Shown in pieces: positions 1-64,000 of a stretch of DNA of 64,000 bases. Origin of the DNA: a virus (lineage: Duplodnaviria; Heunggongvirae; Uroviricota; Caudoviricetes); IMG/VR virus record IMGVR_UViG_3300046008_000242, positions 32,001 to 96,000 of that record; one strand, 5' to 3'. Below the pieces are notes generated by a model. The model saw only the letters and a program-made list of their open reading frames with translations. It was not told where the DNA came from and did not search any database. Within the stretch, counting starts at the first letter, position 1. The number at the start of each line of letters is the position of its first letter. The position numbers and the translations under genes are program-made.

Positions 1-732
1 TTTATCATTATCCGTGAAAGATAATTCAGAAGCTAATTCGCGGAATTTGTCCGCTTCAACGAGAGTCAATTTAGATGTAAATTCTTCGATGATGGCAGAG
101 CGTTTTGAAGATTCAATTTCTTTTTTGTATTTGACAGTAGAATCAACAGTTTCTTTCAATTTTAATTTGAGAGATTCATTTTCTTCAGATAATTGTTTTA
201 CAACATCTAATTGAGTAGAAGGTAAGTCGATGTAACTAGATTCAAATAGACCTTTCATGTTGGTAATGAAACCTTCAACAATTTCAGATTTCAAACCCGC
301 TTCCACAGAAACTTTATTTTTTTCAACCCAAGATTGAGCTGCGTAATCCAAATAACCATCAATTTGTTCAGATAATACTTCAGCTTGTTTATTGAAAACA
401 TCTTCATTAACTTTTTGGAAATCAATGAATTTGGTTTCGAAGGTTGTTTCTAAATCTTCAAATTTAGATTCATAGATTGAACTTAATGATTCATGTTTGG
501 TTTCATAAGTTGATTCCAATTCTGAGTATTTAGATTCATAGATAGATTCTAGTTCATCACTCATTGCTTTAGCTTTATTGACAACAGCAGATTCAAAGAT
601 CGCTGATGCTTTTGACTTGAATTCTTCAGTGAATTCTTCACCTTCGAATAAGCTGTCAATTGATTCCATAATAGTTTTTCCTGTTGATTCGCCGTTTCGT
701 AACGACTCTAATAATTTTTGTTCGATAGTCAT
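1..732 (-). CDS. gp22: Prohead core scaffolding protein (T4 gp22-like), runs off the window start
   Basis: Not in ORF track. Manual translation from ATG at 732: MTIEQKLLESL...DSLFEGEEFTEEFKSKASAIFESAV, typical of gp22; directly downstream of gp21. Confidence 0.9.
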   Translation of the reverse strand, partial: MTIEQKLLESLRNGESTGKTIMESIDSLFEGEEFTEEFKSKASAIFESAVVNKAKAMSDELESIYESKYSELESTYETKHESLSSIYESKFEDLETTFETKFIDFQKVNEDVFNKQAEVLSEQIDGYLDYAAQSWVEKNKVSVEAGLKSEIVEGFITNMKGLFESSYIDLPSTQLDVVKQLSEENESLKLKLKETVDSTVKYKKEIESSKRSAIIEEFTSKLTLVEADKFRELASELSFTDNDK

Positions 733-782
733 CAAAAACTCCATTCTTTATTCATATATCAATTATTTATTAAAGATATTTT

Positions 783-1436
783 TCACTTGATAGAATTCAA
801 GAATCGTTGGAATTGTTCAAGACAGACTTTTTGTCTATCGGGTCTGTTAGAACGTTCTATGATATGTTTAGATTCATCAATTTGTTTCTGGGTAAAGATT
901 CCATTAACATTGACCCATTCGACGCCTTCCATGATGCCATTAACCCAGCAATCGATACCAGAAGGTTCAGAAACAATATCAATTGTTCTTAGATAGAAAT
1001 CATCTTGGACTTCATTGATGCCATCTTTACGTTGAGATAACGAACCAACACCCCTAGAGGAAACACCAATTTTTACACCTTCGTCTAATAGACATTTGGC
1101 AATATATCCTTTGGGCATCGATTCTAAGATTTTAGCCTTACCGATAACATTATTGCCATCAAATTTTAATTCTGTGATTAGATGAGAAATGTTTTCTGGC
1201 ATTACATTTAATGTATCAGGATGACCTAATTCACCAGTAGAACGATTTTCTTTAATAAGAGTTTGGAAGTTTTTGACTTCACGTTCCATTACATGTTTAG
1301 GATAATTTCTACCATTTCTGTTTGGCGTTTCTGCTTGTAGGAAACACCCTTCAATGTAAAATTGTTTTTTATTGTTGGTTCCGACTTCTTCCGTGATGTA
1401 AGAAACCGATTCCGATAATTCTGTAATTAGTTTCAT
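783..1436 (-). CDS. gp21: Prohead protease (T4 gp21-like)
   Basis: MKLITE start, NRNGRxYP, GELGHP and GVSSRGVGS motifs; synteny. Confidence 0.96.
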   Translation of the reverse strand: MKLITELSESVSYITEEVGTNNKKQFYIEGCFLQAETPNRNGRNYPKHVMEREVKNFQTLIKENRSTGELGHPDTLNVMPENISHLITELKFDGNNVIGKAKILESMPKGYIAKCLLDEGVKIGVSSRGVGSLSQRKDGINEVQDDFYLRTIDIVSEPSGIDCWVNGIMEGVEWVNVNGIFTQKQIDESKHIIERSNRPDRQKVCLEQFQRFLNSIK

Positions 1437-1865
1437 TTAAGAACCTATGGTGTTGATATTATCATATACACCTAATGTCGATGTATCATATTTGGTGGTA
1501 TATCCATCTTGCTTTCTAAGACGAATGAAAAGTTCACCGATACCACCAGTGATTCTGATGTGTATATTTTGGTCTTGGGCAACTGGATCTGGGGGACAAG
1601 TAGCACCCGTCATTTCAACCCCACCAGCAATGGTACTAGCACTGAATGTACAAATTTGAACATTGTTTCTGGTTACATAGAATGTAGTTGTTGATTCACC
1701 AGACCATTGGTATCCAGCGATATGAACTTTTTGAGTTCCAGTGAGAACTTCATCTGGCATTTTTAATTCAGATAAGAGAATATCACCTTCATCACCATCA
1801 ACTCCCCAAATTTTAACATAACATTCTTTAGATGTTAATTTTACGAGTTGTTTTTGGAATGCCAT
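1437..1865 (-). CDS. Hypothetical head-region protein
   Basis: 142-aa ORF packed between the gp67-like ORF and gp21. Confidence 0.7.
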   Translation of the reverse strand: MAFQKQLVKLTSKECYVKIWGVDGDEGDILLSELKMPDEVLTGTQKVHIAGYQWSGESTTTFYVTRNNVQICTFSASTIAGGVEMTGATCPPDPVAQDQNIHIRITGGIGELFIRLRKQDGYTTKYDTSTLGVYDNINTIGS

Positions 1866-2017
1866 TATTCATCTTCTTTATTGAATAGAGTTTTAGCAAT
1901 TTCTTTCTTTTTTTCATCTAGACGTTTGCCAACTTTATCTAACATAATTTTATCGAAAGATTCTTGGATCTGTAATACATCACCATTTTCTAATGCAGTT
2001 AATAATTCGTTTTCCAT
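1865..2017 (-). CDS. Small prohead core protein (gp67-like position)
   Basis: Manual 50-aa ORF MENELLTALENGD...LDEKKKEIAKTLFNKEDE with GGAG RBS; stop overlaps next ATG. Confidence 0.65.
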   Translation of the reverse strand: MENELLTALENGDVLQIQESFDKIMLDKVGKRLDEKKKEIAKTLFNKEDE

Positions 2018-2032
2018 TTTGTGTCTCCTTTG

Positions 2033-3511
2033 TTATTCTTCTTCGGGTTGTTCAATTTCTAATTCGGGTTTTTCTTTATCCATTTTTTCTTGGATCTCTT
2101 GAATTTCTTCATCAGATTGTTTTAATACATTTTTCTTGACCCAAGAAGTGTCAAAGTATTTACCCACATAAGCGTCAACCACTTGTAATGTTGATAATCT
2201 ATTTTGTAATACATCAGATTCCGATAATTCGGCGAAATGATTATCGTCGTGAAAATCAAATCGTATTTGTTTTTCTATTTTGGAGAAATCTTCATACGTT
2301 ATAATTCCTTTTAGTACGCATTGTAATCTTAATGCTTCCATGAATAATCTTGAGAATTTGGAACGTAATCTAGTGATGAATTTAGAAAATTTAATCTCAT
2401 CTCTAGTTATCTCACCAGCTCTTCCGATAGAAAATGTTTGTTCTGGAATCAATCTTGTAATCGGTACATGAAGAGATCTAAACAATTTATTCTGGAAGTA
2501 GTTCACGTCATCTAGGGCACTTAAATTCGCACCTCCAGGTAGAGTAGTTATCTCAGTAGTTTTTGAATTATCTCTACGAGGCAACCAATAATCTTCCATC
2601 ATGGATTGATTCTGTTTATTATCATTGATTTCACCAGTGGTACTGTTAAAAACCAATTTGTTTCTAAACCTTGCCATCGTGTCTTGAATATATTGGTCAG
2701 CTTTCGCTTTATTAAGATTACCAACATCAATGTAAAATACTCTACGTTCAGGAGCTCTAGATACCCTATAGATTACAAGCGATTCTTCTGTATATTTTAA
2801 TGAATTTACAATTTTGATGGAATTATGTAAATGACTACGTATCATTCCTGTATTATAATCAACGATTCCAGATGTTGCGCAAAATACAGATTCTAATGAA
2901 AGTTTAACGCCACTTTTTGCGTTGGCATTAATTCCAGCATCATTAAACAAGTAATACTGTTCTCCAGATTTCTTAATATCATTGCCATGAGAATCCTTCT
3001 CGACAATCATTTCCTTGACTTTTCTAATCTTCCTAGGATCCACGTATCTTAATTCCTGGATACCTTTTTTTGGATTATCCGTATCCACTACAGCATGAAA
3101 ATAAGCCTTTCCGTCGATATACCATTGTCTGAATGTATCGTATCCTTTATCACTAAAATCATATAGATCTAGGATCTCGGTGAATTCGGATATAAATGCC
3201 TTCTTAACATTTTCAGATAAAGAATCAATATGATTTAGATTTAATGCAACAGGTTGAGCATCAGGAGTCACGGAAATGGCTTCATTAACAATTTCCTCGA
3301 TTGCATTAGAACAATCTGGATATTCTGCGACCTGTCTATATCTTCTGATTAAATCATTTTCATCTTTTACAATTCCATCTAGATCTAAAGATACACCGTA
3401 AAATGAAGAAGTTGATACAATAGAACCATCATCATTAGAAGGTGGTATAAACGAATCCACCTTCTTCATTTTATCGGATTTCTTTTTAATAGAAATACCG
3501 AAAATATCCAT
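2033..3511 (-). CDS. gp20: Portal vertex protein (T4 gp20-like)
   Basis: YRVSRAPERRVFYIDVGN, EDYWLPRR, EITTLPG, ITRDEIKF motifs. Confidence 0.97.
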   Translation of the reverse strand: MDIFGISIKKKSDKMKKVDSFIPPSNDDGSIVSTSSFYGVSLDLDGIVKDENDLIRRYRQVAEYPDCSNAIEEIVNEAISVTPDAQPVALNLNHIDSLSENVKKAFISEFTEILDLYDFSDKGYDTFRQWYIDGKAYFHAVVDTDNPKKGIQELRYVDPRKIRKVKEMIVEKDSHGNDIKKSGEQYYLFNDAGINANAKSGVKLSLESVFCATSGIVDYNTGMIRSHLHNSIKIVNSLKYTEESLVIYRVSRAPERRVFYIDVGNLNKAKADQYIQDTMARFRNKLVFNSTTGEINDNKQNQSMMEDYWLPRRDNSKTTEITTLPGGANLSALDDVNYFQNKLFRSLHVPITRLIPEQTFSIGRAGEITRDEIKFSKFITRLRSKFSRLFMEALRLQCVLKGIITYEDFSKIEKQIRFDFHDDNHFAELSESDVLQNRLSTLQVVDAYVGKYFDTSWVKKNVLKQSDEEIQEIQEKMDKEKPELEIEQPEEE

Positions 3512-3514
3512 AAT

Positions 3515-4147
3515 TTAACTCGCAGATGAAGCTGAATTTTCAAACCCTTCAGAAGGAGAATGAATTGTATTATCTTTGGTTTTGGTTGCTTCACTTGAAT
3601 TTTTGTTATCTTGGTCAACAAAATAATCGTATGTAAATTCTACATCAAATTCTTCGATAGCATTTTCGTTATCGTATCCCAAGGCAATTTCACCAACATT
3701 GGTTGGATATGCATTATGGAATGTATATGTTCTCAACAAACCACCGTTACGATCCATCTGGTCAACATGCAAGATAGCTGAATAAGCAGAATGCGTTAAT
3801 TCACCACCAATAGAATCATTTTCTGAAATCATATAAGACCAATTCTCAAACAATCCACGTAATTCGAATGCATTATTGTTATAGAATGTCAATGTCCAAG
3901 GATTAAATGTTTTTTCACCAGCAAAATTAACTGTCTTACCTCGATATTTTGCTTCAACATTATTGATTGTGTATGATGGAATTGATGCAGCCTTACATAA
4001 AAGCAAATTACCAGTTGTATCAAATGATGTTGGTACAATAGTTGTATCCGCTGCCGCTGTATTCGCTGTAATACCAACTCTATATTGGTTTGCTCTAGCA
4101 CCACCACGTTTTAATTGCGATTTGAAATTTTCAATAGTGTTAGCCAT
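3515..4147 (-). CDS. gp19: Tail tube protein (T4 gp19-like)
   Basis: GGARANQY, AGEKTFNPW, AYPTNVGEIAL..D....IEEFDVEF motifs. Confidence 0.95.
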   Translation of the reverse strand: MANTIENFKSQLKRGGARANQYRVGITANTAAADTTIVPTSFDTTGNLLLCKAASIPSYTINNVEAKYRGKTVNFAGEKTFNPWTLTFYNNNAFELRGLFENWSYMISENDSIGGELTHSAYSAILHVDQMDRNGGLLRTYTFHNAYPTNVGEIALGYDNENAIEEFDVEFTYDYFVDQDNKNSSEATKTKDNTIHSPSEGFENSASSAS

Positions 4148-4174
4148 TATTGTTCCTAAGTTTATTTGTTTATT

Positions 4175-5455
4175 TTATTTATTAACAGAAGGACATGGTT
4201 TATAATATCCTTTCGTAAATTGAGGATTCCTTAATAGAAATTCTTCAAATGATAATTGTTCGTTTTCTTCTTTTGTGTATCTAATACTTTTAGAACCATC
4301 GTTATAGTATTTGCATCCAGAACTTTCTCCACACTTTTGTCCTCTAACGAATTCAGGATTCTGAGATAGAAATTCTTCGAATGATAATTTAGATTGTTGT
4401 TTTAAAGTGTATCTGAAATTTGTAATTCCATCTGTGTAATTTTCATATTTAGATGGATCTACAAATAATCCTTTTACAAATTCGAGATTCTGAGATAGAA
4501 ATTCTTCGAATGGTAATTCAGATTGTTGTTCTAATGTATATCTGTAATTTTTGGAACCATCATTATATGTAATCGTTCCAGCAATAGATTTTTCAGATTT
4601 ACATTGTCCTTTCGAAAATTGAAGGTTCTTAGATAGAAATTCTTCAAATGATAATTCAGATTGTTGAATGATTGTATATTTGAAATTGGTATTACCATCA
4701 GTGTACCATTTAGATCCTTTTGAAGTTTTAAAATCTTCACTTCTTCCTTCCATAAATTGAGGATTCAATTCCATAAATTCTTCAAACGACATTTCTAATT
4801 GTTGTTTTGGTGTATATTTTACATCATTGATTCCGTCGTTATACCATTTGAATCCAGCATTCTTTGGACCACCTATTTTACCACCAGATAATCCACCCTT
4901 TCTACAATCCGCAATAAATTTATCAAAATCTCTTTCTTTTCTCGCTTTATTACATTCGCTTGCATATTCTCGTCGTTGTTCTAATGTATATCCAAAGAAT
5001 CCAACACCTTTTAATTTACAAACCGCTGCTCCAATTTTACCACCATTAGAACTTCTTTTTAATAATACATCTCTTGGAGTATTAGCTATACGTCGTTTTG
5101 AATAAAAAGATCGTTGTTCGAATGTCAATGCATGTATTCCAATTTTTCTTTCCACAACAATAGAACCAAATGATACATTACCCTTACCACCAACTACCAA
5201 ATTGTATGTATCTTCTCTATCGATAAAATCTTGGTCTACTATAATCCCTTCCATCCTAAATGCCATTTCCGATGTTGAAAATGCCATCAAAGTATCTCGT
5301 TTAAAATTATTTCTACCGTGTTTCTTTATTGCAGCAGATAAAATCTTATTTGAACCAAAATACCCATCGAATTCCTTCTTAGATGTCTTATGCACACCAA
5401 CGTAAATTTTACCATTAACCAAATTTGTAGTCTTATAAACAATGTATCTAATCAT
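4175..5455 (-). CDS. Seg-like GIY-YIG homing endonuclease with five C-terminal tandem repeats
   Basis: N-terminal YIVYKTTNLVNGKIYVGVHKT...DGYFGS; repeats of Y(N/T)DG...(K/R)YT..QQ..LSFEEFL..N..F..G; inserted between gp18 and gp19. Confidence 0.88.
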   Translation of the reverse strand: MIRYIVYKTTNLVNGKIYVGVHKTSKKEFDGYFGSNKILSAAIKKHGRNNFKRDTLMAFSTSEMAFRMEGIIVDQDFIDREDTYNLVVGGKGNVSFGSIVVERKIGIHALTFEQRSFYSKRRIANTPRDVLLKRSSNGGKIGAAVCKLKGVGFFGYTLEQRREYASECNKARKERDFDKFIADCRKGGLSGGKIGGPKNAGFKWYNDGINDVKYTPKQQLEMSFEEFMELNPQFMEGRSEDFKTSKGSKWYTDGNTNFKYTIIQQSELSFEEFLSKNLQFSKGQCKSEKSIAGTITYNDGSKNYRYTLEQQSELPFEEFLSQNLEFVKGLFVDPSKYENYTDGITNFRYTLKQQSKLSFEEFLSQNPEFVRGQKCGESSGCKYYNDGSKSIRYTKEENEQLSFEEFLLRNPQFTKGYYKPCPSVNK

Positions 5456-5459
5456 ATCA

Positions 5460-5533
5460 ATCTCACCTTTAATCTCATAATGTTATTATTACATATATGG
5501 ATTAAAGGTGAACATATTGATTAAAGGTGAGAT
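5460..5533 (-). promoter_or_regulatory. RBS-sequestering inverted repeat upstream of the GIY-YIG gene
   Basis: ATCTCACCTTTAATC (5460-5474) is the exact reverse complement of GATTAAAGGTGAGAT (5519-5533); a second 12-nt arm at 5500-5511; covers the AAGGTG SD of the endonuclease. Confidence 0.7.
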
Positions 5534-7747
5534 TTATCCTGAAGTGGAAAAAGAAGCAGATTGACGAGTGGCGATAAAATTCAGAGTTATGAAATTGACC
5601 GAATAATTCGGCTTCACGTAAAGATCTGCTACGAAATTATTAGTTTCAATTGTACCAGCGGTATTATTAGTAGAATCGCAGACCACTTTGAAATCATATA
5701 CACCGCGTCTACCTTTGATGTCTTTTAAGAAAGGTTCGACAGCATTTCTGAATTGAGTTCTTGTGAATTCGTCATTCAATTCAAATAATGTATATTGAGC
5801 TGTTTTTTCAATAGATTCTTCTAAGAAGATGAATAACATTCTTGTACCAATTCTATCAAAAGTAGAAGGTTTACTCAATAATGTTTTATCACCATATAAT
5901 ACAGTACCTTGACCTTTGAAAGATACGACTGGATTGATACCACTTGGATATAATGCATCTCTATCAGCTTTGTTTGGATTAACAGCTAATTTGACAACAT
6001 TTTTGATTTGACCTTTAGAGAAACCAGCTGGAGAATCCCATGGTTCATTTACTCTAGCAGCTAGACCAGCAATATCGCCATTTAATGGAACCCAGATGAA
6101 TTTGTCATTGAATCTATCATATTGATATTTGTAACCAGAGTCTAGAACACCCCATGAACTTGAAGGTAGAGTATCTCGGAATTCAATGATTTTGGTGATG
6201 GCAGAAGAAGTGTTGCCAATAATAATTTCATCAGTGATTGCATCAATAGGAGAAATGAACGCAACGCAATTTCTTCTGAATTCAGCTACACTTTGGATAG
6301 CATATTTGGCTACAACAGAAGTTGATTTACCAGTGATTAAGAATTTGAATTTGTATTGTTCTTTATTTTTCAATAGAGAATATGCATCAAGGATATTTGC
6401 TTCTATTACTTCAAAATCATCTTTACCACCAACAAATTGTAAATTGATTGGACGAACTAACGTTTTGAAAGAGGCATCAGCCGGCATATCTTCTAATCTA
6501 GAACCCCAGTTGTGACCAGTTGAACCTAAAGAGGTTGGATGGTCTGTCCAGCGGATATAAGAAGAACTAGAATTGATTACAGATTTATAATACGCAGAGG
6601 TGCCATCTTCTTTTCTTGCGTCAGCAGCTTTAGATAGATAAGAATATTTTTCTAAGATTGAACCTGGAACACCCGTAATTGTACCGTCTTTATCGATAAC
6701 TAGGATATGGATTTCATCTAGAGCATTTGATACATTTCTAGAGGAAGCAAATACAGTTGTTGATGGTTTCTTGAATAAAGCAGAATATTCTTCAGCAATA
6801 GAAACTCTAGTATTCGTCATAGACGCTACAGGAGTTTGAGTTTCCAATGTTAATGTTAAAGATGTATCAGATTCAACAGAAGATACAGTACCGATTACAG
6901 AACCCGCAGAAGATTTAAGGATAGAACCTGGGAAAACTTCTTTGGTGAATAATGTACTTGAACCTGTTACAACTTTAGACGAAGTTACAGAAGTGATTGA
7001 ACCGGTTAATGTACTATAATCAAATGTATTATTGTCTAATACGATGACTCCAATAGAATTACCGATAGAACCTGGGAATTTAGCAATAAATTCACCGACG
7101 TTGGCTTCACCATTTGCGTAATTCGTATCATAAAAATCATCATTATTTACTTTAATAGAAGAACCTGGTAGGATAGTTACGTATCCAGCAACAGAACCAT
7201 TAACAGGAGTAGATACCCCAGCAGAAACTAATGTTGAACCTGCATAATAAGAACCGACAACACCTTTTGTATTATCAACAGATTTTAAGATTAACTTACC
7301 TTTGAATTCAGAAGCAAGAACCAATAAGTTTAATACAACGTCAGCATTGATTGCAGTGGCAATTTCAGCGATAGTGGTTTGTGTAGTTAATGTGAACGTT
7401 TTTTCTGTACCACCAGTTACAGTAAATTTAATCACATCGTTTGTTGCAATTAAAGGTTTAGATACGGCGTTTCTGTTGCCAAGAGTATCCAATCGAACAT
7501 TCAACAAATTATCAGAATACGATAAGAAGTTTAACGCTGTATGGAAATCTCGAGTTACGTTATCTACATTGTTTGGTTTGAAAAATTGTTCTAAAAGAGC
7601 TTTTTCTGAATTGATTGTAGTTGGTTCCATTACAGGACCCCATCTATAAACACCAGCAAATGCCGCTGCTGGAGAAGTAACAGCAACTGTTACCACAGCA
7701 TTGTCGATTTCATTTGACTGGATTCCAGGCGAAATTTGATATGACAT
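5534..7747 (-). CDS. gp18: Tail sheath protein (T4 gp18-like)
   Basis: SPGI..NEID, WGPV, WxSPAGF type motif, LYGDKT, FDRI..R.LF motifs. Confidence 0.97.
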   Translation of the reverse strand: MSYQISPGIQSNEIDNAVVTVAVTSPAAAFAGVYRWGPVMEPTTINSEKALLEQFFKPNNVDNVTRDFHTALNFLSYSDNLLNVRLDTLGNRNAVSKPLIATNDVIKFTVTGGTEKTFTLTTQTTIAEIATAINADVVLNLLVLASEFKGKLILKSVDNTKGVVGSYYAGSTLVSAGVSTPVNGSVAGYVTILPGSSIKVNNDDFYDTNYANGEANVGEFIAKFPGSIGNSIGVIVLDNNTFDYSTLTGSITSVTSSKVVTGSSTLFTKEVFPGSILKSSAGSVIGTVSSVESDTSLTLTLETQTPVASMTNTRVSIAEEYSALFKKPSTTVFASSRNVSNALDEIHILVIDKDGTITGVPGSILEKYSYLSKAADARKEDGTSAYYKSVINSSSSYIRWTDHPTSLGSTGHNWGSRLEDMPADASFKTLVRPINLQFVGGKDDFEVIEANILDAYSLLKNKEQYKFKFLITGKSTSVVAKYAIQSVAEFRRNCVAFISPIDAITDEIIIGNTSSAITKIIEFRDTLPSSSWGVLDSGYKYQYDRFNDKFIWVPLNGDIAGLAARVNEPWDSPAGFSKGQIKNVVKLAVNPNKADRDALYPSGINPVVSFKGQGTVLYGDKTLLSKPSTFDRIGTRMLFIFLEESIEKTAQYTLFELNDEFTRTQFRNAVEPFLKDIKGRRGVYDFKVVCDSTNNTAGTIETNNFVADLYVKPNYSVNFITLNFIATRQSASFSTSG

Positions 7748-7908
7748 ATAGGAATTCCTTATTATTGTGTATGGATTGTTTCTTTATTATTATTTATTAG
7801 ATTTTGTAAAGGATTCATATTCCTTTAGATTGTCGTATAGAAATGTTCTATACGATTGTATTTAATGACATTATTTTGTTGTAAAATAAATGATTATATG
7901 TATTTGAA

Positions 7909-8689
7909 TATATCCATTATTTGCTCGTTAATGAGCTCTAGTGGAACGTTTATGATTTATGCAACCAACTCTATGTCATGTATATTTTAGAGTTGTTAAA
8001 ATTGAGTAAAGAGATATCGAAGTAGTCTTGTGTGAATCTTTCGATATCCCAATCATCGAAAGAGACTTATCGATAATCTTAGACATCGAGTGTGTAATAT
8101 ACATGGAAAGATACTCCTTTCGAAATCTCTAATACTCCACTATGATAGACTATGTCGATCCTTTGAGTTATGTTCTTTAGGTCACTTTATATTACTTTTA
8201 TTAACTTAGTGTCTTCTATATTCTTATTTTAACGTATTATTTACATTCATTTACAACAACATTCCCATATAAAATCCTTCGACTCCATTTCAGATCCCGT
8301 TGAGAACCAAAAGTTCCTTCGGGATTTTTATTGGATACAATTTATCATTATTCATCTAAGAATAAACATTAAACCATCTGTTATTTGGAATATCTTCCAC
8401 TCTAATGGAATCTTTAATATACAATCCAATCAACTCTACATCATGTAAAATAAACGTTGCATATTCAACAATTATGATTGTTCCTTGTAAATATAACATA
8501 TCGAAACAGCCTTAAGATGTTCCTTTCGATATCTTAATCATCGAAAGAGTAATCTTAGACATCGAGCTTGTTATAATCAATTAAAGATACTTCTTGCCTT
8601 TTCGATAAAACTCCACTATGATAGACTATGTCGATCCTTTGAGTTATGTTCTAAATGCCATTTAATATTACTAAGGCGTTTATTATACA
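7909..8689. repeat. ~475-bp non-coding repeat family, array 1 (about 1.7 units)
   Basis: Invariant core TATGATAGACTATGTCGATCCTTTGAGTTAT at 8141-8171 and 8617-8647 plus shared flanking modules; no ORF. Confidence 0.93.
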
Positions 8690-10273
8690 TTAGAAATCAT
8701 ATACTTCAACTTTATCATCATCAAGACCATCATTAATATATCCTACAGGTAACATTTGTTGGTCGATATAATCCATTTGCTGATTATATAATTCTTTCCT
8801 GATATCGATATCTCCCATATCCTTGACGAAAGAAGTTGAACATAACCAACCAAAAATAACTAATGTCATTATCAAATCATCATGATTCGGAGGATCCGCA
8901 GAATAACTACCTTGTCTTTCGATGAACACAGAAAACTCCTGGATAATATCTGGGTCAAATATCAACAATCTCTTCTCCTCAATCAAAGATTTTAACATCA
9001 TACATCCTTGACGTTTAATCTTCTTGTCCATGTTAATACCCACTTCCATTGTCCCAGAAAACGATTCACATGGTATCTGTCCCTTAGGTGTCTTCTTAAT
9101 GGAAATCAAATTCTCGTATTCTAGATCGTCTTGGAGTATCTGCGCCACCTCCTTGGAACAATTAATCTCAACAATAATAAATGCGTAATTGTATTCCTTA
9201 CCAACTCGATATAATATATTAGGATATAACATAGGGGATATCTTATTATCTCTATACTTACCGACTACCTTGTATGGAAAATTGGTTACATCCATAATTG
9301 TAAATGCAGAGTAATCTCCACCTACACCCTTTGATGTATCTGCCGATATAATATATTGATGTCCTGGTATAGCACCTTCCTGTATATCTAATCCATCTCT
9401 AGAATAGATAAAAGGTATTGCTGACATTGATGATATAGAAGATGAATTAATAAGTGTCGCCGATGAACCCAGAAAACTCATCTCCACTTCTTGCATGTAT
9501 TGTAATTCTCCTAACAATTCTTTCTGTTGTTGAGCCCATTTCTCATCTCTATGTGGATGTTCGCTCCAATGAGCAGAAACTGGTATAAATCCATTTATAC
9601 CAAGTTGAGCTTCATTCCAAAATTTCCACCAATGATTATATCCTAATGGAGTAGACGATAAGATAATTTTCGTTGTTTTACCAGAAGAGATGGTGGGATA
9701 CACAGAAGCGAAGAAGGATTCAGCGATAGCATTAGGAATAATTCCGACTTCGTCTACGTACAGTAAATTCACAGATTTACCTCTGATTCCAGACGCGGAA
9801 GTTGCGGAAGAAAACACTTTAGATCCATTTTCCAATTCAAATGAACCTTTATTCCATTCTTTAACCCCTTGTTGTAACCATTTGGGTAATCCTTCAAACA
9901 TATCTTGGATACGAGACATGATTTCTCTACTGGCTGCTGCCTTATTGGCTAAAATGGCAACTGTTTTGGATTTATTGAAAATTACATAATGTAATATGTA
10001 AGATGCAGTAGTAGTAGTTTTTCCACCCTGACGGAAAAGTTGAATGATAGTCCTGTTATTCTCATGCATAGTGGTTATTATTCGTTCTTGATAACCAAAC
10101 AATTCGAAATGTATCAATCCGTAATCTAATGAAACAATCTTACAATAATTTTTTATAAAATAAATCGGATCTTGTTTACATTTAATGTATTCTTCAATCT
10201 GTTCTTGAGTGAAATCTATCGGGGCATTTGTTGATTTTAAATTAGTGTTGCCATTATATGATAACTCAACCAT
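8690..10273 (-). CDS. gp17: Terminase large subunit (T4 gp17-like)
   Basis: YNGNTNLK N-terminus (start 10273 preferred), RQGGKTT Walker A, YVDE Walker B, STPLG, DYSAF, HDDL. Confidence 0.97.
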   Translation of the reverse strand: MVELSYNGNTNLKSTNAPIDFTQEQIEEYIKCKQDPIYFIKNYCKIVSLDYGLIHFELFGYQERIITTMHENNRTIIQLFRQGGKTTTTASYILHYVIFNKSKTVAILANKAAASREIMSRIQDMFEGLPKWLQQGVKEWNKGSFELENGSKVFSSATSASGIRGKSVNLLYVDEVGIIPNAIAESFFASVYPTISSGKTTKIILSSTPLGYNHWWKFWNEAQLGINGFIPVSAHWSEHPHRDEKWAQQQKELLGELQYMQEVEMSFLGSSATLINSSSISSMSAIPFIYSRDGLDIQEGAIPGHQYIISADTSKGVGGDYSAFTIMDVTNFPYKVVGKYRDNKISPMLYPNILYRVGKEYNYAFIIVEINCSKEVAQILQDDLEYENLISIKKTPKGQIPCESFSGTMEVGINMDKKIKRQGCMMLKSLIEEKRLLIFDPDIIQEFSVFIERQGSYSADPPNHDDLIMTLVIFGWLCSTSFVKDMGDIDIRKELYNQQMDYIDQQMLPVGYINDGLDDDKVEVYDF

Positions 10274-11417
10274 TGTCAATTCCTTTGAATGTAATATCGA
10301 ATGTTTTATATACATGTTCTGGATTATCGATATAAAATCTGACTTCTTCCATTAGTGTTTCTAAATTTGCGTCGTTTAAAACTTCTGTCCATCCAAATTC
10401 ACCGTAATCGTCTTTTCTGATTAGATGTTTGTATTTGCGTTTTAATAATTGTTCGGTTTGGAATGCATGATTAATGTCTTCCATTTTCTGAAATAAAACA
10501 ACATTAGATGTATCGATGAGTTGTTTGGTATATCGCTTATAGATACTATCTCTAGACGTAATTCCAATTTTAATTTTATCATCGAACCCAACTACATAGA
10601 AATATCCATCATCGGTTAATTCTCTATTCCATAAAGATTTGTAATTTATTTTCGTTTCGACATTTCTGGATTTGAATAATTCAAATGCTTTATCCTCATC
10701 ACCATTTGTTTTACTCAGAGCCCACTCTAACGAACACGAATCTTTTCTTCTATTAGCGTCATCTATTTCTTCTTGTGGTCTAGAATTTAATGTATTTTGC
10801 CATTTATCTTGTCTTTCTTGCCAAATTAAGAACCCTTCTAACATTCCATGTTTTTCTACACATTTATCTAATGAAAAAGTAGATTGACGTTCAGATAGAA
10901 GTTTTAATGATTCTTCTTCAGAATATCCTTGTTTGGTGTAGTATTGAATTGTTGTGTTGTAATTATCATTTTCCGACATAGTCGTTTTGGCTCGTTCTAT
11001 TACGGAACCTATGGACGAAAGTTTTTCTTCATCTGTTAACTCTTCATATTTAACAAATTTCTTGGAAAATGGAGATAATCTACCACCGTGTTGATATGCT
11101 GGATTTTTATCACCTTTGATTCTATTACATTTAGATACACAAACTATCGGTCCATATTTCTCTCTATATTCTAATTGAGTTAATCCATGGACTTTAGGAT
11201 GTTCTGCTAGATCTCTAGTTCTGAACCCACAGACTCCGCATTCAACATATTCGTCTTTATCCATACCGTCTGGAAAACTAATTCTACTACGTTCTATTGT
11301 CGTTTTCCATCTGGCATCGAATGCTGATTTTTTCTTACATTCATCTGAACATAATTTAACGGAAGTGTGATATGGAGTAAATGTTTTGTTGCAATATGTG
11401 CATTGTTTTTCTTTCAT
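10266..11417 (-). CDS. Putative homing endonuclease with Zn fingers and a C-terminal GIY-YIG-like domain
   Basis: CxxC..CSxxC, MucR-like CGVCG...H...HGLTQLEYREKYG, C-terminal YFYVV....IKIGIT; overlaps the gp17 start. Confidence 0.7.
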   Translation of the reverse strand: MKEKQCTYCNKTFTPYHTSVKLCSDECKKKSAFDARWKTTIERSRISFPDGMDKDEYVECGVCGFRTRDLAEHPKVHGLTQLEYREKYGPIVCVSKCNRIKGDKNPAYQHGGRLSPFSKKFVKYEELTDEEKLSSIGSVIERAKTTMSENDNYNTTIQYYTKQGYSEEESLKLLSERQSTFSLDKCVEKHGMLEGFLIWQERQDKWQNTLNSRPQEEIDDANRRKDSCSLEWALSKTNGDEDKAFELFKSRNVETKINYKSLWNRELTDDGYFYVVGFDDKIKIGITSRDSIYKRYTKQLIDTSNVVLFQKMEDINHAFQTEQLLKRKYKHLIRKDDYGEFGWTEVLNDANLETLMEEVRFYIDNPEHVYKTFDITFKGIDNG

Positions 11418-11529
11418 GATTTTATATTTTCTTTATTGTAAAATTATACATATAGAAATGTTCTGTCACCCTTGAATAGTCGTTAATGAATATGTACACT
11501 CAGAAATAATATATCCATTAAGAAGTGTA

Positions 11530-12090
11530 TCAATAACATTCATTATTTGTACAATAATCCACTCTAGCGGAACGTTCTGTATATCATCCAATCAACTCTA
11601 TGCCATACAATTTAAACGAGCAGTAGTGAGGATTTATAGATGTCCATTGTATGATTGACATATCGAGAGAGTCTTAAACATTTCTTTCGATGTTTAATGT
11701 ATCGATAAGGTCATCTTAAACATCGAATCAATAATTACTGGAGTCTTAAACTCCTTTCGAAATGGTAGGAACTCCATTATGATAGACTATGTCGATCCTT
11801 TGAGTTATGTTCTAAATGGCATTAATATTACTTTAATGTTTTCTAGTGTCTTCCTCGACTTTATTATACAACATTCATTTAATCAATATTCCCATATAAA
11901 ATACTCGAAACAAAATCCCGTCAGATTTAAAGTTCTGACGGGATTTTTATTGGATACAATTTACATTATTTCAACATATAACATTCCTTAGAACATCCAT
12001 TATTTGCTCGTTAATGGACTCTAGTGGAACGTTCTATATACAGAGCAATCAACTCTATGTCATGTAAAATAAACGTTGTATAATGTCCAA
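11530..12090. repeat. ~475-bp non-coding repeat family, array 2 (about 1.2 units)
   Basis: Core at 11778-11808, hairpin 11912-11948, then the start of another unit to 12090. Confidence 0.92.
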
Positions 12091-12489
12091 TTATTTGCCA
12101 TCTACATAGGTTTTATATTCTTCAACAAGAAACGACATAGCTTCTTTACCCTTAGTTGATTTAAAGAAGATAGGAATATGACTGGCGATGACTGGGTCGG
12201 ACAACCATTTTAATTGTTCTGGATTTAAGACAGATGCGGCAAATTCATTTATCTTTTGTTCCAATTCAGAAACAGGAGGTTTAGGTTGTTCTACTGGAGT
12301 AGAGGGTTGTTGAGTATTTAATATCTTTTGTAATTCTTCTTGGACTGATTTTTGTACCATTTCTTGGATATTTGGTGAACTGGGAATTCCTCCTCCAATA
12401 TTATAATGATTATTCGATTGTTGTTGTTTCAATACATCTAATTGTTGTTGGAGAGCATCAATGTTTAACGGAGATAACGGATTGTACAT
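12091..12489 (-). CDS. Hypothetical Q/P-rich protein
   Basis: 132-aa ORF with AGGA RBS. Confidence 0.75.
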   Translation of the reverse strand: MYNPLSPLNIDALQQQLDVLKQQQSNNHYNIGGGIPSSPNIQEMVQKSVQEELQKILNTQQPSTPVEQPKPPVSELEQKINEFAASVLNPEQLKWLSDPVIASHIPIFFKSTKGKEAMSFLVEEYKTYVDGK

Positions 12490-12637
12490 AATATATGTCC
12501 TGTAATGTTTTAGATAAAATTATTTACATGAAATTTTACACAATAAAAAAGGAGCCACTAGAGCTCCTTAGATAATGACTTTAATCCGTATCTTATTATG
12601 GATACATTTAATTCCTTGTCATTTATGGTTTCAGAAG

Positions 12638-13558
12638 TTAAACTGCAACTTGTCCCATTGAGTTTCCCGTCATTCTACCAGTATTAACAACAGTTTGTGT
12701 CTGAGTTTGGATATGAGCCAAAGCAGCAGCCAAACCACTAGAGATATTGGCAATTTGTTGTTGTTGAGATTGTTGCGCAAGAGCATTTGCCACGGCTGTT
12801 GCATTATTATTGTTATTGATAATAATGTCATGAGATGCTCTATCGTTACGACGATCACCTAATGCTTCAGCTAATTTGTTTTCAGCTACTGTAATCTGAC
12901 GATTTAGATCCGCTGTATTGATATTAGAAATCATATCGCGAGTTCTATCGCCATCTGTTGTAATCGCTTGTAATGTTCTATAAGCTGATTCCAAACCAGT
13001 AACTTCGGCTCTATGTGTTGCATTCAAGTTTGCTACATTAGACGCATTGATTGCATCGCCTAATTGATGGATACCTGAGTTGATGTTATTAGCCAATGCG
13101 TTCATATTACTATTGACATCAGCGGCGAGAGCTGCTTGTCCGGACATAATATTGGCATGACCATTAACATTAGTCAATGTTGAATCCATGATACTAGAAG
13201 TCAAAGCAGTTTGACCTTGTAATGTAGCAACAGTTTGACTTAAATTAGCAGCTGCCACTGCCGCTTGGGTGGCACCAGCAGATGTAGCGATATCCTTACC
13301 AAGATGATTTACGTCTTGTGTTAATATCTGAGTTGAAGTTGCCAATTGTTGTTGATTCAACGCTTGTAATACATCAGCATTGCGATTATGTAACATGCCA
13401 TCTCCATATCCCATCATCCCGTTACCATTTCCGAATCCATTACCCGTTAGACGAGGTAATAAAGAACCTAACAATACAGCACCTAAAGTACCACCACCAA
13501 ACATGCCGTCGTTAGAACCAGTTTGGATAGGTAAGATTGTAGAAGCAACATCAGCCAT
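12638..13558 (-). CDS. Hypothetical G/N/Q/A-rich helical protein, possibly virion-associated
   Basis: 306-aa ORF with AGGAG RBS, Gly-rich hydrophobic N-terminus, followed by a hairpin at 12545-12569. Confidence 0.8.
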   Translation of the reverse strand: MADVASTILPIQTGSNDGMFGGGTLGAVLLGSLLPRLTGNGFGNGNGMMGYGDGMLHNRNADVLQALNQQQLATSTQILTQDVNHLGKDIATSAGATQAAVAAANLSQTVATLQGQTALTSSIMDSTLTNVNGHANIMSGQAALAADVNSNMNALANNINSGIHQLGDAINASNVANLNATHRAEVTGLESAYRTLQAITTDGDRTRDMISNINTADLNRQITVAENKLAEALGDRRNDRASHDIIINNNNNATAVANALAQQSQQQQIANISSGLAAALAHIQTQTQTVVNTGRMTGNSMGQVAV

Positions 13559-13660
13559 TTTAATTCTCCTGGAAAGGATAGAGGATAGGATCCATTTTCA
13601 TGTATCCTTATTTGTAGAAAAGGTATCTACATATTTATTTATAAAAATGGAGATTTCAAT

Positions 13661-14470
13661 TTACAATTCTGGACAATATTGGTATTGGATTAAAACGGAT
13701 TTTGTATCCCATTTATCGCCTAGATCTTTGATGATGAATGTCTTACCAGTTTCATCTGATGTATCTAATTCAATTTCTGCATCATGTACAACGAGTTCAT
13801 CTTCAATAGAATCATCGAAATGTCTAACAAGACCAAAATTACCAACTCCATCTAAACCAGAAATTGGAGCATATGTTAATTTGATTTTATCTTTATTGAT
13901 TGTAACAAATTCTTTCTTAGGTTTAGAACCACCTTTCAATGCAACTGAATCTGCGTATTTCATTAGAATTTGTTCTAATTCCGTAATGGAATCAATACGT
14001 TCTTTCATTTCTGATTCAATCAAATCTTTCAACTCATTATCTGATTCTAATCTTTCATCCACTTCTTCTTTCAATTTAGAAGTAGCTGCTTGGTATAATG
14101 ATTTAATTGCTCCTTCGAGGTTTAAATCAGCTGCTTTAAATTCTTCCAAAATCTTTGTTAACATAATAATTGATTGAGGATCTGAATTAGAGATGATACT
14201 GTTGATTTGAGATTGTAATGCATTATCACTAGATAATCTTTCCGACTTCTCCAATTCATCCGCAGATGTTCTTGCATCAATTTCTTCCGAAAATGCAGAA
14301 AGTATTTCTTCTTCAACTTTAATTGCTCTAGATGATTCTTCCAAGATGGTCTTCGATAATTGAATATCAGAAGAAGATCTAATCTCGGCTTCCTCATCAA
14401 CAATTTGTTTAACTCCATCAAACCTAGCATGTAATTTGTGGATATTATTCGAATGGTACTGTACAATTAT
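13661..14470 (-). CDS. Segmented coiled-coil protein (fibritin/whisker-like); possible non-AUG start
   Basis: E..R...D..L repeats; frame stays open upstream of the tracked TTG to ATA at 14470, 8 nt after GGAG. Confidence 0.6.
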   Translation of the reverse strand: MIVQYHSNNIHKLHARFDGVKQIVDEEAEIRSSSDIQLSKTILEESSRAIKVEEEILSAFSEEIDARTSADELEKSERLSSDNALQSQINSIISNSDPQSIIMLTKILEEFKAADLNLEGAIKSLYQAATSKLKEEVDERLESDNELKDLIESEMKERIDSITELEQILMKYADSVALKGGSKPKKEFVTINKDKIKLTYAPISGLDGVGNFGLVRHFDDSIEDELVVHDAEIELDTSDETGKTFIIKDLGDKWDTKSVLIQYQYCPEL

Positions 14471-14546
14471 TTGTATTACTCCGAAAGATTATGTTAGAAA
14501 TTACGTAAGTTCTAACTTCCTGAACAACAATAGAAACTTTTAAACT

Positions 14547-15281
14547 CTATGGATTCATTAATGTTGAGAACCAATAATCTTCAGATAGATTATCAGGAAC
14601 ATCTTCCTTGTTGACGGCAGATGTTCTATAATGTTCACTTTGTATGGGTAAATTAACGTTGACGTGTTTAATGACACTGGATGTTGCTATCGAACCAAAT
14701 AACTCCAATTTTAGTGTGAACGAGAATGTATGGATGATTTCCCTACGAGCAGAAATTTCATTTTCATAATTATCATCTACGGTAACTGAATTTAATATAA
14801 TTGGTACATCCTTAACAACATTCATTTCTGGAACAGCATTTATGGAAATGGTATAATTTGGAGTGAACATCGGCAATATCTTTTCCATTACAACTAGACC
14901 ATCTTCTATGGTTTTTGTAATCAGATATAACGATACATCCAAATTATACGGAACGCCAGAATATTGTATATTTGATGTAAGATTTTGGTTTGTGTTACCT
15001 AATCTATTATTCTTATTGACCTTTCTTGTAGAATCGTATGAATAATTTGTAATCTCAAATGCCAATCTCGGTAATGTAATCTGGGTGTTATTAGTCTGAG
15101 AAGCGTCTTGCTCCGTTCTTGTTACCCATTTTTCTTTGTTAGAATAAGCAATGGGTACATTAACAGTCTGTATTAAATTACCATTGTTGTCCTTACGTTC
15201 TATCTGGATACCAGAAAATAGTTTGCCGAAGGATGCAATGGTCTTCTTAATGATAGCAGGATAATATGATGATTGAAACAT
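14547..15281 (-). CDS. gp15: Tail sheath stabiliser/terminator (T4 gp15-like)
   Basis: FGKLFS.I, VPIAY..KEK, TLPR..FE, VPYNL motifs; synteny. Confidence 0.93.
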   Translation of the reverse strand: MFQSSYYPAIIKKTIASFGKLFSGIQIERKDNNGNLIQTVNVPIAYSNKEKWVTRTEQDASQTNNTQITLPRLAFEITNYSYDSTRKVNKNNRLGNTNQNLTSNIQYSGVPYNLDVSLYLITKTIEDGLVVMEKILPMFTPNYTISINAVPEMNVVKDVPIILNSVTVDDNYENEISARREIIHTFSFTLKLELFGSIATSSVIKHVNVNLPIQSEHYRTSAVNKEDVPDNLSEDYWFSTLMNP

Positions 15282-15934
15282 TAGAATCCCCCGAAAGGAT
15301 CTAATTCTGAAAAAATCGCATCAGTTCCATGAGAGATTAAACTAGAATTATCACCAAATGAATCTGGGGTTTCCACAGGATTAGATGATGTTTCATCATA
15401 CGTCTTCAATGATTCAAATACGTCAATGTTATTATCTCCAGTGGAGAAACGTTCTGATGAGTATTGGAATAATTCAACAGATAATTTATAGACGTAGAGT
15501 TTTCCTAATTGGTAGAATGGATCCTGATGATTAACAAATTTAATCTCAAATAATCCACCAGTCAACGGGAAATAGATTAAATCACCTTCCGCTGGTCTAT
15601 CTGGGATAATGGTCTGACCGTATCTACCAACAAGATTTCTCCATTCTTTCCTTGCGATAACCAATGTTGCAGTCTGTTCAATTGTTAATCCAAATTTAGA
15701 TTGCATATAACTTGAACCCTCAAATCCGTCCACGCTCTCAAAATATGTTACCACAGGATAAGCATTTTTGAATTCGGATAATCTATCTTCACCTAGGATA
15801 TCGTCTTTGGCGACTAACGATCTAGGAATGTATGACATATCTTGACCGTATATGTTAATAGATTCTATAATTATATCTTCAAGTATATCTCTCTCTGGAC
15901 CAGTACCCATTGTAAAATAGGAATTTCTTGGCAT
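15281..15934 (-). CDS. gp14: Neck protein (T4 gp14-like)
   Basis: ESINIYG.D..YIPR, RPAEGDLIYFP, PFYQLGK motifs. Confidence 0.95.
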   Translation of the reverse strand: MPRNSYFTMGTGPERDILEDIIIESINIYGQDMSYIPRSLVAKDDILGEDRLSEFKNAYPVVTYFESVDGFEGSSYMQSKFGLTIEQTATLVIARKEWRNLVGRYGQTIIPDRPAEGDLIYFPLTGGLFEIKFVNHQDPFYQLGKLYVYKLSVELFQYSSERFSTGDNNIDVFESLKTYDETSSNPVETPDSFGDNSSLISHGTDAIFSELDPFGGF

Positions 15935-15943
15935 TTAAAACTC

Positions 15944-16672
15944 CTATCCAATGAATAATGATGCTGGAGATTGTTCATCAACTAATTGTTGTTCCAATTC
16001 CTTCTGTTCAGAATACGCTGTATCGTAAATACTCTGACCATCAATAGAAACACCGCCTGGTAATAACATATTACTGAATTTAGATAAATTAGAACCCCAT
16101 TGTTTCTTAAACAGAGCAGTAACATATAATTTCAACCATGGATCGTTAAACATTCTGGTTTCAATTTCTGGATCTATTAATTGGTATCCATCGATTACAA
16201 TCCAAGAACCAACTGTTAATTTAGACCAATTTGTATCAAGATATAATTTACCATTATTCTTATTGAATCTAATTAATATCTGACCGGCAAGAACATGGTC
16301 AATCAATTGTAGATGATTCATTGTAATCTGATAATCAGACAATGATGCTGTATTAAGATTGGCGATGATATCAAGTCTGTATTGGGTTTCAAAATTCAAT
16401 AATTGGTCGCGAGATGAATAATTGAATGAGAAGATTCTGGTTACACCTCTAACATCGTAAGGTAAATTGATGTATTTGTTATCGAAGTCTTCTTGTGTAA
16501 TCTGATGTTTTAGATACATTCGTTCTAATCCATCATAATGGTACATCGAGTAATATTGTAATGCCTCGTCGATCCTATCTTCAAGTTGTTCATCCGCCAC
16601 ATTAATTTCAATAACAGGAGCACCCAACGTTCTAAGACAGTATTGTTTTAATTGTTCTCTTGATTGAATCAT
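15944..16672 (-). CDS. gp13: Neck protein (T4 gp13-like)
   Basis: YCLRTLGAPVIEINV..EQ..D.I..AL, KKQWGSNLSKF..M.LPGG; start 16672 preferred. Confidence 0.95.
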   Translation of the reverse strand: MIQSREQLKQYCLRTLGAPVIEINVADEQLEDRIDEALQYYSMYHYDGLERMYLKHQITQEDFDNKYINLPYDVRGVTRIFSFNYSSRDQLLNFETQYRLDIIANLNTASLSDYQITMNHLQLIDHVLAGQILIRFNKNNGKLYLDTNWSKLTVGSWIVIDGYQLIDPEIETRMFNDPWLKLYVTALFKKQWGSNLSKFSNMLLPGGVSIDGQSIYDTAYSEQKELEQQLVDEQSPASLFIG

Positions 16673-16914
16673 TTTGGTGTTGTTTCCGATAATGTTTTTA
16701 ACCAAGCCACGGCCAAAGAGATTGCTAGATTGATGATGAAATTAGAAATATCTCCAAATAAGAATTTAATATCATCCATAACCTTTTGATGTTTTTCATG
16801 ATTTGGTAAATCTCTAGATTCCATGTCATTAACAAACATTTTAACATCAGACCATAATTGTTTATCTAATAATAATTTGGCAGCAGAATTGATTGCAATT
16901 GTTTTAATTTTCAT
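16669..16914 (-). CDS. Small hypothetical protein with hydrophobic C-terminus
   Basis: 81-aa ORF, ATGA overlap with gp13. Confidence 0.65.
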   Translation of the reverse strand: MKIKTIAINSAAKLLLDKQLWSDVKMFVNDMESRDLPNHEKHQKVMDDIKFLFGDISNFIINLAISLAVAWLKTLSETTPK

Positions 16915-17063
16915 TTATATATTCCTACATTGTATACCAACATTTGCTCCTGTTATATTTGAATAATCAGAATCTGTTTGTATGTTATAAATTCTTGGTG
17001 AACATTTTTCTTGGATAGAAGAACATCCTGTTAGGTCAATAACAGGATGATTATCTTTATCAT
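16915..17063 (-). pseudogene. Small lipoprotein with apparent 1-nt frameshift
   Basis: ATG at 17063 gives MIKIIILLLT; adding one base at the GG run 17034-17035 joins it to lipobox LTGC-SSIQEKC... Confidence 0.55.
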
Positions 17064-17260
17064 TTTGAGAACCCTTCGATCTTAGATTCTGGCGCACCTT
17101 CTGCGGTAAACACTGCCAACACCCCAAATATCATTGTTGCCACGTTCATCCAATTATTGTATGTTTCTTCTTGTACATGAAATGTAGTCAATAAAAACAT
17201 AATGGCGATATGCGAACTCGGTTCTCTTAGACGATTGAAAATGTAAATCAATTTGGACAT
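17060..17260 (-). CDS. Putative holin-like membrane protein
   Basis: 66 aa, RLREPSS motif followed by two hydrophobic segments. Confidence 0.5.
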   Translation of the reverse strand: MSKLIYIFNRLREPSSHIAIMFLLTTFHVQEETYNNWMNVATMIFGVLAVFTAEGAPESKIEGFSK

Positions 17261-17307
17261 ATTATTTCCTTTATATTAGATAAAATGTATAATATTCAAT
17301 AATTTGG

Positions 17308-17766
17308 TTAAAGGTCAATAGAAGATAATTCTGCTCGTTTTTCGGTGCGTAAATTTTCAACAAATTTACCAAAATCAATTAACGATTGTTCTTCACCTGG
17401 TTGGAATACATACATTCCTAATGCAACGCCAGTTCCAATTCTAGAAAAATACTGTTCGTCGTCTAATGAATAAACTGCTCTCAATTTTTCATTGAATCTA
17501 GAATCAATTAACGCAACCGTGGCACTATTTTGTTTGATTTTAGATTTAAGAACGGGATCTAATGTAACAGATTCAAACTCAATTTCATCTGATTGTTTAG
17601 GTATATTTGGAACTAATGTGTCTGGGATAAAAATATATTGGAACCCATCAACTTCCGCTAAATGAGTGGGTCTATCGGTTTGTATTTCAAAATTATATTT
17701 AAAATCTAATGTTGTTGTGTTAGGAAATTCTCCAACAATGATTCGTTTATATCTAAAGATAGACAT
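17308..17766 (-). CDS. Hypothetical protein downstream of the DGR RT (possible fibre chaperone)
   Basis: 152-aa ORF with AAGGAG RBS, overlapping the RT 3' end. Confidence 0.7.
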   Translation of the reverse strand: MSIFRYKRIIVGEFPNTTTLDFKYNFEIQTDRPTHLAEVDGFQYIFIPDTLVPNIPKQSDEIEFESVTLDPVLKSKIKQNSATVALIDSRFNEKLRAVYSLDDEQYFSRIGTGVALGMYVFQPGEEQSLIDFGKFVENLRTEKRAELSSIDL

Positions 17767-18801
17767 TTATTCTCCTTATAGTTTAATGGAAATAAAACAT
17801 TCAAAATTCTTCTATAGACTAATGTGATGTTGATTGCCAATCTTGGATTTTTGTTAATAACTTTATTACATAAAGTGTCGAAACTAGATGTATGTAATGC
17901 ATGAGATAATATACTATTCATTGAATTGATATTACCTTGTTTTAATTTTTTATTGAATTTGTATAAAGAATGTTTCCTAATCAATCGAAATGATTTCTTT
18001 GCTCTATATCCCACAAAATTTATACCATTTGACGTCTTTGAAATATTGAATTTCGATAATTCTAGATTCAATTCTGCTCGTATGAATTTCTCAATCAATT
18101 CTTTACATATACGGGATTGTTCCTTAGACAAATTAAATAAAACAAAATCGTCTACATATCTAACGTACATTTTTATTTTTAATACTCGTTTGATATAATG
18201 GTCAACTGGATTCAAATATATCAAAGCAAACACTTGTGATAATAAATTTCCAATTGGAATCCCAACTCTATCTGGATAGACGATAAACAATTTAATAACA
18301 TCCATCAATCGCTTATCTTTAATCTTATTTTCTATCTGTCTAGTTAAAATATCTCTATCTATTCTATAAAAGAATTTCCTAATATCTAACTGGAGGAAAT
18401 AATTATCGTCTTCAGATTTCCTAAGATACTCTTGAACTTTATCCGCAGCTCTATGAGTTCCTTTACCAACTCCTACAACCATAATTATGGTATATGAATG
18501 TAGAATCAAAAATCGGATATATCACTAGATATATTGCATGTTGAATTATAGTGTCCCTGAAATGTGGTGCAAATATAATTCGTTCTTTTGGTTCATGGAC
18601 AATAAATTGTTTATACTCTCTTGGGATATAAATGCCTGAATGTATCTCATGATGTAATTGAATAATATTGGAACCTAAATTCCTTTCAAAATCCACCACC
18701 ATTTTTTTATTTCTTTTACCACGTTTTGCCCGATAAAATGCATTGAACAATGCGTCAACACTGAAACATTGTTCAAACAAGTTTTTGTATGTCTTAGTCA
18801 T
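17706..18801 (-). CDS. DGR reverse transcriptase, split by a 1-nt insertion near 18471-18473
   Basis: ORF 18463-18801 (EPKERII.AP.FRD..IQHA, NYGCR) joins ORF 17706-18509 (GKGTHRA, LDIRKFF, GIPIGNLLSQ, YVRYVDD); GxxxSQ is DGR-type. Confidence 0.95.
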
Positions 18802-18926
18802 TTAGATTTTCAATTTTCATTACTTAAATAAATGACGTTTGCCAGGTTCGCCATTATGCAGGATAATACACCCCTATTTCTTTTCATTCAGTTCCCTTAA
18901 AGGTCTTCAGCATATTACATTTAGAT

Positions 18927-19040
18927 ATAGTCGGAGCGAAAACCAACATTGTTGTTGTCATTCGAACGATAGTTGTTCCAGTTACGATAGAAGACTCCAT
19001 CATTAGTGGATTCGTTCCAATTACCAGAAGCTATCGGATA
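18927..19040 (-). repeat. DGR template repeat (TR)
   Basis: 114-nt AAC/AAT-rich non-coding copy of the VR located between avd and RT. Confidence 0.96.
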
Positions 19041-19051
19041 CATTAAATGCA

Positions 19052-19453
19052 TTACCCTTTTGAATTAGTTTGGTTAATATAAAACCCTATCAATCGTCCA
19101 ATTTCATCCACCATCAATGAAATCCTAGAATAAATTCTAATCGCTTCTGAATCAGTTCTTCCTGTCTTACCGTTTTTATAATGAAAGTATCCCATTTTAA
19201 ATGAGATATTGATAATGCATCGTAATTGTTCGTGTCTGACGTCCAATTTAGTCAAACTTGTTTTATTTTGATACCTTTTCTCACATTCGATTATACCACA
19301 AAGAACGTCATACGCAGATGTCCTAATTTGAGATTGTATTCCATATTTTTCAAAAGATGGGAAATTCGATAACGCGGTATTTAACATAATTATCAAATCT
19401 TCTGTTTTATTGTATAAAATTGATGTGGTTTTATTATTAACTTGTTTATTCAT
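19052..19453 (-). CDS. avd: DGR accessory variability determinant (four-helix bundle)
   Basis: 133 aa, FPSFEKY.I..QIR and L..LD...EQLR motifs; immediately upstream of TR. Confidence 0.92.
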   Translation of the reverse strand: MNKQVNNKTTSILYNKTEDLIIMLNTALSNFPSFEKYGIQSQIRTSAYDVLCGIIECEKRYQNKTSLTKLDVRHEQLRCIINISFKMGYFHYKNGKTGRTDSEAIRIYSRISLMVDEIGRLIGFYINQTNSKG

Positions 19454-19478
19454 ATTTATTTATGATTCAAATAATTCA

Positions 19479-19500
19479 TGGTGATACTATCGCATCACCA
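19479..19500 (-). promoter_or_regulatory. DGR target-recognition hairpin/cruciform
   Basis: Minus strand TGGTGATGC-GATA-GTATCACCA, 9 nt after the target stop; loop fits the GRNA consensus of phage DGR hairpins. Confidence 0.85.
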
Positions 19501-19509
19501 AACATTTCA

Positions 19510-21585
19510 CTAATAACAGGCGGAGCGAAAACCAACATAGCCGTAGCCATACGAACGATAGTAGTCCCAGCGACGATAGAAGACTCCATCAGAAGTGGAG
19601 CCGTCCCAACTACCAGAAGCCACCGGAAATTGATTAGCTATTGTATAATGGTAATGGTAATCTGAGCCAAATAAATTGGTGCCACCAGCACTTTCGCCAG
19701 TAGACAATGGATATCCTGCACATGTTTTTAGATAATTGGTTTTTGACGCGGAAGCTGTTGCGTTACTTGTACTTATATCAGATGAAAATACTTGATTTGT
19801 TCCATTACCAAAAAGTAATCCAGATCCAGTTGGTGAAGACATAAATCCACTAATCAACTCATAATTGTTGGCTAATCCTGTTGCATTACCCCAAGCATCT
19901 GTTGACCCATTCCAACCTCCAGTTAAGTTGGCTAATGATGCGGAATGTTTTAATACATATTGGTCACCATTAGCAATATTTGATGTATCTGTCGAGGATG
20001 TACCTGCTGCAGTAATACCTAATACCGCTTGATAGATACAACCATTCAAATCGGCAACCCCGCACGATTGTCCATTATGAGTGGTCTTTGCGAATGGAGA
20101 TCCGCTTCCTGTATTCGGTTTATTGGTGGCAGATTCACCTGTTGCTTGCGTATAGATAACCGTCGTATCATTTGTGTCGCGTAATGCATTATTGTTACAA
20201 CCCTTTGGGAAATTGTATGTTGCATCGTACCAAGCACAATATGTCGTTGTTGTGCTTGCCTGCGCATGAGCCAAAGAAAGCATCGCCAATGCGTTGTACA
20301 TGAATATAGACGCAACATTGAATACACCAACACCTCTGGATCTAGATAATACCACAGCATCTGCCAAAATACCAGTGCATCCCGTCATTGCGCTCGAATT
20401 GACATACGATGCAGATGTTGTCAAAGAAATAGGAGCTACATTGGCAACTGATTTACAAGAAGTGGCACCATTTTTACTTGCCAGATACTTGTCGATGAAG
20501 AACCCAGATTTTGTTGCACCACCATCAACGAATGCTCTATGTAGGGCAAATCCTGCAGTATTGGCAGCTGCTTCAGTTGAATATGTGTCGGCTGAAACAA
20601 TATCAATTGCATTGTTCCCATAAGTTGCGTACCGAGTCGACGAAGTGGATCCAATTCTATAATAGAATTTTGGTATCCAACACATAATTGAACCGTCTGA
20701 ATACGTATAATTACCAAAATTGGAAGATGTTGGATCCGCCGACCCAGTTAATGCACTCATACCTGATGGTAATGTAGTTGGATAAGCAGCTACACCAAAT
20801 CCTTGAGATCCTGGAATAAAATTATCTGTAACACATAATACCGAAATAGTTACAGGCGAACTGACATTACCTAGACTATCGATGGCAACAACCGTGAACG
20901 ATAATGTGGCTTGAGAACCTAATGCAGGAGCAGTAAATGTAATAGATTCATTTAATATGATACCCGATGTCTTGCTGAATCCAGAATACTGACTACCACC
21001 AGTTGTCGGAGTAATGGTAAAGGTAATAGGTGTATTTCCTTCAACATCCGTTACTCCAGAAAATACAATGGTATTATTTGTTGTATTTTGCATGGTTTTC
21101 CATGTAGAAGAGCTTGCTCCATTTATGGTTACATTAGATGTAGAAAACGATGGAGCAGTATTGGATGTTGTATTGGCTGTCTTAGAAACTGTTCTGGATT
21201 TATTACCAAGAGAATCAACTGCGATGATAGAAATCGCAATATTACTTGATGCAATGTTGGCCGGAGCAGTCAACGTGACAGTTGCTGAATTGGATGTTGC
21301 TGTTACATTACTGGTGATCCCATTATACGTAACAATGAAACGGTTAATAGAACCGCCAGACAATGATGACGCGGATGAAACTGTGAATGAGAATGGAGTA
21401 TTGACTGCATATCCTGTTCCTAAGATATAAGATGGAGCAGATAACACCAATACAGATTCATCCCAGACTCCATCACCTCTCAATGTTTTTGTTATATCTG
21501 GAGTGCCTGTTCCCAGTTTAGACGTTGGAACAATACCTACGATAGCGTTTGGATCTAAATTTGATATTTGTCTTGCTTTAGACAT
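19510..21585 (-). CDS. DGR target: receptor-binding/tail fibre protein with Ig-like domains and C-terminal CLec (FGE-type) fold
   Basis: MSKAR N-terminus, two A.DSLGN Ig-like units, FIDKY, G.ADL.G, GSW...VGFR C-terminus. Confidence 0.92.
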   Translation of the reverse strand: MSKARQISNLDPNAIVGIVPTSKLGTGTPDITKTLRGDGVWDESVLVLSAPSYILGTGYAVNTPFSFTVSSASSLSGGSINRFIVTYNGITSNVTATSNSATVTLTAPANIASSNIAISIIAVDSLGNKSRTVSKTANTTSNTAPSFSTSNVTINGASSSTWKTMQNTTNNTIVFSGVTDVEGNTPITFTITPTTGGSQYSGFSKTSGIILNESITFTAPALGSQATLSFTVVAIDSLGNVSSPVTISVLCVTDNFIPGSQGFGVAAYPTTLPSGMSALTGSADPTSSNFGNYTYSDGSIMCWIPKFYYRIGSTSSTRYATYGNNAIDIVSADTYSTEAAANTAGFALHRAFVDGGATKSGFFIDKYLASKNGATSCKSVANVAPISLTTSASYVNSSAMTGCTGILADAVVLSRSRGVGVFNVASIFMYNALAMLSLAHAQASTTTTYCAWYDATYNFPKGCNNNALRDTNDTTVIYTQATGESATNKPNTGSGSPFAKTTHNGQSCGVADLNGCIYQAVLGITAAGTSSTDTSNIANGDQYVLKHSASLANLTGGWNGSTDAWGNATGLANNYELISGFMSSPTGSGLLFGNGTNQVFSSDISTSNATASASKTNYLKTCAGYPLSTGESAGGTNLFGSDYHYHYTIANQFPVASGSWDGSTSDGVFYRRWDYYRSYGYGYVGFRSACY
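19516..19629 (-). repeat. DGR variable repeat (VR)
   Basis: Encodes FPVASGSWDGSTSDGVFYRRWDYYRSYGYGYVGFRSAC; 21 mismatches to TR, all at TR adenines. Confidence 0.96.
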
Positions 21586-21599
21586 TATATTTCCTTATG

Positions 21600-21914
21600 T
21601 TATTTGGTTAATGTAACAACACCTGTTGGAGTCACATAATCAATGTTGGCATCTGCTGCAGTCAATGAGTTTACCCCATTACCTTTAACTAATCCATTGA
21701 TGATACCGATTGGAGTTTGATACGCATTGGATGCCGTATAGGCGGCGGAACCTAATGTCCCACCACCACCTATATTCAACGTAGAGTTATCGGTTCCAGA
21801 TAAAGAGATGGAATTATTAACTGTTAATGTTTTGGATGTTGTCCCAGATGAAATAGAAAATCCAGTAGCCAATGACGTTAAGAATTTACCTATTGATTTT
21901 GCTTTACTAGCCAT
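21600..21914 (-). CDS. Short or truncated tail-fibre module
   Basis: MASKAK start; GTLGSAAY and GLVKGNG...DYVTP fibre motifs shared with 25417-26961. Confidence 0.6.
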   Translation of the reverse strand: MASKAKSIGKFLTSLATGFSISSGTTSKTLTVNNSISLSGTDNSTLNIGGGGTLGSAAYTASNAYQTPIGIINGLVKGNGVNSLTAADANIDYVTPTGVVTLTK

Positions 21915-22044
21915 ATATGATTGTCCTAATATTAGAATCATAAAGATTTATTAATTGTATTATGTTTATTTACATGTTTTAATGGTGTTGTAGTTCATAA
22001 AGAATGTATTAAGATAATTTTTCATCGTATGGTGGTTACAAAAT

Positions 22045-22455
22045 TTACCATGAAATGACAAAACTCCTGTTTTCTATGGGGATTGAATAACGTCTAGTTT
22101 CAATTGGGACAACATAACGGCGCAAATCGGACGGTAAAAAATCAGAAGTGAAGTAACTTACAACTACATTAACCCCAATCACCCTTTCAAGTGAAAAGAT
22201 TTGCGTTGGGTCAGCAAGTAACGCATTCGTTTCTGCAATCGACAAAACTCTGTTAAAAACAAAGTTCCAATATTGCTTACCGTTTAAGGTTGTAGACCCT
22301 ATTCCAGTCGAAATAACAGTCGTGTTTATGCCGTACTGTAATTTGTTGGAAACACAATCAAAGAAAGCGTTTCCAACTGGAATTATTGCAGACGTTAGTC
22401 CCCTTGTTATTGGGTTTTGCCAAGCTATTCTTTTACCACTCGTTGCTGTATTCAT
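22045..22455 (-). CDS. Hypothetical tail-associated protein
   Basis: 136 aa; VFNRVLS..E resembles the end of a LamG-like domain. Confidence 0.5.
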   Translation of the reverse strand: MNTATSGKRIAWQNPITRGLTSAIIPVGNAFFDCVSNKLQYGINTTVISTGIGSTTLNGKQYWNFVFNRVLSIAETNALLADPTQIFSLERVIGVNVVVSYFTSDFLPSDLRRYVVPIETRRYSIPIENRSFVISW

Positions 22456-22501
22456 TTGAGAGCTTTCATATTTTCACTTAACAAGAATCTCACCCTAAAT
22501 C

Positions 22502-24335
22502 CTACCGAGTGCTTAGAGTTATCTTAGGGATAGAGCCACCCACAACCCCACTATTTACCACAATCGACAATACATCTCCTTCATCAAAAACAATTCCGCG
22601 CGTTTCATTTGTAAAGAAACTTCCTGAGCCGACAGATGTCACGACATTGTTTGCCCAAGTGAGCGTAGCAAATGTAGTCCCGTTTCTTTTTAAATCCACT
22701 GTTCCACCTGTAGTTGGTGCAGTTGCAGATACCCCTGTGATTACGCCAACTACACAGAAGTTCGTAATTGCGTGGTTAATGGTTTGAGCAGAAAAGTCTA
22801 TATTTGAAAATGTCTTAGAAAAGTTCAAGTCTTGGTCGTTTTTCTGCGTCGCTGGTCTTGGTCTATAGAAAGCCACTTCTTGAGAAATCGAAGTTATAAA
22901 CGGATAACCCGCTGGCATGGATAGTATGCGAATGTTGTTACCGAAATTAGTTGGATTGCAGCTTGTTAACTTGAATGCCACAGTTCCATTATCAAAGTAT
23001 TCGCCCTGAGAGCCGCTAGTGTATTCAAGCGTTCCGTACTGGATACAAATATCATTTGTTGCAATTATATTATCGTAAGCTGATGCTACTACCCCTTCCT
23101 TAGTAGAAATATCCAAGTAAGAACCCTTCGCAGATGCAACTCTCACCCCTCTCAAAATTAAATTATATTTCGAGGCATCTTCAACAATTCTGGGGTATAA
23201 CAAGTACGGTGCTGTTGAGGGTGCTGAATTGGCAACACTTATAGCAGATTGACTTAACTTGCTAACAAACTTTTGCGTGGCTGGATGAATAGAAGGGACG
23301 CTTTCATAGTCACCAAGTAACAGAAGTAAGTTGTTTAAGAGTGTTCTCGACCCAACAACAGTCGGGTGCAAACAATCGCCCATGTACGACGTAACAACGC
23401 TTGGACATTTTTCAGGGTAAATTGCAGTGTCACCCCTTGTGTGTCAAAAACATAGCAGTTTGAAAACTTATTCTTTAGATTTCTATATGCTAATCGCAGA
23501 CTATCTGAACGCGCTTGACACTGAGCTAAAGTAGTACCAGCCCCTAAATAAGTTGTTACTGTTGCTGAGTCTAAGCACAAATGATTTGGCATCAGCAAGA
23601 TGATGTCTACCTTAGGTAATCTTTGCTTTAACGCTTGAATCGTATTGGCGATTGTTATTTCTAGCCGCGCTTGAGTAGTATTACCAAGTCTAACGTCATT
23701 GATTCCATAACCATAAACAATCAAATCTGGACTAAATTCAACAACTCGTTCAAACCCTGTATTTGTATTTGCTACACCTATCGAATCGAAAAACCCACTA
23801 GCACTTTGTCCATTGCCCCAAAACGCTCCGTTGGTAACTTTGTACATAGGGGTGGACGGAAATCTAGCCACAGAATTTTCATATCTATTGAAAGACATGG
23901 TTATAGTCAATCCAGTTCCATCCGTTAGGGTTGGGTTGATATAAGTAAGGTTTGTAACTGTCAGTGTAGTGGGTGATGGTGTTGAGCTGACAACATAATA
24001 AGAGTTAAGGGTGAACCCATTAACAGCTTGATTGACATACACTATTGTGCCTACTCTAGCGTTATGTGGAGTGATAGATGTCAATAACCCATTTGAGATA
24101 CTCGTTATGATTATACTATCTGGGGTATCTACGGTTACGTTTGTTTGGTCGCGTGTATCTAAGTCATTGATGCAGCGATTCATCGTCACTGAATCACCAA
24201 TCCACGCAATTTTTCTAGGTGTGTTGTTAGGAATTGCCAAGTATCGCTTTAACGCTATTTTGTAGTCATTAGATGGGTCGTCAGAAGTATTGCGAAGTGC
24301 TTTTAATGTCGCTATGTTTATCAAGGATTTATTCA
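22502..24335 (-). CDS. SGNH/GDSL hydrolase-containing protein, split by a 1-nt frameshift at ~23433-23436
   Basis: IAWIGDS and PDLIVYGYGIND in the upstream ORF; catalytic DCLHP in the downstream ORF; one extra G restores Q-G-G-D-T-A-I-Y-P...M-G-D-C-L-H-P. Confidence 0.8.
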
Positions 24336-24665
24336 TTACACTTTCACCCAATTGCTAACTGAGGTTAAATTTCCGTTTGTCCAAGTGAACGTCTGCGTGT
24401 AAGTATTTCCGTTGCTATCCACAAAAGTATCTGTAGCCATATTGCCTGACGCATCGTAAGTAAAGCTATGTGCGGCGATTCCAGTAGGGTCAATAAGCAA
24501 ACCGTCCGAAGCTACAACAGCATCTTCTCCACTCACAATTCTTTGCGTTGATACTGTTCCTGACGTTAAAGCCACACCTAAATCATTTTTTAAGATTAGC
24601 TTAGTGTAAGCTGGAACAAATCCTGTTGATGTTAAGGGTGTTTGAATTAACTGTGATGCACTCAT
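24336..24665 (-). CDS. Small beta-rich protein with YD-like C-terminus (paralog family)
   Basis: HSFTYDASGNMATDTFVDSNGNTYTQTFTWTNG shared with the ORFs at 63017 and 63382. Confidence 0.8.
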   Translation of the reverse strand: MSASQLIQTPLTSTGFVPAYTKLILKNDLGVALTSGTVSTQRIVSGEDAVVASDGLLIDPTGIAAHSFTYDASGNMATDTFVDSNGNTYTQTFTWTNGNLTSVSNWVKV

Positions 24666-24689
24666 TTAATTTCCATGTCGCTTAAAAGA

Positions 24690-25016
24690 TTATGTTGTTC
24701 GGTATTTAGCTATTTTGAAATAGCCTAAAATTTGAATCGGAATAAAAAGCAACGCACAACCAATAATGGCGACGGCGCTTGTTGTGAAAAGGTTGTCTGT
24801 TGTATCAATGTCATCATCATTCCACCAGGTTTCACGGCAATGATGCTTTTCAATCGGTGCAAATGTTGCGTCGATAATTTCTTGAATCAATCGCCATTCT
24901 TTGCGTGAGAACGCCATATAACCAACGTGACCGCTGATTGTGACATCGACTTCACCACCAGCGATTGTATTGAAAAACTGGTCGATTGAAATTAAAAGAT
25001 TAAGCCAGAATTTCAT
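24690..25016 (-). CDS. Hypothetical membrane protein
   Basis: LLISIDQFFNTI.GG..D.TIS..., HC motif and hydrophobic C-terminus. Confidence 0.7.
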   Translation of the reverse strand: MKFWLNLLISIDQFFNTIAGGEVDVTISGHVGYMAFSRKEWRLIQEIIDATFAPIEKHHCRETWWNDDDIDTTDNLFTTSAVAIIGCALLFIPIQILGYFKIAKYRTT

Positions 25017-25414
25017 AACACCAACGCATCACTAAAAAACAAATCCATATCTGAATCTGTCATTGATAACGCAGTTTGCAATGCTGAAACCAATGGATTA
25101 CTACGTTGAACTTCGGTGGCATATTCCCATTCGATTTGCGCGGCTTGTGACATCGTTGAAATTTGAGTATTAACCGCATCAAGTAAATCCATTGCTAAAA
25201 GTTGCAGCCGCGCTTGACGCATTGAAATTACAGTGATTACAGGAGATTCGATAATTTTCTTTGTAACAACGCCATTTTCATAATAATCACCAATTACCCC
25301 GCCTGTTAAATCTGCATCGGCAACAATGTAATCAGGAAACGCCTCCAGCACTTCTTCTACTGCTGATAAAACTGTATTTACAATAATGCCGTTTTCAATA
25401 ATATGTGTTTTCAT
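25013..25414 (-). CDS. Putative tail fibre assembly protein
   Basis: ISMRQARLQL...IEWEYA..V.R..PLV motif; follows the fibre gene. Confidence 0.65.
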   Translation of the reverse strand: MKTHIIENGIIVNTVLSAVEEVLEAFPDYIVADADLTGGVIGDYYENGVVTKKIIESPVITVISMRQARLQLLAMDLLDAVNTQISTMSQAAQIEWEYATEVQRSNPLVSALQTALSMTDSDMDLFFSDALVL

Positions 25415-25416
25415 TT

Positions 25417-26961
25417 TTAATACTCGATTATGATTAGACCTTGACCGCCGTTTTCACCTGCGGATACATTATTTCTCGATGCACCACCCCTCCCATAATA
25501 TGAGAATGGGATACCTGCCAAACCACCTACCGAATAAATAGAATTATCTAATAATCCAATACCCCCACTGAGATTAAGAATGTTACCGCCAGCCCCGACA
25601 CCGCCAGAACCAAGCCCATAAGTTGCACCTCCACCACCCGTTGCAGTAAGAGAGCTGAAAGTAGTTGTGCCGCCATCATTACCTGGTGAATTATTAAAAG
25701 CAGCAATACCAACTCCGCCTATGCCGATAACATACGGTATGACACTTCCAGGTGTAACGCTTAATATCGACACACTTACCCCTGCTCCAGCCCCACCTCG
25801 TTTATCTGGGTAGCTTGATGACTCTGACCTCGAACCACCGCCACCACCACCGCCTACGCAAGTTACTTTTATTTTAGTTACGTCAGCAGGTACTGTCCAT
25901 GACGTACCAGAAGTAAGTAAAACAACGGTTGGTGATGCTGAAATTGTAATATCTCCACTTCCCAACAGATGAACGCCGTTTATCGTTTTAATGGAAGTAC
26001 CAGAAACAAGAGGGGTTTGGTAATCCGTACCTGGAGCAGCTACTGAAAATGCCCCTGTGCCGTTTCCTTTTACTAGACCTGTTAATGTGCCTGCTCCTGT
26101 TCCACCTTTATTAACAGGCAGTGTTGTAAAGGTAGGTTCTTTTGTGTTGTCTACAATTGTGATATTAGCCGACCCGTTGAACGAAACACCGTTAATGTTT
26201 CTTGGCGTAGCCAATGTAGTGGCGGTTGCAACATTTCCCGACGGCGTAACGTAATCCGTCCCTGGTACAGCTATCGTAAGTGCGCCAGTTGTAGTTGTAT
26301 TTTTTAAAAGTCCTGTTGCTAAATTTGATGTTACGGGTGCGGATATATTTCCCGAACCTAAAATTGATTCACCATTGATTGTTTTGATATTTGTACCGGA
26401 AACTAGATTGTCTTGTTTATTGGATAGTAAAAAATCAGATTGAGATATAGAATACGTATTGGCTACATCAAATGTTGATGTATATACAATTTCTATATTA
26501 TCACCCACTGCTGCTCCAGAAGATAAAATGACGCTTGTTCCATTATCCGCAGAATAATCTAATACGTTTAATAATTTAACACCATTAAGATATACATCTA
26601 CAACAGAACTTCCGTAAGCAACATTGAATGTTGTTTGACCAGATGTTGCCGTGAAAATGAATCGTTGGATGGCATTATTTTTCCAAGAACCATCACCACT
26701 TAGATATTTGGATGAATCTGGGGTTCCAGTTCCCAATTTAGATAACGCAATGTTACCAGATAGAGCCAGACTGTCTAATAGAACCCAAGAACCATCGCCC
26801 CGTAAGAATTTAGTGGTATCAGCATCACCGGAACCTAATCTAGAAACATTAACTAATCCAGTTGAGATGTTTGATGCATTAAGATTAGATACACCCGACC
26901 CGTCGCCTAATAAGAAGGAACTAGAATTACCAAGTTTTTTGGTATTTCGTATTGAAGACAT
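25417..26961 (-). CDS. Tail fibre protein with Gly-rich C-terminal domain
   Basis: FLRGDGSW x2, AT.GQT.F, IKTING..LGSG.I x2, PRNINGVSFNGSANI, SWTVP...GGGGGG. Confidence 0.88.
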   Translation of the reverse strand: MSSIRNTKKLGNSSSFLLGDGSGVSNLNASNISTGLVNVSRLGSGDADTTKFLRGDGSWVLLDSLALSGNIALSKLGTGTPDSSKYLSGDGSWKNNAIQRFIFTATSGQTTFNVAYGSSVVDVYLNGVKLLNVLDYSADNGTSVILSSGAAVGDNIEIVYTSTFDVANTYSISQSDFLLSNKQDNLVSGTNIKTINGESILGSGNISAPVTSNLATGLLKNTTTTGALTIAVPGTDYVTPSGNVATATTLATPRNINGVSFNGSANITIVDNTKEPTFTTLPVNKGGTGAGTLTGLVKGNGTGAFSVAAPGTDYQTPLVSGTSIKTINGVHLLGSGDITISASPTVVLLTSGTSWTVPADVTKIKVTCVGGGGGGGSRSESSSYPDKRGGAGAGVSVSILSVTPGSVIPYVIGIGGVGIAAFNNSPGNDGGTTTFSSLTATGGGGATYGLGSGGVGAGGNILNLSGGIGLLDNSIYSVGGLAGIPFSYYGRGGASRNNVSAGENGGQGLIIIEY

Positions 26962-26973
26962 GATTTATTCCCT

Positions 26974-27309
26974 CTATGCAGGCATTTCTAAAATGGATAA
27001 AATTGCGTCCAAAGAAGATACAGTGTTAGATCTAATCCTCAACGAATCTCCTGAAATTAGAACCAATTTTTGGTCACCACCAATAGGAATATCCGTTGAA
27101 CCAGTTGGTAAAGATGAATTTTTGAAAATATACGTATCCGTTGTTCCATCAAATAATGATAAATCTGCTAGGACAGTTCCTCCTGTTGTGTTTGAAATGG
27201 TCAAACCGATGACAGTGGTTGATGTATTAGGAGGTACGGTGTACGAACCGATTGGAGTAGTGGAAGTACCCACGTTCCGAGAAAGTTTTCTTGTGAATGT
27301 ATTAGCCAT
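26974..27309 (-). CDS. Small structural hypothetical protein
   Basis: 111 aa, YTVP..T...GDQKLVL..GD.L...S.LE pattern. Confidence 0.75.
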   Translation of the reverse strand: MANTFTRKLSRNVGTSTTPIGSYTVPPNTSTTVIGLTISNTTGGTVLADLSLFDGTTDTYIFKNSSLPTGSTDIPIGGDQKLVLISGDSLRIRSNTVSSLDAILSILEMPA

Positions 27310-27312
27310 TGT

Positions 27313-27516
27313 TTATCCTAATGCTATTGCGTAAATTACTGGATCTTGGATGTTTAAAGCAACTTGCGCCGCAGCTAATGTCGTTGCTCCCGTACCACCA
27401 TTAGAAATAGATACCGTCCCTTCCAATTTATCATTATTTAGATTTTGGAAATTTTGGTCAATTTCAGCATTGGTTAATGGAGATCCCTTCACTAATCTAT
27501 ATGTTAAAGAACTCAT
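27313..27516 (-). CDS. Small tail-fibre adaptor-like protein
   Basis: KGSPLTNAEIDQNF and GGTGATT motifs. Confidence 0.75.
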   Translation of the reverse strand: MSSLTYRLVKGSPLTNAEIDQNFQNLNNDKLEGTVSISNGGTGATTLAAAQVALNIQDPVIYAIALG

Positions 27517-27566
27517 ATGTTATTCCTTTTAAAATGTATACAATTATTTAACATTCAAATACAACA

Positions 27567-27773
27567 TCATAGTTTATTGATAATGGTATGGAGTAGAGAT
27601 TTTATATCAGTCATCTCAGATTGTAATAATGAGACATCTTGTTTCAGAGAATTGACAATTTCCATATTTTGTCTTTCTTTTTTGAATTTAATCATTTCTT
27701 GTACATCAGTTTTGACTATGGCATTGGAATGAGGATCTCGTAACAGAGAATCATCATTTTTAACTTTTAACAT
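27567..27773 (-). CDS. Small coiled-coil protein
   Basis: MLKVKNDDSLLRDPHSNAIV...; start 27773 preferred. Confidence 0.7.
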   Translation of the reverse strand: MLKVKNDDSLLRDPHSNAIVKTDVQEMIKFKKERQNMEIVNSLKQDVSLLQSEMTDIKSLLHTIINKL

Positions 27774-27826
27774 AAAATACCTATGGATAAAATGGGATGC
27801 AATTATTATGCATCCCATTAGATTTA

Positions 27827-30800
27827 TTAAGATGTTGCGATTGCTCTTAAATTTCTAACTCTAGGAACTTTCGCAGGATTATCCGAATACATGACAACTT
27901 TCACCGCAAACGATTTGAATGAATTGAATGTTGTATCTCCATATACGTAAGATACATTATCCAATTTATATTCATCAATAATAAAATCATCATTGTTCTT
28001 TGAGTAAGATTTTGTACCCGATAATGGAATTAACGTATAATCTTTACCCTTGAAATTAGAATAATCTTCATTGTTAATCATTTTGACATAAACTTCAATA
28101 TCAGTTCCATATTGTCTATTTACATCCAAGATTACTCTTATACCAGTTGCATCAAATCCTTCCGAAAGAGTGACCTTTTTGGTTACGTATTTGGATAACG
28201 CAGAACCATCTAATGGGTCAGTTTCCAATTTAATTAAATCCAATTTAGAATTAATCAGGTTATGGATAAACTTCGTATTCATTGTATGTTTCTGGATAAT
28301 CGGAGATACGTTTCTATCATGTGAAGATAAAATGGTTTTCAATTTAAACGCAGAAGCAGGTTTAGTTCTTTCCGTCAATAAAGTATCCGTGTTATTTTCA
28401 ACATCAACATAATCAATATAATTTCCAGTTAATGAAACAGAATACTTAGAAGAAGTCCCTGGAACAACATTTTCTGGAGAATTAAGATGGATTATATCAA
28501 CTTCAAAATTAGAATTGTTAGGTTTCATCTCAAGGATAACTTCTTGATTTGAATTTATATCGAATTCGCATTTGTATAATTTAAACATTAGATCTTTCAT
28601 CTGGTCTGCATTCCAAGTTCTAGCGTTTTGTGACATAAAGAACGAACCAACAGAACCATCTGGATTATTCTCTGAAATCAATTTACCATCTGAGACATCT
28701 ATTTGACCTAATTCTCCAACAAACACTCTATACTCCTTAGAAGTAGAACCGACAATGATAGAGTATTCTCCTGGAGCAAGATAAACAGGATCCGAGAAAT
28801 TAAACGGCGTTGGTGTTGGTGTTATGATTCCAACCAGAGAACTAGGTATATTAACATCCGAATTGTTTAACTCCACTCTAGAATAGGTTAATTTAGAATC
28901 AGATGACGGATAACCATTTATGGTTTTTCTCATTTCAATCCAAACAGGAATAGTTAGATCTGATGGTTTAGAGTAGAAGAAAATATCAGCCTTACTTAAA
29001 AACAAACCATTTGGAAATTGTTCTGGTGAAATATAGAATGTTTGAGCCACTGGATCCAATGAGAACGGTTTACCCAACGATGTTTTATAAGAACCAATTG
29101 TGGTCTTACCATTAACAACAGCGGAAATCTTAATATCAAAATCCCCATGGTATCCTTTAGATAACGTAACAGTTCCAGAATGTGTATTTCCAGAGAATGA
29201 ATTAACATCTAATGTAGCAGAACCTCTTGAAATTACATTACCAGCAGAAGGAACCGTAACGGATAAAGAAGTTGTTCCAGTGAATCCAGACGGTGATATT
29301 TTTACAGTGTATGGAATATGAAATTCATATTTGTACCCTAATGCCAATTGTTTCTTTTCGGCTGCAGAAATTTCAGAGAATGAAATACTTGGAGTGTATT
29401 CAATTTCTTTATCTTTGTTAAGAATGTTAATCGCTTGCGTCAATTTATTACCAGACGTTGTCGGAGAAACATTCACTGGAATAGTAACGGAACTAGAAGT
29501 GTTTGATTTAATGTTAGAACCATTCACAAATAACGTAATACTAGATCCTTTGTTAACAGAATAATTTGGAGTGAATTTAATTGATATTGTGGCGGAATAA
29601 TATTGACTACCAGAAGAACCACCGACACTGAACGACGGATTAGCTATATTTTTAAATTCAGTAGATACCCCAACAATTTGTACGGAAGTTACGTTGACTA
29701 CATTATCACCAACAGTCCAACCAAATGGTATAACAGTTCCAGATGGCAGATAATTTGTTTCCACTTTAAACGACACTTCTCCAGCAGTTTCAAATACATC
29801 AGATGTTTGTAATGCTGTAATGTTAATTGATGCTGGAGAAGGAGGTGCCTCTTTAACCACCAACGATTTACTAACATCACCAACAGAAAATAATGCAGAA
29901 GAACTGGTTAAGTTGGTAACATTATCATTGATTGCTTTAAATGATGCACTCCATGTATCAACAAATTCCGTTCTCTTTTTAGTGACTGTTCCACTATTAG
30001 AACCACCAACATATTCAACCAATTTTGAATTGTATTTCAACGTGGATAATTCGCCATCTTTTATTGTATCTGTTACAAGAACATTAAACGATTCACCTTC
30101 TACAACCTCATTAACAGTAAGTTCATATTGTTTAAACGATAGATTTCTATATGGGATAGAAGTGTTAATGAAATATGATGTTGAACTTGGGTTAGAAGAT
30201 AAGATACCTGGATCCAATGATTTACCACTAACGGTAACTGTATTAGATTCATTCAAAATCATTTTATCTAATGGGGTGTCGTTTACATAATAGAATGTTT
30301 TGGTTGAATTCCCTTTAGGTACAACATAATCAACAACACCTGGAGAGAGTACAGCACCAGAACCATCCGCATAACATGATTTTATATTGGCATTAGAAAC
30401 AAAGAATGTTAATCTCAAGACTCCACCAGCGTTAGCTACGTTAGATGTAGTCAATGTAATGGTTGAAACTTTTTTCAATGTACCATTACTCAATTTAGTA
30501 CCAACAGCGGTTGCTTGCGTATCCGAATCTGATGTGATAGAGAATGAACCCGTTTCAGTGGTCGATGAAGATACAGTTCTGTTAAATTCAGTAGATACGC
30601 CATTGAAATCTTTAAAGAAGAATCTAACTTCTTTAGATGCACCAGTTATATATCCAGCTGTAATTTTGTAATAGAATGGGAAAGAACGGTTTCCATCGGC
30701 ATCTACGAAATTTTGTAATTTAACAAATCCACTAGCGTCTACCGTCAACGTATTTTGAAATTTATCATAATATGTTATACCAGTTGAGATAACAGCATTT

Positions 30801-33800
30801 GATGCATTATCCCAAATTTTCATTAAGAAATAATCTTCTGATGCATTATTAACCGAAACAGATCCAGATGTTATTTTATCTTGAGTTGTATTGGTTACGT
30901 CTGCTGTTATATTTCTAACACCTTGGGTCGGTAAATTAATATCACCTGTTGTGGAACCATTAGATACAGCAATTTTTATATCGCCAGCCTTACCAGTTTT
31001 GTTTTTAATGTTAACCGATGCAACGCCATAGAATGTAACAGCTGGTGTTATATTACCACTAGAATCAATCGATGTTATACTAGCGGTAGAAGAAACATTA
31101 GATGAATTAACATAATACACATCAATACTAACATCAGAAGAAAGATTTAATGCCCCATAATTAAAAATCTTCAGAACGTGTGCGTCCGTTGAAGCAAAAT
31201 TGTTTGGAGTTATACTCACTAGACCAGTTTCATTTATTGAAACAGATGGGTTAGATGTCGTTAATTTATACGATTTCACCCCAGTTTTCGATACAATAGA
31301 TTTTACAACATTAGAACTAGAAATGTTGGTGTTATCAGTTTTAATTTGGATAACTGTTAAATTGTAAGAATCATTGGCATTTTTAGCATTGGTGTTTAAT
31401 TTAATAGAAACACCGCTGTTGAAATTTGGAATTGAATAATAAAGGGCATTTGATGTACCAAAAGTCGAAACGATATTTGAGTTCGTTGGAGTTACATTAG
31501 CTAATGTATTGTAATTACTCTGAACAACAAAATCGCCAGCGGCTGCAGTCAATACACTATAAGGATCCGACGGTTTAATTAAAATATACGTATTCAATTC
31601 GTCAGCAATGTTACTAGAGATGTTGTAATTTTCTACAACGTTGTATCCCATTGAAACAGGAGATTTACCAGAAACATTACTTAATACAATAGATTCTCTT
31701 AATGAAGGAGCATTCTGTAATTTCAAACTATTTGAACCCGTTACAACACTAGATGTATCCGAATACGTTGATTTGAAACTAACGCAATCCACTTTAATTG
31801 AAGCAGATAACGATGAACTAGAAACCGGAGTAGAAGAATTATTGGTTACATAGATTGTTCTGGTGATGGTTTTATCAGCACTGAAAAAGTCTTCTAATGA
31901 TGTTGGAGTAGAAACTTTAGAACCATTCAAATCCGTTGTGACGTCAATCAAAGAAGAAGAAATGTTATATTTCAACGACGATTGGATAGACGCAGATGCT
32001 GATTGGATTTTAACGTCAATTTTCTTTGGTTTATCAGTAGATAAGACGCCAACTACATTTTGTATCTCGGCTTTTGTCAATGAATCATAAAATTTAATTA
32101 CAAAAGATGCACCTAATTTCTTAATAGAAATTTCTTGGTCGGTCTTTGTGGTAATTTTAGTTGTTCCTGTTGTATTATCAACAACCGTCAATAATAATTG
32201 GTGGTCTGATGACAATCCAGTTGGTAAGTTTCTAGAGAATGTAACTGTTGTAGATCCACCGACGGATAATGTAGCGGTTCCAGATAATGTAGAACTCGAT
32301 AACGTAGACAATCCAATAGAATTATTGACACTAGACAACGACCAAGAGATATTTCTTGAAACGGAACTATCTAACGCTCTGATTGTATATGTTACAGCTT
32401 CTCCATCATCAAGAATTTTATCATCACAACCAGATTTTGAGATGGTAAATGATGCAGTCGATGCATTAACAATTAATGTATCTTCATTGTTTGTTTCTGG
32501 ATGTTTAATACCCGCAATAATCTTAATGTTATTTGGAGCAGAAGATTTCATGGTAAATGTTTTTGGAGTAGATAAACTAGATAATGCACCAGTTCCTCTC
32601 AAAACTTGACCATCAATTAAAACCGAAGAACCTGATGTTGGGGATTCACTGGTTCCATCTAATCCTTCTAATACATTACCAGAAGAATCAATAACTTTCA
32701 AATACCAATTTACAATATCCGTTGGATTAACATTTGTCGAAGCGTATTTAACTTTAAATGTCGGAGACGAAGAAGACGACACCGTAGCAAGGTCGGCATC
32801 TCCAGTTGTTGTAAATTGAGTGGATACACTTTTCTTTGCAGCCTTCAATAATGTCAATGGAACAGAATTATTGGTCACTCCATTACATGAAGTCGATATG
32901 ATTAACAACATATCTTCTAAATTGCCGATGAAATTTTTAATTGTGACATTAAATGTAGCAACACCAGAACCATTCAAATATGTGGTTGGTGTAGATAAAT
33001 TGTACAATCCAGGAGTTAAATTTGAAACTGAGATATTAACTAATTTTTCAGAATTAGATTTTGATGCATATACAGAACCATATGAAGAAGTTAATGTACA
33101 TGTTAAAATATCACCAGAAATCAATGTCGAATTTGGAGCTAATTCATTCCCAGCACGTTTTACAGATAACGTAAATGTTTCTTGAGTTTTATCTACATAC
33201 AATAAAGATTGAGCACCGCCACCTTTATTGGAATCCGTTAAAGTTAATCTAATGGTATACTGTTTGTCCAAAATTCCTGTAGAAGAAATTGACACATTTC
33301 TATCGGTTTTAGAGAAATAACCATTTGAACTCGAAATTGTAAATTTACCAGAATACGACGCAATAGGACTATATACAGAACCACCTTCACTCACTTCCAA
33401 TAGGTATGGAACTTGTTCAGAATCATATGTAGAAAAATCATACAAATTTGTATTGAGTTTAAAGGTGACACTTTGTCCAGGAATGAAACGCCCGAATGTA
33501 TCGCCAGATGTAGACATGTTGAATGTCTTTTTGGCATATTTACCAACAACCAAAATCTTTTTAGATATCGTTACGCCTAAATCATCAATAAAGATAAATT
33601 CAAATGCACCATTTCTTTCTAAGAAATCTCCAACAGATAAAGGTAATTTAATGTTTTGATTTGGAGCGGAAGTATTCGTATGGAATGAAGTGACATTCGC
33701 TCCTGTTACAATAGAACCATCTTTTTTAACCGTTAATGTGATTACTCTATCTTGTTCACAATTTGTTGATGTGAATGTCATATCAATAGAATTGTTGGTA

Positions 33801-36800
33801 TCAATATCTATTTTAACAGGACTGTTTACAGAATATTCTGTACGAACTGGGTTCAATAATTTAACAGATTCTGAGATAACCAAACCATATGAAAATTCAG
33901 GATAATCGATTGCTGGTTTAGCGACATCTGTTCCGACTGTCACAGATAATGTGATTACTCTATCATTTTGGAATACAAGATCTTCATGAGGTTTCAAATT
34001 AATGGAAGCATTACCTAGTGCATCTACTCTGAAATTGAATGAAGATAGATTTGTAATTGGAGTAGTGGTACTTCCAGATACAACATTAGATAAATCGAAA
34101 CTAGAAGTACCACCAGAAACTACAATAGAACCAGTATAAGAAACATTTGGATTTCCATTTTGTACATTAAATTTCATGGATAATGTTTCACCTTCTCTGA
34201 CCACATAAGAAGATGGAGAAATGGTGTAAACCGCAGATGGTTTTGGTATTTTAATTTTGGTTACTGGATTTACTGCAGCAACATCATTAACGATTACAGA
34301 AATTGGAGATTCGTCTGTATAACGTAATGATTGAGAAATACTATAAATTGTTTCTGCCGTTGATGAAGAGAATTGGATACCAGCTGGAGTATCGGTAAAT
34401 GTAACATTAAATTTAGAACCATTATACATTGCTGGAATATAAATGTTACCTTGATACGAACCATTTTCATCTGTGAATTGGTCCGCGCTAGATTTTTGTC
34501 CAGAAACTTGCCAACCTTTTTCTTGTAATTCTCCATCAAAGAAATAATAGATTTTTACATTAGATAACATTCCAGTTATCTTAACAGCAACAACATTTTC
34601 TCTTGTGGAACCTTGTACCAATTTAACTACGTTGTAGGTTTGACCTTGAACAACTTTGTTTTGTTGAGAATTTACTTCCAAGAAATCTTTTGTATTGTTG
34701 ATATCAGTTACTACGTTAGTCGTTTGGTCGCCAGTCTTCCAAGACCCAAAAATCGTGACTTTGGTTCTTTCTGTATTTTCATTACCAATTAATAATTGTC
34801 TTGCTTCTGTTGTATCGATAGCATTTTCTTGGAACACTGTGTAATCTGAATCTGGTGTTAGAATTACATTACCTTTTGAATTGTATACACTGTATGGATT
34901 AACGGAAATTGATGTTGATGCCATCATCTGTGCAGTTAAAATAGATTCAGTGAATGGTAAGGTAATTGTGTTATCGTGTACGGAAGAAGTGATTGGATTA
35001 TTATTAGGACTTAATCCTGCTGTATCTAATAGGAACCCTGGACGCATCTCATTTTTTTCAAAATCGATTGAGAATTTGAAATTAGAATTATCATTAGAAG
35101 GAGCCCCAATTAAAACTTCATCATTGGTTACATCAGCTACATTATATCCTTTGAATGAATCAACTAAGAATCCATTGTTGAACAACGGAGTTCCTGTGTT
35201 ATCCGTGAATGTTTTAGATGCTGTTTCTTTCTCCAATAATGATAGAGAAGTGTAGTATTCCACATTTTCCAAACGTTTATCTAATGCACCAATATCTCTC
35301 ATGGTGTAACGTTTATTTTTGTACATCAATGTTTTAACATTAGAACTGGAATCTGTATAAGGTTCATATGTGAACGAACAGATTTCCATTACGTCTTTAC
35401 CAGCGATTGGTGTAATCGGTGAATCGTAAGAAGGTTGACCTTGTAATAATGTAAATTCACCAGCCTTATCAAGAACCAATTTATCAATTCGTTGTAGATA
35501 ATAATCCAAATTAGTTGTTATTACTTGATTCGTCAATGGTAATGTAAATGCATCAAATGTATTAGAATCTTTACGTTGGATTGGTCTAAAATCAATACAG
35601 TTTCTTAATTTATATTCAATACCATTATCATCAGAGTATTTTGGCAAATTAGAATAAGGAATAGAAGATTCATATGAATTTACAACTAGACCACCATCAC
35701 CAGAATGTTCAAAATAATCTACAACTATCAATATATTTTCAGAAACATTTGCTTCTTTAATCTTCTTAATGGTCGCATGTAGATATGCCGAATTGGTTTG
35801 ACCATTTTGGATAGAATATTTAGAGGAAACATCATTCAATTCAGTACCCAACGTGTATCCAGAAATTGTATATGCTTTACCATCCATAATTACGATAGAA
35901 TTTGCTGGATAATTGTATGTAGAAGAATACGTCAAAGTAGGAACTGTAATAGGATCCCCAGAATACGAATATACACCAACAACTTTACTCACGTCAGATA
36001 CACCAATAGAACCATTAGCAAAATCGGGTGTATATTGGATAGCAACACCATAATTCTTTTTTAATGTTTTTGTTCTAGATGGAACACCAGAATTGTAAAT
36101 TGTGGTAGTAATGTTAACAGTACCGTTGAATGAACTATCATTAAAATTCAATTCTGCGGTCGAGCTGGAACCAATCGGATTGTTTACAGTTAAAGTAGCC
36201 AATGATGCATCAATAATACTACCCACAGGAAATGCTGTTGGATTAGATGACGTGATTACATTAACAATATAATTTTTATTGATTGAAGACCCAGTAGATT
36301 CATCGTAATCTTTGTATGATGAACCAGAATTGATTGTAGCAACACCATTATATACATTCACTGAATTGTAAGTGTATTTGGATGCATATCTTAAATTATT
36401 GATTGATTTAACTGTGATGTTTGGAATTTGGAACACCAACAATTGTTTATTTGTATCAATGATGGATTTACTAATTGGAATTAGATGAGATACGAAATTA
36501 GAATCATTTTTCCATGTAATATCAAAAACTTCATTGAATTTATATCCTTTAAAATTAACATCATCTAAGAATAATTTGAATACACCAAGACTAGAAAATT
36601 CTAGACCGATACTGGTGGCAGAACCGATAACATCACCAGTTGAATCCAAAAACGTTAATTCTGTTCTAGAATTTGCCGAAGGTAAGAAACTATTATCGGA
36701 TACAGACACTTCAATGTAATTACCATATTGAGCAGAAACGATATGGTCTGATTCCGTTAAGAATTCTCTTGATTTATCTAATTGGATGAAAGTGGTTCTG

Positions 36801-37996
36801 GTTTTATTTACTTCGTATCCTTTGATATATGCCTTACCAGAAGAAATTGATAATTGTAATTTCGAATTATCTGCATCATCATAGATTGTTGGCAATAAAC
36901 CTTCTACAATATAATTACCAGATTCATCATATGTTCTTCTGGCAAATTCTTCTGCAATGTTAGAATAAATTGGAGTTCTGTTATCAATTGTCACAACACC
37001 ATTACTGATATGAGACAAATCAATAAAATCTTCATTTGAAATCAATTTATCTTGGTAAGATTTTGTTCCTAATTGTAATGTAATTAGATATCTATCTGCA
37101 CCTGGAGCCGCAAAGTTATTTGAACCAAAAGATGGGTCTAATAATGTTGAGTCTTCATCAGATGTCACGATAGATTCAATTGGAGTTAGACCAATTACAG
37201 CAGATACGCCAATTTTATAGAAATTATTGGTTGCTGTTTCTAATTGGATAATCTTTTCTAATGTAACAGATACATTTGATTCAATTGACGCAACAGTGCC
37301 TACGTAATTAGAAGTGAAAATATCATCTCCAACTTTTAATTCAGTTAAGAATTTTGTATCTAAACCAGCGATTACAGTACCACCCTTTGTGAATGAAATA
37401 GAACCTTCTAGGAAAGTGTCATATTTCTTAACAATTGTGGTCTGCGGAGGACAATAGACAAAAGTGTTTTTTGTATAGAATATACCATCATTGATATGGA
37501 ATAAAACAGAATTTCCAGGAACATCCGCAGTCTCAGCGGTATAAAGTAATACACCTTCTTTTGTGTAAATTTGTATTGCAGAGTTTGCGTCTAAATCAAC
37601 AGCATTAGTTTTTGTGACACCACCGTCGATTAATATAGCAAAAAATGTGGTTAGATCCGAACCAGATACTGGAGATACATGTTTAATCAAGAAGATTCTG
37701 TTATCAGAAGTTTTGAATGTCATGTCAACCAATTTAGTTAAATCGATTGGTAAAGAAGTGTTTGTTTTAATTTTGAAGTAAGAAACAAAATCATAGAAAT
37801 GTTCTCCACCAGATACGACAGAACCATCTTTGAAAATATGATTGGCAAATTTAGCCGTTTGATTTTTTAAGATTGATTGGATCTGCGTGAATTCTCTGGC
37901 TTGGCAAGCAACACCTGGTTTGAATAAAATTTTATGATAATTTTTGGTTTCATCAAAATCATCAAAGTAAGGTGATATATTGTGATTCATTGTCAT
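27827..37996 (-). CDS. Giant virion structural protein (DUF4815/VrlC-like) with a long beta-rich central insert
   Basis: 3389 aa; PYFDDF..K.YHKILFKPG..QARE.TQ.Q, APGADR, ARRTYDESG, LENVEYYTSLSLLE, DPVAQTF, FAVKVV..S...P..R.LRAIA. Confidence 0.9.
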   Translation of the reverse strand: MTMNHNISPYFDDFDETKNYHKILFKPGVACQAREFTQIQSILKNQTAKFANHIFKDGSVVSGGEHFYDFVSYFKIKTNTSLPIDLTKLVDMTFKTSDNRIFLIKHVSPVSGSDLTTFFAILIDGGVTKTNAVDLDANSAIQIYTKEGVLLYTAETADVPGNSVLFHINDGIFYTKNTFVYCPPQTTIVKKYDTFLEGSISFTKGGTVIAGLDTKFLTELKVGDDIFTSNYVGTVASIESNVSVTLEKIIQLETATNNFYKIGVSAVIGLTPIESIVTSDEDSTLLDPSFGSNNFAAPGADRYLITLQLGTKSYQDKLISNEDFIDLSHISNGVVTIDNRTPIYSNIAEEFARRTYDESGNYIVEGLLPTIYDDADNSKLQLSISSGKAYIKGYEVNKTRTTFIQLDKSREFLTESDHIVSAQYGNYIEVSVSDNSFLPSANSRTELTFLDSTGDVIGSATSIGLEFSSLGVFKLFLDDVNFKGYKFNEVFDITWKNDSNFVSHLIPISKSIIDTNKQLLVFQIPNITVKSINNLRYASKYTYNSVNVYNGVATINSGSSYKDYDESTGSSINKNYIVNVITSSNPTAFPVGSIIDASLATLTVNNPIGSSSTAELNFNDSSFNGTVNITTTIYNSGVPSRTKTLKKNYGVAIQYTPDFANGSIGVSDVSKVVGVYSYSGDPITVPTLTYSSTYNYPANSIVIMDGKAYTISGYTLGTELNDVSSKYSIQNGQTNSAYLHATIKKIKEANVSENILIVVDYFEHSGDGGLVVNSYESSIPYSNLPKYSDDNGIEYKLRNCIDFRPIQRKDSNTFDAFTLPLTNQVITTNLDYYLQRIDKLVLDKAGEFTLLQGQPSYDSPITPIAGKDVMEICSFTYEPYTDSSSNVKTLMYKNKRYTMRDIGALDKRLENVEYYTSLSLLEKETASKTFTDNTGTPLFNNGFLVDSFKGYNVADVTNDEVLIGAPSNDNSNFKFSIDFEKNEMRPGFLLDTAGLSPNNNPITSSVHDNTITLPFTESILTAQMMASTSISVNPYSVYNSKGNVILTPDSDYTVFQENAIDTTEARQLLIGNENTERTKVTIFGSWKTGDQTTNVVTDINNTKDFLEVNSQQNKVVQGQTYNVVKLVQGSTRENVVAVKITGMLSNVKIYYFFDGELQEKGWQVSGQKSSADQFTDENGSYQGNIYIPAMYNGSKFNVTFTDTPAGIQFSSSTAETIYSISQSLRYTDESPISVIVNDVAAVNPVTKIKIPKPSAVYTISPSSYVVREGETLSMKFNVQNGNPNVSYTGSIVVSGGTSSFDLSNVVSGSTTTPITNLSSFNFRVDALGNASINLKPHEDLVFQNDRVITLSVTVGTDVAKPAIDYPEFSYGLVISESVKLLNPVRTEYSVNSPVKIDIDTNNSIDMTFTSTNCEQDRVITLTVKKDGSIVTGANVTSFHTNTSAPNQNIKLPLSVGDFLERNGAFEFIFIDDLGVTISKKILVVGKYAKKTFNMSTSGDTFGRFIPGQSVTFKLNTNLYDFSTYDSEQVPYLLEVSEGGSVYSPIASYSGKFTISSSNGYFSKTDRNVSISSTGILDKQYTIRLTLTDSNKGGGAQSLLYVDKTQETFTLSVKRAGNELAPNSTLISGDILTCTLTSSYGSVYASKSNSEKLVNISVSNLTPGLYNLSTPTTYLNGSGVATFNVTIKNFIGNLEDMLLIISTSCNGVTNNSVPLTLLKAAKKSVSTQFTTTGDADLATVSSSSSPTFKVKYASTNVNPTDIVNWYLKVIDSSGNVLEGLDGTSESPTSGSSVLIDGQVLRGTGALSSLSTPKTFTMKSSAPNNIKIIAGIKHPETNNEDTLIVNASTASFTISKSGCDDKILDDGEAVTYTIRALDSSVSRNISWSLSSVNNSIGLSTLSSSTLSGTATLSVGGSTTVTFSRNLPTGLSSDHQLLLTVVDNTTGTTKITTKTDQEISIKKLGASFVIKFYDSLTKAEIQNVVGVLSTDKPKKIDVKIQSASASIQSSLKYNISSSLIDVTTDLNGSKVSTPTSLEDFFSADKTITRTIYVTNNSSTPVSSSSLSASIKVDCVSFKSTYSDTSSVVTGSNSLKLQNAPSLRESIVLSNVSGKSPVSMGYNVVENYNISSNIADELNTYILIKPSDPYSVLTAAAGDFVVQSNYNTLANVTPTNSNIVSTFGTSNALYYSIPNFNSGVSIKLNTNAKNANDSYNLTVIQIKTDNTNISSSNVVKSIVSKTGVKSYKLTTSNPSVSINETGLVSITPNNFASTDAHVLKIFNYGALNLSSDVSIDVYYVNSSNVSSTASITSIDSSGNITPAVTFYGVASVNIKNKTGKAGDIKIAVSNGSTTGDINLPTQGVRNITADVTNTTQDKITSGSVSVNNASEDYFLMKIWDNASNAVISTGITYYDKFQNTLTVDASGFVKLQNFVDADGNRSFPFYYKITAGYITGASKEVRFFFKDFNGVSTEFNRTVSSSTTETGSFSITSDSDTQATAVGTKLSNGTLKKVSTITLTTSNVANAGGVLRLTFFVSNANIKSCYADGSGAVLSPGVVDYVVPKGNSTKTFYYVNDTPLDKMILNESNTVTVSGKSLDPGILSSNPSSTSYFINTSIPYRNLSFKQYELTVNEVVEGESFNVLVTDTIKDGELSTLKYNSKLVEYVGGSNSGTVTKKRTEFVDTWSASFKAINDNVTNLTSSSALFSVGDVSKSLVVKEAPPSPASINITALQTSDVFETAGEVSFKVETNYLPSGTVIPFGWTVGDNVVNVTSVQIVGVSTEFKNIANPSFSVGGSSGSQYYSATISIKFTPNYSVNKGSSITLFVNGSNIKSNTSSSVTIPVNVSPTTSGNKLTQAINILNKDKEIEYTPSISFSEISAAEKKQLALGYKYEFHIPYTVKISPSGFTGTTSLSVTVPSAGNVISRGSATLDVNSFSGNTHSGTVTLSKGYHGDFDIKISAVVNGKTTIGSYKTSLGKPFSLDPVAQTFYISPEQFPNGLFLSKADIFFYSKPSDLTIPVWIEMRKTINGYPSSDSKLTYSRVELNNSDVNIPSSLVGIITPTPTPFNFSDPVYLAPGEYSIIVGSTSKEYRVFVGELGQIDVSDGKLISENNPDGSVGSFFMSQNARTWNADQMKDLMFKLYKCEFDINSNQEVILEMKPNNSNFEVDIIHLNSPENVVPGTSSKYSVSLTGNYIDYVDVENNTDTLLTERTKPASAFKLKTILSSHDRNVSPIIQKHTMNTKFIHNLINSKLDLIKLETDPLDGSALSKYVTKKVTLSEGFDATGIRVILDVNRQYGTDIEVYVKMINNEDYSNFKGKDYTLIPLSGTKSYSKNNDDFIIDEYKLDNVSYVYGDTTFNSFKSFAVKVVMYSDNPAKVPRVRNLRAIATS

Positions 37997-38013
37997 TTGT
38001 TATTCCTTAATAA

Positions 38014-39603
38014 TTAGAATTTAATTATTGTGCGTAAATTAATAGATTGTTCATCAGTTTTTAGGAATGAATCCCTGTTGTCTACATACAAAATATCACC
38101 ACTCATCCTATCCATATTGGGTTGAGTTATTGTATTACAAGAAAAACTTTTTGTTGCATCTAATGTTTTTAATATAATTTCGGTTGTTAATGGGAAATTA
38201 TCTAATGATTGTAATAATAATCCATCTACATCAGACGATACAACTAGAAATCTCTTTCCAGCATGTTCTGGATTATAGACGTATAACATGGTATCGTCGG
38301 GAAAGTCGTATCTGTTAAAATCACCACTAGCTGTTGCACCATAACATGTTGACCCTATAGTAGAATCAAACGATTTACCCGATAAATCTAAAGGTGATTT
38401 CAATATACCAAATTGACGGAAATCATTGTTAACAGAAAATCCTTCGACCTTATCTTCTCTAACATTACAAAAGAACATCAATCTGGATGCCGTTAATTCT
38501 TTGATGGCATGTTTTCCATGACCATTAACAGGAGAAACAATTGGTCTAATTATGGCACCAGAACCTCCACCAGAATCGGAAATATTCAAATTTGCGTAAG
38601 AATAACCAGAACCTCTATTGGTCATGATTATCTTGGAAATTTGTTTATTTGAATCTAATTGAGCAGTGGCTGTACATCCAACACCATCGCCTGTTATAGT
38701 GATAATTGGAGTGGAATAATTATTACCACCATTTTCAATTTTACAGAATTCTATGCTTCCAGGAATAGTGTTTAATTCTACATTAGATTGGAACGATTGG
38801 ACATCCCCTTTATCTAATGAACAACTAATGGATGCACCAACACCGTCACCAAAAATGTCTAAGATTAAAAAATTGACATTGATGTATCCTTCCCCAGGAT
38901 TATCTATTCTTACGCCAACCAATATACCATCTTCGATTAATGGAGTTAATAATGCACCATTTCCTGTTTCAGAATATGCCGTGATGGTTGTTGTATTAGA
39001 ATATCCAGATCCTCCGTCGATGATAATGATATTATCGATACCACCATTATTATAATATCTCGATGTTATAGAGGTAGTGACCGGAAAGAATGCTTCTGTT
39101 AAGAATTTGTTTCTAAGAATCAAAGGAATGGTCATAATAAATTTCCATCTATAACCATCCGATGTTACAAATGAATCATATCCTGTGTCTAATGGTTCTA
39201 CTGTTGATTCTTTGTTATTGTTATTATCTAAGCAGAAATAGGCATTATATTGAGAATTGACTACATAGAATTTGGCATTTTCTAATGAAGAAGAACCTGA
39301 GTAAGATAGATTTATTGGAGAATACGAATCATCATAATGGTCAAAAATTACACCAGAATTCCAATTAACTCTAGGCACTACAAAAGCAACATCATTAAAA
39401 TTGATACGTTTTGTCATAATCATATCATTTCTAATTTTGTTTTCATATTTTGGGTTGTTGTATGGAGTTTCTATAACAGACGAACCATTATTTGGAATTG
39501 TCTTACCCAAGTAATAATAAAATTTAGAAGAATTGGTTCTAATTTCCCTTAATATGGAATCTGCTATAGTGTTATGAAAGTTTGATGTAATTGAATATGC
39601 CAT
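38014..39603 (-). CDS. gp8: Baseplate wedge protein (T4 gp8-like)
   Basis: PRVNW, FYVVN....Y.CLDN, DGYRWKF, GHG.....EL, NDFRQ, SGDILYVDNR. Confidence 0.88.
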   Translation of the reverse strand: MAYSITSNFHNTIADSILREIRTNSSKFYYYLGKTIPNNGSSVIETPYNNPKYENKIRNDMIMTKRINFNDVAFVVPRVNWNSGVIFDHYDDSYSPINLSYSGSSSLENAKFYVVNSQYNAYFCLDNNNNKESTVEPLDTGYDSFVTSDGYRWKFIMTIPLILRNKFLTEAFFPVTTSITSRYYNNGGIDNIIIIDGGSGYSNTTTITAYSETGNGALLTPLIEDGILVGVRIDNPGEGYINVNFLILDIFGDGVGASISCSLDKGDVQSFQSNVELNTIPGSIEFCKIENGGNNYSTPIITITGDGVGCTATAQLDSNKQISKIIMTNRGSGYSYANLNISDSGGGSGAIIRPIVSPVNGHGKHAIKELTASRLMFFCNVREDKVEGFSVNNDFRQFGILKSPLDLSGKSFDSTIGSTCYGATASGDFNRYDFPDDTMLYVYNPEHAGKRFLVVSSDVDGLLLQSLDNFPLTTEIILKTLDATKSFSCNTITQPNMDRMSGDILYVDNRDSFLKTDEQSINLRTIIKF

Positions 39604-39604
39604 A

Positions 39605-40054
39605 TTATGCGATCGTAATTACCCAAGAAATTGTAATAGAATCCCCTGAAGCCTTATTGACCACAGGAAACGTTGTTCTAGATAACATATTGTTTGTTGT
39701 ACCAGTTAGATGATTAAACAAACCTGCTTCTGTGATGGCACCAGTAGATACACCGGCACCAAAAGAAGCAGTAAATGTTACACTATTATCTACAACAGTT
39801 GATGAAGAAAGTTCTATTCTATTGCCGATTTGAGTTTGTAATGATGTGTTGGATACAGAAGGACTATTTGTTCCTGAACCGACAGCCATATGAGAAATAG
39901 ATTGGGTTGGATTAACTAATCTATTGGCAATAAGAGCTTTACCTGTGGTAACAACTAAATTTGGAATTCTAATGGTATCAGTTACAACACCAAATTCATT
40001 AGTTTTGACGATTGTTAACGAACCGTTGATAGATGCCGATGATTTAATTTTCAT
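39605..40054 (-). CDS. Small baseplate/tail protein
   Basis: NLVVTTGK, MAVGSG, ITEAGLFN, FPVVNK...D motifs. Confidence 0.75.
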   Translation of the reverse strand: MKIKSSASINGSLTIVKTNEFGVVTDTIRIPNLVVTTGKALIANRLVNPTQSISHMAVGSGTNSPSVSNTSLQTQIGNRIELSSSTVVDNSVTFTASFGAGVSTGAITEAGLFNHLTGTTNNMLSRTTFPVVNKASGDSITISWVITIA

Positions 40055-40061
40055 GTGTTTC

Positions 40062-41573
40062 CTAGAATGTGTATATTGTCAAACCTTGAGAATAATCTGA
40101 TGCGAAATAATCATCTAATGTATATGATAATGTTCCATTTCGTAATTTTATACTACCACCAGAATCATTTACGTTTGCCGTGTCTGTTAATGTTTTTGTT
40201 ATATACGTTGTTATACTTTCTAAATTATTTATTGTGTCGATTAACGGTTTTATAATTTCATTGAAAGTAGTGTCGTTTAATGTTGATACCAGATCTTGTA
40301 CAAATAATTTATAATCGAAGATGGCACTATTCACTGACGCAGACATATCTATTTCATTTGTAATAGAATATTCCGAGAACATGGCGTATCCGGCTGGATT
40401 TAAAATTCTTTTGACTACATCTTTGAATTTATCAATGTTTTCTGAGATTTGGATTACATAGGAGAACAATTGAAAATAATGATTATCTTGTAACACAAAG
40501 GTGTCGGATAAGAACCCGTTGGTGGAAGCATAATAACCTGGATAACGTTGTAATACACCAACATTAAATTCTACATATGCCACGTCCGCTTCATCAAATG
40601 TTCCTTTGTCGGTAGATAAATCGAAGTAAGATTCAGAAATAATCTCACCAGCGTAATCATCCGCAGAAAAATCAATAGAATACCATTGTTTAGAGAATTG
40701 TAATAATTCTTGGAAACCATTGGTGTTTTCCGTTACATTAGGAAATTCCGATACAACTACATCAGTGAATTTAGATATTACACTAGTGGAGAAATCAGAT
40801 TTAAATCCTCTACCAAAATCAAATATCTGTATTTTTTGTATAGATCCTAATTGGTCTGTCTTAACGATTTTAATTTTAGCATTTTCGCCTTCACCACCCT
40901 TTACATTAAAGATTTGACCTTCTTTGAAATTGAAACCTTTCTTTTGTATTTTACATGTTGATAGACAGGGTTGTATAACACCCATTGTAGATTCAAATGA
41001 AATCAAACATCCAACAGATACATCAGAATAGTAGAATGGTTCAAAGAATACTTCATACGTTCCATTTTCCAAATTTTTAATTCGCGTTACAAATACATCA
41101 AAACTTTTTTGAGGTGTTGTAATTGTTACATAATTACCAGAAAATACATTAGGATCGCCTGACATGGGTAACAATATAACGGATACAGGTTGGATCCATC
41201 TACCATCAGATGCCTTTAGGATTAGATCCCTTGGGTAAGATATGTTTATTTCTTTACCAAACATATGACGAAAAAGAATTCTAAATGCTTCTTCCGTACC
41301 CTTAGAAGAATAGAATTCTTTTAGATGATGGTTTATGAAATGGTCTTCTTTTACCGTAGTGCTTGGTAATGTTGAACCTAATTGGTATTTTATATGTTGT
41401 ACAAATTCTTCTAAATTGTCATCTAATGAAGATATGTTATCAAACGTTTTGAATCTAGATTGTTCGTTGAATTTATAATATAATTCCAAAAATGATATGA
41501 ATTTGGAATAAGTTGGATACGAAAATTCTGGGAATTGTGATAATACAACGGAAGATAATGGTACATTATTCAT
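40062..41573 (-). CDS. Baseplate wedge initiator (gp7-like)
   Basis: FY.SKGT..AFRILFR..FG, SDG.W, LQDN.YFQ.FSY, L.PAG; lies between gp6 and gp8. Confidence 0.8.
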   Translation of the reverse strand: MNNVPLSSVVLSQFPEFSYPTYSKFISFLELYYKFNEQSRFKTFDNISSLDDNLEEFVQHIKYQLGSTLPSTTVKEDHFINHHLKEFYSSKGTEEAFRILFRHMFGKEINISYPRDLILKASDGRWIQPVSVILLPMSGDPNVFSGNYVTITTPQKSFDVFVTRIKNLENGTYEVFFEPFYYSDVSVGCLISFESTMGVIQPCLSTCKIQKKGFNFKEGQIFNVKGGEGENAKIKIVKTDQLGSIQKIQIFDFGRGFKSDFSTSVISKFTDVVVSEFPNVTENTNGFQELLQFSKQWYSIDFSADDYAGEIISESYFDLSTDKGTFDEADVAYVEFNVGVLQRYPGYYASTNGFLSDTFVLQDNHYFQLFSYVIQISENIDKFKDVVKRILNPAGYAMFSEYSITNEIDMSASVNSAIFDYKLFVQDLVSTLNDTTFNEIIKPLIDTINNLESITTYITKTLTDTANVNDSGGSIKLRNGTLSYTLDDYFASDYSQGLTIYTF

Positions 41574-41574
41574 A

Positions 41575-43377
41575 TTATCTACTCGATGTGAAGATATGAT
41601 TATACACCCCATTATTACCACTTGTTGTATCTATAATGGCATTTGTTGTTACATTGGCTGGTAAGATTTGTAGAATACCATTTCTTAAACCAACCACATC
41701 GTTAGATCTTGGTGTTATAATCAATTCGAATACAGTTGAATTCAATTTTGATATAGACATTCCCAAAATGTAAATTAGACCCGTCGAATAATTAACAGTT
41801 CCTTGATTTAAAACAACATATTCTTTATTACCATCTTTATCCAATTTATATCTTCTTATATTTCCTTTGGTATCATCATCTAAGAAATAGACGGTATCAT
41901 CTCCAGTTAGATAGAAACCAGTTGATTCCACGGAAACACTTTTATTGTTAATGGGGTTTCCAATTTCCACATTATACGGAGTCAATGTATTGAAATATAA
42001 TGTTACAGGTTTTCTTATCTTTATTGTTGTTATGTTACCTAGAACGGAATTATCAATAGAATCTAATTGTTTGGATAATTTAGAGAACCTAAAGATGGAA
42101 TCAAATTGGGTTAATTCAGTGGAATTGAAATTCAAAATTTCATTGAACGCCAATAATGATATATCAGAAACAGTTCTACTGGTCTTCAATGCATCAAAAT
42201 ATACAGTAGAATTTACTTCGATATTGATATAAGAAGGATCCACGAATTCTGGAACAATACCAATTACATTTTTATTTTTAATGATTTCGGTTCTAATGAA
42301 TGTTTTTTCTGGTGTTGTTAATTTTGTGGAATGTTTAGGTTTTATGCATATAAACACTTTACCATAAACTGGAGGATTATTGTCTTCTCCACCCCAAACC
42401 TTAACGATATCTATATTGGCAAAATTGTGTTTGATTAATATATTGTAATCTTCCACTGTGACTGCTCTATTGTTTGAGTTTAATAATTTCGGCGCATTAA
42501 ATTTAATTTCTTCGATAGATTCTGGTTCTTCTCCACCGATAGAAGGTTGCACCACATGACAAACCGACGTTCCAGAGATTATTTGATTATCGAAAGTAAA
42601 GTATCGAACACCATTGGCTACTGCTTTATTGGTAACAAAGTATTCCATTACAACGATGTTACCATTATCCAACGATTTACCAATCCTATCGTTACCAAAA
42701 TACACTTCAAATTTGTTATCGTATATCTCTTTTAAGAAGAACACTTTATCCGTGGATTTGATGTCAATGATATCAGGGGCTAGATTAAATGTAGTGACAT
42801 CACCACTAGATGAATTTTCCTTCACATAAATCTTTAATGTAGTCAAATCAACATTGGCATTTTGTATGATATATCTTTGATTATCTGCGACAGTTATCGT
42901 CTGTAATAAAGGAACACCTTCTTTGATGGTAAGATTATTTGTTCTATATTGACCGTTGACCAGAGGAATCGAAATAGATTCAACATTATAAAAAGAATAT
43001 GATTTATTGTTGGTAGAACCAGTGAATTGGGAATACTTTGGTAACGTAATAGTTGCGGGGTAAGATATGGTATCTTTGATTATAAGATCCACAATAGCCG
43101 TAGATGATCTAGCGGATCTTGGAATATATCCTAATGAATTTGAGATAGACACTACATTTTGACGTTTCGATGCTGTGTCTAAGAATGATTCATTTAACGC
43201 AAAATTGGTATATAGAGAATTGTAATGGGTGTTATATGCCAATACATCTAATAACATAGACATACCAGCACCTTCGAAATTATAATCTGATACTACAGAT
43301 TGACCTTTCAGGAATTGTTTAAGATTAGTTTTAATAGATTCAAAATCTAAATCAGAGACCGTTATCTGTTGGTTCAT
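41575..43377 (-). CDS. gp6: Baseplate wedge protein (T4 gp6-like)
   Basis: LDFESIK.NLK, DYNFEG, LAYNTHY, RAVT..DY, WGGE...P.YGKVFI. Confidence 0.95.
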   Translation of the reverse strand: MNQQITVSDLDFESIKTNLKQFLKGQSVVSDYNFEGAGMSMLLDVLAYNTHYNSLYTNFALNESFLDTASKRQNVVSISNSLGYIPRSARSSTAIVDLIIKDTISYPATITLPKYSQFTGSTNNKSYSFYNVESISIPLVNGQYRTNNLTIKEGVPLLQTITVADNQRYIIQNANVDLTTLKIYVKENSSSGDVTTFNLAPDIIDIKSTDKVFFLKEIYDNKFEVYFGNDRIGKSLDNGNIVVMEYFVTNKAVANGVRYFTFDNQIISGTSVCHVVQPSIGGEEPESIEEIKFNAPKLLNSNNRAVTVEDYNILIKHNFANIDIVKVWGGEDNNPPVYGKVFICIKPKHSTKLTTPEKTFIRTEIIKNKNVIGIVPEFVDPSYINIEVNSTVYFDALKTSRTVSDISLLAFNEILNFNSTELTQFDSIFRFSKLSKQLDSIDNSVLGNITTIKIRKPVTLYFNTLTPYNVEIGNPINNKSVSVESTGFYLTGDDTVYFLDDDTKGNIRRYKLDKDGNKEYVVLNQGTVNYSTGLIYILGMSISKLNSTVFELIITPRSNDVVGLRNGILQILPANVTTNAIIDTTSGNNGVYNHIFTSSR

Positions 43378-43382
43378 TTATT

Positions 43383-44336
43383 TTACCTCGTTCTTTCTAA
43401 TGTTAGATCTAATGTAATTGGCACTTTCGATTCAACAATCGAGTACGTTATGGATATGTTATAATTATGTTCAACAATTTCCACAGAAATATCATTAACA
43501 TTTGCTCTGGGTTCATAATTTCTAATCACATCAGCAATGGTTCTTTTTATCAATAGATTGGTGACCAGAGAAGGTGTGTCGAATAATAAATTCATACATT
43601 GCGAACCAAGTTTGGAATTAAACGGACGTTCGAAATTGATGGTTTGGATTAAATGTTTTATGGAAGTAGATACGGCATTACTATTTGTTTTGAACATAAT
43701 GTCTGCTGGAGTAGCAAATCTATATTCCATATTGTTGGCATGAATGTTCCTACCAATAAGATACATTACAACATTTTGCATAATTTGTGAAATATCATCA
43801 CTTCTTGTTTTTATTGTGATGTAATCCATATTGTTGTAGATAGTCATCTCACCTTCTAAAGGTTCAAAATAAACACTAGACGGATCTATACCGATTATGT
43901 TATATGGTATCTTTGTACCATCAGGAACATTTTCCGTTTGTAACGTGAAAATTATCTCAGAACCTTCTTGTAATACATCAGCATTTACGTATAATGTATA
44001 TTTCTCATCTAGATTGTCCAATTTGGTGGAAGTGGTCGATGATGATTTAGAGGATAAATCTGTTCCAATTTTATCATACATTATGGTTGATGTTGAGAAT
44101 AAAGCTGGTACATATAGTTCTAATTCTGAATCAGAGATAATGTTTTTTATCTTACCGATAAATGAGTTACTTACGTAAAGATTATCATCTATTTTCAAAT
44201 ATCGAGTGAATTCTGTGTCTTTACCAACAACTATGTTAGATGAATTGTTATATGAAATTAAACCAACACCTTTATATCGTTCCAATGATGAAGGATTTGG
44301 TATTAATGTTAAATCTAGATCTTTGTATATTGTCAT
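43383..44336 (-). CDS. gp25: Baseplate gp25-like protein with ~190-aa internal insertion
   Basis: YKDLDL N-terminus; ERPF...GS, I.NYEPR, LERTR C-terminus. Confidence 0.85.
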   Translation of the reverse strand: MTIYKDLDLTLIPNPSSLERYKGVGLISYNNSSNIVVGKDTEFTRYLKIDDNLYVSNSFIGKIKNIISDSELELYVPALFSTSTIMYDKIGTDLSSKSSSTTSTKLDNLDEKYTLYVNADVLQEGSEIIFTLQTENVPDGTKIPYNIIGIDPSSVYFEPLEGEMTIYNNMDYITIKTRSDDISQIMQNVVMYLIGRNIHANNMEYRFATPADIMFKTNSNAVSTSIKHLIQTINFERPFNSKLGSQCMNLLFDTPSLVTNLLIKRTIADVIRNYEPRANVNDISVEIVEHNYNISITYSIVESKVPITLDLTLERTR

Positions 44337-44447
44337 AATAGTATTGATTCGATTTGTTTTATATTATTTAATGCATTTCTCTAACATTTATAATATATCC
44401 ATTTTATGTGGATATATTGTTGATTAAACAATCTTTTCACTTTGACC

Positions 44448-45700
44448 CAATCAACTCTACATCATGTAAAATAAACGTTGTATATAGTCCAAATATGGAT
44501 GTCTACTGTAAATATAACATATCGAAAGAGTCTTAATGTCAATAGATGAAGATGTTCGACATCGAAAGAGTAATCTTAGACATCGAGTATGTTATTAACA
44601 GAGTCTTAAACTCCTTTCGAAATCTCTAATACTCCATTATGATAGACTATGTCGATCCTTTGAGTTATGTTCTTTAGGTCATTTAATATTACTATATCAT
44701 AACTTAGACGTTTATTATTCATATTATAGACATTCATTTACAACAATATTCTCATATAAAATCTTTCGACTCCATTTAAGCATCCCACCAGATTAGTTTC
44801 TGAGTGGGATTTTTATTGTGTATAATTTACATTATAATAACATAGATTATTCCTTATAGCATCCATTATTTGCCCAATAATCCACTATAATGGAACGTTA
44901 TGTATACAGAGCAATCAACTCTATGTCATACATTTTTATCGTTGTTTAAACTCCAAATATATCCATCTTATGATAATTCAACATATCGAAAGAGTCTTAA
45001 GATGAATCCTTCGATGTTATTGATTCGTCTTAAGCATCGAAAGAGTAATCTTAGACATCGAGTATGTAAACATCAACGTCTTAAACTCCTTTCGAAATGG
45101 TAGAATATCCACTATGATAGACTATGTCGATCCTTTGAGTTATATCCGTTGTCTGCATTTAATTGTTTTTAATATTACTAAGACTCTTATTATTCATTAA
45201 CTAATCATATTAAGACTATCATTTACAACAATATTCCCATATAAAATCCTTCGAACCTCATTTCATCCTGTTTAGAATAATATCTAAACAGGATTTTTTA
45301 TTGGGCGCAATTTATCAATATCCAATCAAGAATATACATTAAACCATCTATTATTTGTCCAATAATCCACTCTAATGGAACATTCCATATATCATCCAAT
45401 CAACTCTACATCATGTATAATTTACGTTGTTTAAACTCCAAATATAGATGTCTACTGTAAATTCAACACATCGAAAGAGTCTTAAGATGTTTCTTTCGAT
45501 ATCTTAATCATCGAAATAGTAATCTCAGACATCGAATGTGTAATATACAAGGAAAGATATTCCTTTCGAAATCTCTAATACTCCATTATGATAGACTATG
45601 TCGATCCTTTGAGTTATGTTCTTTAGGTCATTTAATATTATTATATTCTAGTGTAACTTAGACCCTTATTATACAATACATTTTATTGTAAATAATAGTA
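44448..45700. repeat. ~475-bp non-coding repeat family, array 3 (about 2.7 units)
   Basis: Cores at 44638-44668, 45113-45143, 45587-45617; hairpins at 44782 and 45265. Confidence 0.94.
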
Positions 45701-45728
45701 ACAATAACATATAATTAATGATAAAGGT

Positions 45729-46211
45729 ATGGTAGACATAAAATTCACTAATGTATATTCAGACGAATTGCTAGAGATATACATTAAGATGCGTAAGGCT
45801 AGATATGTTGGTTCCAATAAACATTATTCATCTAAGAGAGCAATAAAGAAACATCTTAAACATATTATCTTACAAAGAAGACAAACAGAAAATCTCTTGG
45901 ACATAATGATTATGACAATTGAAGATAAGATAGTCGGTATGAGTTTCCCTAGATTGACCAAAGATATCGATAAGATATTCTATGATATAGATACAACATG
46001 TATTAAGGTTGGTGCGATATTCGTGGATCCAGATTACAGGAATCAGAACATCGGATATGACGCATGTAGTCAGTTCTTTAAATTGTTCCCAGAATATACT
46101 AAGGTTTGGACTTCTAGAAAATGTAATACCGCGTCTATTGCTCTGGCATTAAAATTGGGATTTGAACGGACTCATGATAAAGGAGATTACGTTATCTTTA
46201 AAATGAGATAA
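45729..46211 (+). CDS. GNAT-family acetyltransferase
   Basis: IFVDPDYRNQNIG and N.AS..LA.KLGF motifs. Confidence 0.85.
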   Translation: MVDIKFTNVYSDELLEIYIKMRKARYVGSNKHYSSKRAIKKHLKHIILQRRQTENLLDIMIMTIEDKIVGMSFPRLTKDIDKIFYDIDTTCIKVGAIFVDPDYRNQNIGYDACSQFFKLFPEYTKVWTSRKCNTASIALALKLGFERTHDKGDYVIFKMR

Positions 46212-46215
46212 AATA

Positions 46216-46282
46216 TCTTTCGATGATTGGGATAACATTTATAATAGATTTCAAGTTGGTGCACCAATGAATTTAAATCAAT
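46216..46282 (+). promoter_or_regulatory. Putative early/middle promoter with conserved leader
   Basis: TCTTTCGATG-N14-TATAATAGATTTCAAGTTGG...CCAATGAATTTAAATCAA, repeated at 63655-63722. Confidence 0.7.
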
Positions 46283-46298
46283 TATCTAAGGGGTTATT

Positions 46299-46691
46299 AT
46301 GGAACATCTAATTATCAGAAATGAACATTTAACATTATTTGAATTGTTGAGTAAAATTGATTCTGGGAACATCGTCATGAATCAATTTTGTAGATACACA
46401 GAATCGTTTGGTAATGTTGATAACATTTTAAATGGATTGTATAATCCCATCGTATGGGTGTTGGAAGATTCGATTGGTGTAAAGACTATCCTGTATAGAT
46501 CTAATTTCTTGGATTTCTTAAGAAGATTCCATACGGATGAAACATCCAATGATTATGGTATTAAATTTAGCAGTATGAATCGAAGAAATCAGAATAAATT
46601 TGAAGATTCAAATTTCACTGTTAAAGTTATATCTTATCATCCTAACATTGATGTCGATAAGGTAATCAGAATGTTAGATTATAACCATTAG
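46299..46691 (+). CDS. Hypothetical protein (weak DUF262-like resemblance)
   Basis: 130-aa ORF downstream of the promoter motif. Confidence 0.65.
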   Translation: MEHLIIRNEHLTLFELLSKIDSGNIVMNQFCRYTESFGNVDNILNGLYNPIVWVLEDSIGVKTILYRSNFLDFLRRFHTDETSNDYGIKFSSMNRRNQNKFEDSNFTVKVISYHPNIDVDKVIRMLDYNH

Positions 46692-46698
46692 GTAATCG

Positions 46699-46732
46699 AA
46701 AGCCGATACAGTTAATTCTGTATCGGCTTTTT
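46699..46732. terminator. Bidirectional intrinsic terminator
   Basis: AAAGCCGATACAG-TTAATT-CTGTATCGGCTTT between convergent genes; related hairpin at 51380-51403. Confidence 0.8.
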
Positions 46733-46735
46733 AGT

Positions 46736-47154
46736 TTAATCCATATACACCAGTAATATATCTTTACAGATACCCGATCTAACGCAGTCGTCGATCGTAA
46801 ATTCAGTTACACCTATCTTTCTAATATCTTTCAATCGATACACCGCATCTGCTAAACCAGATTGTCCTTTTATGTCTGTCTAATGTCACCAGTGATAATC
46901 ACTTTACTGTTATTACCGATCCTAGTTAAGAACATCATCAATTCTTGTTTGGTTGTATTCTGAGCTTCATCGAGTACAACAATAGAATCATTAAATGTAG
47001 AACCCCTCATGTATTCAAGCGGTCGAAATTCGATTACACCTCGTTTGATGTAATACTCGGTAGGACCTTTACCTAATCTACTGTATAGAATATCTTTGAT
47101 TGGTTGGTAATAAGGTTCAATCTTCTCATTTAATTCACCTGGTAGAAACCCATA
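46736..47154 (-). pseudogene. phoH: PhoH C-terminal remnant
   Basis: Not in ORF track. GFLPGELNEKIEPY, YMRGSTF, DEAQN, FLTRIG.NSKVIITGD; frameshift near 46880; no start or Walker A. Confidence 0.9.
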
Positions 47155-47163
47155 TACGTGAAT

Positions 47164-48354
47164 CTAATTCATATAGAATTTATCAACGGTATGTTTCAAT
47201 AATTTTTCTAATGCAATTTGTAATTCTAGCACATTTAAACCCCTTTTCCACTTTCTATCCACTTCCATTATACCAGTATAATTTGTTATATTATAAAAAT
47301 CCTTGATTTCTTTGATATATGAAATCAAGGATCGTTTATCATCTATTGATTTAAACACAGAACTAATCTCGTTTATTCTATATTCATATTCTTTTATCTC
47401 GATTTTACGCTCATCTAAATATTTATAGAACTTGACTGATCCTTCCTCCAGTTTTTCATCATCGACTTGTTTCCAATTAGAGTTATTAATCCCCATAATT
47501 TTACTTGGGTTGGTGACATTATATTTTTCTATATCATCTAGAATTTGTAGGACTAATGGTCTAGTAAATTTTATTTCCAAGATATGTTTCCTTATTTCTT
47601 TACATTCTGGAGTTTGCATATTACTAATGTAACCAGTTTTCTTAAAATTGGTATCTTTACCCTTTTGGATGCATTCTGGAGTTTGAGATGGAGTATAATA
47701 TCCAGTTCTTTCAAAACATGTATCTTTACGTTTTTGGATACATTCTGGATTTTTCATATTATGTGTATATCCGGTTTCCTCAAAATAACTTTGAGAATAT
47801 TGTTCTCTTAATTTCGGATTAGCTAAATTACTAGTGAATCCAGTTTTCTCAAAAACGATATCCTGTCGGGTTTGGATACGTTTTGGGTCTTTCATATAAT
47901 GAGTATATCCAGTTTTCTCAAAATGCGTATTTCTACATTTTTGGACACATTCTGGATTTTTCATATGATGATATGCACTTATTGATATCTTCAACTCTTC
48001 ATATTCTTCTTCGTTGATAAATTTATGTTTACCATCGGTGCATAATCGTCCAAATGCATGAATCATCTTAGCGTGTAAATTACGGGTTAATCCCATCTCT
48101 ATTAACAATTGGTGACATCTGTAATGTTCTCTTGCTGATAGATAGGCATAATTCAATTTATCAGTCACTCCACCCATCTTGAATGATCTAGGTAATATAT
48201 GATGTTCTTCTGCGTACCCTAAAATTACATCCGCTTCTTTTTTAGTGGATGCTCGAATCCTGGCATTAGATACGATGGAGATATACTCTGCTGTTTGTTC
48301 ATTATCTGAACATAATTCGATTATTTTATCGATATAGATATTATTGCTGGTCAT
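47164..48354 (-). CDS. Mob-like HNH homing endonuclease with ~24-aa tandem repeats (copy 1)
   Basis: EEHHILPRS..GG....NYAYLSAREHYRCH; repeats of MKNPEC.QK...T.FEKTGY. Confidence 0.85.
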   Translation of the reverse strand: MTSNNIYIDKIIELCSDNEQTAEYISIVSNARIRASTKKEADVILGYAEEHHILPRSFKMGGVTDKLNYAYLSAREHYRCHQLLIEMGLTRNLHAKMIHAFGRLCTDGKHKFINEEEYEELKISISAYHHMKNPECVQKCRNTHFEKTGYTHYMKDPKRIQTRQDIVFEKTGFTSNLANPKLREQYSQSYFEETGYTHNMKNPECIQKRKDTCFERTGYYTPSQTPECIQKGKDTNFKKTGYISNMQTPECKEIRKHILEIKFTRPLVLQILDDIEKYNVTNPSKIMGINNSNWKQVDDEKLEEGSVKFYKYLDERKIEIKEYEYRINEISSVFKSIDDKRSLISYIKEIKDFYNITNYTGIMEVDRKWKRGLNVLELQIALEKLLKHTVDKFYMN

Positions 48355-48588
48355 AAAATTCCTGTGAGTTTGATTAGAGACAACGGAAGTGTGGACTTCG
48401 CGGTTGTCATTTTTATTTAGTTAAATCGCGTTAAGAAGATAGATTATTCCAAATCCCACCAGAAATTTAATCTGAGTGGGATTTTTATTGGATTCAATTA
48501 TACGTATTCATTCTTAGGATGTATTAATACTTCATCTAAAATAATTCTTTAGATTAAACAGAAATGCATTATAATAGAATCATCTTAT

Positions 48589-48804
48589 ATGTCACCTGGA
48601 GAGTATTATATGTCAATTAAACAATCTTATTTCGAAACATTAAATGCAGCACTTGAATCAGAAAATCTAGTTGATAAATGGAAATTTGGTCTTAACATTT
48701 CTTATGGGCAGACTTTACGCATGATTTCAGAAGACGGTCATCTAATCTCCATATATAGATCCGACACTGGTAGATATGAAAGACCAGTATGGTATAAGGT
48801 TTAA
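48589..48804 (+). CDS. Hypothetical protein
   Basis: ORF after a TATAAT promoter motif; GGAG RBS suggests start at 48610. Confidence 0.65.
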   Translation: MSPGEYYMSIKQSYFETLNAALESENLVDKWKFGLNISYGQTLRMISEDGHLISIYRSDTGRYERPVWYKV

Positions 48805-48926
48805 TATGCAATCTATACATTAATTGTGTCTTAAATTCCATTTAAATGGACGTAGTGGAACGTTTAATGTATATGTCAATCAACTCTACAGGATGTTTAT
48901 TTTAAATCACACTAGAGGCAAATTAG

Positions 48927-49844
48927 ATGGAAATTATATGTGAATCAGAATTTGGTTCTAGATTGTATGGGTTATCCACTCCAGAATCAGACTATGACTA
49001 TAAAGGTGTCATCTTACCAACTAGAGATGAAATCTTACTTGGAAGAACATCTTACCATATCGATAAGTCAACTAATACCAGTTCAACAAAAAACTCTAAA
49101 GATGACGTCGACAGAACCTATTACTCGTTACAATACTTTATTGATATGGCATGTAAGGGAGAAACTGTAACCTTAGACCTCCTCCACGGCAGTCCTGATA
49201 AATTATTACATGAATCTGATATGTGGAGATTCATTGTATCTAATCGCCATCGGTTCTATACAAAGAGTATGAAATCATACATTGGTTACGTCAGAAAACA
49301 ATCAGCCAAATATGGAGCCAAAGGTTCTAGACTTGGTGAGATCGAACGAGTATTAAATGTAATCAATAACATGAAAGATTCTCAGACTGTATCTGATGTT
49401 GAATTAAAGGAATCAGATGTTGTAAGATGGATTGATTATAAGGATAACAGATATTTGGAGGTTTGTGGTAGTAAATATCAAGACAATCTTAAATTGGTTC
49501 ATCTGAAGAAATCATTACAGAACCATTATGATATTTACGGGGAACGATCCAAATTAGCCAAACAAAATGAAGGTGTAGATTGGAAGGCATTGTCCCATGG
49601 ATTTCGTGCTGGTATCCAAGCAAGAGATATTTACTTGAAAGGAGGGTTTGAATATCCGTTGGCAGAATCGAAGTTTCTTTTGGACGTAAAACAAGGTAAG
49701 ATAGACTTCAATGTATTTGAACCAATGTTAGCCGAATTGGTTGAAGAAGTTACATTATTGGCTGGTAAATCAGATTATCCAGAAACTGTTGACAGAACGT
49801 TCTGGGATGATTTCATTAGAGAATGTCATTTAACTAGATTTTAA
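48927..49844 (+). CDS. Pol-beta-fold nucleotidyltransferase (T4 NrdC.11-like)
   Basis: FGSRLYGLSTPESDYDYKG and DWKALSH motifs. Confidence 0.85.
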   Translation: MEIICESEFGSRLYGLSTPESDYDYKGVILPTRDEILLGRTSYHIDKSTNTSSTKNSKDDVDRTYYSLQYFIDMACKGETVTLDLLHGSPDKLLHESDMWRFIVSNRHRFYTKSMKSYIGYVRKQSAKYGAKGSRLGEIERVLNVINNMKDSQTVSDVELKESDVVRWIDYKDNRYLEVCGSKYQDNLKLVHLKKSLQNHYDIYGERSKLAKQNEGVDWKALSHGFRAGIQARDIYLKGGFEYPLAESKFLLDVKQGKIDFNVFEPMLAELVEEVTLLAGKSDYPETVDRTFWDDFIRECHLTRF

Positions 49845-49857
49845 TTGAGGAAATAAT

Positions 49858-50118
49858 ATGAAAGTTGTTGATTTATTTGATTATTTTAATGTGGTTGATT
49901 TTGGTAAACCTCAGGAACATGATGGTCTAGTCCATTATAAGATTAAACGTAACTTGGAACTTTATATTGACGGAGATTTGTACACCCATTACTATATACA
50001 AGATGACGTTGTTACGTTCTTTGGTGGTGAGTTCAATTTCGATATAGGTATAAAAGATAGTTTTAAAAATGATGTTATCGTTAAAAAAATTGGGTTGGGA
50101 TATAAAAATGTTATGTGA
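49858..50118 (+). CDS. Hypothetical protein
   Basis: 86-aa ORF with GAGG RBS. Confidence 0.6.
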   Translation: MKVVDLFDYFNVVDFGKPQEHDGLVHYKIKRNLELYIDGDLYTHYYIQDDVVTFFGGEFNFDIGIKDSFKNDVIVKKIGLGYKNVM

Positions 50119-50190
50119 TAGAACACTTTCAAATATGAGATGTTGATATGTATATATTATGAACGTTGTTGATTTTAATTGAGGATTATT

Positions 50191-50517
50191 ATGATAACAT
50201 TATACGTAGGTAGACCAGAACTAATCGAAGAATGGATTGATTTAAATCATCATGGAATAATCCCAATTAAAAATTTCGGACACGATATGTATTATAAAGA
50301 TATATCGTTTGAAAGATTCAATGAATATAAAGATTGGATTATGTCCACTCAATCGATGGACGTAATAAACGAGTTTATACTGTTAGATAATCCTTCAAAT
50401 AAATTGATTAGGGTTGGTAAATCTTGTCTAACCTCAAATAATGGCAAATTGATTGGTACGGAATACACAAGAGAAGAGCTTCTTGTGATTTATAATGAAA
50501 ATTGGGAGATAAGATGA
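50191..50517 (+). CDS. Hypothetical protein
   Basis: ORF with GAGG RBS before ATG 50191. Confidence 0.6.
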   Translation: MITLYVGRPELIEEWIDLNHHGIIPIKNFGHDMYYKDISFERFNEYKDWIMSTQSMDVINEFILLDNPSNKLIRVGKSCLTSNNGKLIGTEYTREELLVIYNENWEIR

Positions 50518-50705
50518 AAGTAGAAGAACAATGGGTTAAGTTAGTTCCAGTTGATGGATTATATCATGTTGAATTATCATCAAGACAGGAAACAGAATCC
50601 GCCGGCATGAAATATATTATTAACAATAACAAGTTTTTAAACATTATGCATAATCATGATGTCAACACAACTTATTATTCATACTTTGCGAATGAAGATC
50701 TATAG
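50514..50705 (+). CDS. Hypothetical protein
   Basis: ATGA overlap with the previous ORF. Confidence 0.55.
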   Translation: MKVEEQWVKLVPVDGLYHVELSSRQETESAGMKYIINNNKFLNIMHNHDVNTTYYSYFANEDL

Positions 50706-50712
50706 GGATTAC

Positions 50713-51264
50713 ATGAGTTTATTACAAACATTATGTACAAATAAAGAGATACAACAATTTCATATTTGGGACATAGACACATTACTTGAAAACGATTACT
50801 CCATTACACATAGAGTGTATATGACTTGTATCGGTTATTATGATATGTATAATGAAAAATTAGAATTGGAGATTGAAATCAAGGATAATTTATATCATAT
50901 CGAATTCCCAGAAGATGAACGACGAACATCATTTAAAACTGATTCTATCGATGATATTATAAATTCAATTAAACAAGAGTTTCCTGAAGAACAAGTTGAT
51001 GGATCTTTAGAATCACCGATATCTATTATCCAGGATTCATTAAAGGAAACTGGATATAATGTAAAGACGTATATCAATCCAAGACTAGATCCAATAATCA
51101 CTATCTCTATTGAAGGGAAAAATGATGGAGGATTTACATATTCACCATTATCTGTGAGTATAACTAAAGATAAATCTTATGTTGTTGAATATTCTAAAGA
51201 ATCTAATTCTATTGAATATATTCAGACATTATTACATGGTTTAATAACAAGATTCGGAGTTTAA
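50713..51264 (+). CDS. Hypothetical acidic protein
   Basis: Long ORF in the plus-strand operon; internal ATG 50713 preferred. Confidence 0.6.
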   Translation: MSLLQTLCTNKEIQQFHIWDIDTLLENDYSITHRVYMTCIGYYDMYNEKLELEIEIKDNLYHIEFPEDERRTSFKTDSIDDIINSIKQEFPEEQVDGSLESPISIIQDSLKETGYNVKTYINPRLDPIITISIEGKNDGGFTYSPLSVSITKDKSYVVEYSKESNSIEYIQTLLHGLITRFGV

Positions 51265-51432
51265 ATGATTTTAATGACATAACAATACCATATGCATATA
51301 TTGATTATGACAGAAACACATGGCGAACGTTCTAAATTAACCAAACAAAATGAAGATATTGATTGGAAATCCTTGTCAATCGATACAGTTAATTCTGTAT
51401 CGACTTGTTCGTTTTAATTCATATATGTGAAT

Positions 51433-52760
51433 CTAATTCATATAGAATTTATCAATAATATGTTTCAATAATTTTTCTAATCCATTTTGTAATTTTATCA
51501 CATTTAATCTCGTCCAGTTTCTGCTATTCGTTTCCATTATAACAATATGATTTGTTATGTTATAAAAATCCTTGATTTCTGAGATATACGAAATCAAGGA
51601 TTGTTTATCATCAGTGTATTTCAATGTAGAATTAATCTCGTTTATTCTACATTCGTATTCCTTTATCTTAATTTTACGTTCATCTAAATGTTTATAGAAC
51701 TTAACCGAACCTTCATATAGTTTTTCATAATCGACTTGTCTCCAATTAGGTCCATTAATTCCCATAATTTTTCTTGTATCGATAACGTTATATTTTTCTA
51801 TGTCTTGTTGAATCTGAAGAACTAATGGTCTAGCATATTTTATTTCCAAGATGTGTTTCTTCTTTTCTTTACATTCTGGAGTTTTCATATGATGTGTGTA
51901 CCAGTTTCCTCAAAACACGTATCTCTACGATTTTGGATACATTTTGGATCTTTCATATAATGAGTGTACCCAGTTTCCTCAAAACTAGAATCTCTGCGAT
52001 TTCGGATACATTCTGGATTTTGCATAGGATGATTGTATCCAGTTTTCTCAAAATACGTATCCTGACGCTTTTGGATACATTCTGGATTTTTACCAGGATT
52101 ATCGTATCCTGTTCTAGCAAAATGGGTATCTCTACTCTTTTGGATACATTCTGGATTTTGCATATTATGCGCGTATCCAGTTTTCTCAAAATATATTTGA
52201 GAATATTGTTCTCTTAATTCTGGATTGGCAAAATTACTAACATATCCAGTTTTCTTAAAATGGATATCTCTACTCTTTTGGACACATTCTGGATTTTTCA
52301 TATGATGAGTGTATCCAGTTTTCTTAAAATGGGTATCTCTACTCTTTTGGACGCATTCTGGATTTTTCATATGATGATATGCACTTATTGATATCTTCAA
52401 CTCTTGATATTCTTCTTCGGTCATGAATTTATGTTTACCATCTACGCATAATAATCCAAATCCGGAAATCATCTTAGCATGTAAATTACGTTTTAATCCC
52501 ATCTCTATTAACAGTTGATGGCATCTGTAATGTTCCCTTGCCGATAGATATGCATAATTCAATTTATCTGTTTCTCCACCCATCTTAAATGATCTAGGTA
52601 ATATATGGTGTTCTTCTGTATAACCTAAAATTGATTTTGCTTCTTTTTTAGTGGATGCTCTGATTCTGGCATTAGATACGATGGAGATATACTCTGCTGT
52701 TTGTTCATTATCTGAACATAATTCGATTATTTTATCGATATAGATATTATTGCTGGTCAT
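51433..52760 (-). CDS. Mob-like HNH homing endonuclease with tandem repeats (copy 2), 1-nt frameshift near 51901
   Basis: Near-identical N-terminus to 47164-48354; ORFs 51885-52760 and 51433-51888 join if one base is added at the CC run 51901-51902. Confidence 0.85.
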
Positions 52761-53025
52761 AAAATTCCTGTGAGTTTGATTAGAGACAACGGAAGGTCAC
52801 GCTTCGCGGTTGTCATTTTTTATTTAGTTGATTATCGCGTATTAAGAAGATGGAATAATGAATCGTTAAGTTCGACCAGAAATACATTATAAATGACATG
52901 GAAGAAATTGTGATTACCAAGGATTTTCGGACGCTGAACTTTCATCAGCAATTTAACAGAGGAACGAAAATGACTTTACAAAAAAAGACCACAAAGAATG
53001 CACCTCAACATTTATCGGAGTTTAA

Positions 53026-53922
53026 ATGATTTTAATTGATTTTAATGGGGTCGCGATGCCCCACGTAACAGCATTCAACGCAGATTTACGAACTAACGAT
53101 AAAGAACGAATCCTGGATCTATGTCGCCATACAATTTTGTCTCAATTACTTGTATATAAAAAGAAGTATGAACAAAAATATGGAGAAATGGTAATCTGTT
53201 TGGATGGTCGTAATTACTGGCGCAAACAAGAATTTCCTAATTACAAATCTAATCGCAAGAAGACTAAGGATGAGATGGTTGATTGGCAAATTGTATACGA
53301 TTGTCTTAATCAGATTAGAGATGAACTCAAGGCATTCTTTCCATTCAAGGTAATCTTTGTCAATGAAGCTGAAGCAGATGATACGATGGCTTTTTTAGTG
53401 GAATGGTCTCAGACAAATGACTTGAAAGAAGATCTATTGTATTCTGAACCAAAACCGATGATGGTCGTATCTAGCGATCATGATTTTTCACAACTTCAAA
53501 AGTATGATAATGTTGAACAATTCTCTCCATTCACAAAGAAATTGGTGAAATTCAATAAAAAAGAAATTCATGAAAAGCGAATGGAACATATCGTCAAAGG
53601 TGATAGTGGCGACGGTGTACCAAATCTACTAAGTGACGATAATGTATTTGTTGACAAAAGAAGACAATCTCCAATGACTCAAAAGAGATTGGCTGAATTC
53701 TTCGAGAAAGGAATAGATGCTTGTAAAAATGATATGGAACGACGGAACTACCAACGTAATCAAATGTTAGTAGACTTTGATTTTATCCCACAACGTGTTA
53801 AAGATAAGATCCTTGAAGAATACACTAATGCAAAACCCGTCAGAGATTTGAATTTGATTATGGAATACTTCATGAAAAACAAATGTCGTTTATTATTGGA
53901 AACTTTACAGGATTGGAAATGA
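53026..53922 (+). CDS. rnh: T4-type RNase H / 5'-3' exonuclease
   Basis: MILIDF, YWRK..FP.YK..R, EADD, SSDHDF.QL, KGD.GDGVPN. Confidence 0.94.
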   Translation: MILIDFNGVAMPHVTAFNADLRTNDKERILDLCRHTILSQLLVYKKKYEQKYGEMVICLDGRNYWRKQEFPNYKSNRKKTKDEMVDWQIVYDCLNQIRDELKAFFPFKVIFVNEAEADDTMAFLVEWSQTNDLKEDLLYSEPKPMMVVSSDHDFSQLQKYDNVEQFSPFTKKLVKFNKKEIHEKRMEHIVKGDSGDGVPNLLSDDNVFVDKRRQSPMTQKRLAEFFEKGIDACKNDMERRNYQRNQMLVDFDFIPQRVKDKILEEYTNAKPVRDLNLIMEYFMKNKCRLLLETLQDWK

Positions 53923-54206
53923 AAGTATTATCATTATATGGTTATTTCTTGTTACCAGATGATTTTGACGGAACAAGAGAAGATGCATTAGATTTATTTG
54001 TGGAGTATAGAAAGACTAAAGGGTACTCTGGTAATAAAACAGGGAAATTGTTAAACGACGATGAAGCATTAGATGTTTGGAGTTCATTTTTACAAGCTAC
54101 AGAAACTGGTGAATATAAATGGACTGGTGATATTAACGTATCGCAATTGATTGACGGAAAAATGGAACGTATTATTGACTCTGAACCTTTGGTGCAACAA
54201 GAATGA
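53919..54206 (+). CDS. Hypothetical protein
   Basis: ATGA overlap with the rnh stop. Confidence 0.6.
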   Translation: MKVLSLYGYFLLPDDFDGTREDALDLFVEYRKTKGYSGNKTGKLLNDDEALDVWSSFLQATETGEYKWTGDINVSQLIDGKMERIIDSEPLVQQE

Positions 54207-54409
54207 AATTAACATACTGTGTATATTGTAGAAAAGAAATTTGTAAATGTGGTGGAGGATTCTCTCCCGATTTTGATATTAGACGAGTAAGGAAATAACA
54301 TGCCATTATTATTGTTTACCGTAGTAGCGGGTTTAGGATTATCTTATGCATTTCATTATATCGCAGATAATCATGAAAAGATTGAAGAATTGAGTAGAAA
54401 GGAAAGAAG

Positions 54410-54772
54410 TTGAATCAAATTGAAATCATAGCAATAGCAGCTCATGAAACAATCAAGAAATTCTGTGATGAAAATGGAGAAACGACTAATCTCCATTGGA
54501 ATGAATGTCCAGAATGGCAGAAACACGCCGCTATAGCAAATGTTAAATTTGTATTGGAAACGGATAATGTAACAGATGAAATGTTACATGATTTCTGGAT
54601 GAAAGATAAATTAGAACACGGATGGAAACTTGGTGATGTAAAAGATACAGAATTGAAGATTCATCCTTGTCTGGTGCCATTTGAAGAAATATCTGAATAC
54701 CAACAGATGAAGGATAGATTGTTTATCAATACTGTCCAATTATTGGATAGTAAATCTTACGATTACAACTAA
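54410..54772 (+). CDS. RyR-domain protein
   Basis: HD.WM..K...GW..G..KD...K.HPCLVPFEE..E.Q..KD motif. Confidence 0.85.
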   Translation: MNQIEIIAIAAHETIKKFCDENGETTNLHWNECPEWQKHAAIANVKFVLETDNVTDEMLHDFWMKDKLEHGWKLGDVKDTELKIHPCLVPFEEISEYQQMKDRLFINTVQLLDSKSYDYN

Positions 54773-54800
54773 ATAAAGTTTTGAGTATAGGAAAATATAA

Positions 54801-55097
54801 ATGAGTGAAATTGAAAATGAGATCCTTGAAAAAGGATTAACTGCTCCACGGATTACACCAGAGCATATTGAATCTGTTATTGAAAAGGAAGATTACTACG
54901 TATTTCCTGATACATGTCTGACTGTATGTTGTCTTACATTATCTAATGGATTTAATGTAACAGGAGAAAGTGCTTGTGCATCTCCAGAAAACTTCAACAA
55001 AGAACTTGGTCAGAAGATCGCTAGATCTAACGCAAAGAGTAAGATTTGGGTTCTGGAAGGATATCTTTTGAAGGAGAGATTGAAAGATGGCAACTAA
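54801..55097 (+). CDS. Phage gp49/66-family protein
   Basis: TAPRITP..I, LTVC.L.L.NGF.VTGESAC.SPENF..E.G motif. Confidence 0.82.
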   Translation: MSEIENEILEKGLTAPRITPEHIESVIEKEDYYVFPDTCLTVCCLTLSNGFNVTGESACASPENFNKELGQKIARSNAKSKIWVLEGYLLKERLKDGN

Positions 55098-55659
55098 AAA
55101 GTTTATTCCTGAAATTTTACAAGAGATTAATGATTCACCAAATGTATTGGAATCATTGAAAAGTTATGTTGACAATGAGACATTAAAATATACGTTTGCT
55201 TGGGCATTTATCCCAAAAGCCAAGTTTATGCTCCCTGACGGAATTCCACCATATAAACCAACATCAAATCCAATTGGAACAACTGCATCTAATTTTGCTC
55301 AAGAAGTTAGAAAATTCCAGATGTTCTTACGGACTGATATGAAACGAGTCCATCTTGAGAAATTGTTTATCCAATTGCTTGAAGACTTACATCCTTCTGA
55401 ATCTGAAGTGTTAATCTGTATTAAAGACCAGAACTTACGCAGATTGTATCCTAACATCACATTAGATTTAATTGTTGAAGCAGGATTCTTTACATATCCG
55501 CATATCCCAGAAGGATACAAAATTTACGTTCCTGAAGTAAAAGAAGAATCAGATTTTTTGGAATCAGAAGATTCTTCAGAGGAATCTCAACCCGTTTCAA
55601 AAGAAACAACTCCAACTACACCTAAGAAAGGTGGACGACCTAAAAAGGAAACAAAATGA
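55087..55659 (+). CDS. Conserved T4-like hypothetical protein
   Basis: LPDG.PPYK, E.LFIQLLE.LHP.E....KD motif. Confidence 0.75.
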   Translation: MATKKFIPEILQEINDSPNVLESLKSYVDNETLKYTFAWAFIPKAKFMLPDGIPPYKPTSNPIGTTASNFAQEVRKFQMFLRTDMKRVHLEKLFIQLLEDLHPSESEVLICIKDQNLRRLYPNITLDLIVEAGFFTYPHIPEGYKIYVPEVKEESDFLESEDSSEESQPVSKETTPTTPKKGGRPKKETK

Positions 55660-55877
55660 GCGAATTTGAAAAATTTAAACAATCAGTAATGGAAGAATTT
55701 ACTGGTAAATTGACTGAAGCAAAAAAAAGAATCACCCGAAGAAAAAGGTGAATCTAAAGCCGAAGAAGAATCAGAAGATGAAAATAAAGAATCTAAAAAG
55801 TTAGAAAAAGATTCTGATTAAAATTTGAACCTCAATGTCATAAATTGGCATTGGGGTTTTTCTCTATTGAGGATACA

Positions 55878-56195
55878 ATGAAACCGACAAAAGTAGAAAA
55901 ACAAAAAGAACCTATCCTGATTGCATCATTTGCTACGTTATCAACTGGTGTGTCTATCCCAAGCATTTCAAACATCATATTTGCTTCTCCGTCAAAATCA
56001 AAGATTAGAGCATTACAGTCTATCGGTAGAGGATTACGATTAAAGGAAGGTAAATCTATATGTAAATTGTATGACATAGCAGATAATCTATCTTATAAGA
56101 GTTGGCGTAATCACACTTTAAATCATTTCGAAGAAAGAGTGAAGATTTACGCATCAGAGAAATTTGATTTTAAAATTCATAAAATAGATTTTTAA
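55878..56195 (+). CDS. uvsW: Stand-alone C-terminal fragment of a UvsW-like helicase
   Basis: IASFATLSTGVSI, IIFASPSKSKIRALQSIGRGLR, LYDIAD; only ~105 aa. Confidence 0.8.
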   Translation: MKPTKVEKQKEPILIASFATLSTGVSIPSISNIIFASPSKSKIRALQSIGRGLRLKEGKSICKLYDIADNLSYKSWRNHTLNHFEERVKIYASEKFDFKIHKIDF

Positions 56196-56235
56196 TCCTT
56201 TTAATTTTAATGAAATCAAGTATAATAGATTTCAA

Positions 56236-56481
56236 ATGAGGTGTGGTATGATAGATTCATATCAGGTTAAATGTATTATCGGTTCTAAACTAAACAGAAT
56301 TGTTGATACGAAAGTTGAATATCACGAAACTGGATATTCAATTAAATTTATTGATGTATTGTTTGATTATAGTATAATAAATGAACTCAAGCATACACTT
56401 GATAGATTTATCTCAGAGGATTACTCCATTTTTGAATCAGATGGCGTAATTGTAATCAAAGTTGAATTTTATTTTAAATGA
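56236..56481 (+). CDS. Hypothetical protein
   Basis: ORF after a TATAAT promoter motif. Confidence 0.55.
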   Translation: MRCGMIDSYQVKCIIGSKLNRIVDTKVEYHETGYSIKFIDVLFDYSIINELKHTLDRFISEDYSIFESDGVIVIKVEFYFK

Positions 56482-56490
56482 GGAATGAAC

Positions 56491-56943
56491 ATGACCAGAA
56501 TTAATGTTATTGAACCAAAACAATTGACAGACCAACATCTAATGGCAGAATATAGAGAATTACCAATGGTTGGTAGCGCATTAAAACGTTCTATACGTTC
56601 CAAAAATGGTGTCCCAAAGATTCCAAGTAAATATACATTAAACACTGGTCATGTTACATTCTTCTACAATCTAGGTGCATATCTTGAAAGAAGATATAAA
56701 TCTCTAATTGATGAATTGAATAATAGAGGTTACAAGTTAGATGAAAACAGAATTGTTGATTTTGATGTGTTCAAGGATAATGGTATGTACAATGATTGGA
56801 ATCCAGATGAACCTGCTTTGCGTATAAACGTAGAAAGAATCAAACAGAAACTAGACATGAAGATTGATTGGTATAAACATTATGGTAAACCAATTCTAGA
56901 TAAACATGAAGTGTTGAATCCAACTGAATTATATAGAGGTTGA
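56491..56943 (+). CDS. denV: Pyrimidine dimer DNA glycosylase (endonuclease V)
   Basis: MTRIN, L.DQHLMAEYRELP, L.TGHVTFFY. Confidence 0.95.
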   Translation: MTRINVIEPKQLTDQHLMAEYRELPMVGSALKRSIRSKNGVPKIPSKYTLNTGHVTFFYNLGAYLERRYKSLIDELNNRGYKLDENRIVDFDVFKDNGMYNDWNPDEPALRINVERIKQKLDMKIDWYKHYGKPILDKHEVLNPTELYRG

Positions 56944-56944
56944 T

Positions 56945-57178
56945 ATGAAAAAGGGTAGTTTGTTGTTCGCGTGCATTTATCTAATGAGAACGGTAAGGAA
57001 GATACCAAAAAATAGACCAATGGATTGGTTCTTTGACCAATATGAAAAACAAATCAAAGAAGTGTCTGAATTGTATTCGGTTTCTTCTGATGAATTACGC
57101 AACTTCTATATAAAATCATATAGAAGGGTTATTGATAAATCTATTGGCGATTATTATGAAAAATTTACACGTCTTTAA
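56945..57178 (+). CDS. Hypothetical protein
   Basis: 77-aa ORF with GAGGT RBS. Confidence 0.55.
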   Translation: MKKGSLLFACIYLMRTVRKIPKNRPMDWFFDQYEKQIKEVSELYSVSSDELRNFYIKSYRRVIDKSIGDYYEKFTRL

Positions 57179-57407
57179 GATACAGTATATTCCGCCTACA
57201 TTAGATGGAGGTCATAGAATTAAGATTAAATCAGAACGGTTCAATCAATCTATTTTCATTCCATTTATTAATGGTTCGACTATGATTGAATCTGCAACAG
57301 AATGTCTTAATTCAAAAGGATATGACATCCAATTTTCTGGAGAAGGAAATGGCAATACAATGTATCTAATTAGTCAAGTGTTTAAATCATTAAAGGAATC
57401 AAAATGA
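57156..57407 (+). CDS. Hypothetical protein
   Basis: ORF in tightly packed operon. Confidence 0.55.
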   Translation: MKNLHVFKIQYIPPTLDGGHRIKIKSERFNQSIFIPFINGSTMIESATECLNSKGYDIQFSGEGNGNTMYLISQVFKSLKESK

Positions 57408-57826
57408 ATCTATTAGAATTTTCAATGGACATCCAACGTTTATATTACGAAAATGTCGAATTGAAAAAAGAGAACCAAAGATTACTTGGGATTGAAAAAG
57501 AATACAATGAATTATTGAGAACATCTAATGAACATAATCAGAAGATGTTCTCTAATGTTTTAAAACTATGTTTGAATGGAATTGATTCGTTTAAACAAGA
57601 AGAATGGCAACCAGATTGGTCTAAAATCAAATATGATTATTTGGCGATGGATAACAATGGTGAATGGAATTCATTCGAAACAAATAAAATTCATTTTAGT
57701 GATAGATTATTAACTTGGATGTTTGATGTGGGTTGTCATAAGGAATATAAACAAGAATTACACATTGATTATAAACATCCAGCTCCTTCTAAGTCATTTT
57801 ACACAAGACCTGGTATATCAAAATGA
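57404..57826 (+). CDS. Hypothetical protein
   Basis: Coiled-coil N-terminus, PDWS..YLAMD..G.W motif; ATGA overlaps. Confidence 0.65.
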   Translation: MNLLEFSMDIQRLYYENVELKKENQRLLGIEKEYNELLRTSNEHNQKMFSNVLKLCLNGIDSFKQEEWQPDWSKIKYDYLAMDNNGEWNSFETNKIHFSDRLLTWMFDVGCHKEYKQELHIDYKHPAPSKSFYTRPGISK

Positions 57827-58167
57827 TTGAATTAGAATCTAAAATTGTATTCGACCATGAAACATTCTTAATACATACGGCATTAGATGTTGGTTCTATC
57901 TTCGGTGTAAATTTACAAGGAAGAACTCACGAAGATGGAACATACAATGCGACTGATTTTAGAAACAAATATCTTGTACCATTATTGATGCAACAAATTT
58001 ACATTATCGTGGATTTTGATTCATGTAATGGAGCAGCATCGAATTGGTTAGAAGAATGTTTTGGAGGATTAGTTAGAATGGGATTTGATAAGGAATATCT
58101 ATTGAACCATTTGAAATTTGTGGATGAATCGATTGAACTCGAATGTTTTGAATATATTGAAGGTTGA
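57823..58167 (+). CDS. STAS-like (DUF4325-like) protein
   Basis: GR...DG......FR...L.P, VDFD..G..S.WLEE.FGGLV pattern. Confidence 0.65.
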   Translation: MIELESKIVFDHETFLIHTALDVGSIFGVNLQGRTHEDGTYNATDFRNKYLVPLLMQQIYIIVDFDSCNGAASNWLEECFGGLVRMGFDKEYLLNHLKFVDESIELECFEYIEG

Positions 58168-58197
58168 AACTTACCAAATTAGAGAGATGTTTAAGAA

Positions 58198-58617
58198 ATG
58201 ATGAAGGATAAATTTAAAATGTATTTCATGGAGGTCGCCGAGTTGACTTCCAAATTATCGCATGCCAATAAATTGAAGGTTGGATCTGTTGCTGTTAAAG
58301 ACGGAAGAATCATTGGTTGTGGATATAATGGCAATAACATTGAATTAGATCTAGATGAATGTGAAGATGTAATTGATGGTGAACTAATCACAAAATCAAC
58401 TGTATTACATTCTGAAGAAAATCTAATTGCGTATCTAGCCAGAAACAATGAATCCTCTAAGGATGCCATATTATTCTGTAACGTATTGCCGTGCATCAAA
58501 TGTGCTAGATTGATTGTTGCGTCAGGATTCAAAGCTGTGTATTACAGAAACATGTATAGAGATAATTCTAGTATTGAATTCTTCAATAAATGTGGCATCC
58601 ATATCGAACGATTATAA
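58198..58617 (+). CDS. cd: dCMP deaminase
   Basis: KVG...VKD.RII..GYNG, HSEEN, PCIKC. Confidence 0.92.
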   Translation: MMKDKFKMYFMEVAELTSKLSHANKLKVGSVAVKDGRIIGCGYNGNNIELDLDECEDVIDGELITKSTVLHSEENLIAYLARNNESSKDAILFCNVLPCIKCARLIVASGFKAVYYRNMYRDNSSIEFFNKCGIHIERL

Positions 58618-58650
58618 GTAAGAACAACTAAACAAATTGGAAAATGATAA

Positions 58651-58839
58651 ATGAGTAATAAATGGCATGGTGGTAAAGGTTCAACCACAAGACCAACTGA
58701 TGTTGACAAATATAATGAAAATTGGGATAGAATCTTTGGAGACAAGAAGAAGGATTCAGTTAAACCAAAGAAACAAAAGTTGAATGAAGTCGAATTTGAC
58801 GATGATGCTCTTCATATGTTAAACGATTCAGAATATTAA
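58651..58839 (+). CDS. Small conserved phage protein
   Basis: GGKGS..RP......NWDRIF motif. Confidence 0.7.
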   Translation: MSNKWHGGKGSTTRPTDVDKYNENWDRIFGDKKKDSVKPKKQKLNEVEFDDDALHMLNDSEY

Positions 58840-58905
58840 AGGAAACCGAAATAGATGAGAAATTCTATTTCGGTTTTATTATTTTTACCATATAATGAGA
58901 ATAAA

Positions 58906-59805
58906 ATGAAAGCAATTTATACAATCGGTGTAAGTTCTTCTGGTAAATCATATTGGTCTAATGAATTTGTCAAGAATAATCCAAATTACCTGATTATCGA
59001 ACGAGATAAAATCAGAGCAGATATTCTTAGATCGTTATGTACATACAGAGAAGGGTTCCTATGGAAGGTCTGGGATTTTAAAGATGAACATAAGGTCAAT
59101 GAAATTGTACAACAGATGATTGATTTTGGAGTAAAGAATAATAAAGACATTATCTTCTCTAATACAAATTTGAATAAGAAGTATCTACTCAAATCAATTC
59201 AACAGATGACTGAGTTAGGGTATAAAACTGAAATGAGATACTTTCCTGTTGATTTTGAATTGGCAATCGAACGCGATAAGAAACGAACTGAGACTGTTGG
59301 TATTGATGTAATCGAGAAACAATGGTTACAATGGCTTGAATTACCAAGAGAATGTATTGGTATCCCAAAATACATTAAAGACGATACAAAACCGAAAGCC
59401 GTTGTTTGTGATATTGATGGTACAGTTGCCAGACATGTTAATAGAAATCCGTATGATTATTTTAAAGCTGGAACGGATGAACCTATTACGGAAGTGGTGA
59501 ACATTGTTAAAATGTATAAAGAAAACGGATACCAGATTATCTTCTTATCTGGTAGAGATTCTGTATGCAGAGAAATAACGAATGATTGGTTGGGAAAACA
59601 TTTTGGATCGGACTTCTTATTGTATATGAGAACCCAAGGTGACAGACGAAAGGATAGAATTGTCAAACAAGAATTATTTTTCAATCATGTTGCTGAAAAT
59701 TGGGATGTTGAAGTTGTAATTGACGACAGGAAACAAGTCGTTAGATTATGGACAGACATAGACGTAAAGTTGTTGAATGTTGGTAATTATTATGAGACAT
59801 TTTAG
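58906..59805 (+). CDS. pseT: Polynucleotide 5'-kinase/3'-phosphatase
   Basis: GVSSSGKS P-loop, RD..R, DIDGT, SGR, DDR.QVV. Confidence 0.93.
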   Translation: MKAIYTIGVSSSGKSYWSNEFVKNNPNYLIIERDKIRADILRSLCTYREGFLWKVWDFKDEHKVNEIVQQMIDFGVKNNKDIIFSNTNLNKKYLLKSIQQMTELGYKTEMRYFPVDFELAIERDKKRTETVGIDVIEKQWLQWLELPRECIGIPKYIKDDTKPKAVVCDIDGTVARHVNRNPYDYFKAGTDEPITEVVNIVKMYKENGYQIIFLSGRDSVCREITNDWLGKHFGSDFLLYMRTQGDRRKDRIVKQELFFNHVAENWDVEVVIDDRKQVVRLWTDIDVKLLNVGNYYETF

Positions 59806-59945
59806 TGAAAGATTCATAGACACAGAATCATTGGTTGGTTCAATTATATCAATAATCGGTATTATCTTATTTTTAACTGTTGGTGATTTTTATATATTAT
59901 CAATAGGGATAATACTGTTGTTATTTTCAATTATAACACTTTCTT

Positions 59946-60794
59946 ATGAAATTTGTACATTTAAAGGAGATTAGGTTGATTGTAAATTATTGTTCAGATC
60001 TTCATCTTGAGAGAAATGTTGGAATATCTATTAAGAATAGAAACAAAGCTGATTTATTGATTCTTGCTGGTGATATTGTACCAATTAAATTATTGATTCA
60101 ATCCTCCAATAATTTAAAGAAATATGATGAATGGGATAATATAACAGAATTCTTTGACACAGCATCCACTCAATATAAAGATGTTATATATGTATGCGGT
60201 AATCATGAATTCTATGATTCTGATATTGATGATGTAAAAGCATTGAAGAAATCATTAAAACAGTATAACAATATACATGTATTAGAACAAGAATCAATAC
60301 GTATTGACGGTCATTTATTTGTTGGTGGAACATGTTGGACAAAGATAAAAGATCCAACTTTGGAAGCGGAAGCATTACATAAATTCTCAGATTACATTTA
60401 TATCTCTGATGGTAAGATAACCGAGTATTATACCAATAAACGCAAACAATTATTACCTTCGACCACTTCTAAAATGTGTGACGATTTTATCAAATATGTA
60501 AATCAAACATTAGAGGAAAACGACAACAATAATTTAATAGTGATAACGCATCATTGTCCAACTCAACTTGGAATCCCAAACATTTTCAAAGGTAATTTCT
60601 GGAACGGATTATTTTGTAATGAATTTGATGACTATATATATGATACCAATAGAATTTCTCATTGGATATATGGACACACTCATGATTATCCAAAAGATTT
60701 TTATATTGGTTCCACTAATATATTATCTAACACACACGGGTACCCTAATGAGGGATTTCCTTTGACATTTGAAATGAAAACATTTACATTATGA
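59946..60794 (+). CDS. Calcineurin-like metallophosphoesterase
   Basis: SDLHLE, LAGD, GNHE, THH, GHTH. Confidence 0.92.
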   Translation: MKFVHLKEIRLIVNYCSDLHLERNVGISIKNRNKADLLILAGDIVPIKLLIQSSNNLKKYDEWDNITEFFDTASTQYKDVIYVCGNHEFYDSDIDDVKALKKSLKQYNNIHVLEQESIRIDGHLFVGGTCWTKIKDPTLEAEALHKFSDYIYISDGKITEYYTNKRKQLLPSTTSKMCDDFIKYVNQTLEENDNNNLIVITHHCPTQLGIPNIFKGNFWNGLFCNEFDDYIYDTNRISHWIYGHTHDYPKDFYIGSTNILSNTHGYPNEGFPLTFEMKTFTL

Positions 60795-61142
60795 TGGGAT
60801 TATTTTACGCTGGGTTGATGTTAACATTATTGGTATTATTTTATTTCTTTATCCTTTGTGTATTGTTGTTTATAATATACGTATTGGTATATTGGTTATT
60901 GTTTATGCCATTGACGTTTCTAATTGAATTATTTTGACATAGGATTTTGGTGTGGGATCTTTTCATTACCATAAAGTTAAATCAATCATTTCAGAAGCCA
61001 TAATCATGGATGGATTTGGTAAATTAATGAATTATGATGGACCGTTCAGAGATGTGGATAACAAAGTTGTATATTACGATCCCAAAAAGGGGTCTTTCTT
61101 GGATGCTGTAAAATTACATAAAAACTTAAATAGGAATATATT

Positions 61143-61493
61143 ATGACATTATCAAAAGACGTGTTGGAATTCATGAATGCTTGCGACCAAGAAGTTTCTC
61201 ATGTGAACTCAGAACTCTATCTAAATCTAATCAAAGAAGAATATGAAGAATTACTCGAAGGTGTCAGAAACAACGATCGAGTTGAAATTTTGGATGCTCT
61301 AGAAGATCTTAAATGGGTAATCGCCGCGTACTCTCTATGTATGGGATTTGATTCGGAAGGTGCTTGGAATGAAGTGAAACGTTCAAACATGTCTAAGTTG
61401 GATCCAATTACTGGTAAGGCAATCAAACGAGCAGATGGTAAGATTTTGAAACCAGAAACATTCAGTCAACCAGATTTAACTCCATTTGTATAG
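61143..61493 (+). CDS. MazG-like NTP pyrophosphohydrolase
   Basis: LIKEEYEEL, LDAL.D, EV.RSNMSK, R.DGKILK. Confidence 0.9.
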   Translation: MTLSKDVLEFMNACDQEVSHVNSELYLNLIKEEYEELLEGVRNNDRVEILDALEDLKWVIAAYSLCMGFDSEGAWNEVKRSNMSKLDPITGKAIKRADGKILKPETFSQPDLTPFV

Positions 61494-61901
61494 AGATACA
61501 CCATGGAACAAGAAATTGATTACAAAGAATTGTATCTGAATAGAATCAGAAAAGACATTGGTGAATTGATTGAATTCCTTACCAGTAAATCCGTCGAAGA
61601 AGAACATCTAAGACAAGCGTTCCTAGATGAAGTCAGACGAACTGGAACAGCAGATAAATTAAAAGAATTATTGTAACAATACATTATAGACCATCATATG
61701 TGTTTAACATATGATGGTTTTTATTTTTAAGGATAAAATAGATGCCAACTCCGTACATTAAGAAAGTAGCCGATATATATAACAAACCCATAGAAGATGT
61801 CGAGAGATTATGGGATAAAGCCAAAGAATCCGTTGGTGATGAAAACAAAGAAGATTATGCTTTAATTACTCACATATTCCATAAAATTGTCAAATCTCAT
61901 T

Positions 61902-62954
61902 ATGCATAAATTCAATTATAATTGGAAGTTATCTGAAACTGAATTTACAAAAGATAAGTTCAAGGTATTCTCTTGTTTCGCTTGTTGTGGTGGTTCTACG
62001 ATGGGTTATAAACTTGTTGGTGGGAATGTTCTTGGTTGTGTAGAAATAGATCCAAGAATGAACAAAGTTTATAATGATAATCATCATCCAAAGTATAGTT
62101 TCCTAGAAGACATTAGGGAATTCGTCAAAAGAGATGATTTACCAGAAGAATTATACAATTTAGATATCCTTGATGGTAGTCCACCCTGTTCTAGCTTCAG
62201 TATGAATGGTAATAGAGATAAGGATTGGGGTAAGGAGAAGATGTTCTCCGAGGGTCAAGCCAAACAAGTGTTGGATACATTATTCTTTGATTTTATTGAA
62301 CTTGCTAAGAAATTACAACCAAAAATTGTTATCGCAGAAAATGTGAAAGGATTGATTCTTGGTAAGGCATTAAAATATGTTGACAGGATCTATAAAGAAT
62401 TTGATGAAGCAGGATATTATTGTCAACATTTTCTATTGGATGGTTCCAAAATGGGATTACCACAACGGAGAGAACGTGTATTCTTTGTCTGTCTAAGGAA
62501 GGATCTAGGTGAACCGTTCTTGGAATATAAAGGGTTAGAATTAAAACCAAGATTGATAATGGAATTTGATGAACCAATTATACCATTTAAAGATATATCA
62601 GAAGATGAAGTATATCCTGACAAAGAATTAGAACCATCAATAAGAAAATTATACCCATTGGTTAAACCAGGAGATGGATTTGATAAGGCTGAATTATCCA
62701 ATGGTAATTTCTTTTCGTATAAGAAATTACATCCAGATAGACCATGTAATACATTAACAACTGGTAAATCTTGTTTTCATCATGTCATCCCAAGAAGAAT
62801 GACAGATAAAGAATTTATATTGGCAAGCTCATTTCCATTGGATTTCAAATTTGGTGATGTTAAACCAGATTATGCTTGTGGTATGTCTGTACCACCAATT
62901 ATGATGGCAAACGTTGCGTCTAATGTATATGAACAATGGTTGAAACACCTTTAA
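61902..62954 (+). CDS. DNA cytosine-5 methyltransferase
   Basis: FACCGG motif I, GSPPC catalytic, AENV, Q.RERVF, GMSV. Confidence 0.94.
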   Translation: MHKFNYNWKLSETEFTKDKFKVFSCFACCGGSTMGYKLVGGNVLGCVEIDPRMNKVYNDNHHPKYSFLEDIREFVKRDDLPEELYNLDILDGSPPCSSFSMNGNRDKDWGKEKMFSEGQAKQVLDTLFFDFIELAKKLQPKIVIAENVKGLILGKALKYVDRIYKEFDEAGYYCQHFLLDGSKMGLPQRRERVFFVCLRKDLGEPFLEYKGLELKPRLIMEFDEPIIPFKDISEDEVYPDKELEPSIRKLYPLVKPGDGFDKAELSNGNFFSYKKLHPDRPCNTLTTGKSCFHHVIPRRMTDKEFILASSFPLDFKFGDVKPDYACGMSVPPIMMANVASNVYEQWLKHL

Positions 62955-62962
62955 CATAGAAT

Positions 62963-62996
62963 ATCCCATCAGATGTAAAAGTCTGATGGGATTTTT
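62963..62996 (+). terminator. Intrinsic terminator of the repeat-family hairpin type
   Basis: ATCCCATCAGA-loop-TCTGATGGGAT followed by a T run, directly after the methyltransferase. Confidence 0.8.
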
Positions 62997-63016
62997 ATTG
63001 GGTAAAGGATATACAA

Positions 63017-63352
63017 TTATTGTTTCATCCAATTACTGGTTGCCATCAATAGACCATTTGTCCATGTAAATGTCTGACGATACGTATTTCCATTCAAATC
63101 TACATACGTGTCAGTAATTAAATTACCTGATGCATCATAACCGAGTGTATGATTAGATACAGCATTTGGATTAATCGCTAAACCATCAGAAGCGATGAAA
63201 GTTGGAGTAGTGCTAACCCCACCTGGAGTGATACCATCCGATAAGCATAATCCACCATTCGCTGGATTATAAAACAAATCTCCTTTAACACCGATAAAAG
63301 TGGTTGGATCCGTACCGCCAAGTTTATCGGCAAATAATTTATATGTTGTCAT
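63017..63352 (-). CDS. Small protein with fibre-type N-terminus and YD-like C-terminus
   Basis: GDLFY......LSDG.TPGG N-terminus; YDASGNLITDT..D.NGN.YRQTF C-terminus. Confidence 0.78.
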   Translation of the reverse strand: MTTYKLFADKLGGTDPTTFIGVKGDLFYNPANGGLCLSDGITPGGVSTTPTFIASDGLAINPNAVSNHTLGYDASGNLITDTYVDLNGNTYRQTFTWTNGLLMATSNWMKQ

Positions 63353-63381
63353 TTTGTTTCCTTATGTTATCTGTATAAAAT

Positions 63382-63585
63382 TTATTGTTTGACCCATACA
63401 CCAACATTAGTTAAATTGCCGTTGGTGTAAGTGAAAGTCTGACGATACACGTTTCCGTTAAAATCAACGAATGTGTCTGTAATTAAATTGCCTGATGCGT
63501 CATAGGTGAAATTATGAGCGGCAGCATAGTCTGGATAAATTGTGTTGTTATCTGATGCAACAACACCATAATTATCTACGAACAT
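63382..63585 (-). CDS. Small YD-like paralog
   Basis: HNFTYDASGNLITDTFVDFNGNVYRQTFTYTNG; AAGGA RBS. Confidence 0.78.
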   Translation of the reverse strand: MFVDNYGVVASDNNTIYPDYAAAHNFTYDASGNLITDTFVDFNGNVYRQTFTYTNGNLTNVGVWVKQ

Positions 63586-63654
63586 ATTTGTATTCCTTAA
63601 AAAGTCAATCGATGATTAGTTTATATAAACTATTTAAAATTATTTAATGATTTT

Positions 63655-63722
63655 TCTTTCGATGTCAAAGATAACCTTTATAATAGATTTCAAGTTGGAA
63701 GAATCCAATGAATTTAAATCAA
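63655..63722 (+). promoter_or_regulatory. Putative early/middle promoter with conserved leader
   Basis: Second copy of the 46216-46282 motif. Confidence 0.7.
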
Positions 63723-63744
63723 ACATTTTATAGAGGTCATTATC

Positions 63745-63996
63745 ATGTCACATCGTATCGCAGATGTTCAATCAAAATCGGTTTCAAAAGAACCAACTAA
63801 AGGTTTCACTTTGGCAACTAAAATTAAAAAAGGAAAATCTATTGAATGTGTAATCGATAGTTCCGATGGTCGTTATATTTCAATCTTGAAAATCGAATCT
63901 GTGACAATCACACCAAGTGGTAAATTTGTACATTTAGATGTTGGTGCGGATGAACCTATTGAATTCAAATCAACAGATTACATCAAATTGATATAG
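63745..63996 (+). CDS. Hypothetical protein
   Basis: 83-aa ORF with GAGGT RBS after the promoter motif. Confidence 0.65.
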   Translation: MSHRIADVQSKSVSKEPTKGFTLATKIKKGKSIECVIDSSDGRYISILKIESVTITPSGKFVHLDVGADEPIEFKSTDYIKLI

Positions 63997-64000
63997 GATT

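Follow-up and report, generated by a model that had tools for sequence, protein, structure and literature searches.

Tandem promoter-terminator repeats as putative regulatory cassettes at the boundaries of large modules in a T4-like jumbo phage

The window examined in this study, a stretch of 64,000 nt, corresponds to bases 32001-96000 of a 249,362-bp IMG/VR phage record (G000), and it therefore shows only part of the repeat family described here. PHROG matches revealed tail sheath, large terminase and baseplate wedge genes in the window, and gp6 of G000 shares 39% identity with its counterpart in the T4-like myophages of Pelagibacter and Methylophilales, indicating that G000 is a distant T4-like jumbo phage. 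Three repeat arrays, all on the + strand, are located between genes of this region. Array A (7890..8735) lies between the tail sheath gene (5534-7747, - strand, PHROG) and the large terminase gene (8690-10315, - strand, PHROG) and is antisense to both. Array B (11522..12095) lies between a 383-aa endonuclease-like ORF (10266-11417, - strand) and a 132-aa ORF (12091-12489, - strand). Array C (44379..45678), the stretch covered by the original prediction, fills the divergent gap between a gp25-like baseplate gene (43383-44336, - strand, PHROG) and a 160-aa acetyltransferase-like gene (45729-46211, + strand).

The arrays are built from ORF-less units of approximately 460 bp that are stacked head to tail, up to five in tandem, and all unit copies are intergenic. 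Array A consists of a full unit (A1, 7890-8346) and a unit that ends after the core (A2, 8360-8735), the nhmmer matches of which are G000 39890-40346 and 40360-40735. Array B contains a full unit (B1, 11522-11964) and a partial unit with P_A only (B2, 11980-12095), and array C contains units C1 (44379-44830), C2 (44848-45316) and C3 (45332-45678). From 5' to 3', a unit is composed of an element P_A, a group of CTTTCGA/TCGAAAG boxes, a second element P_B, a transcript body and a terminator. The alignments confirmed that every unit keeps this module order, as had been proposed from the window sequence, and the proposed lack of a conserved ORF was also borne out, the ORFs downstream of P_A being 0-96 aa long and mutually unrelated.

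The 31-mer core of the family, TATGATAGACTATGTCGATCCTTTGAGTTAT, is present in six exact copies in the window (8141, 8617, 11778, 44638, 45113 and 45587), all on the + strand and at the very positions given in the original prediction, and no 31-mer match was found in any of 100 shuffles. The repeat family is real and not a product of chance. TRF reported a tandem array at 44447-45646 with a period of 485 and 2.5 copies. The whole G000 record contains 18 exact cores, and a search by nhmmer with an HMM built from full units revealed approximately 30 complete or partial units, which are distributed over 12 intergenic sites in groups of one to five. A relative, IMGVR_UViG_3300046005_000547 (G001; 234,735 bp, gp6 88% identical), contains approximately 28 units at nine sites with core alleles of its own, so that the family is conserved in a related phage. 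The fixed period of about 475 bp did not hold beyond the window: the spacing of 474-476 bp is true of the window copies only, and tandem units are 361-568 bp apart in G000 and 426-585 bp apart in G001, that is, 361-585 bp overall. The core had likewise been described as invariant; it is exact in 18 units of G000, but six further units of this genome carry variant alleles.

The first element, P_A, is TGGAAY-N15-CAATCAACTCTA with a small inverted repeat in front, and it is kept in approximately 30 units per genome. In the window, P_A is found on the + strand in unit A1 (7914..7973; CCATTATTTG..TAAT..TGGAAC-N15-CAACCAACTCTA, with one mismatch in the box) and was recognised by sequence in units A2 (8378..8438), B1 (11540..11600), B2 (11997..12057), C2 (44863..44923) and C3 (45348..45408). 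In unit C1 the CAATCAACTCTA box is positioned at 44448..44459 (+ strand), and the TGGAAY half upstream of it is degenerate. Solitary copies, whose box ends 35-47 nt before an ATG, precede unrelated real genes in both phages, namely, in G000, the nucleotidyltransferase gene and an ORF of 96 aa and, in G001, three genes. The solitary copy in the window (48812..48901, + strand; box 48877-48888) ends 38 nt before the ATG of the nucleotidyltransferase gene (48927-49844, + strand), showing that P_A is not confined to the repeat units but is also used elsewhere. Another solitary P_A, after which comes a TATAATAGA promoter, is positioned approximately 125 nt upstream of a gp55-like late sigma gene. 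A search with the P_A pattern gave matches in the same phage only, and no MotA, AsiA or sigma region 4 match was detected in the phage as a candidate factor for P_A, the sole sigma-like gene found being the gp55-like one. Based on these observations, we suggest that P_A probably represents a second, phage-specific class of prereplicative promoters.

The TCGA-rich block that follows P_A is made of CTTTCGA/TCGAAAG boxes, which vary in number and are found in both orientations. TCGA is found 15 times per kb in the arrays versus 3 times per kb outside. The CTTTCGA box is the -35 box of the general promoter class of the phage, tCTTTCGAt-N16-TATAATAGA. In both genomes, no motif upstream of ORFs is more strongly enriched than this one, which is present at dozens of single sites that lie for the most part 35-70 nt in front of a start codon. 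An RNA hairpin in this block was considered and rejected. RNAalifold gave no consensus fold for the block or for the leader from P_A to the core; the block folds slightly better than shuffles (z ~ -1.4), and its sense strand is on average +1.0 kcal/mol weaker than the antisense strand (p 0.09). As the sense strand is not favoured, we read the inverted TCGA repeats as DNA boxes rather than as an RNA hairpin.

P_B was found in 48 of 48 copies of the two phages with a -35 hexamer, a spacer of exactly 17 bp and TATNNT. The -35 hexamers are TTTCGA (35 copies), TTGACT (9) and TTGCCT (4), and the -10 hexamers are TATACT (19), TATGAT (18), TATAGT (10) and TATGCT (1), while the spacers are constant in length and have many different sequences. 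P_B is thus a predicted sigma-70-type promoter, and its variation is the way in which such promoters vary. In the window it is positioned, always on the + strand, at 8118..8171 in unit A1 (-35 TTTCGA, 17-bp spacer, -10 TATGAT), at 8594..8647 in A2 (TTGCCT, N17, TATGAT; core 8617-8647), at 11755..11808 in B1 and 44615..44668 in C1 (both TTTCGA-N17-TATGAT; cores 11778-11808 and 44638-44668), at 45090..45143 in C2 (core 45113-45143) and at 45564..45617 in C3 (core 45587-45617). The P_B elements of the window units escaped a simple TTGACA/TATAAT scan, as TTTCGA fits only three of the six positions.

The 31-bp core consists of the -10 hexamer TATNNT, a few further bases and then a box, CTATGTCGA-NNN-TTTSAGTTA; in unit A1, for example, the core (8141-8171) opens with TATGAT, and the conserved box of the initially transcribed region comes next. 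The predicted -10 element accounts for the first 6-9 bases of the core, and since the layout of P_B matches that of the single-site gene promoters, the remaining core would correspond to about +1 to +20 of the transcript. Promoter function leaves the conservation of these approximately 20 nt downstream of the start unaccounted for. Three of the six variant units of G000 carry TATAGT...CAC...TTAG and the other three carry TATACT...CGT, and in one unit the 13-mer TAGACTATGTCGA is replaced by its exact reverse complement. In G001, seven units have TATACT..GTCGACGGTTTGAGTTAG and most of the others are of the GTCGA(CG/TG)TTTCAG type. The parts fixed across both phages are TAT..T, TAGACTATGTCGA and TTTSAGTTA, and the remaining positions are uniform within a genome and different between G000 and G001. 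We read this pattern, as seen in the aligned copies, as concerted evolution over a constrained subset of positions.

The body after the core is 130-190 nt long, AU-rich and full of indels; RNAalifold found no consensus pairs in it, and it folds no better than shuffles (z ~ -0.3). A structured ncRNA was therefore rejected as an explanation of the units, there being no Rfam match, no consensus fold and no better folding of the sense than of the antisense strand. The terminator is different. It is a GC-rich hairpin with an immediate T run, present on the strand of the unit only, and was located on the + strand at 8294..8329 in unit A1 (hairpin and T5), 11915..11948 in B1, 44782..44814 in C1 and 45265..45300 in C2 (12-bp perfect stem, T6). 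In the stem alignment 97.4% of cells are paired versus 85.5% in shuffles, a value that none of 500 shuffles reached; 24 cells show double changes versus 7.3 in shuffles, exceeding all 500, and pairing falls to 51% or less when the partner columns are slid. The element is a predicted Rho-independent (intrinsic) terminator supported by covariation. The covariation analysis recommended in the original prediction was thus positive for the terminator stem and negative for the TCGA block and the body, and of the multi-copy ncRNA transcription unit considered there, the promoter signatures and the covarying terminator were found, but not a structured ncRNA fold.

These features also bear on the possibility that the units are multi-copy genes for trans-acting sibling sRNAs, in which P_B would drive an RNA of 150-200 nt whose invariant 5' end serves as a pairing seed or protein site, the arrays would provide a high dose and recombination would be a by-product. 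Sibling sRNAs such as Vibrio Qrr1-5 share an invariant stretch of about 32 nt and have conserved stem-loops and known targets or chaperones. The present units resemble such families in being paralogous short transcription units with an invariant segment, a variable remainder and their own promoter and terminator, an arrangement which is seen in each internal unit. The core stays constant while the 35-nt segments flanking it differ by 30-57% between copies, and an A-rich tract, CATATAAAATCC, just 5' of the terminator is kept in both phages, both of which would suit an sRNA. They differ from Qrr in lacking a conserved fold, in having an invariant part that overlaps the promoter and in having alleles that are not the same in the two phages. 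The putative seed varies between and within the phages (TCC, CAC, CGT, CGG, a 1-nt deletion and G to C), the indel-rich body is without consensus structure, and most multi-unit arrays end in a unit that lacks a terminator, all of which argue against this explanation, and we regard it as rather unlikely. An anti-SD seed was also considered; since UCCUUU of the major allele is absent from the other alleles and from G001, the idea was dropped.

Within the arrays, the terminator is followed first by the P_A of the next unit, and P_B lies approximately 290 nt further. The last unit of a multi-unit array usually ends 60-90 nt beyond the core and lacks the terminator, suggesting that its promoters would read into the downstream module. 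Unit C3 is an example, the next ATG being at 45729 on the same strand. At 17 of 21 sites the arrays point in the direction of the next gene; at the other four they run antisense into late genes around the terminase. Arrays A and B of the window are among the antisense ones, unit A2 without terminator pointing into the terminase gene, and the layout in G001 is alike. Promoter function also leaves up to five gene-less units in a row unaccounted for.

One explanation for such gene-less repetition is that the arrays act as decoys or sinks which titrate host RNA polymerase or sigma, or a phage regulator binding the boxes, or that they insulate modules; what would then matter are the strong promoters, which number in the dozens, and the CTTTCGA boxes, of which there are more than 100, and the RNA itself would be functionless. 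A box density five times the genome background, complete promoter-terminator units in tandem without a product and the position of arrays at module boundaries fit this explanation. It is, however, indirect: no binding factor has been identified, and the conserved box at +1 to +20 is left unexplained. We consider it unlikely as the principal function, and it overlaps with the regulatory explanation preferred below, with which it is compatible rather than competing.

A replication origin was another function proposed for the repeats. In T4, the R-loop origins oriF and oriG consist of a prereplicative promoter followed by an AT-rich region, and they are few and unique in sequence. By analogy, P_B would fire into an AT-rich unwinding region to give an R-loop primer, and the TCGA boxes would be iteron-like binding sites. 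The stretch after P_B is indeed very AT-rich and unstructured, the boxes are repeated in both orientations and the arrays are positioned approximately 20-40 kb apart round the G000 genome. However, there are about 25 copies of promoter plus AT tract per genome and these are repeats that each end in an efficient-looking terminator, unlike the few unique origins of T4, and dozens of single promoters have this box as their ordinary -35 element. Nothing points to an initiator protein, and GC skew, which had been suggested as a check, follows gene orientation with no extra switch at the arrays. An origin thus appears quite improbable to us.

We then examined how widely the family is distributed. 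No other IMG/VR contig contains the exact 31-mer, and the other IMG/VR contigs with the box pattern are 99-100% identical to G001. Four 18-mer matches elsewhere were rejected as chance, inside a coding sequence. Blastn of arrays and units against 50,697 phage records and plasmids gave no match, and neither metagenome contigs nor 185,579 prokaryote species genomes contained the box pattern. In more distant relatives (gp6 32-56% identical), the available contig fragments showed no unit and no long-period tandem array, which is weak evidence of absence since the fragments are short. The family is thus carried by two distinct genomes, G000 and G001. With regard to known RNA families, Rfam gave no window match at gathering or E-value thresholds (best sub-threshold hit E 0.47, 19 bits versus a cut-off of 42.8) and no tRNA or tmRNA was found in the window, in agreement with the failure to recognise a known family at first sight.

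A match to an Rfam family or a MITE had been named as one outcome that would speak against a new element; neither an Rfam family nor terminal inverted repeats were found. A selfish, non-autonomous MITE-like element that spread within the phage genome would account for the many ORF-less copies and for the solitary partial ones, but no inverted repeat pairs the two ends of a unit and the units abut head to tail without target duplications. In addition, every copy is intergenic and most run in the direction of transcription, the solitary pieces stand in front of genes and resemble functional promoters, and the element is absent from the prokaryote genomes, plasmids, other phages and metagenome contigs listed above. 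A mobile element of this kind is therefore extremely improbable.

When G000 was compared with G001 by whole-genome blastn, large colinear blocks that end at arrays were obtained, and all six breakpoints in G000 overlap arrays, compared with none of 20000 random placements, a link that comes from one genome pair as only two genomes carry the family. Most of the partner ends in G001 also abut arrays, with two exceptions 2-3 kb away. Block M2 (G000 12.3-39.8 kb) is inverted between two oppositely oriented arrays, blocks M4, M5 and M6 (G000 77.7-177 kb) are each inverted and changed in order, and array C of the window is the junction of blocks M3 and M4. The modules bounded by arrays are 17-39 kb long. 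In both genomes, the arrays are oriented in a way that is consistent with inversion between inverted arrays and a single transposition between direct arrays. The number of units also varies at orthologous sites, the array by the gp25-like gene having three units in G000 and five in G001. Of the functions first listed for the repeats, a recombination scaffold is thus the one that the breakpoints favour, and we infer that the rearrangements arose by recombination between arrays. The segments that flank the core on its two sides show no significant linkage (Mantel r 0.10 and 0.02), indicating that the units are thorough mosaics. A recombination hotspot exactly at the core was also considered and rejected; linkage is weak throughout the unit, so that no specific hotspot is demonstrable.

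Based on these observations, we suggest, with fair though not full confidence, that the repeat is a composite, ORF-less regulatory cassette positioned at the boundaries of large modules in a T4-like jumbo phage. We infer from the promoter signatures that P_A and P_B are active with prereplicative timing. Internal units would then produce short terminated transcripts, and the promoters of the last unit would feed the downstream module. Homologous recombination between arrays, which is plausible because the arrays are long, similar and in direct or inverted orientation, would invert or reorder whole modules, and each shuffled module would retain a promoter array in front. The retained promoter array may be the reason why shuffling at such sites is tolerated.

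It is also conceivable, though we find it rather doubtful, that the arrays are a dedicated system, in which either a phage factor acting on the start box switches the cassettes or exchanges the arrays, or the units encode sibling sRNAs acting on the host. Such a factor would recognise the quasi-palindromic TAGACTATGTCGA...TTTSAGTTA at the transcription start and would either switch all of the approximately 25 cassettes at once, by antitermination or shut-off, or carry out site-specific exchange; in the RNA version, approximately 20 short RNAs would form a phage family of sibling sRNAs. If dedicated exchange were true, the phage population would contain interconvertible module orders. Returning to the regulatory cassette, which we prefer, the analysis provides three candidate promoter classes for this phage lineage. 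The arrays are also likely spots of misassembly and of isomeric genomes, and assemblers and annotators should treat them with caution.

The repeats had been put forward as the best candidate for an undescribed system, and this claim could not be upheld, since elements of this same kind are already known, namely PeSL/PmSL (PMC2839356, PMC4122927) and the repeats that separate modules in Campylobacter group II phages (PMC4546147). PeSL/PmSL are conserved promoter-terminator linkers of the T4-type phages RB49/phi1, T4/PST and KVP40/nt-1 (PMC2839356, PMC4122927). Like them, the present units are composites of promoter plus terminator in intergenic regions of T4-like phages, have a promoter sequence specific to the lineage and lie at rearrangement points of close relatives, here at six of six breakpoints. 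Both have been proposed as linkers for homologous recombination that keep gene regulation intact, and both have a sigma-70-like promoter with a lineage consensus, which all 48 copies of P_B match on sequence grounds. In addition, several single tCTTTCGAt-N16-TATAATAGA promoters directly follow a terminator tail and look like classical PeSLs. The arrays therefore extend the PeSL idea, that regulatory linkers allow shuffling, from single small genes to modules of 17-39 kb, and they do so in a T4-like jumbo phage that is uncultured and remote from the coliphages and vibriophages in which PeSLs are known.

The differences from PeSLs are nevertheless considerable. A PeSL is a short single motif (stem-loop, promoter, SD and ATG) within one intergenic space, and PeSLs, which are found on either side of small ORFs in hyperplastic regions, shuffle single genes (PMC2839356, PMC4122927). 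The present units, in contrast, are approximately 460 bp long and ORF-less, with two promoter-like elements, a box cluster and a transcribed spacer of 130-190 nt, and are stacked up to five at a time at the ends of 17-39-kb modules. The terminator is not just upstream of P_B, since P_A intervenes, and the internal units precede another unit rather than an SD and ATG, only the last unit abutting a gene. Blastn detected no sequence similarity between PeSLs and the present units. Promoter, terminator and mini-circle activity of PeSLs has been shown experimentally (PMC2839356, PMC4122927), whereas the promoters and terminators of the present units are predicted from sequence.

A second parallel is provided by the Campylobacter group II phages CP21, CP220 and CPt10, in which four modules are separated by the repeat regions RR1-RR4 (PMC4546147). 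In both cases, long repeat regions separate modules and these modules are inverted between relatives; moreover, the number of units varies by phage, some arrays enclose genes and single units are found elsewhere. The Campylobacter units are 72-86 bp long with a 13-nt core and two arms, occupy four regions per genome and have no reported promoter or terminator anatomy (PMC4546147), whereas the units described here are approximately 460 bp long, have the anatomy of transcription signals and occupy 12 sites; blastn detected no sequence similarity between the two. Taken together, the arrays work like PeSL/PmSL and like the Campylobacter repeat regions but belong to neither.

Within the 31-bp core of the repeat units, which spans the -10 element of the predicted sigma-70-type promoter P_B and the predicted initial transcribed stretch, we observed a 4-codon mini-ORF, ATG TCG AYN NTT TGA (window 44648-44662 and every other core copy). 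The mini-ORF is preserved in 24 of the 24 copies of the phage genome and in 7 of the 24 copies of the related genome G001, in which the remaining core alleles have lost the stop codon. The start codon would coincide with or adjoin the predicted transcription start, and the mini-ORF is possibly leaderless. In one unit on the minus strand outside the window (genome 10472-10502; L089:1073-1103), the quasi-palindromic core 13-mer TAGACTATGTCGA is replaced by its exact reverse complement while the flanks are unchanged. The exchange points either to template switching mediated by a hairpin or to an element whose orientation does not matter. A conserved A-rich tract, CCCATATAAAATCC, lies about 15 nt upstream of the terminator hairpin and is complementary to the 3' arm of the terminator and its U run (window 45236-45250 with 45290-45304, and likewise in other units). 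Pairing between the two might shield the 3' end, or it might act as a competitor of the terminator hairpin.

Arrays A and B, two tandem stacks of units that lie in direct orientation to each other, bracket a gene pair (within window 8690-12489) formed by the large terminase gene (541 aa, minus strand) and the next ORF, which encodes 383 aa with an endonuclease-like C-terminus. An HNH-type gene is also located between two arrays elsewhere in the genome (10810-11481). Two homing-endonuclease-like ORFs in the window (47164-48354 and 51885-52760, both minus strand) contain 69-bp tandem repeats (47601-47785 and 51870-52377, respectively), which code for 23-aa repeats and differ in repeat number. 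A single minus-strand ORF of 3389 aa occupies 27827-37996 in the structural region.

A further conserved promoter family, tCTTTCGAt-N16-TATAATAGA, was predicted at window 46240-46248, 48570-48578, 56221-56229 and 63679-63687, and the genome has about 30 further sites. Upstream of the gp55-like late sigma gene outside the window (genome 171853-172698, L088; PHROG 234, E 3e-39), a solitary P_A, the phage-specific promoter-like element of the units, is followed by a predicted TATAATAGA promoter, the same order as that of the tandem promoter-like elements within the repeat units. About 10 copies of the family share, after the promoter, a leader of nearly the same sequence that contains a small hairpin (tttcaagTTGGAagaaTCCAAtgaa...), and an ORF comes next, 50-70 nt downstream; these copies look like the classical promoter-early stem-loop (PeSL) cassettes of T4-type phages.
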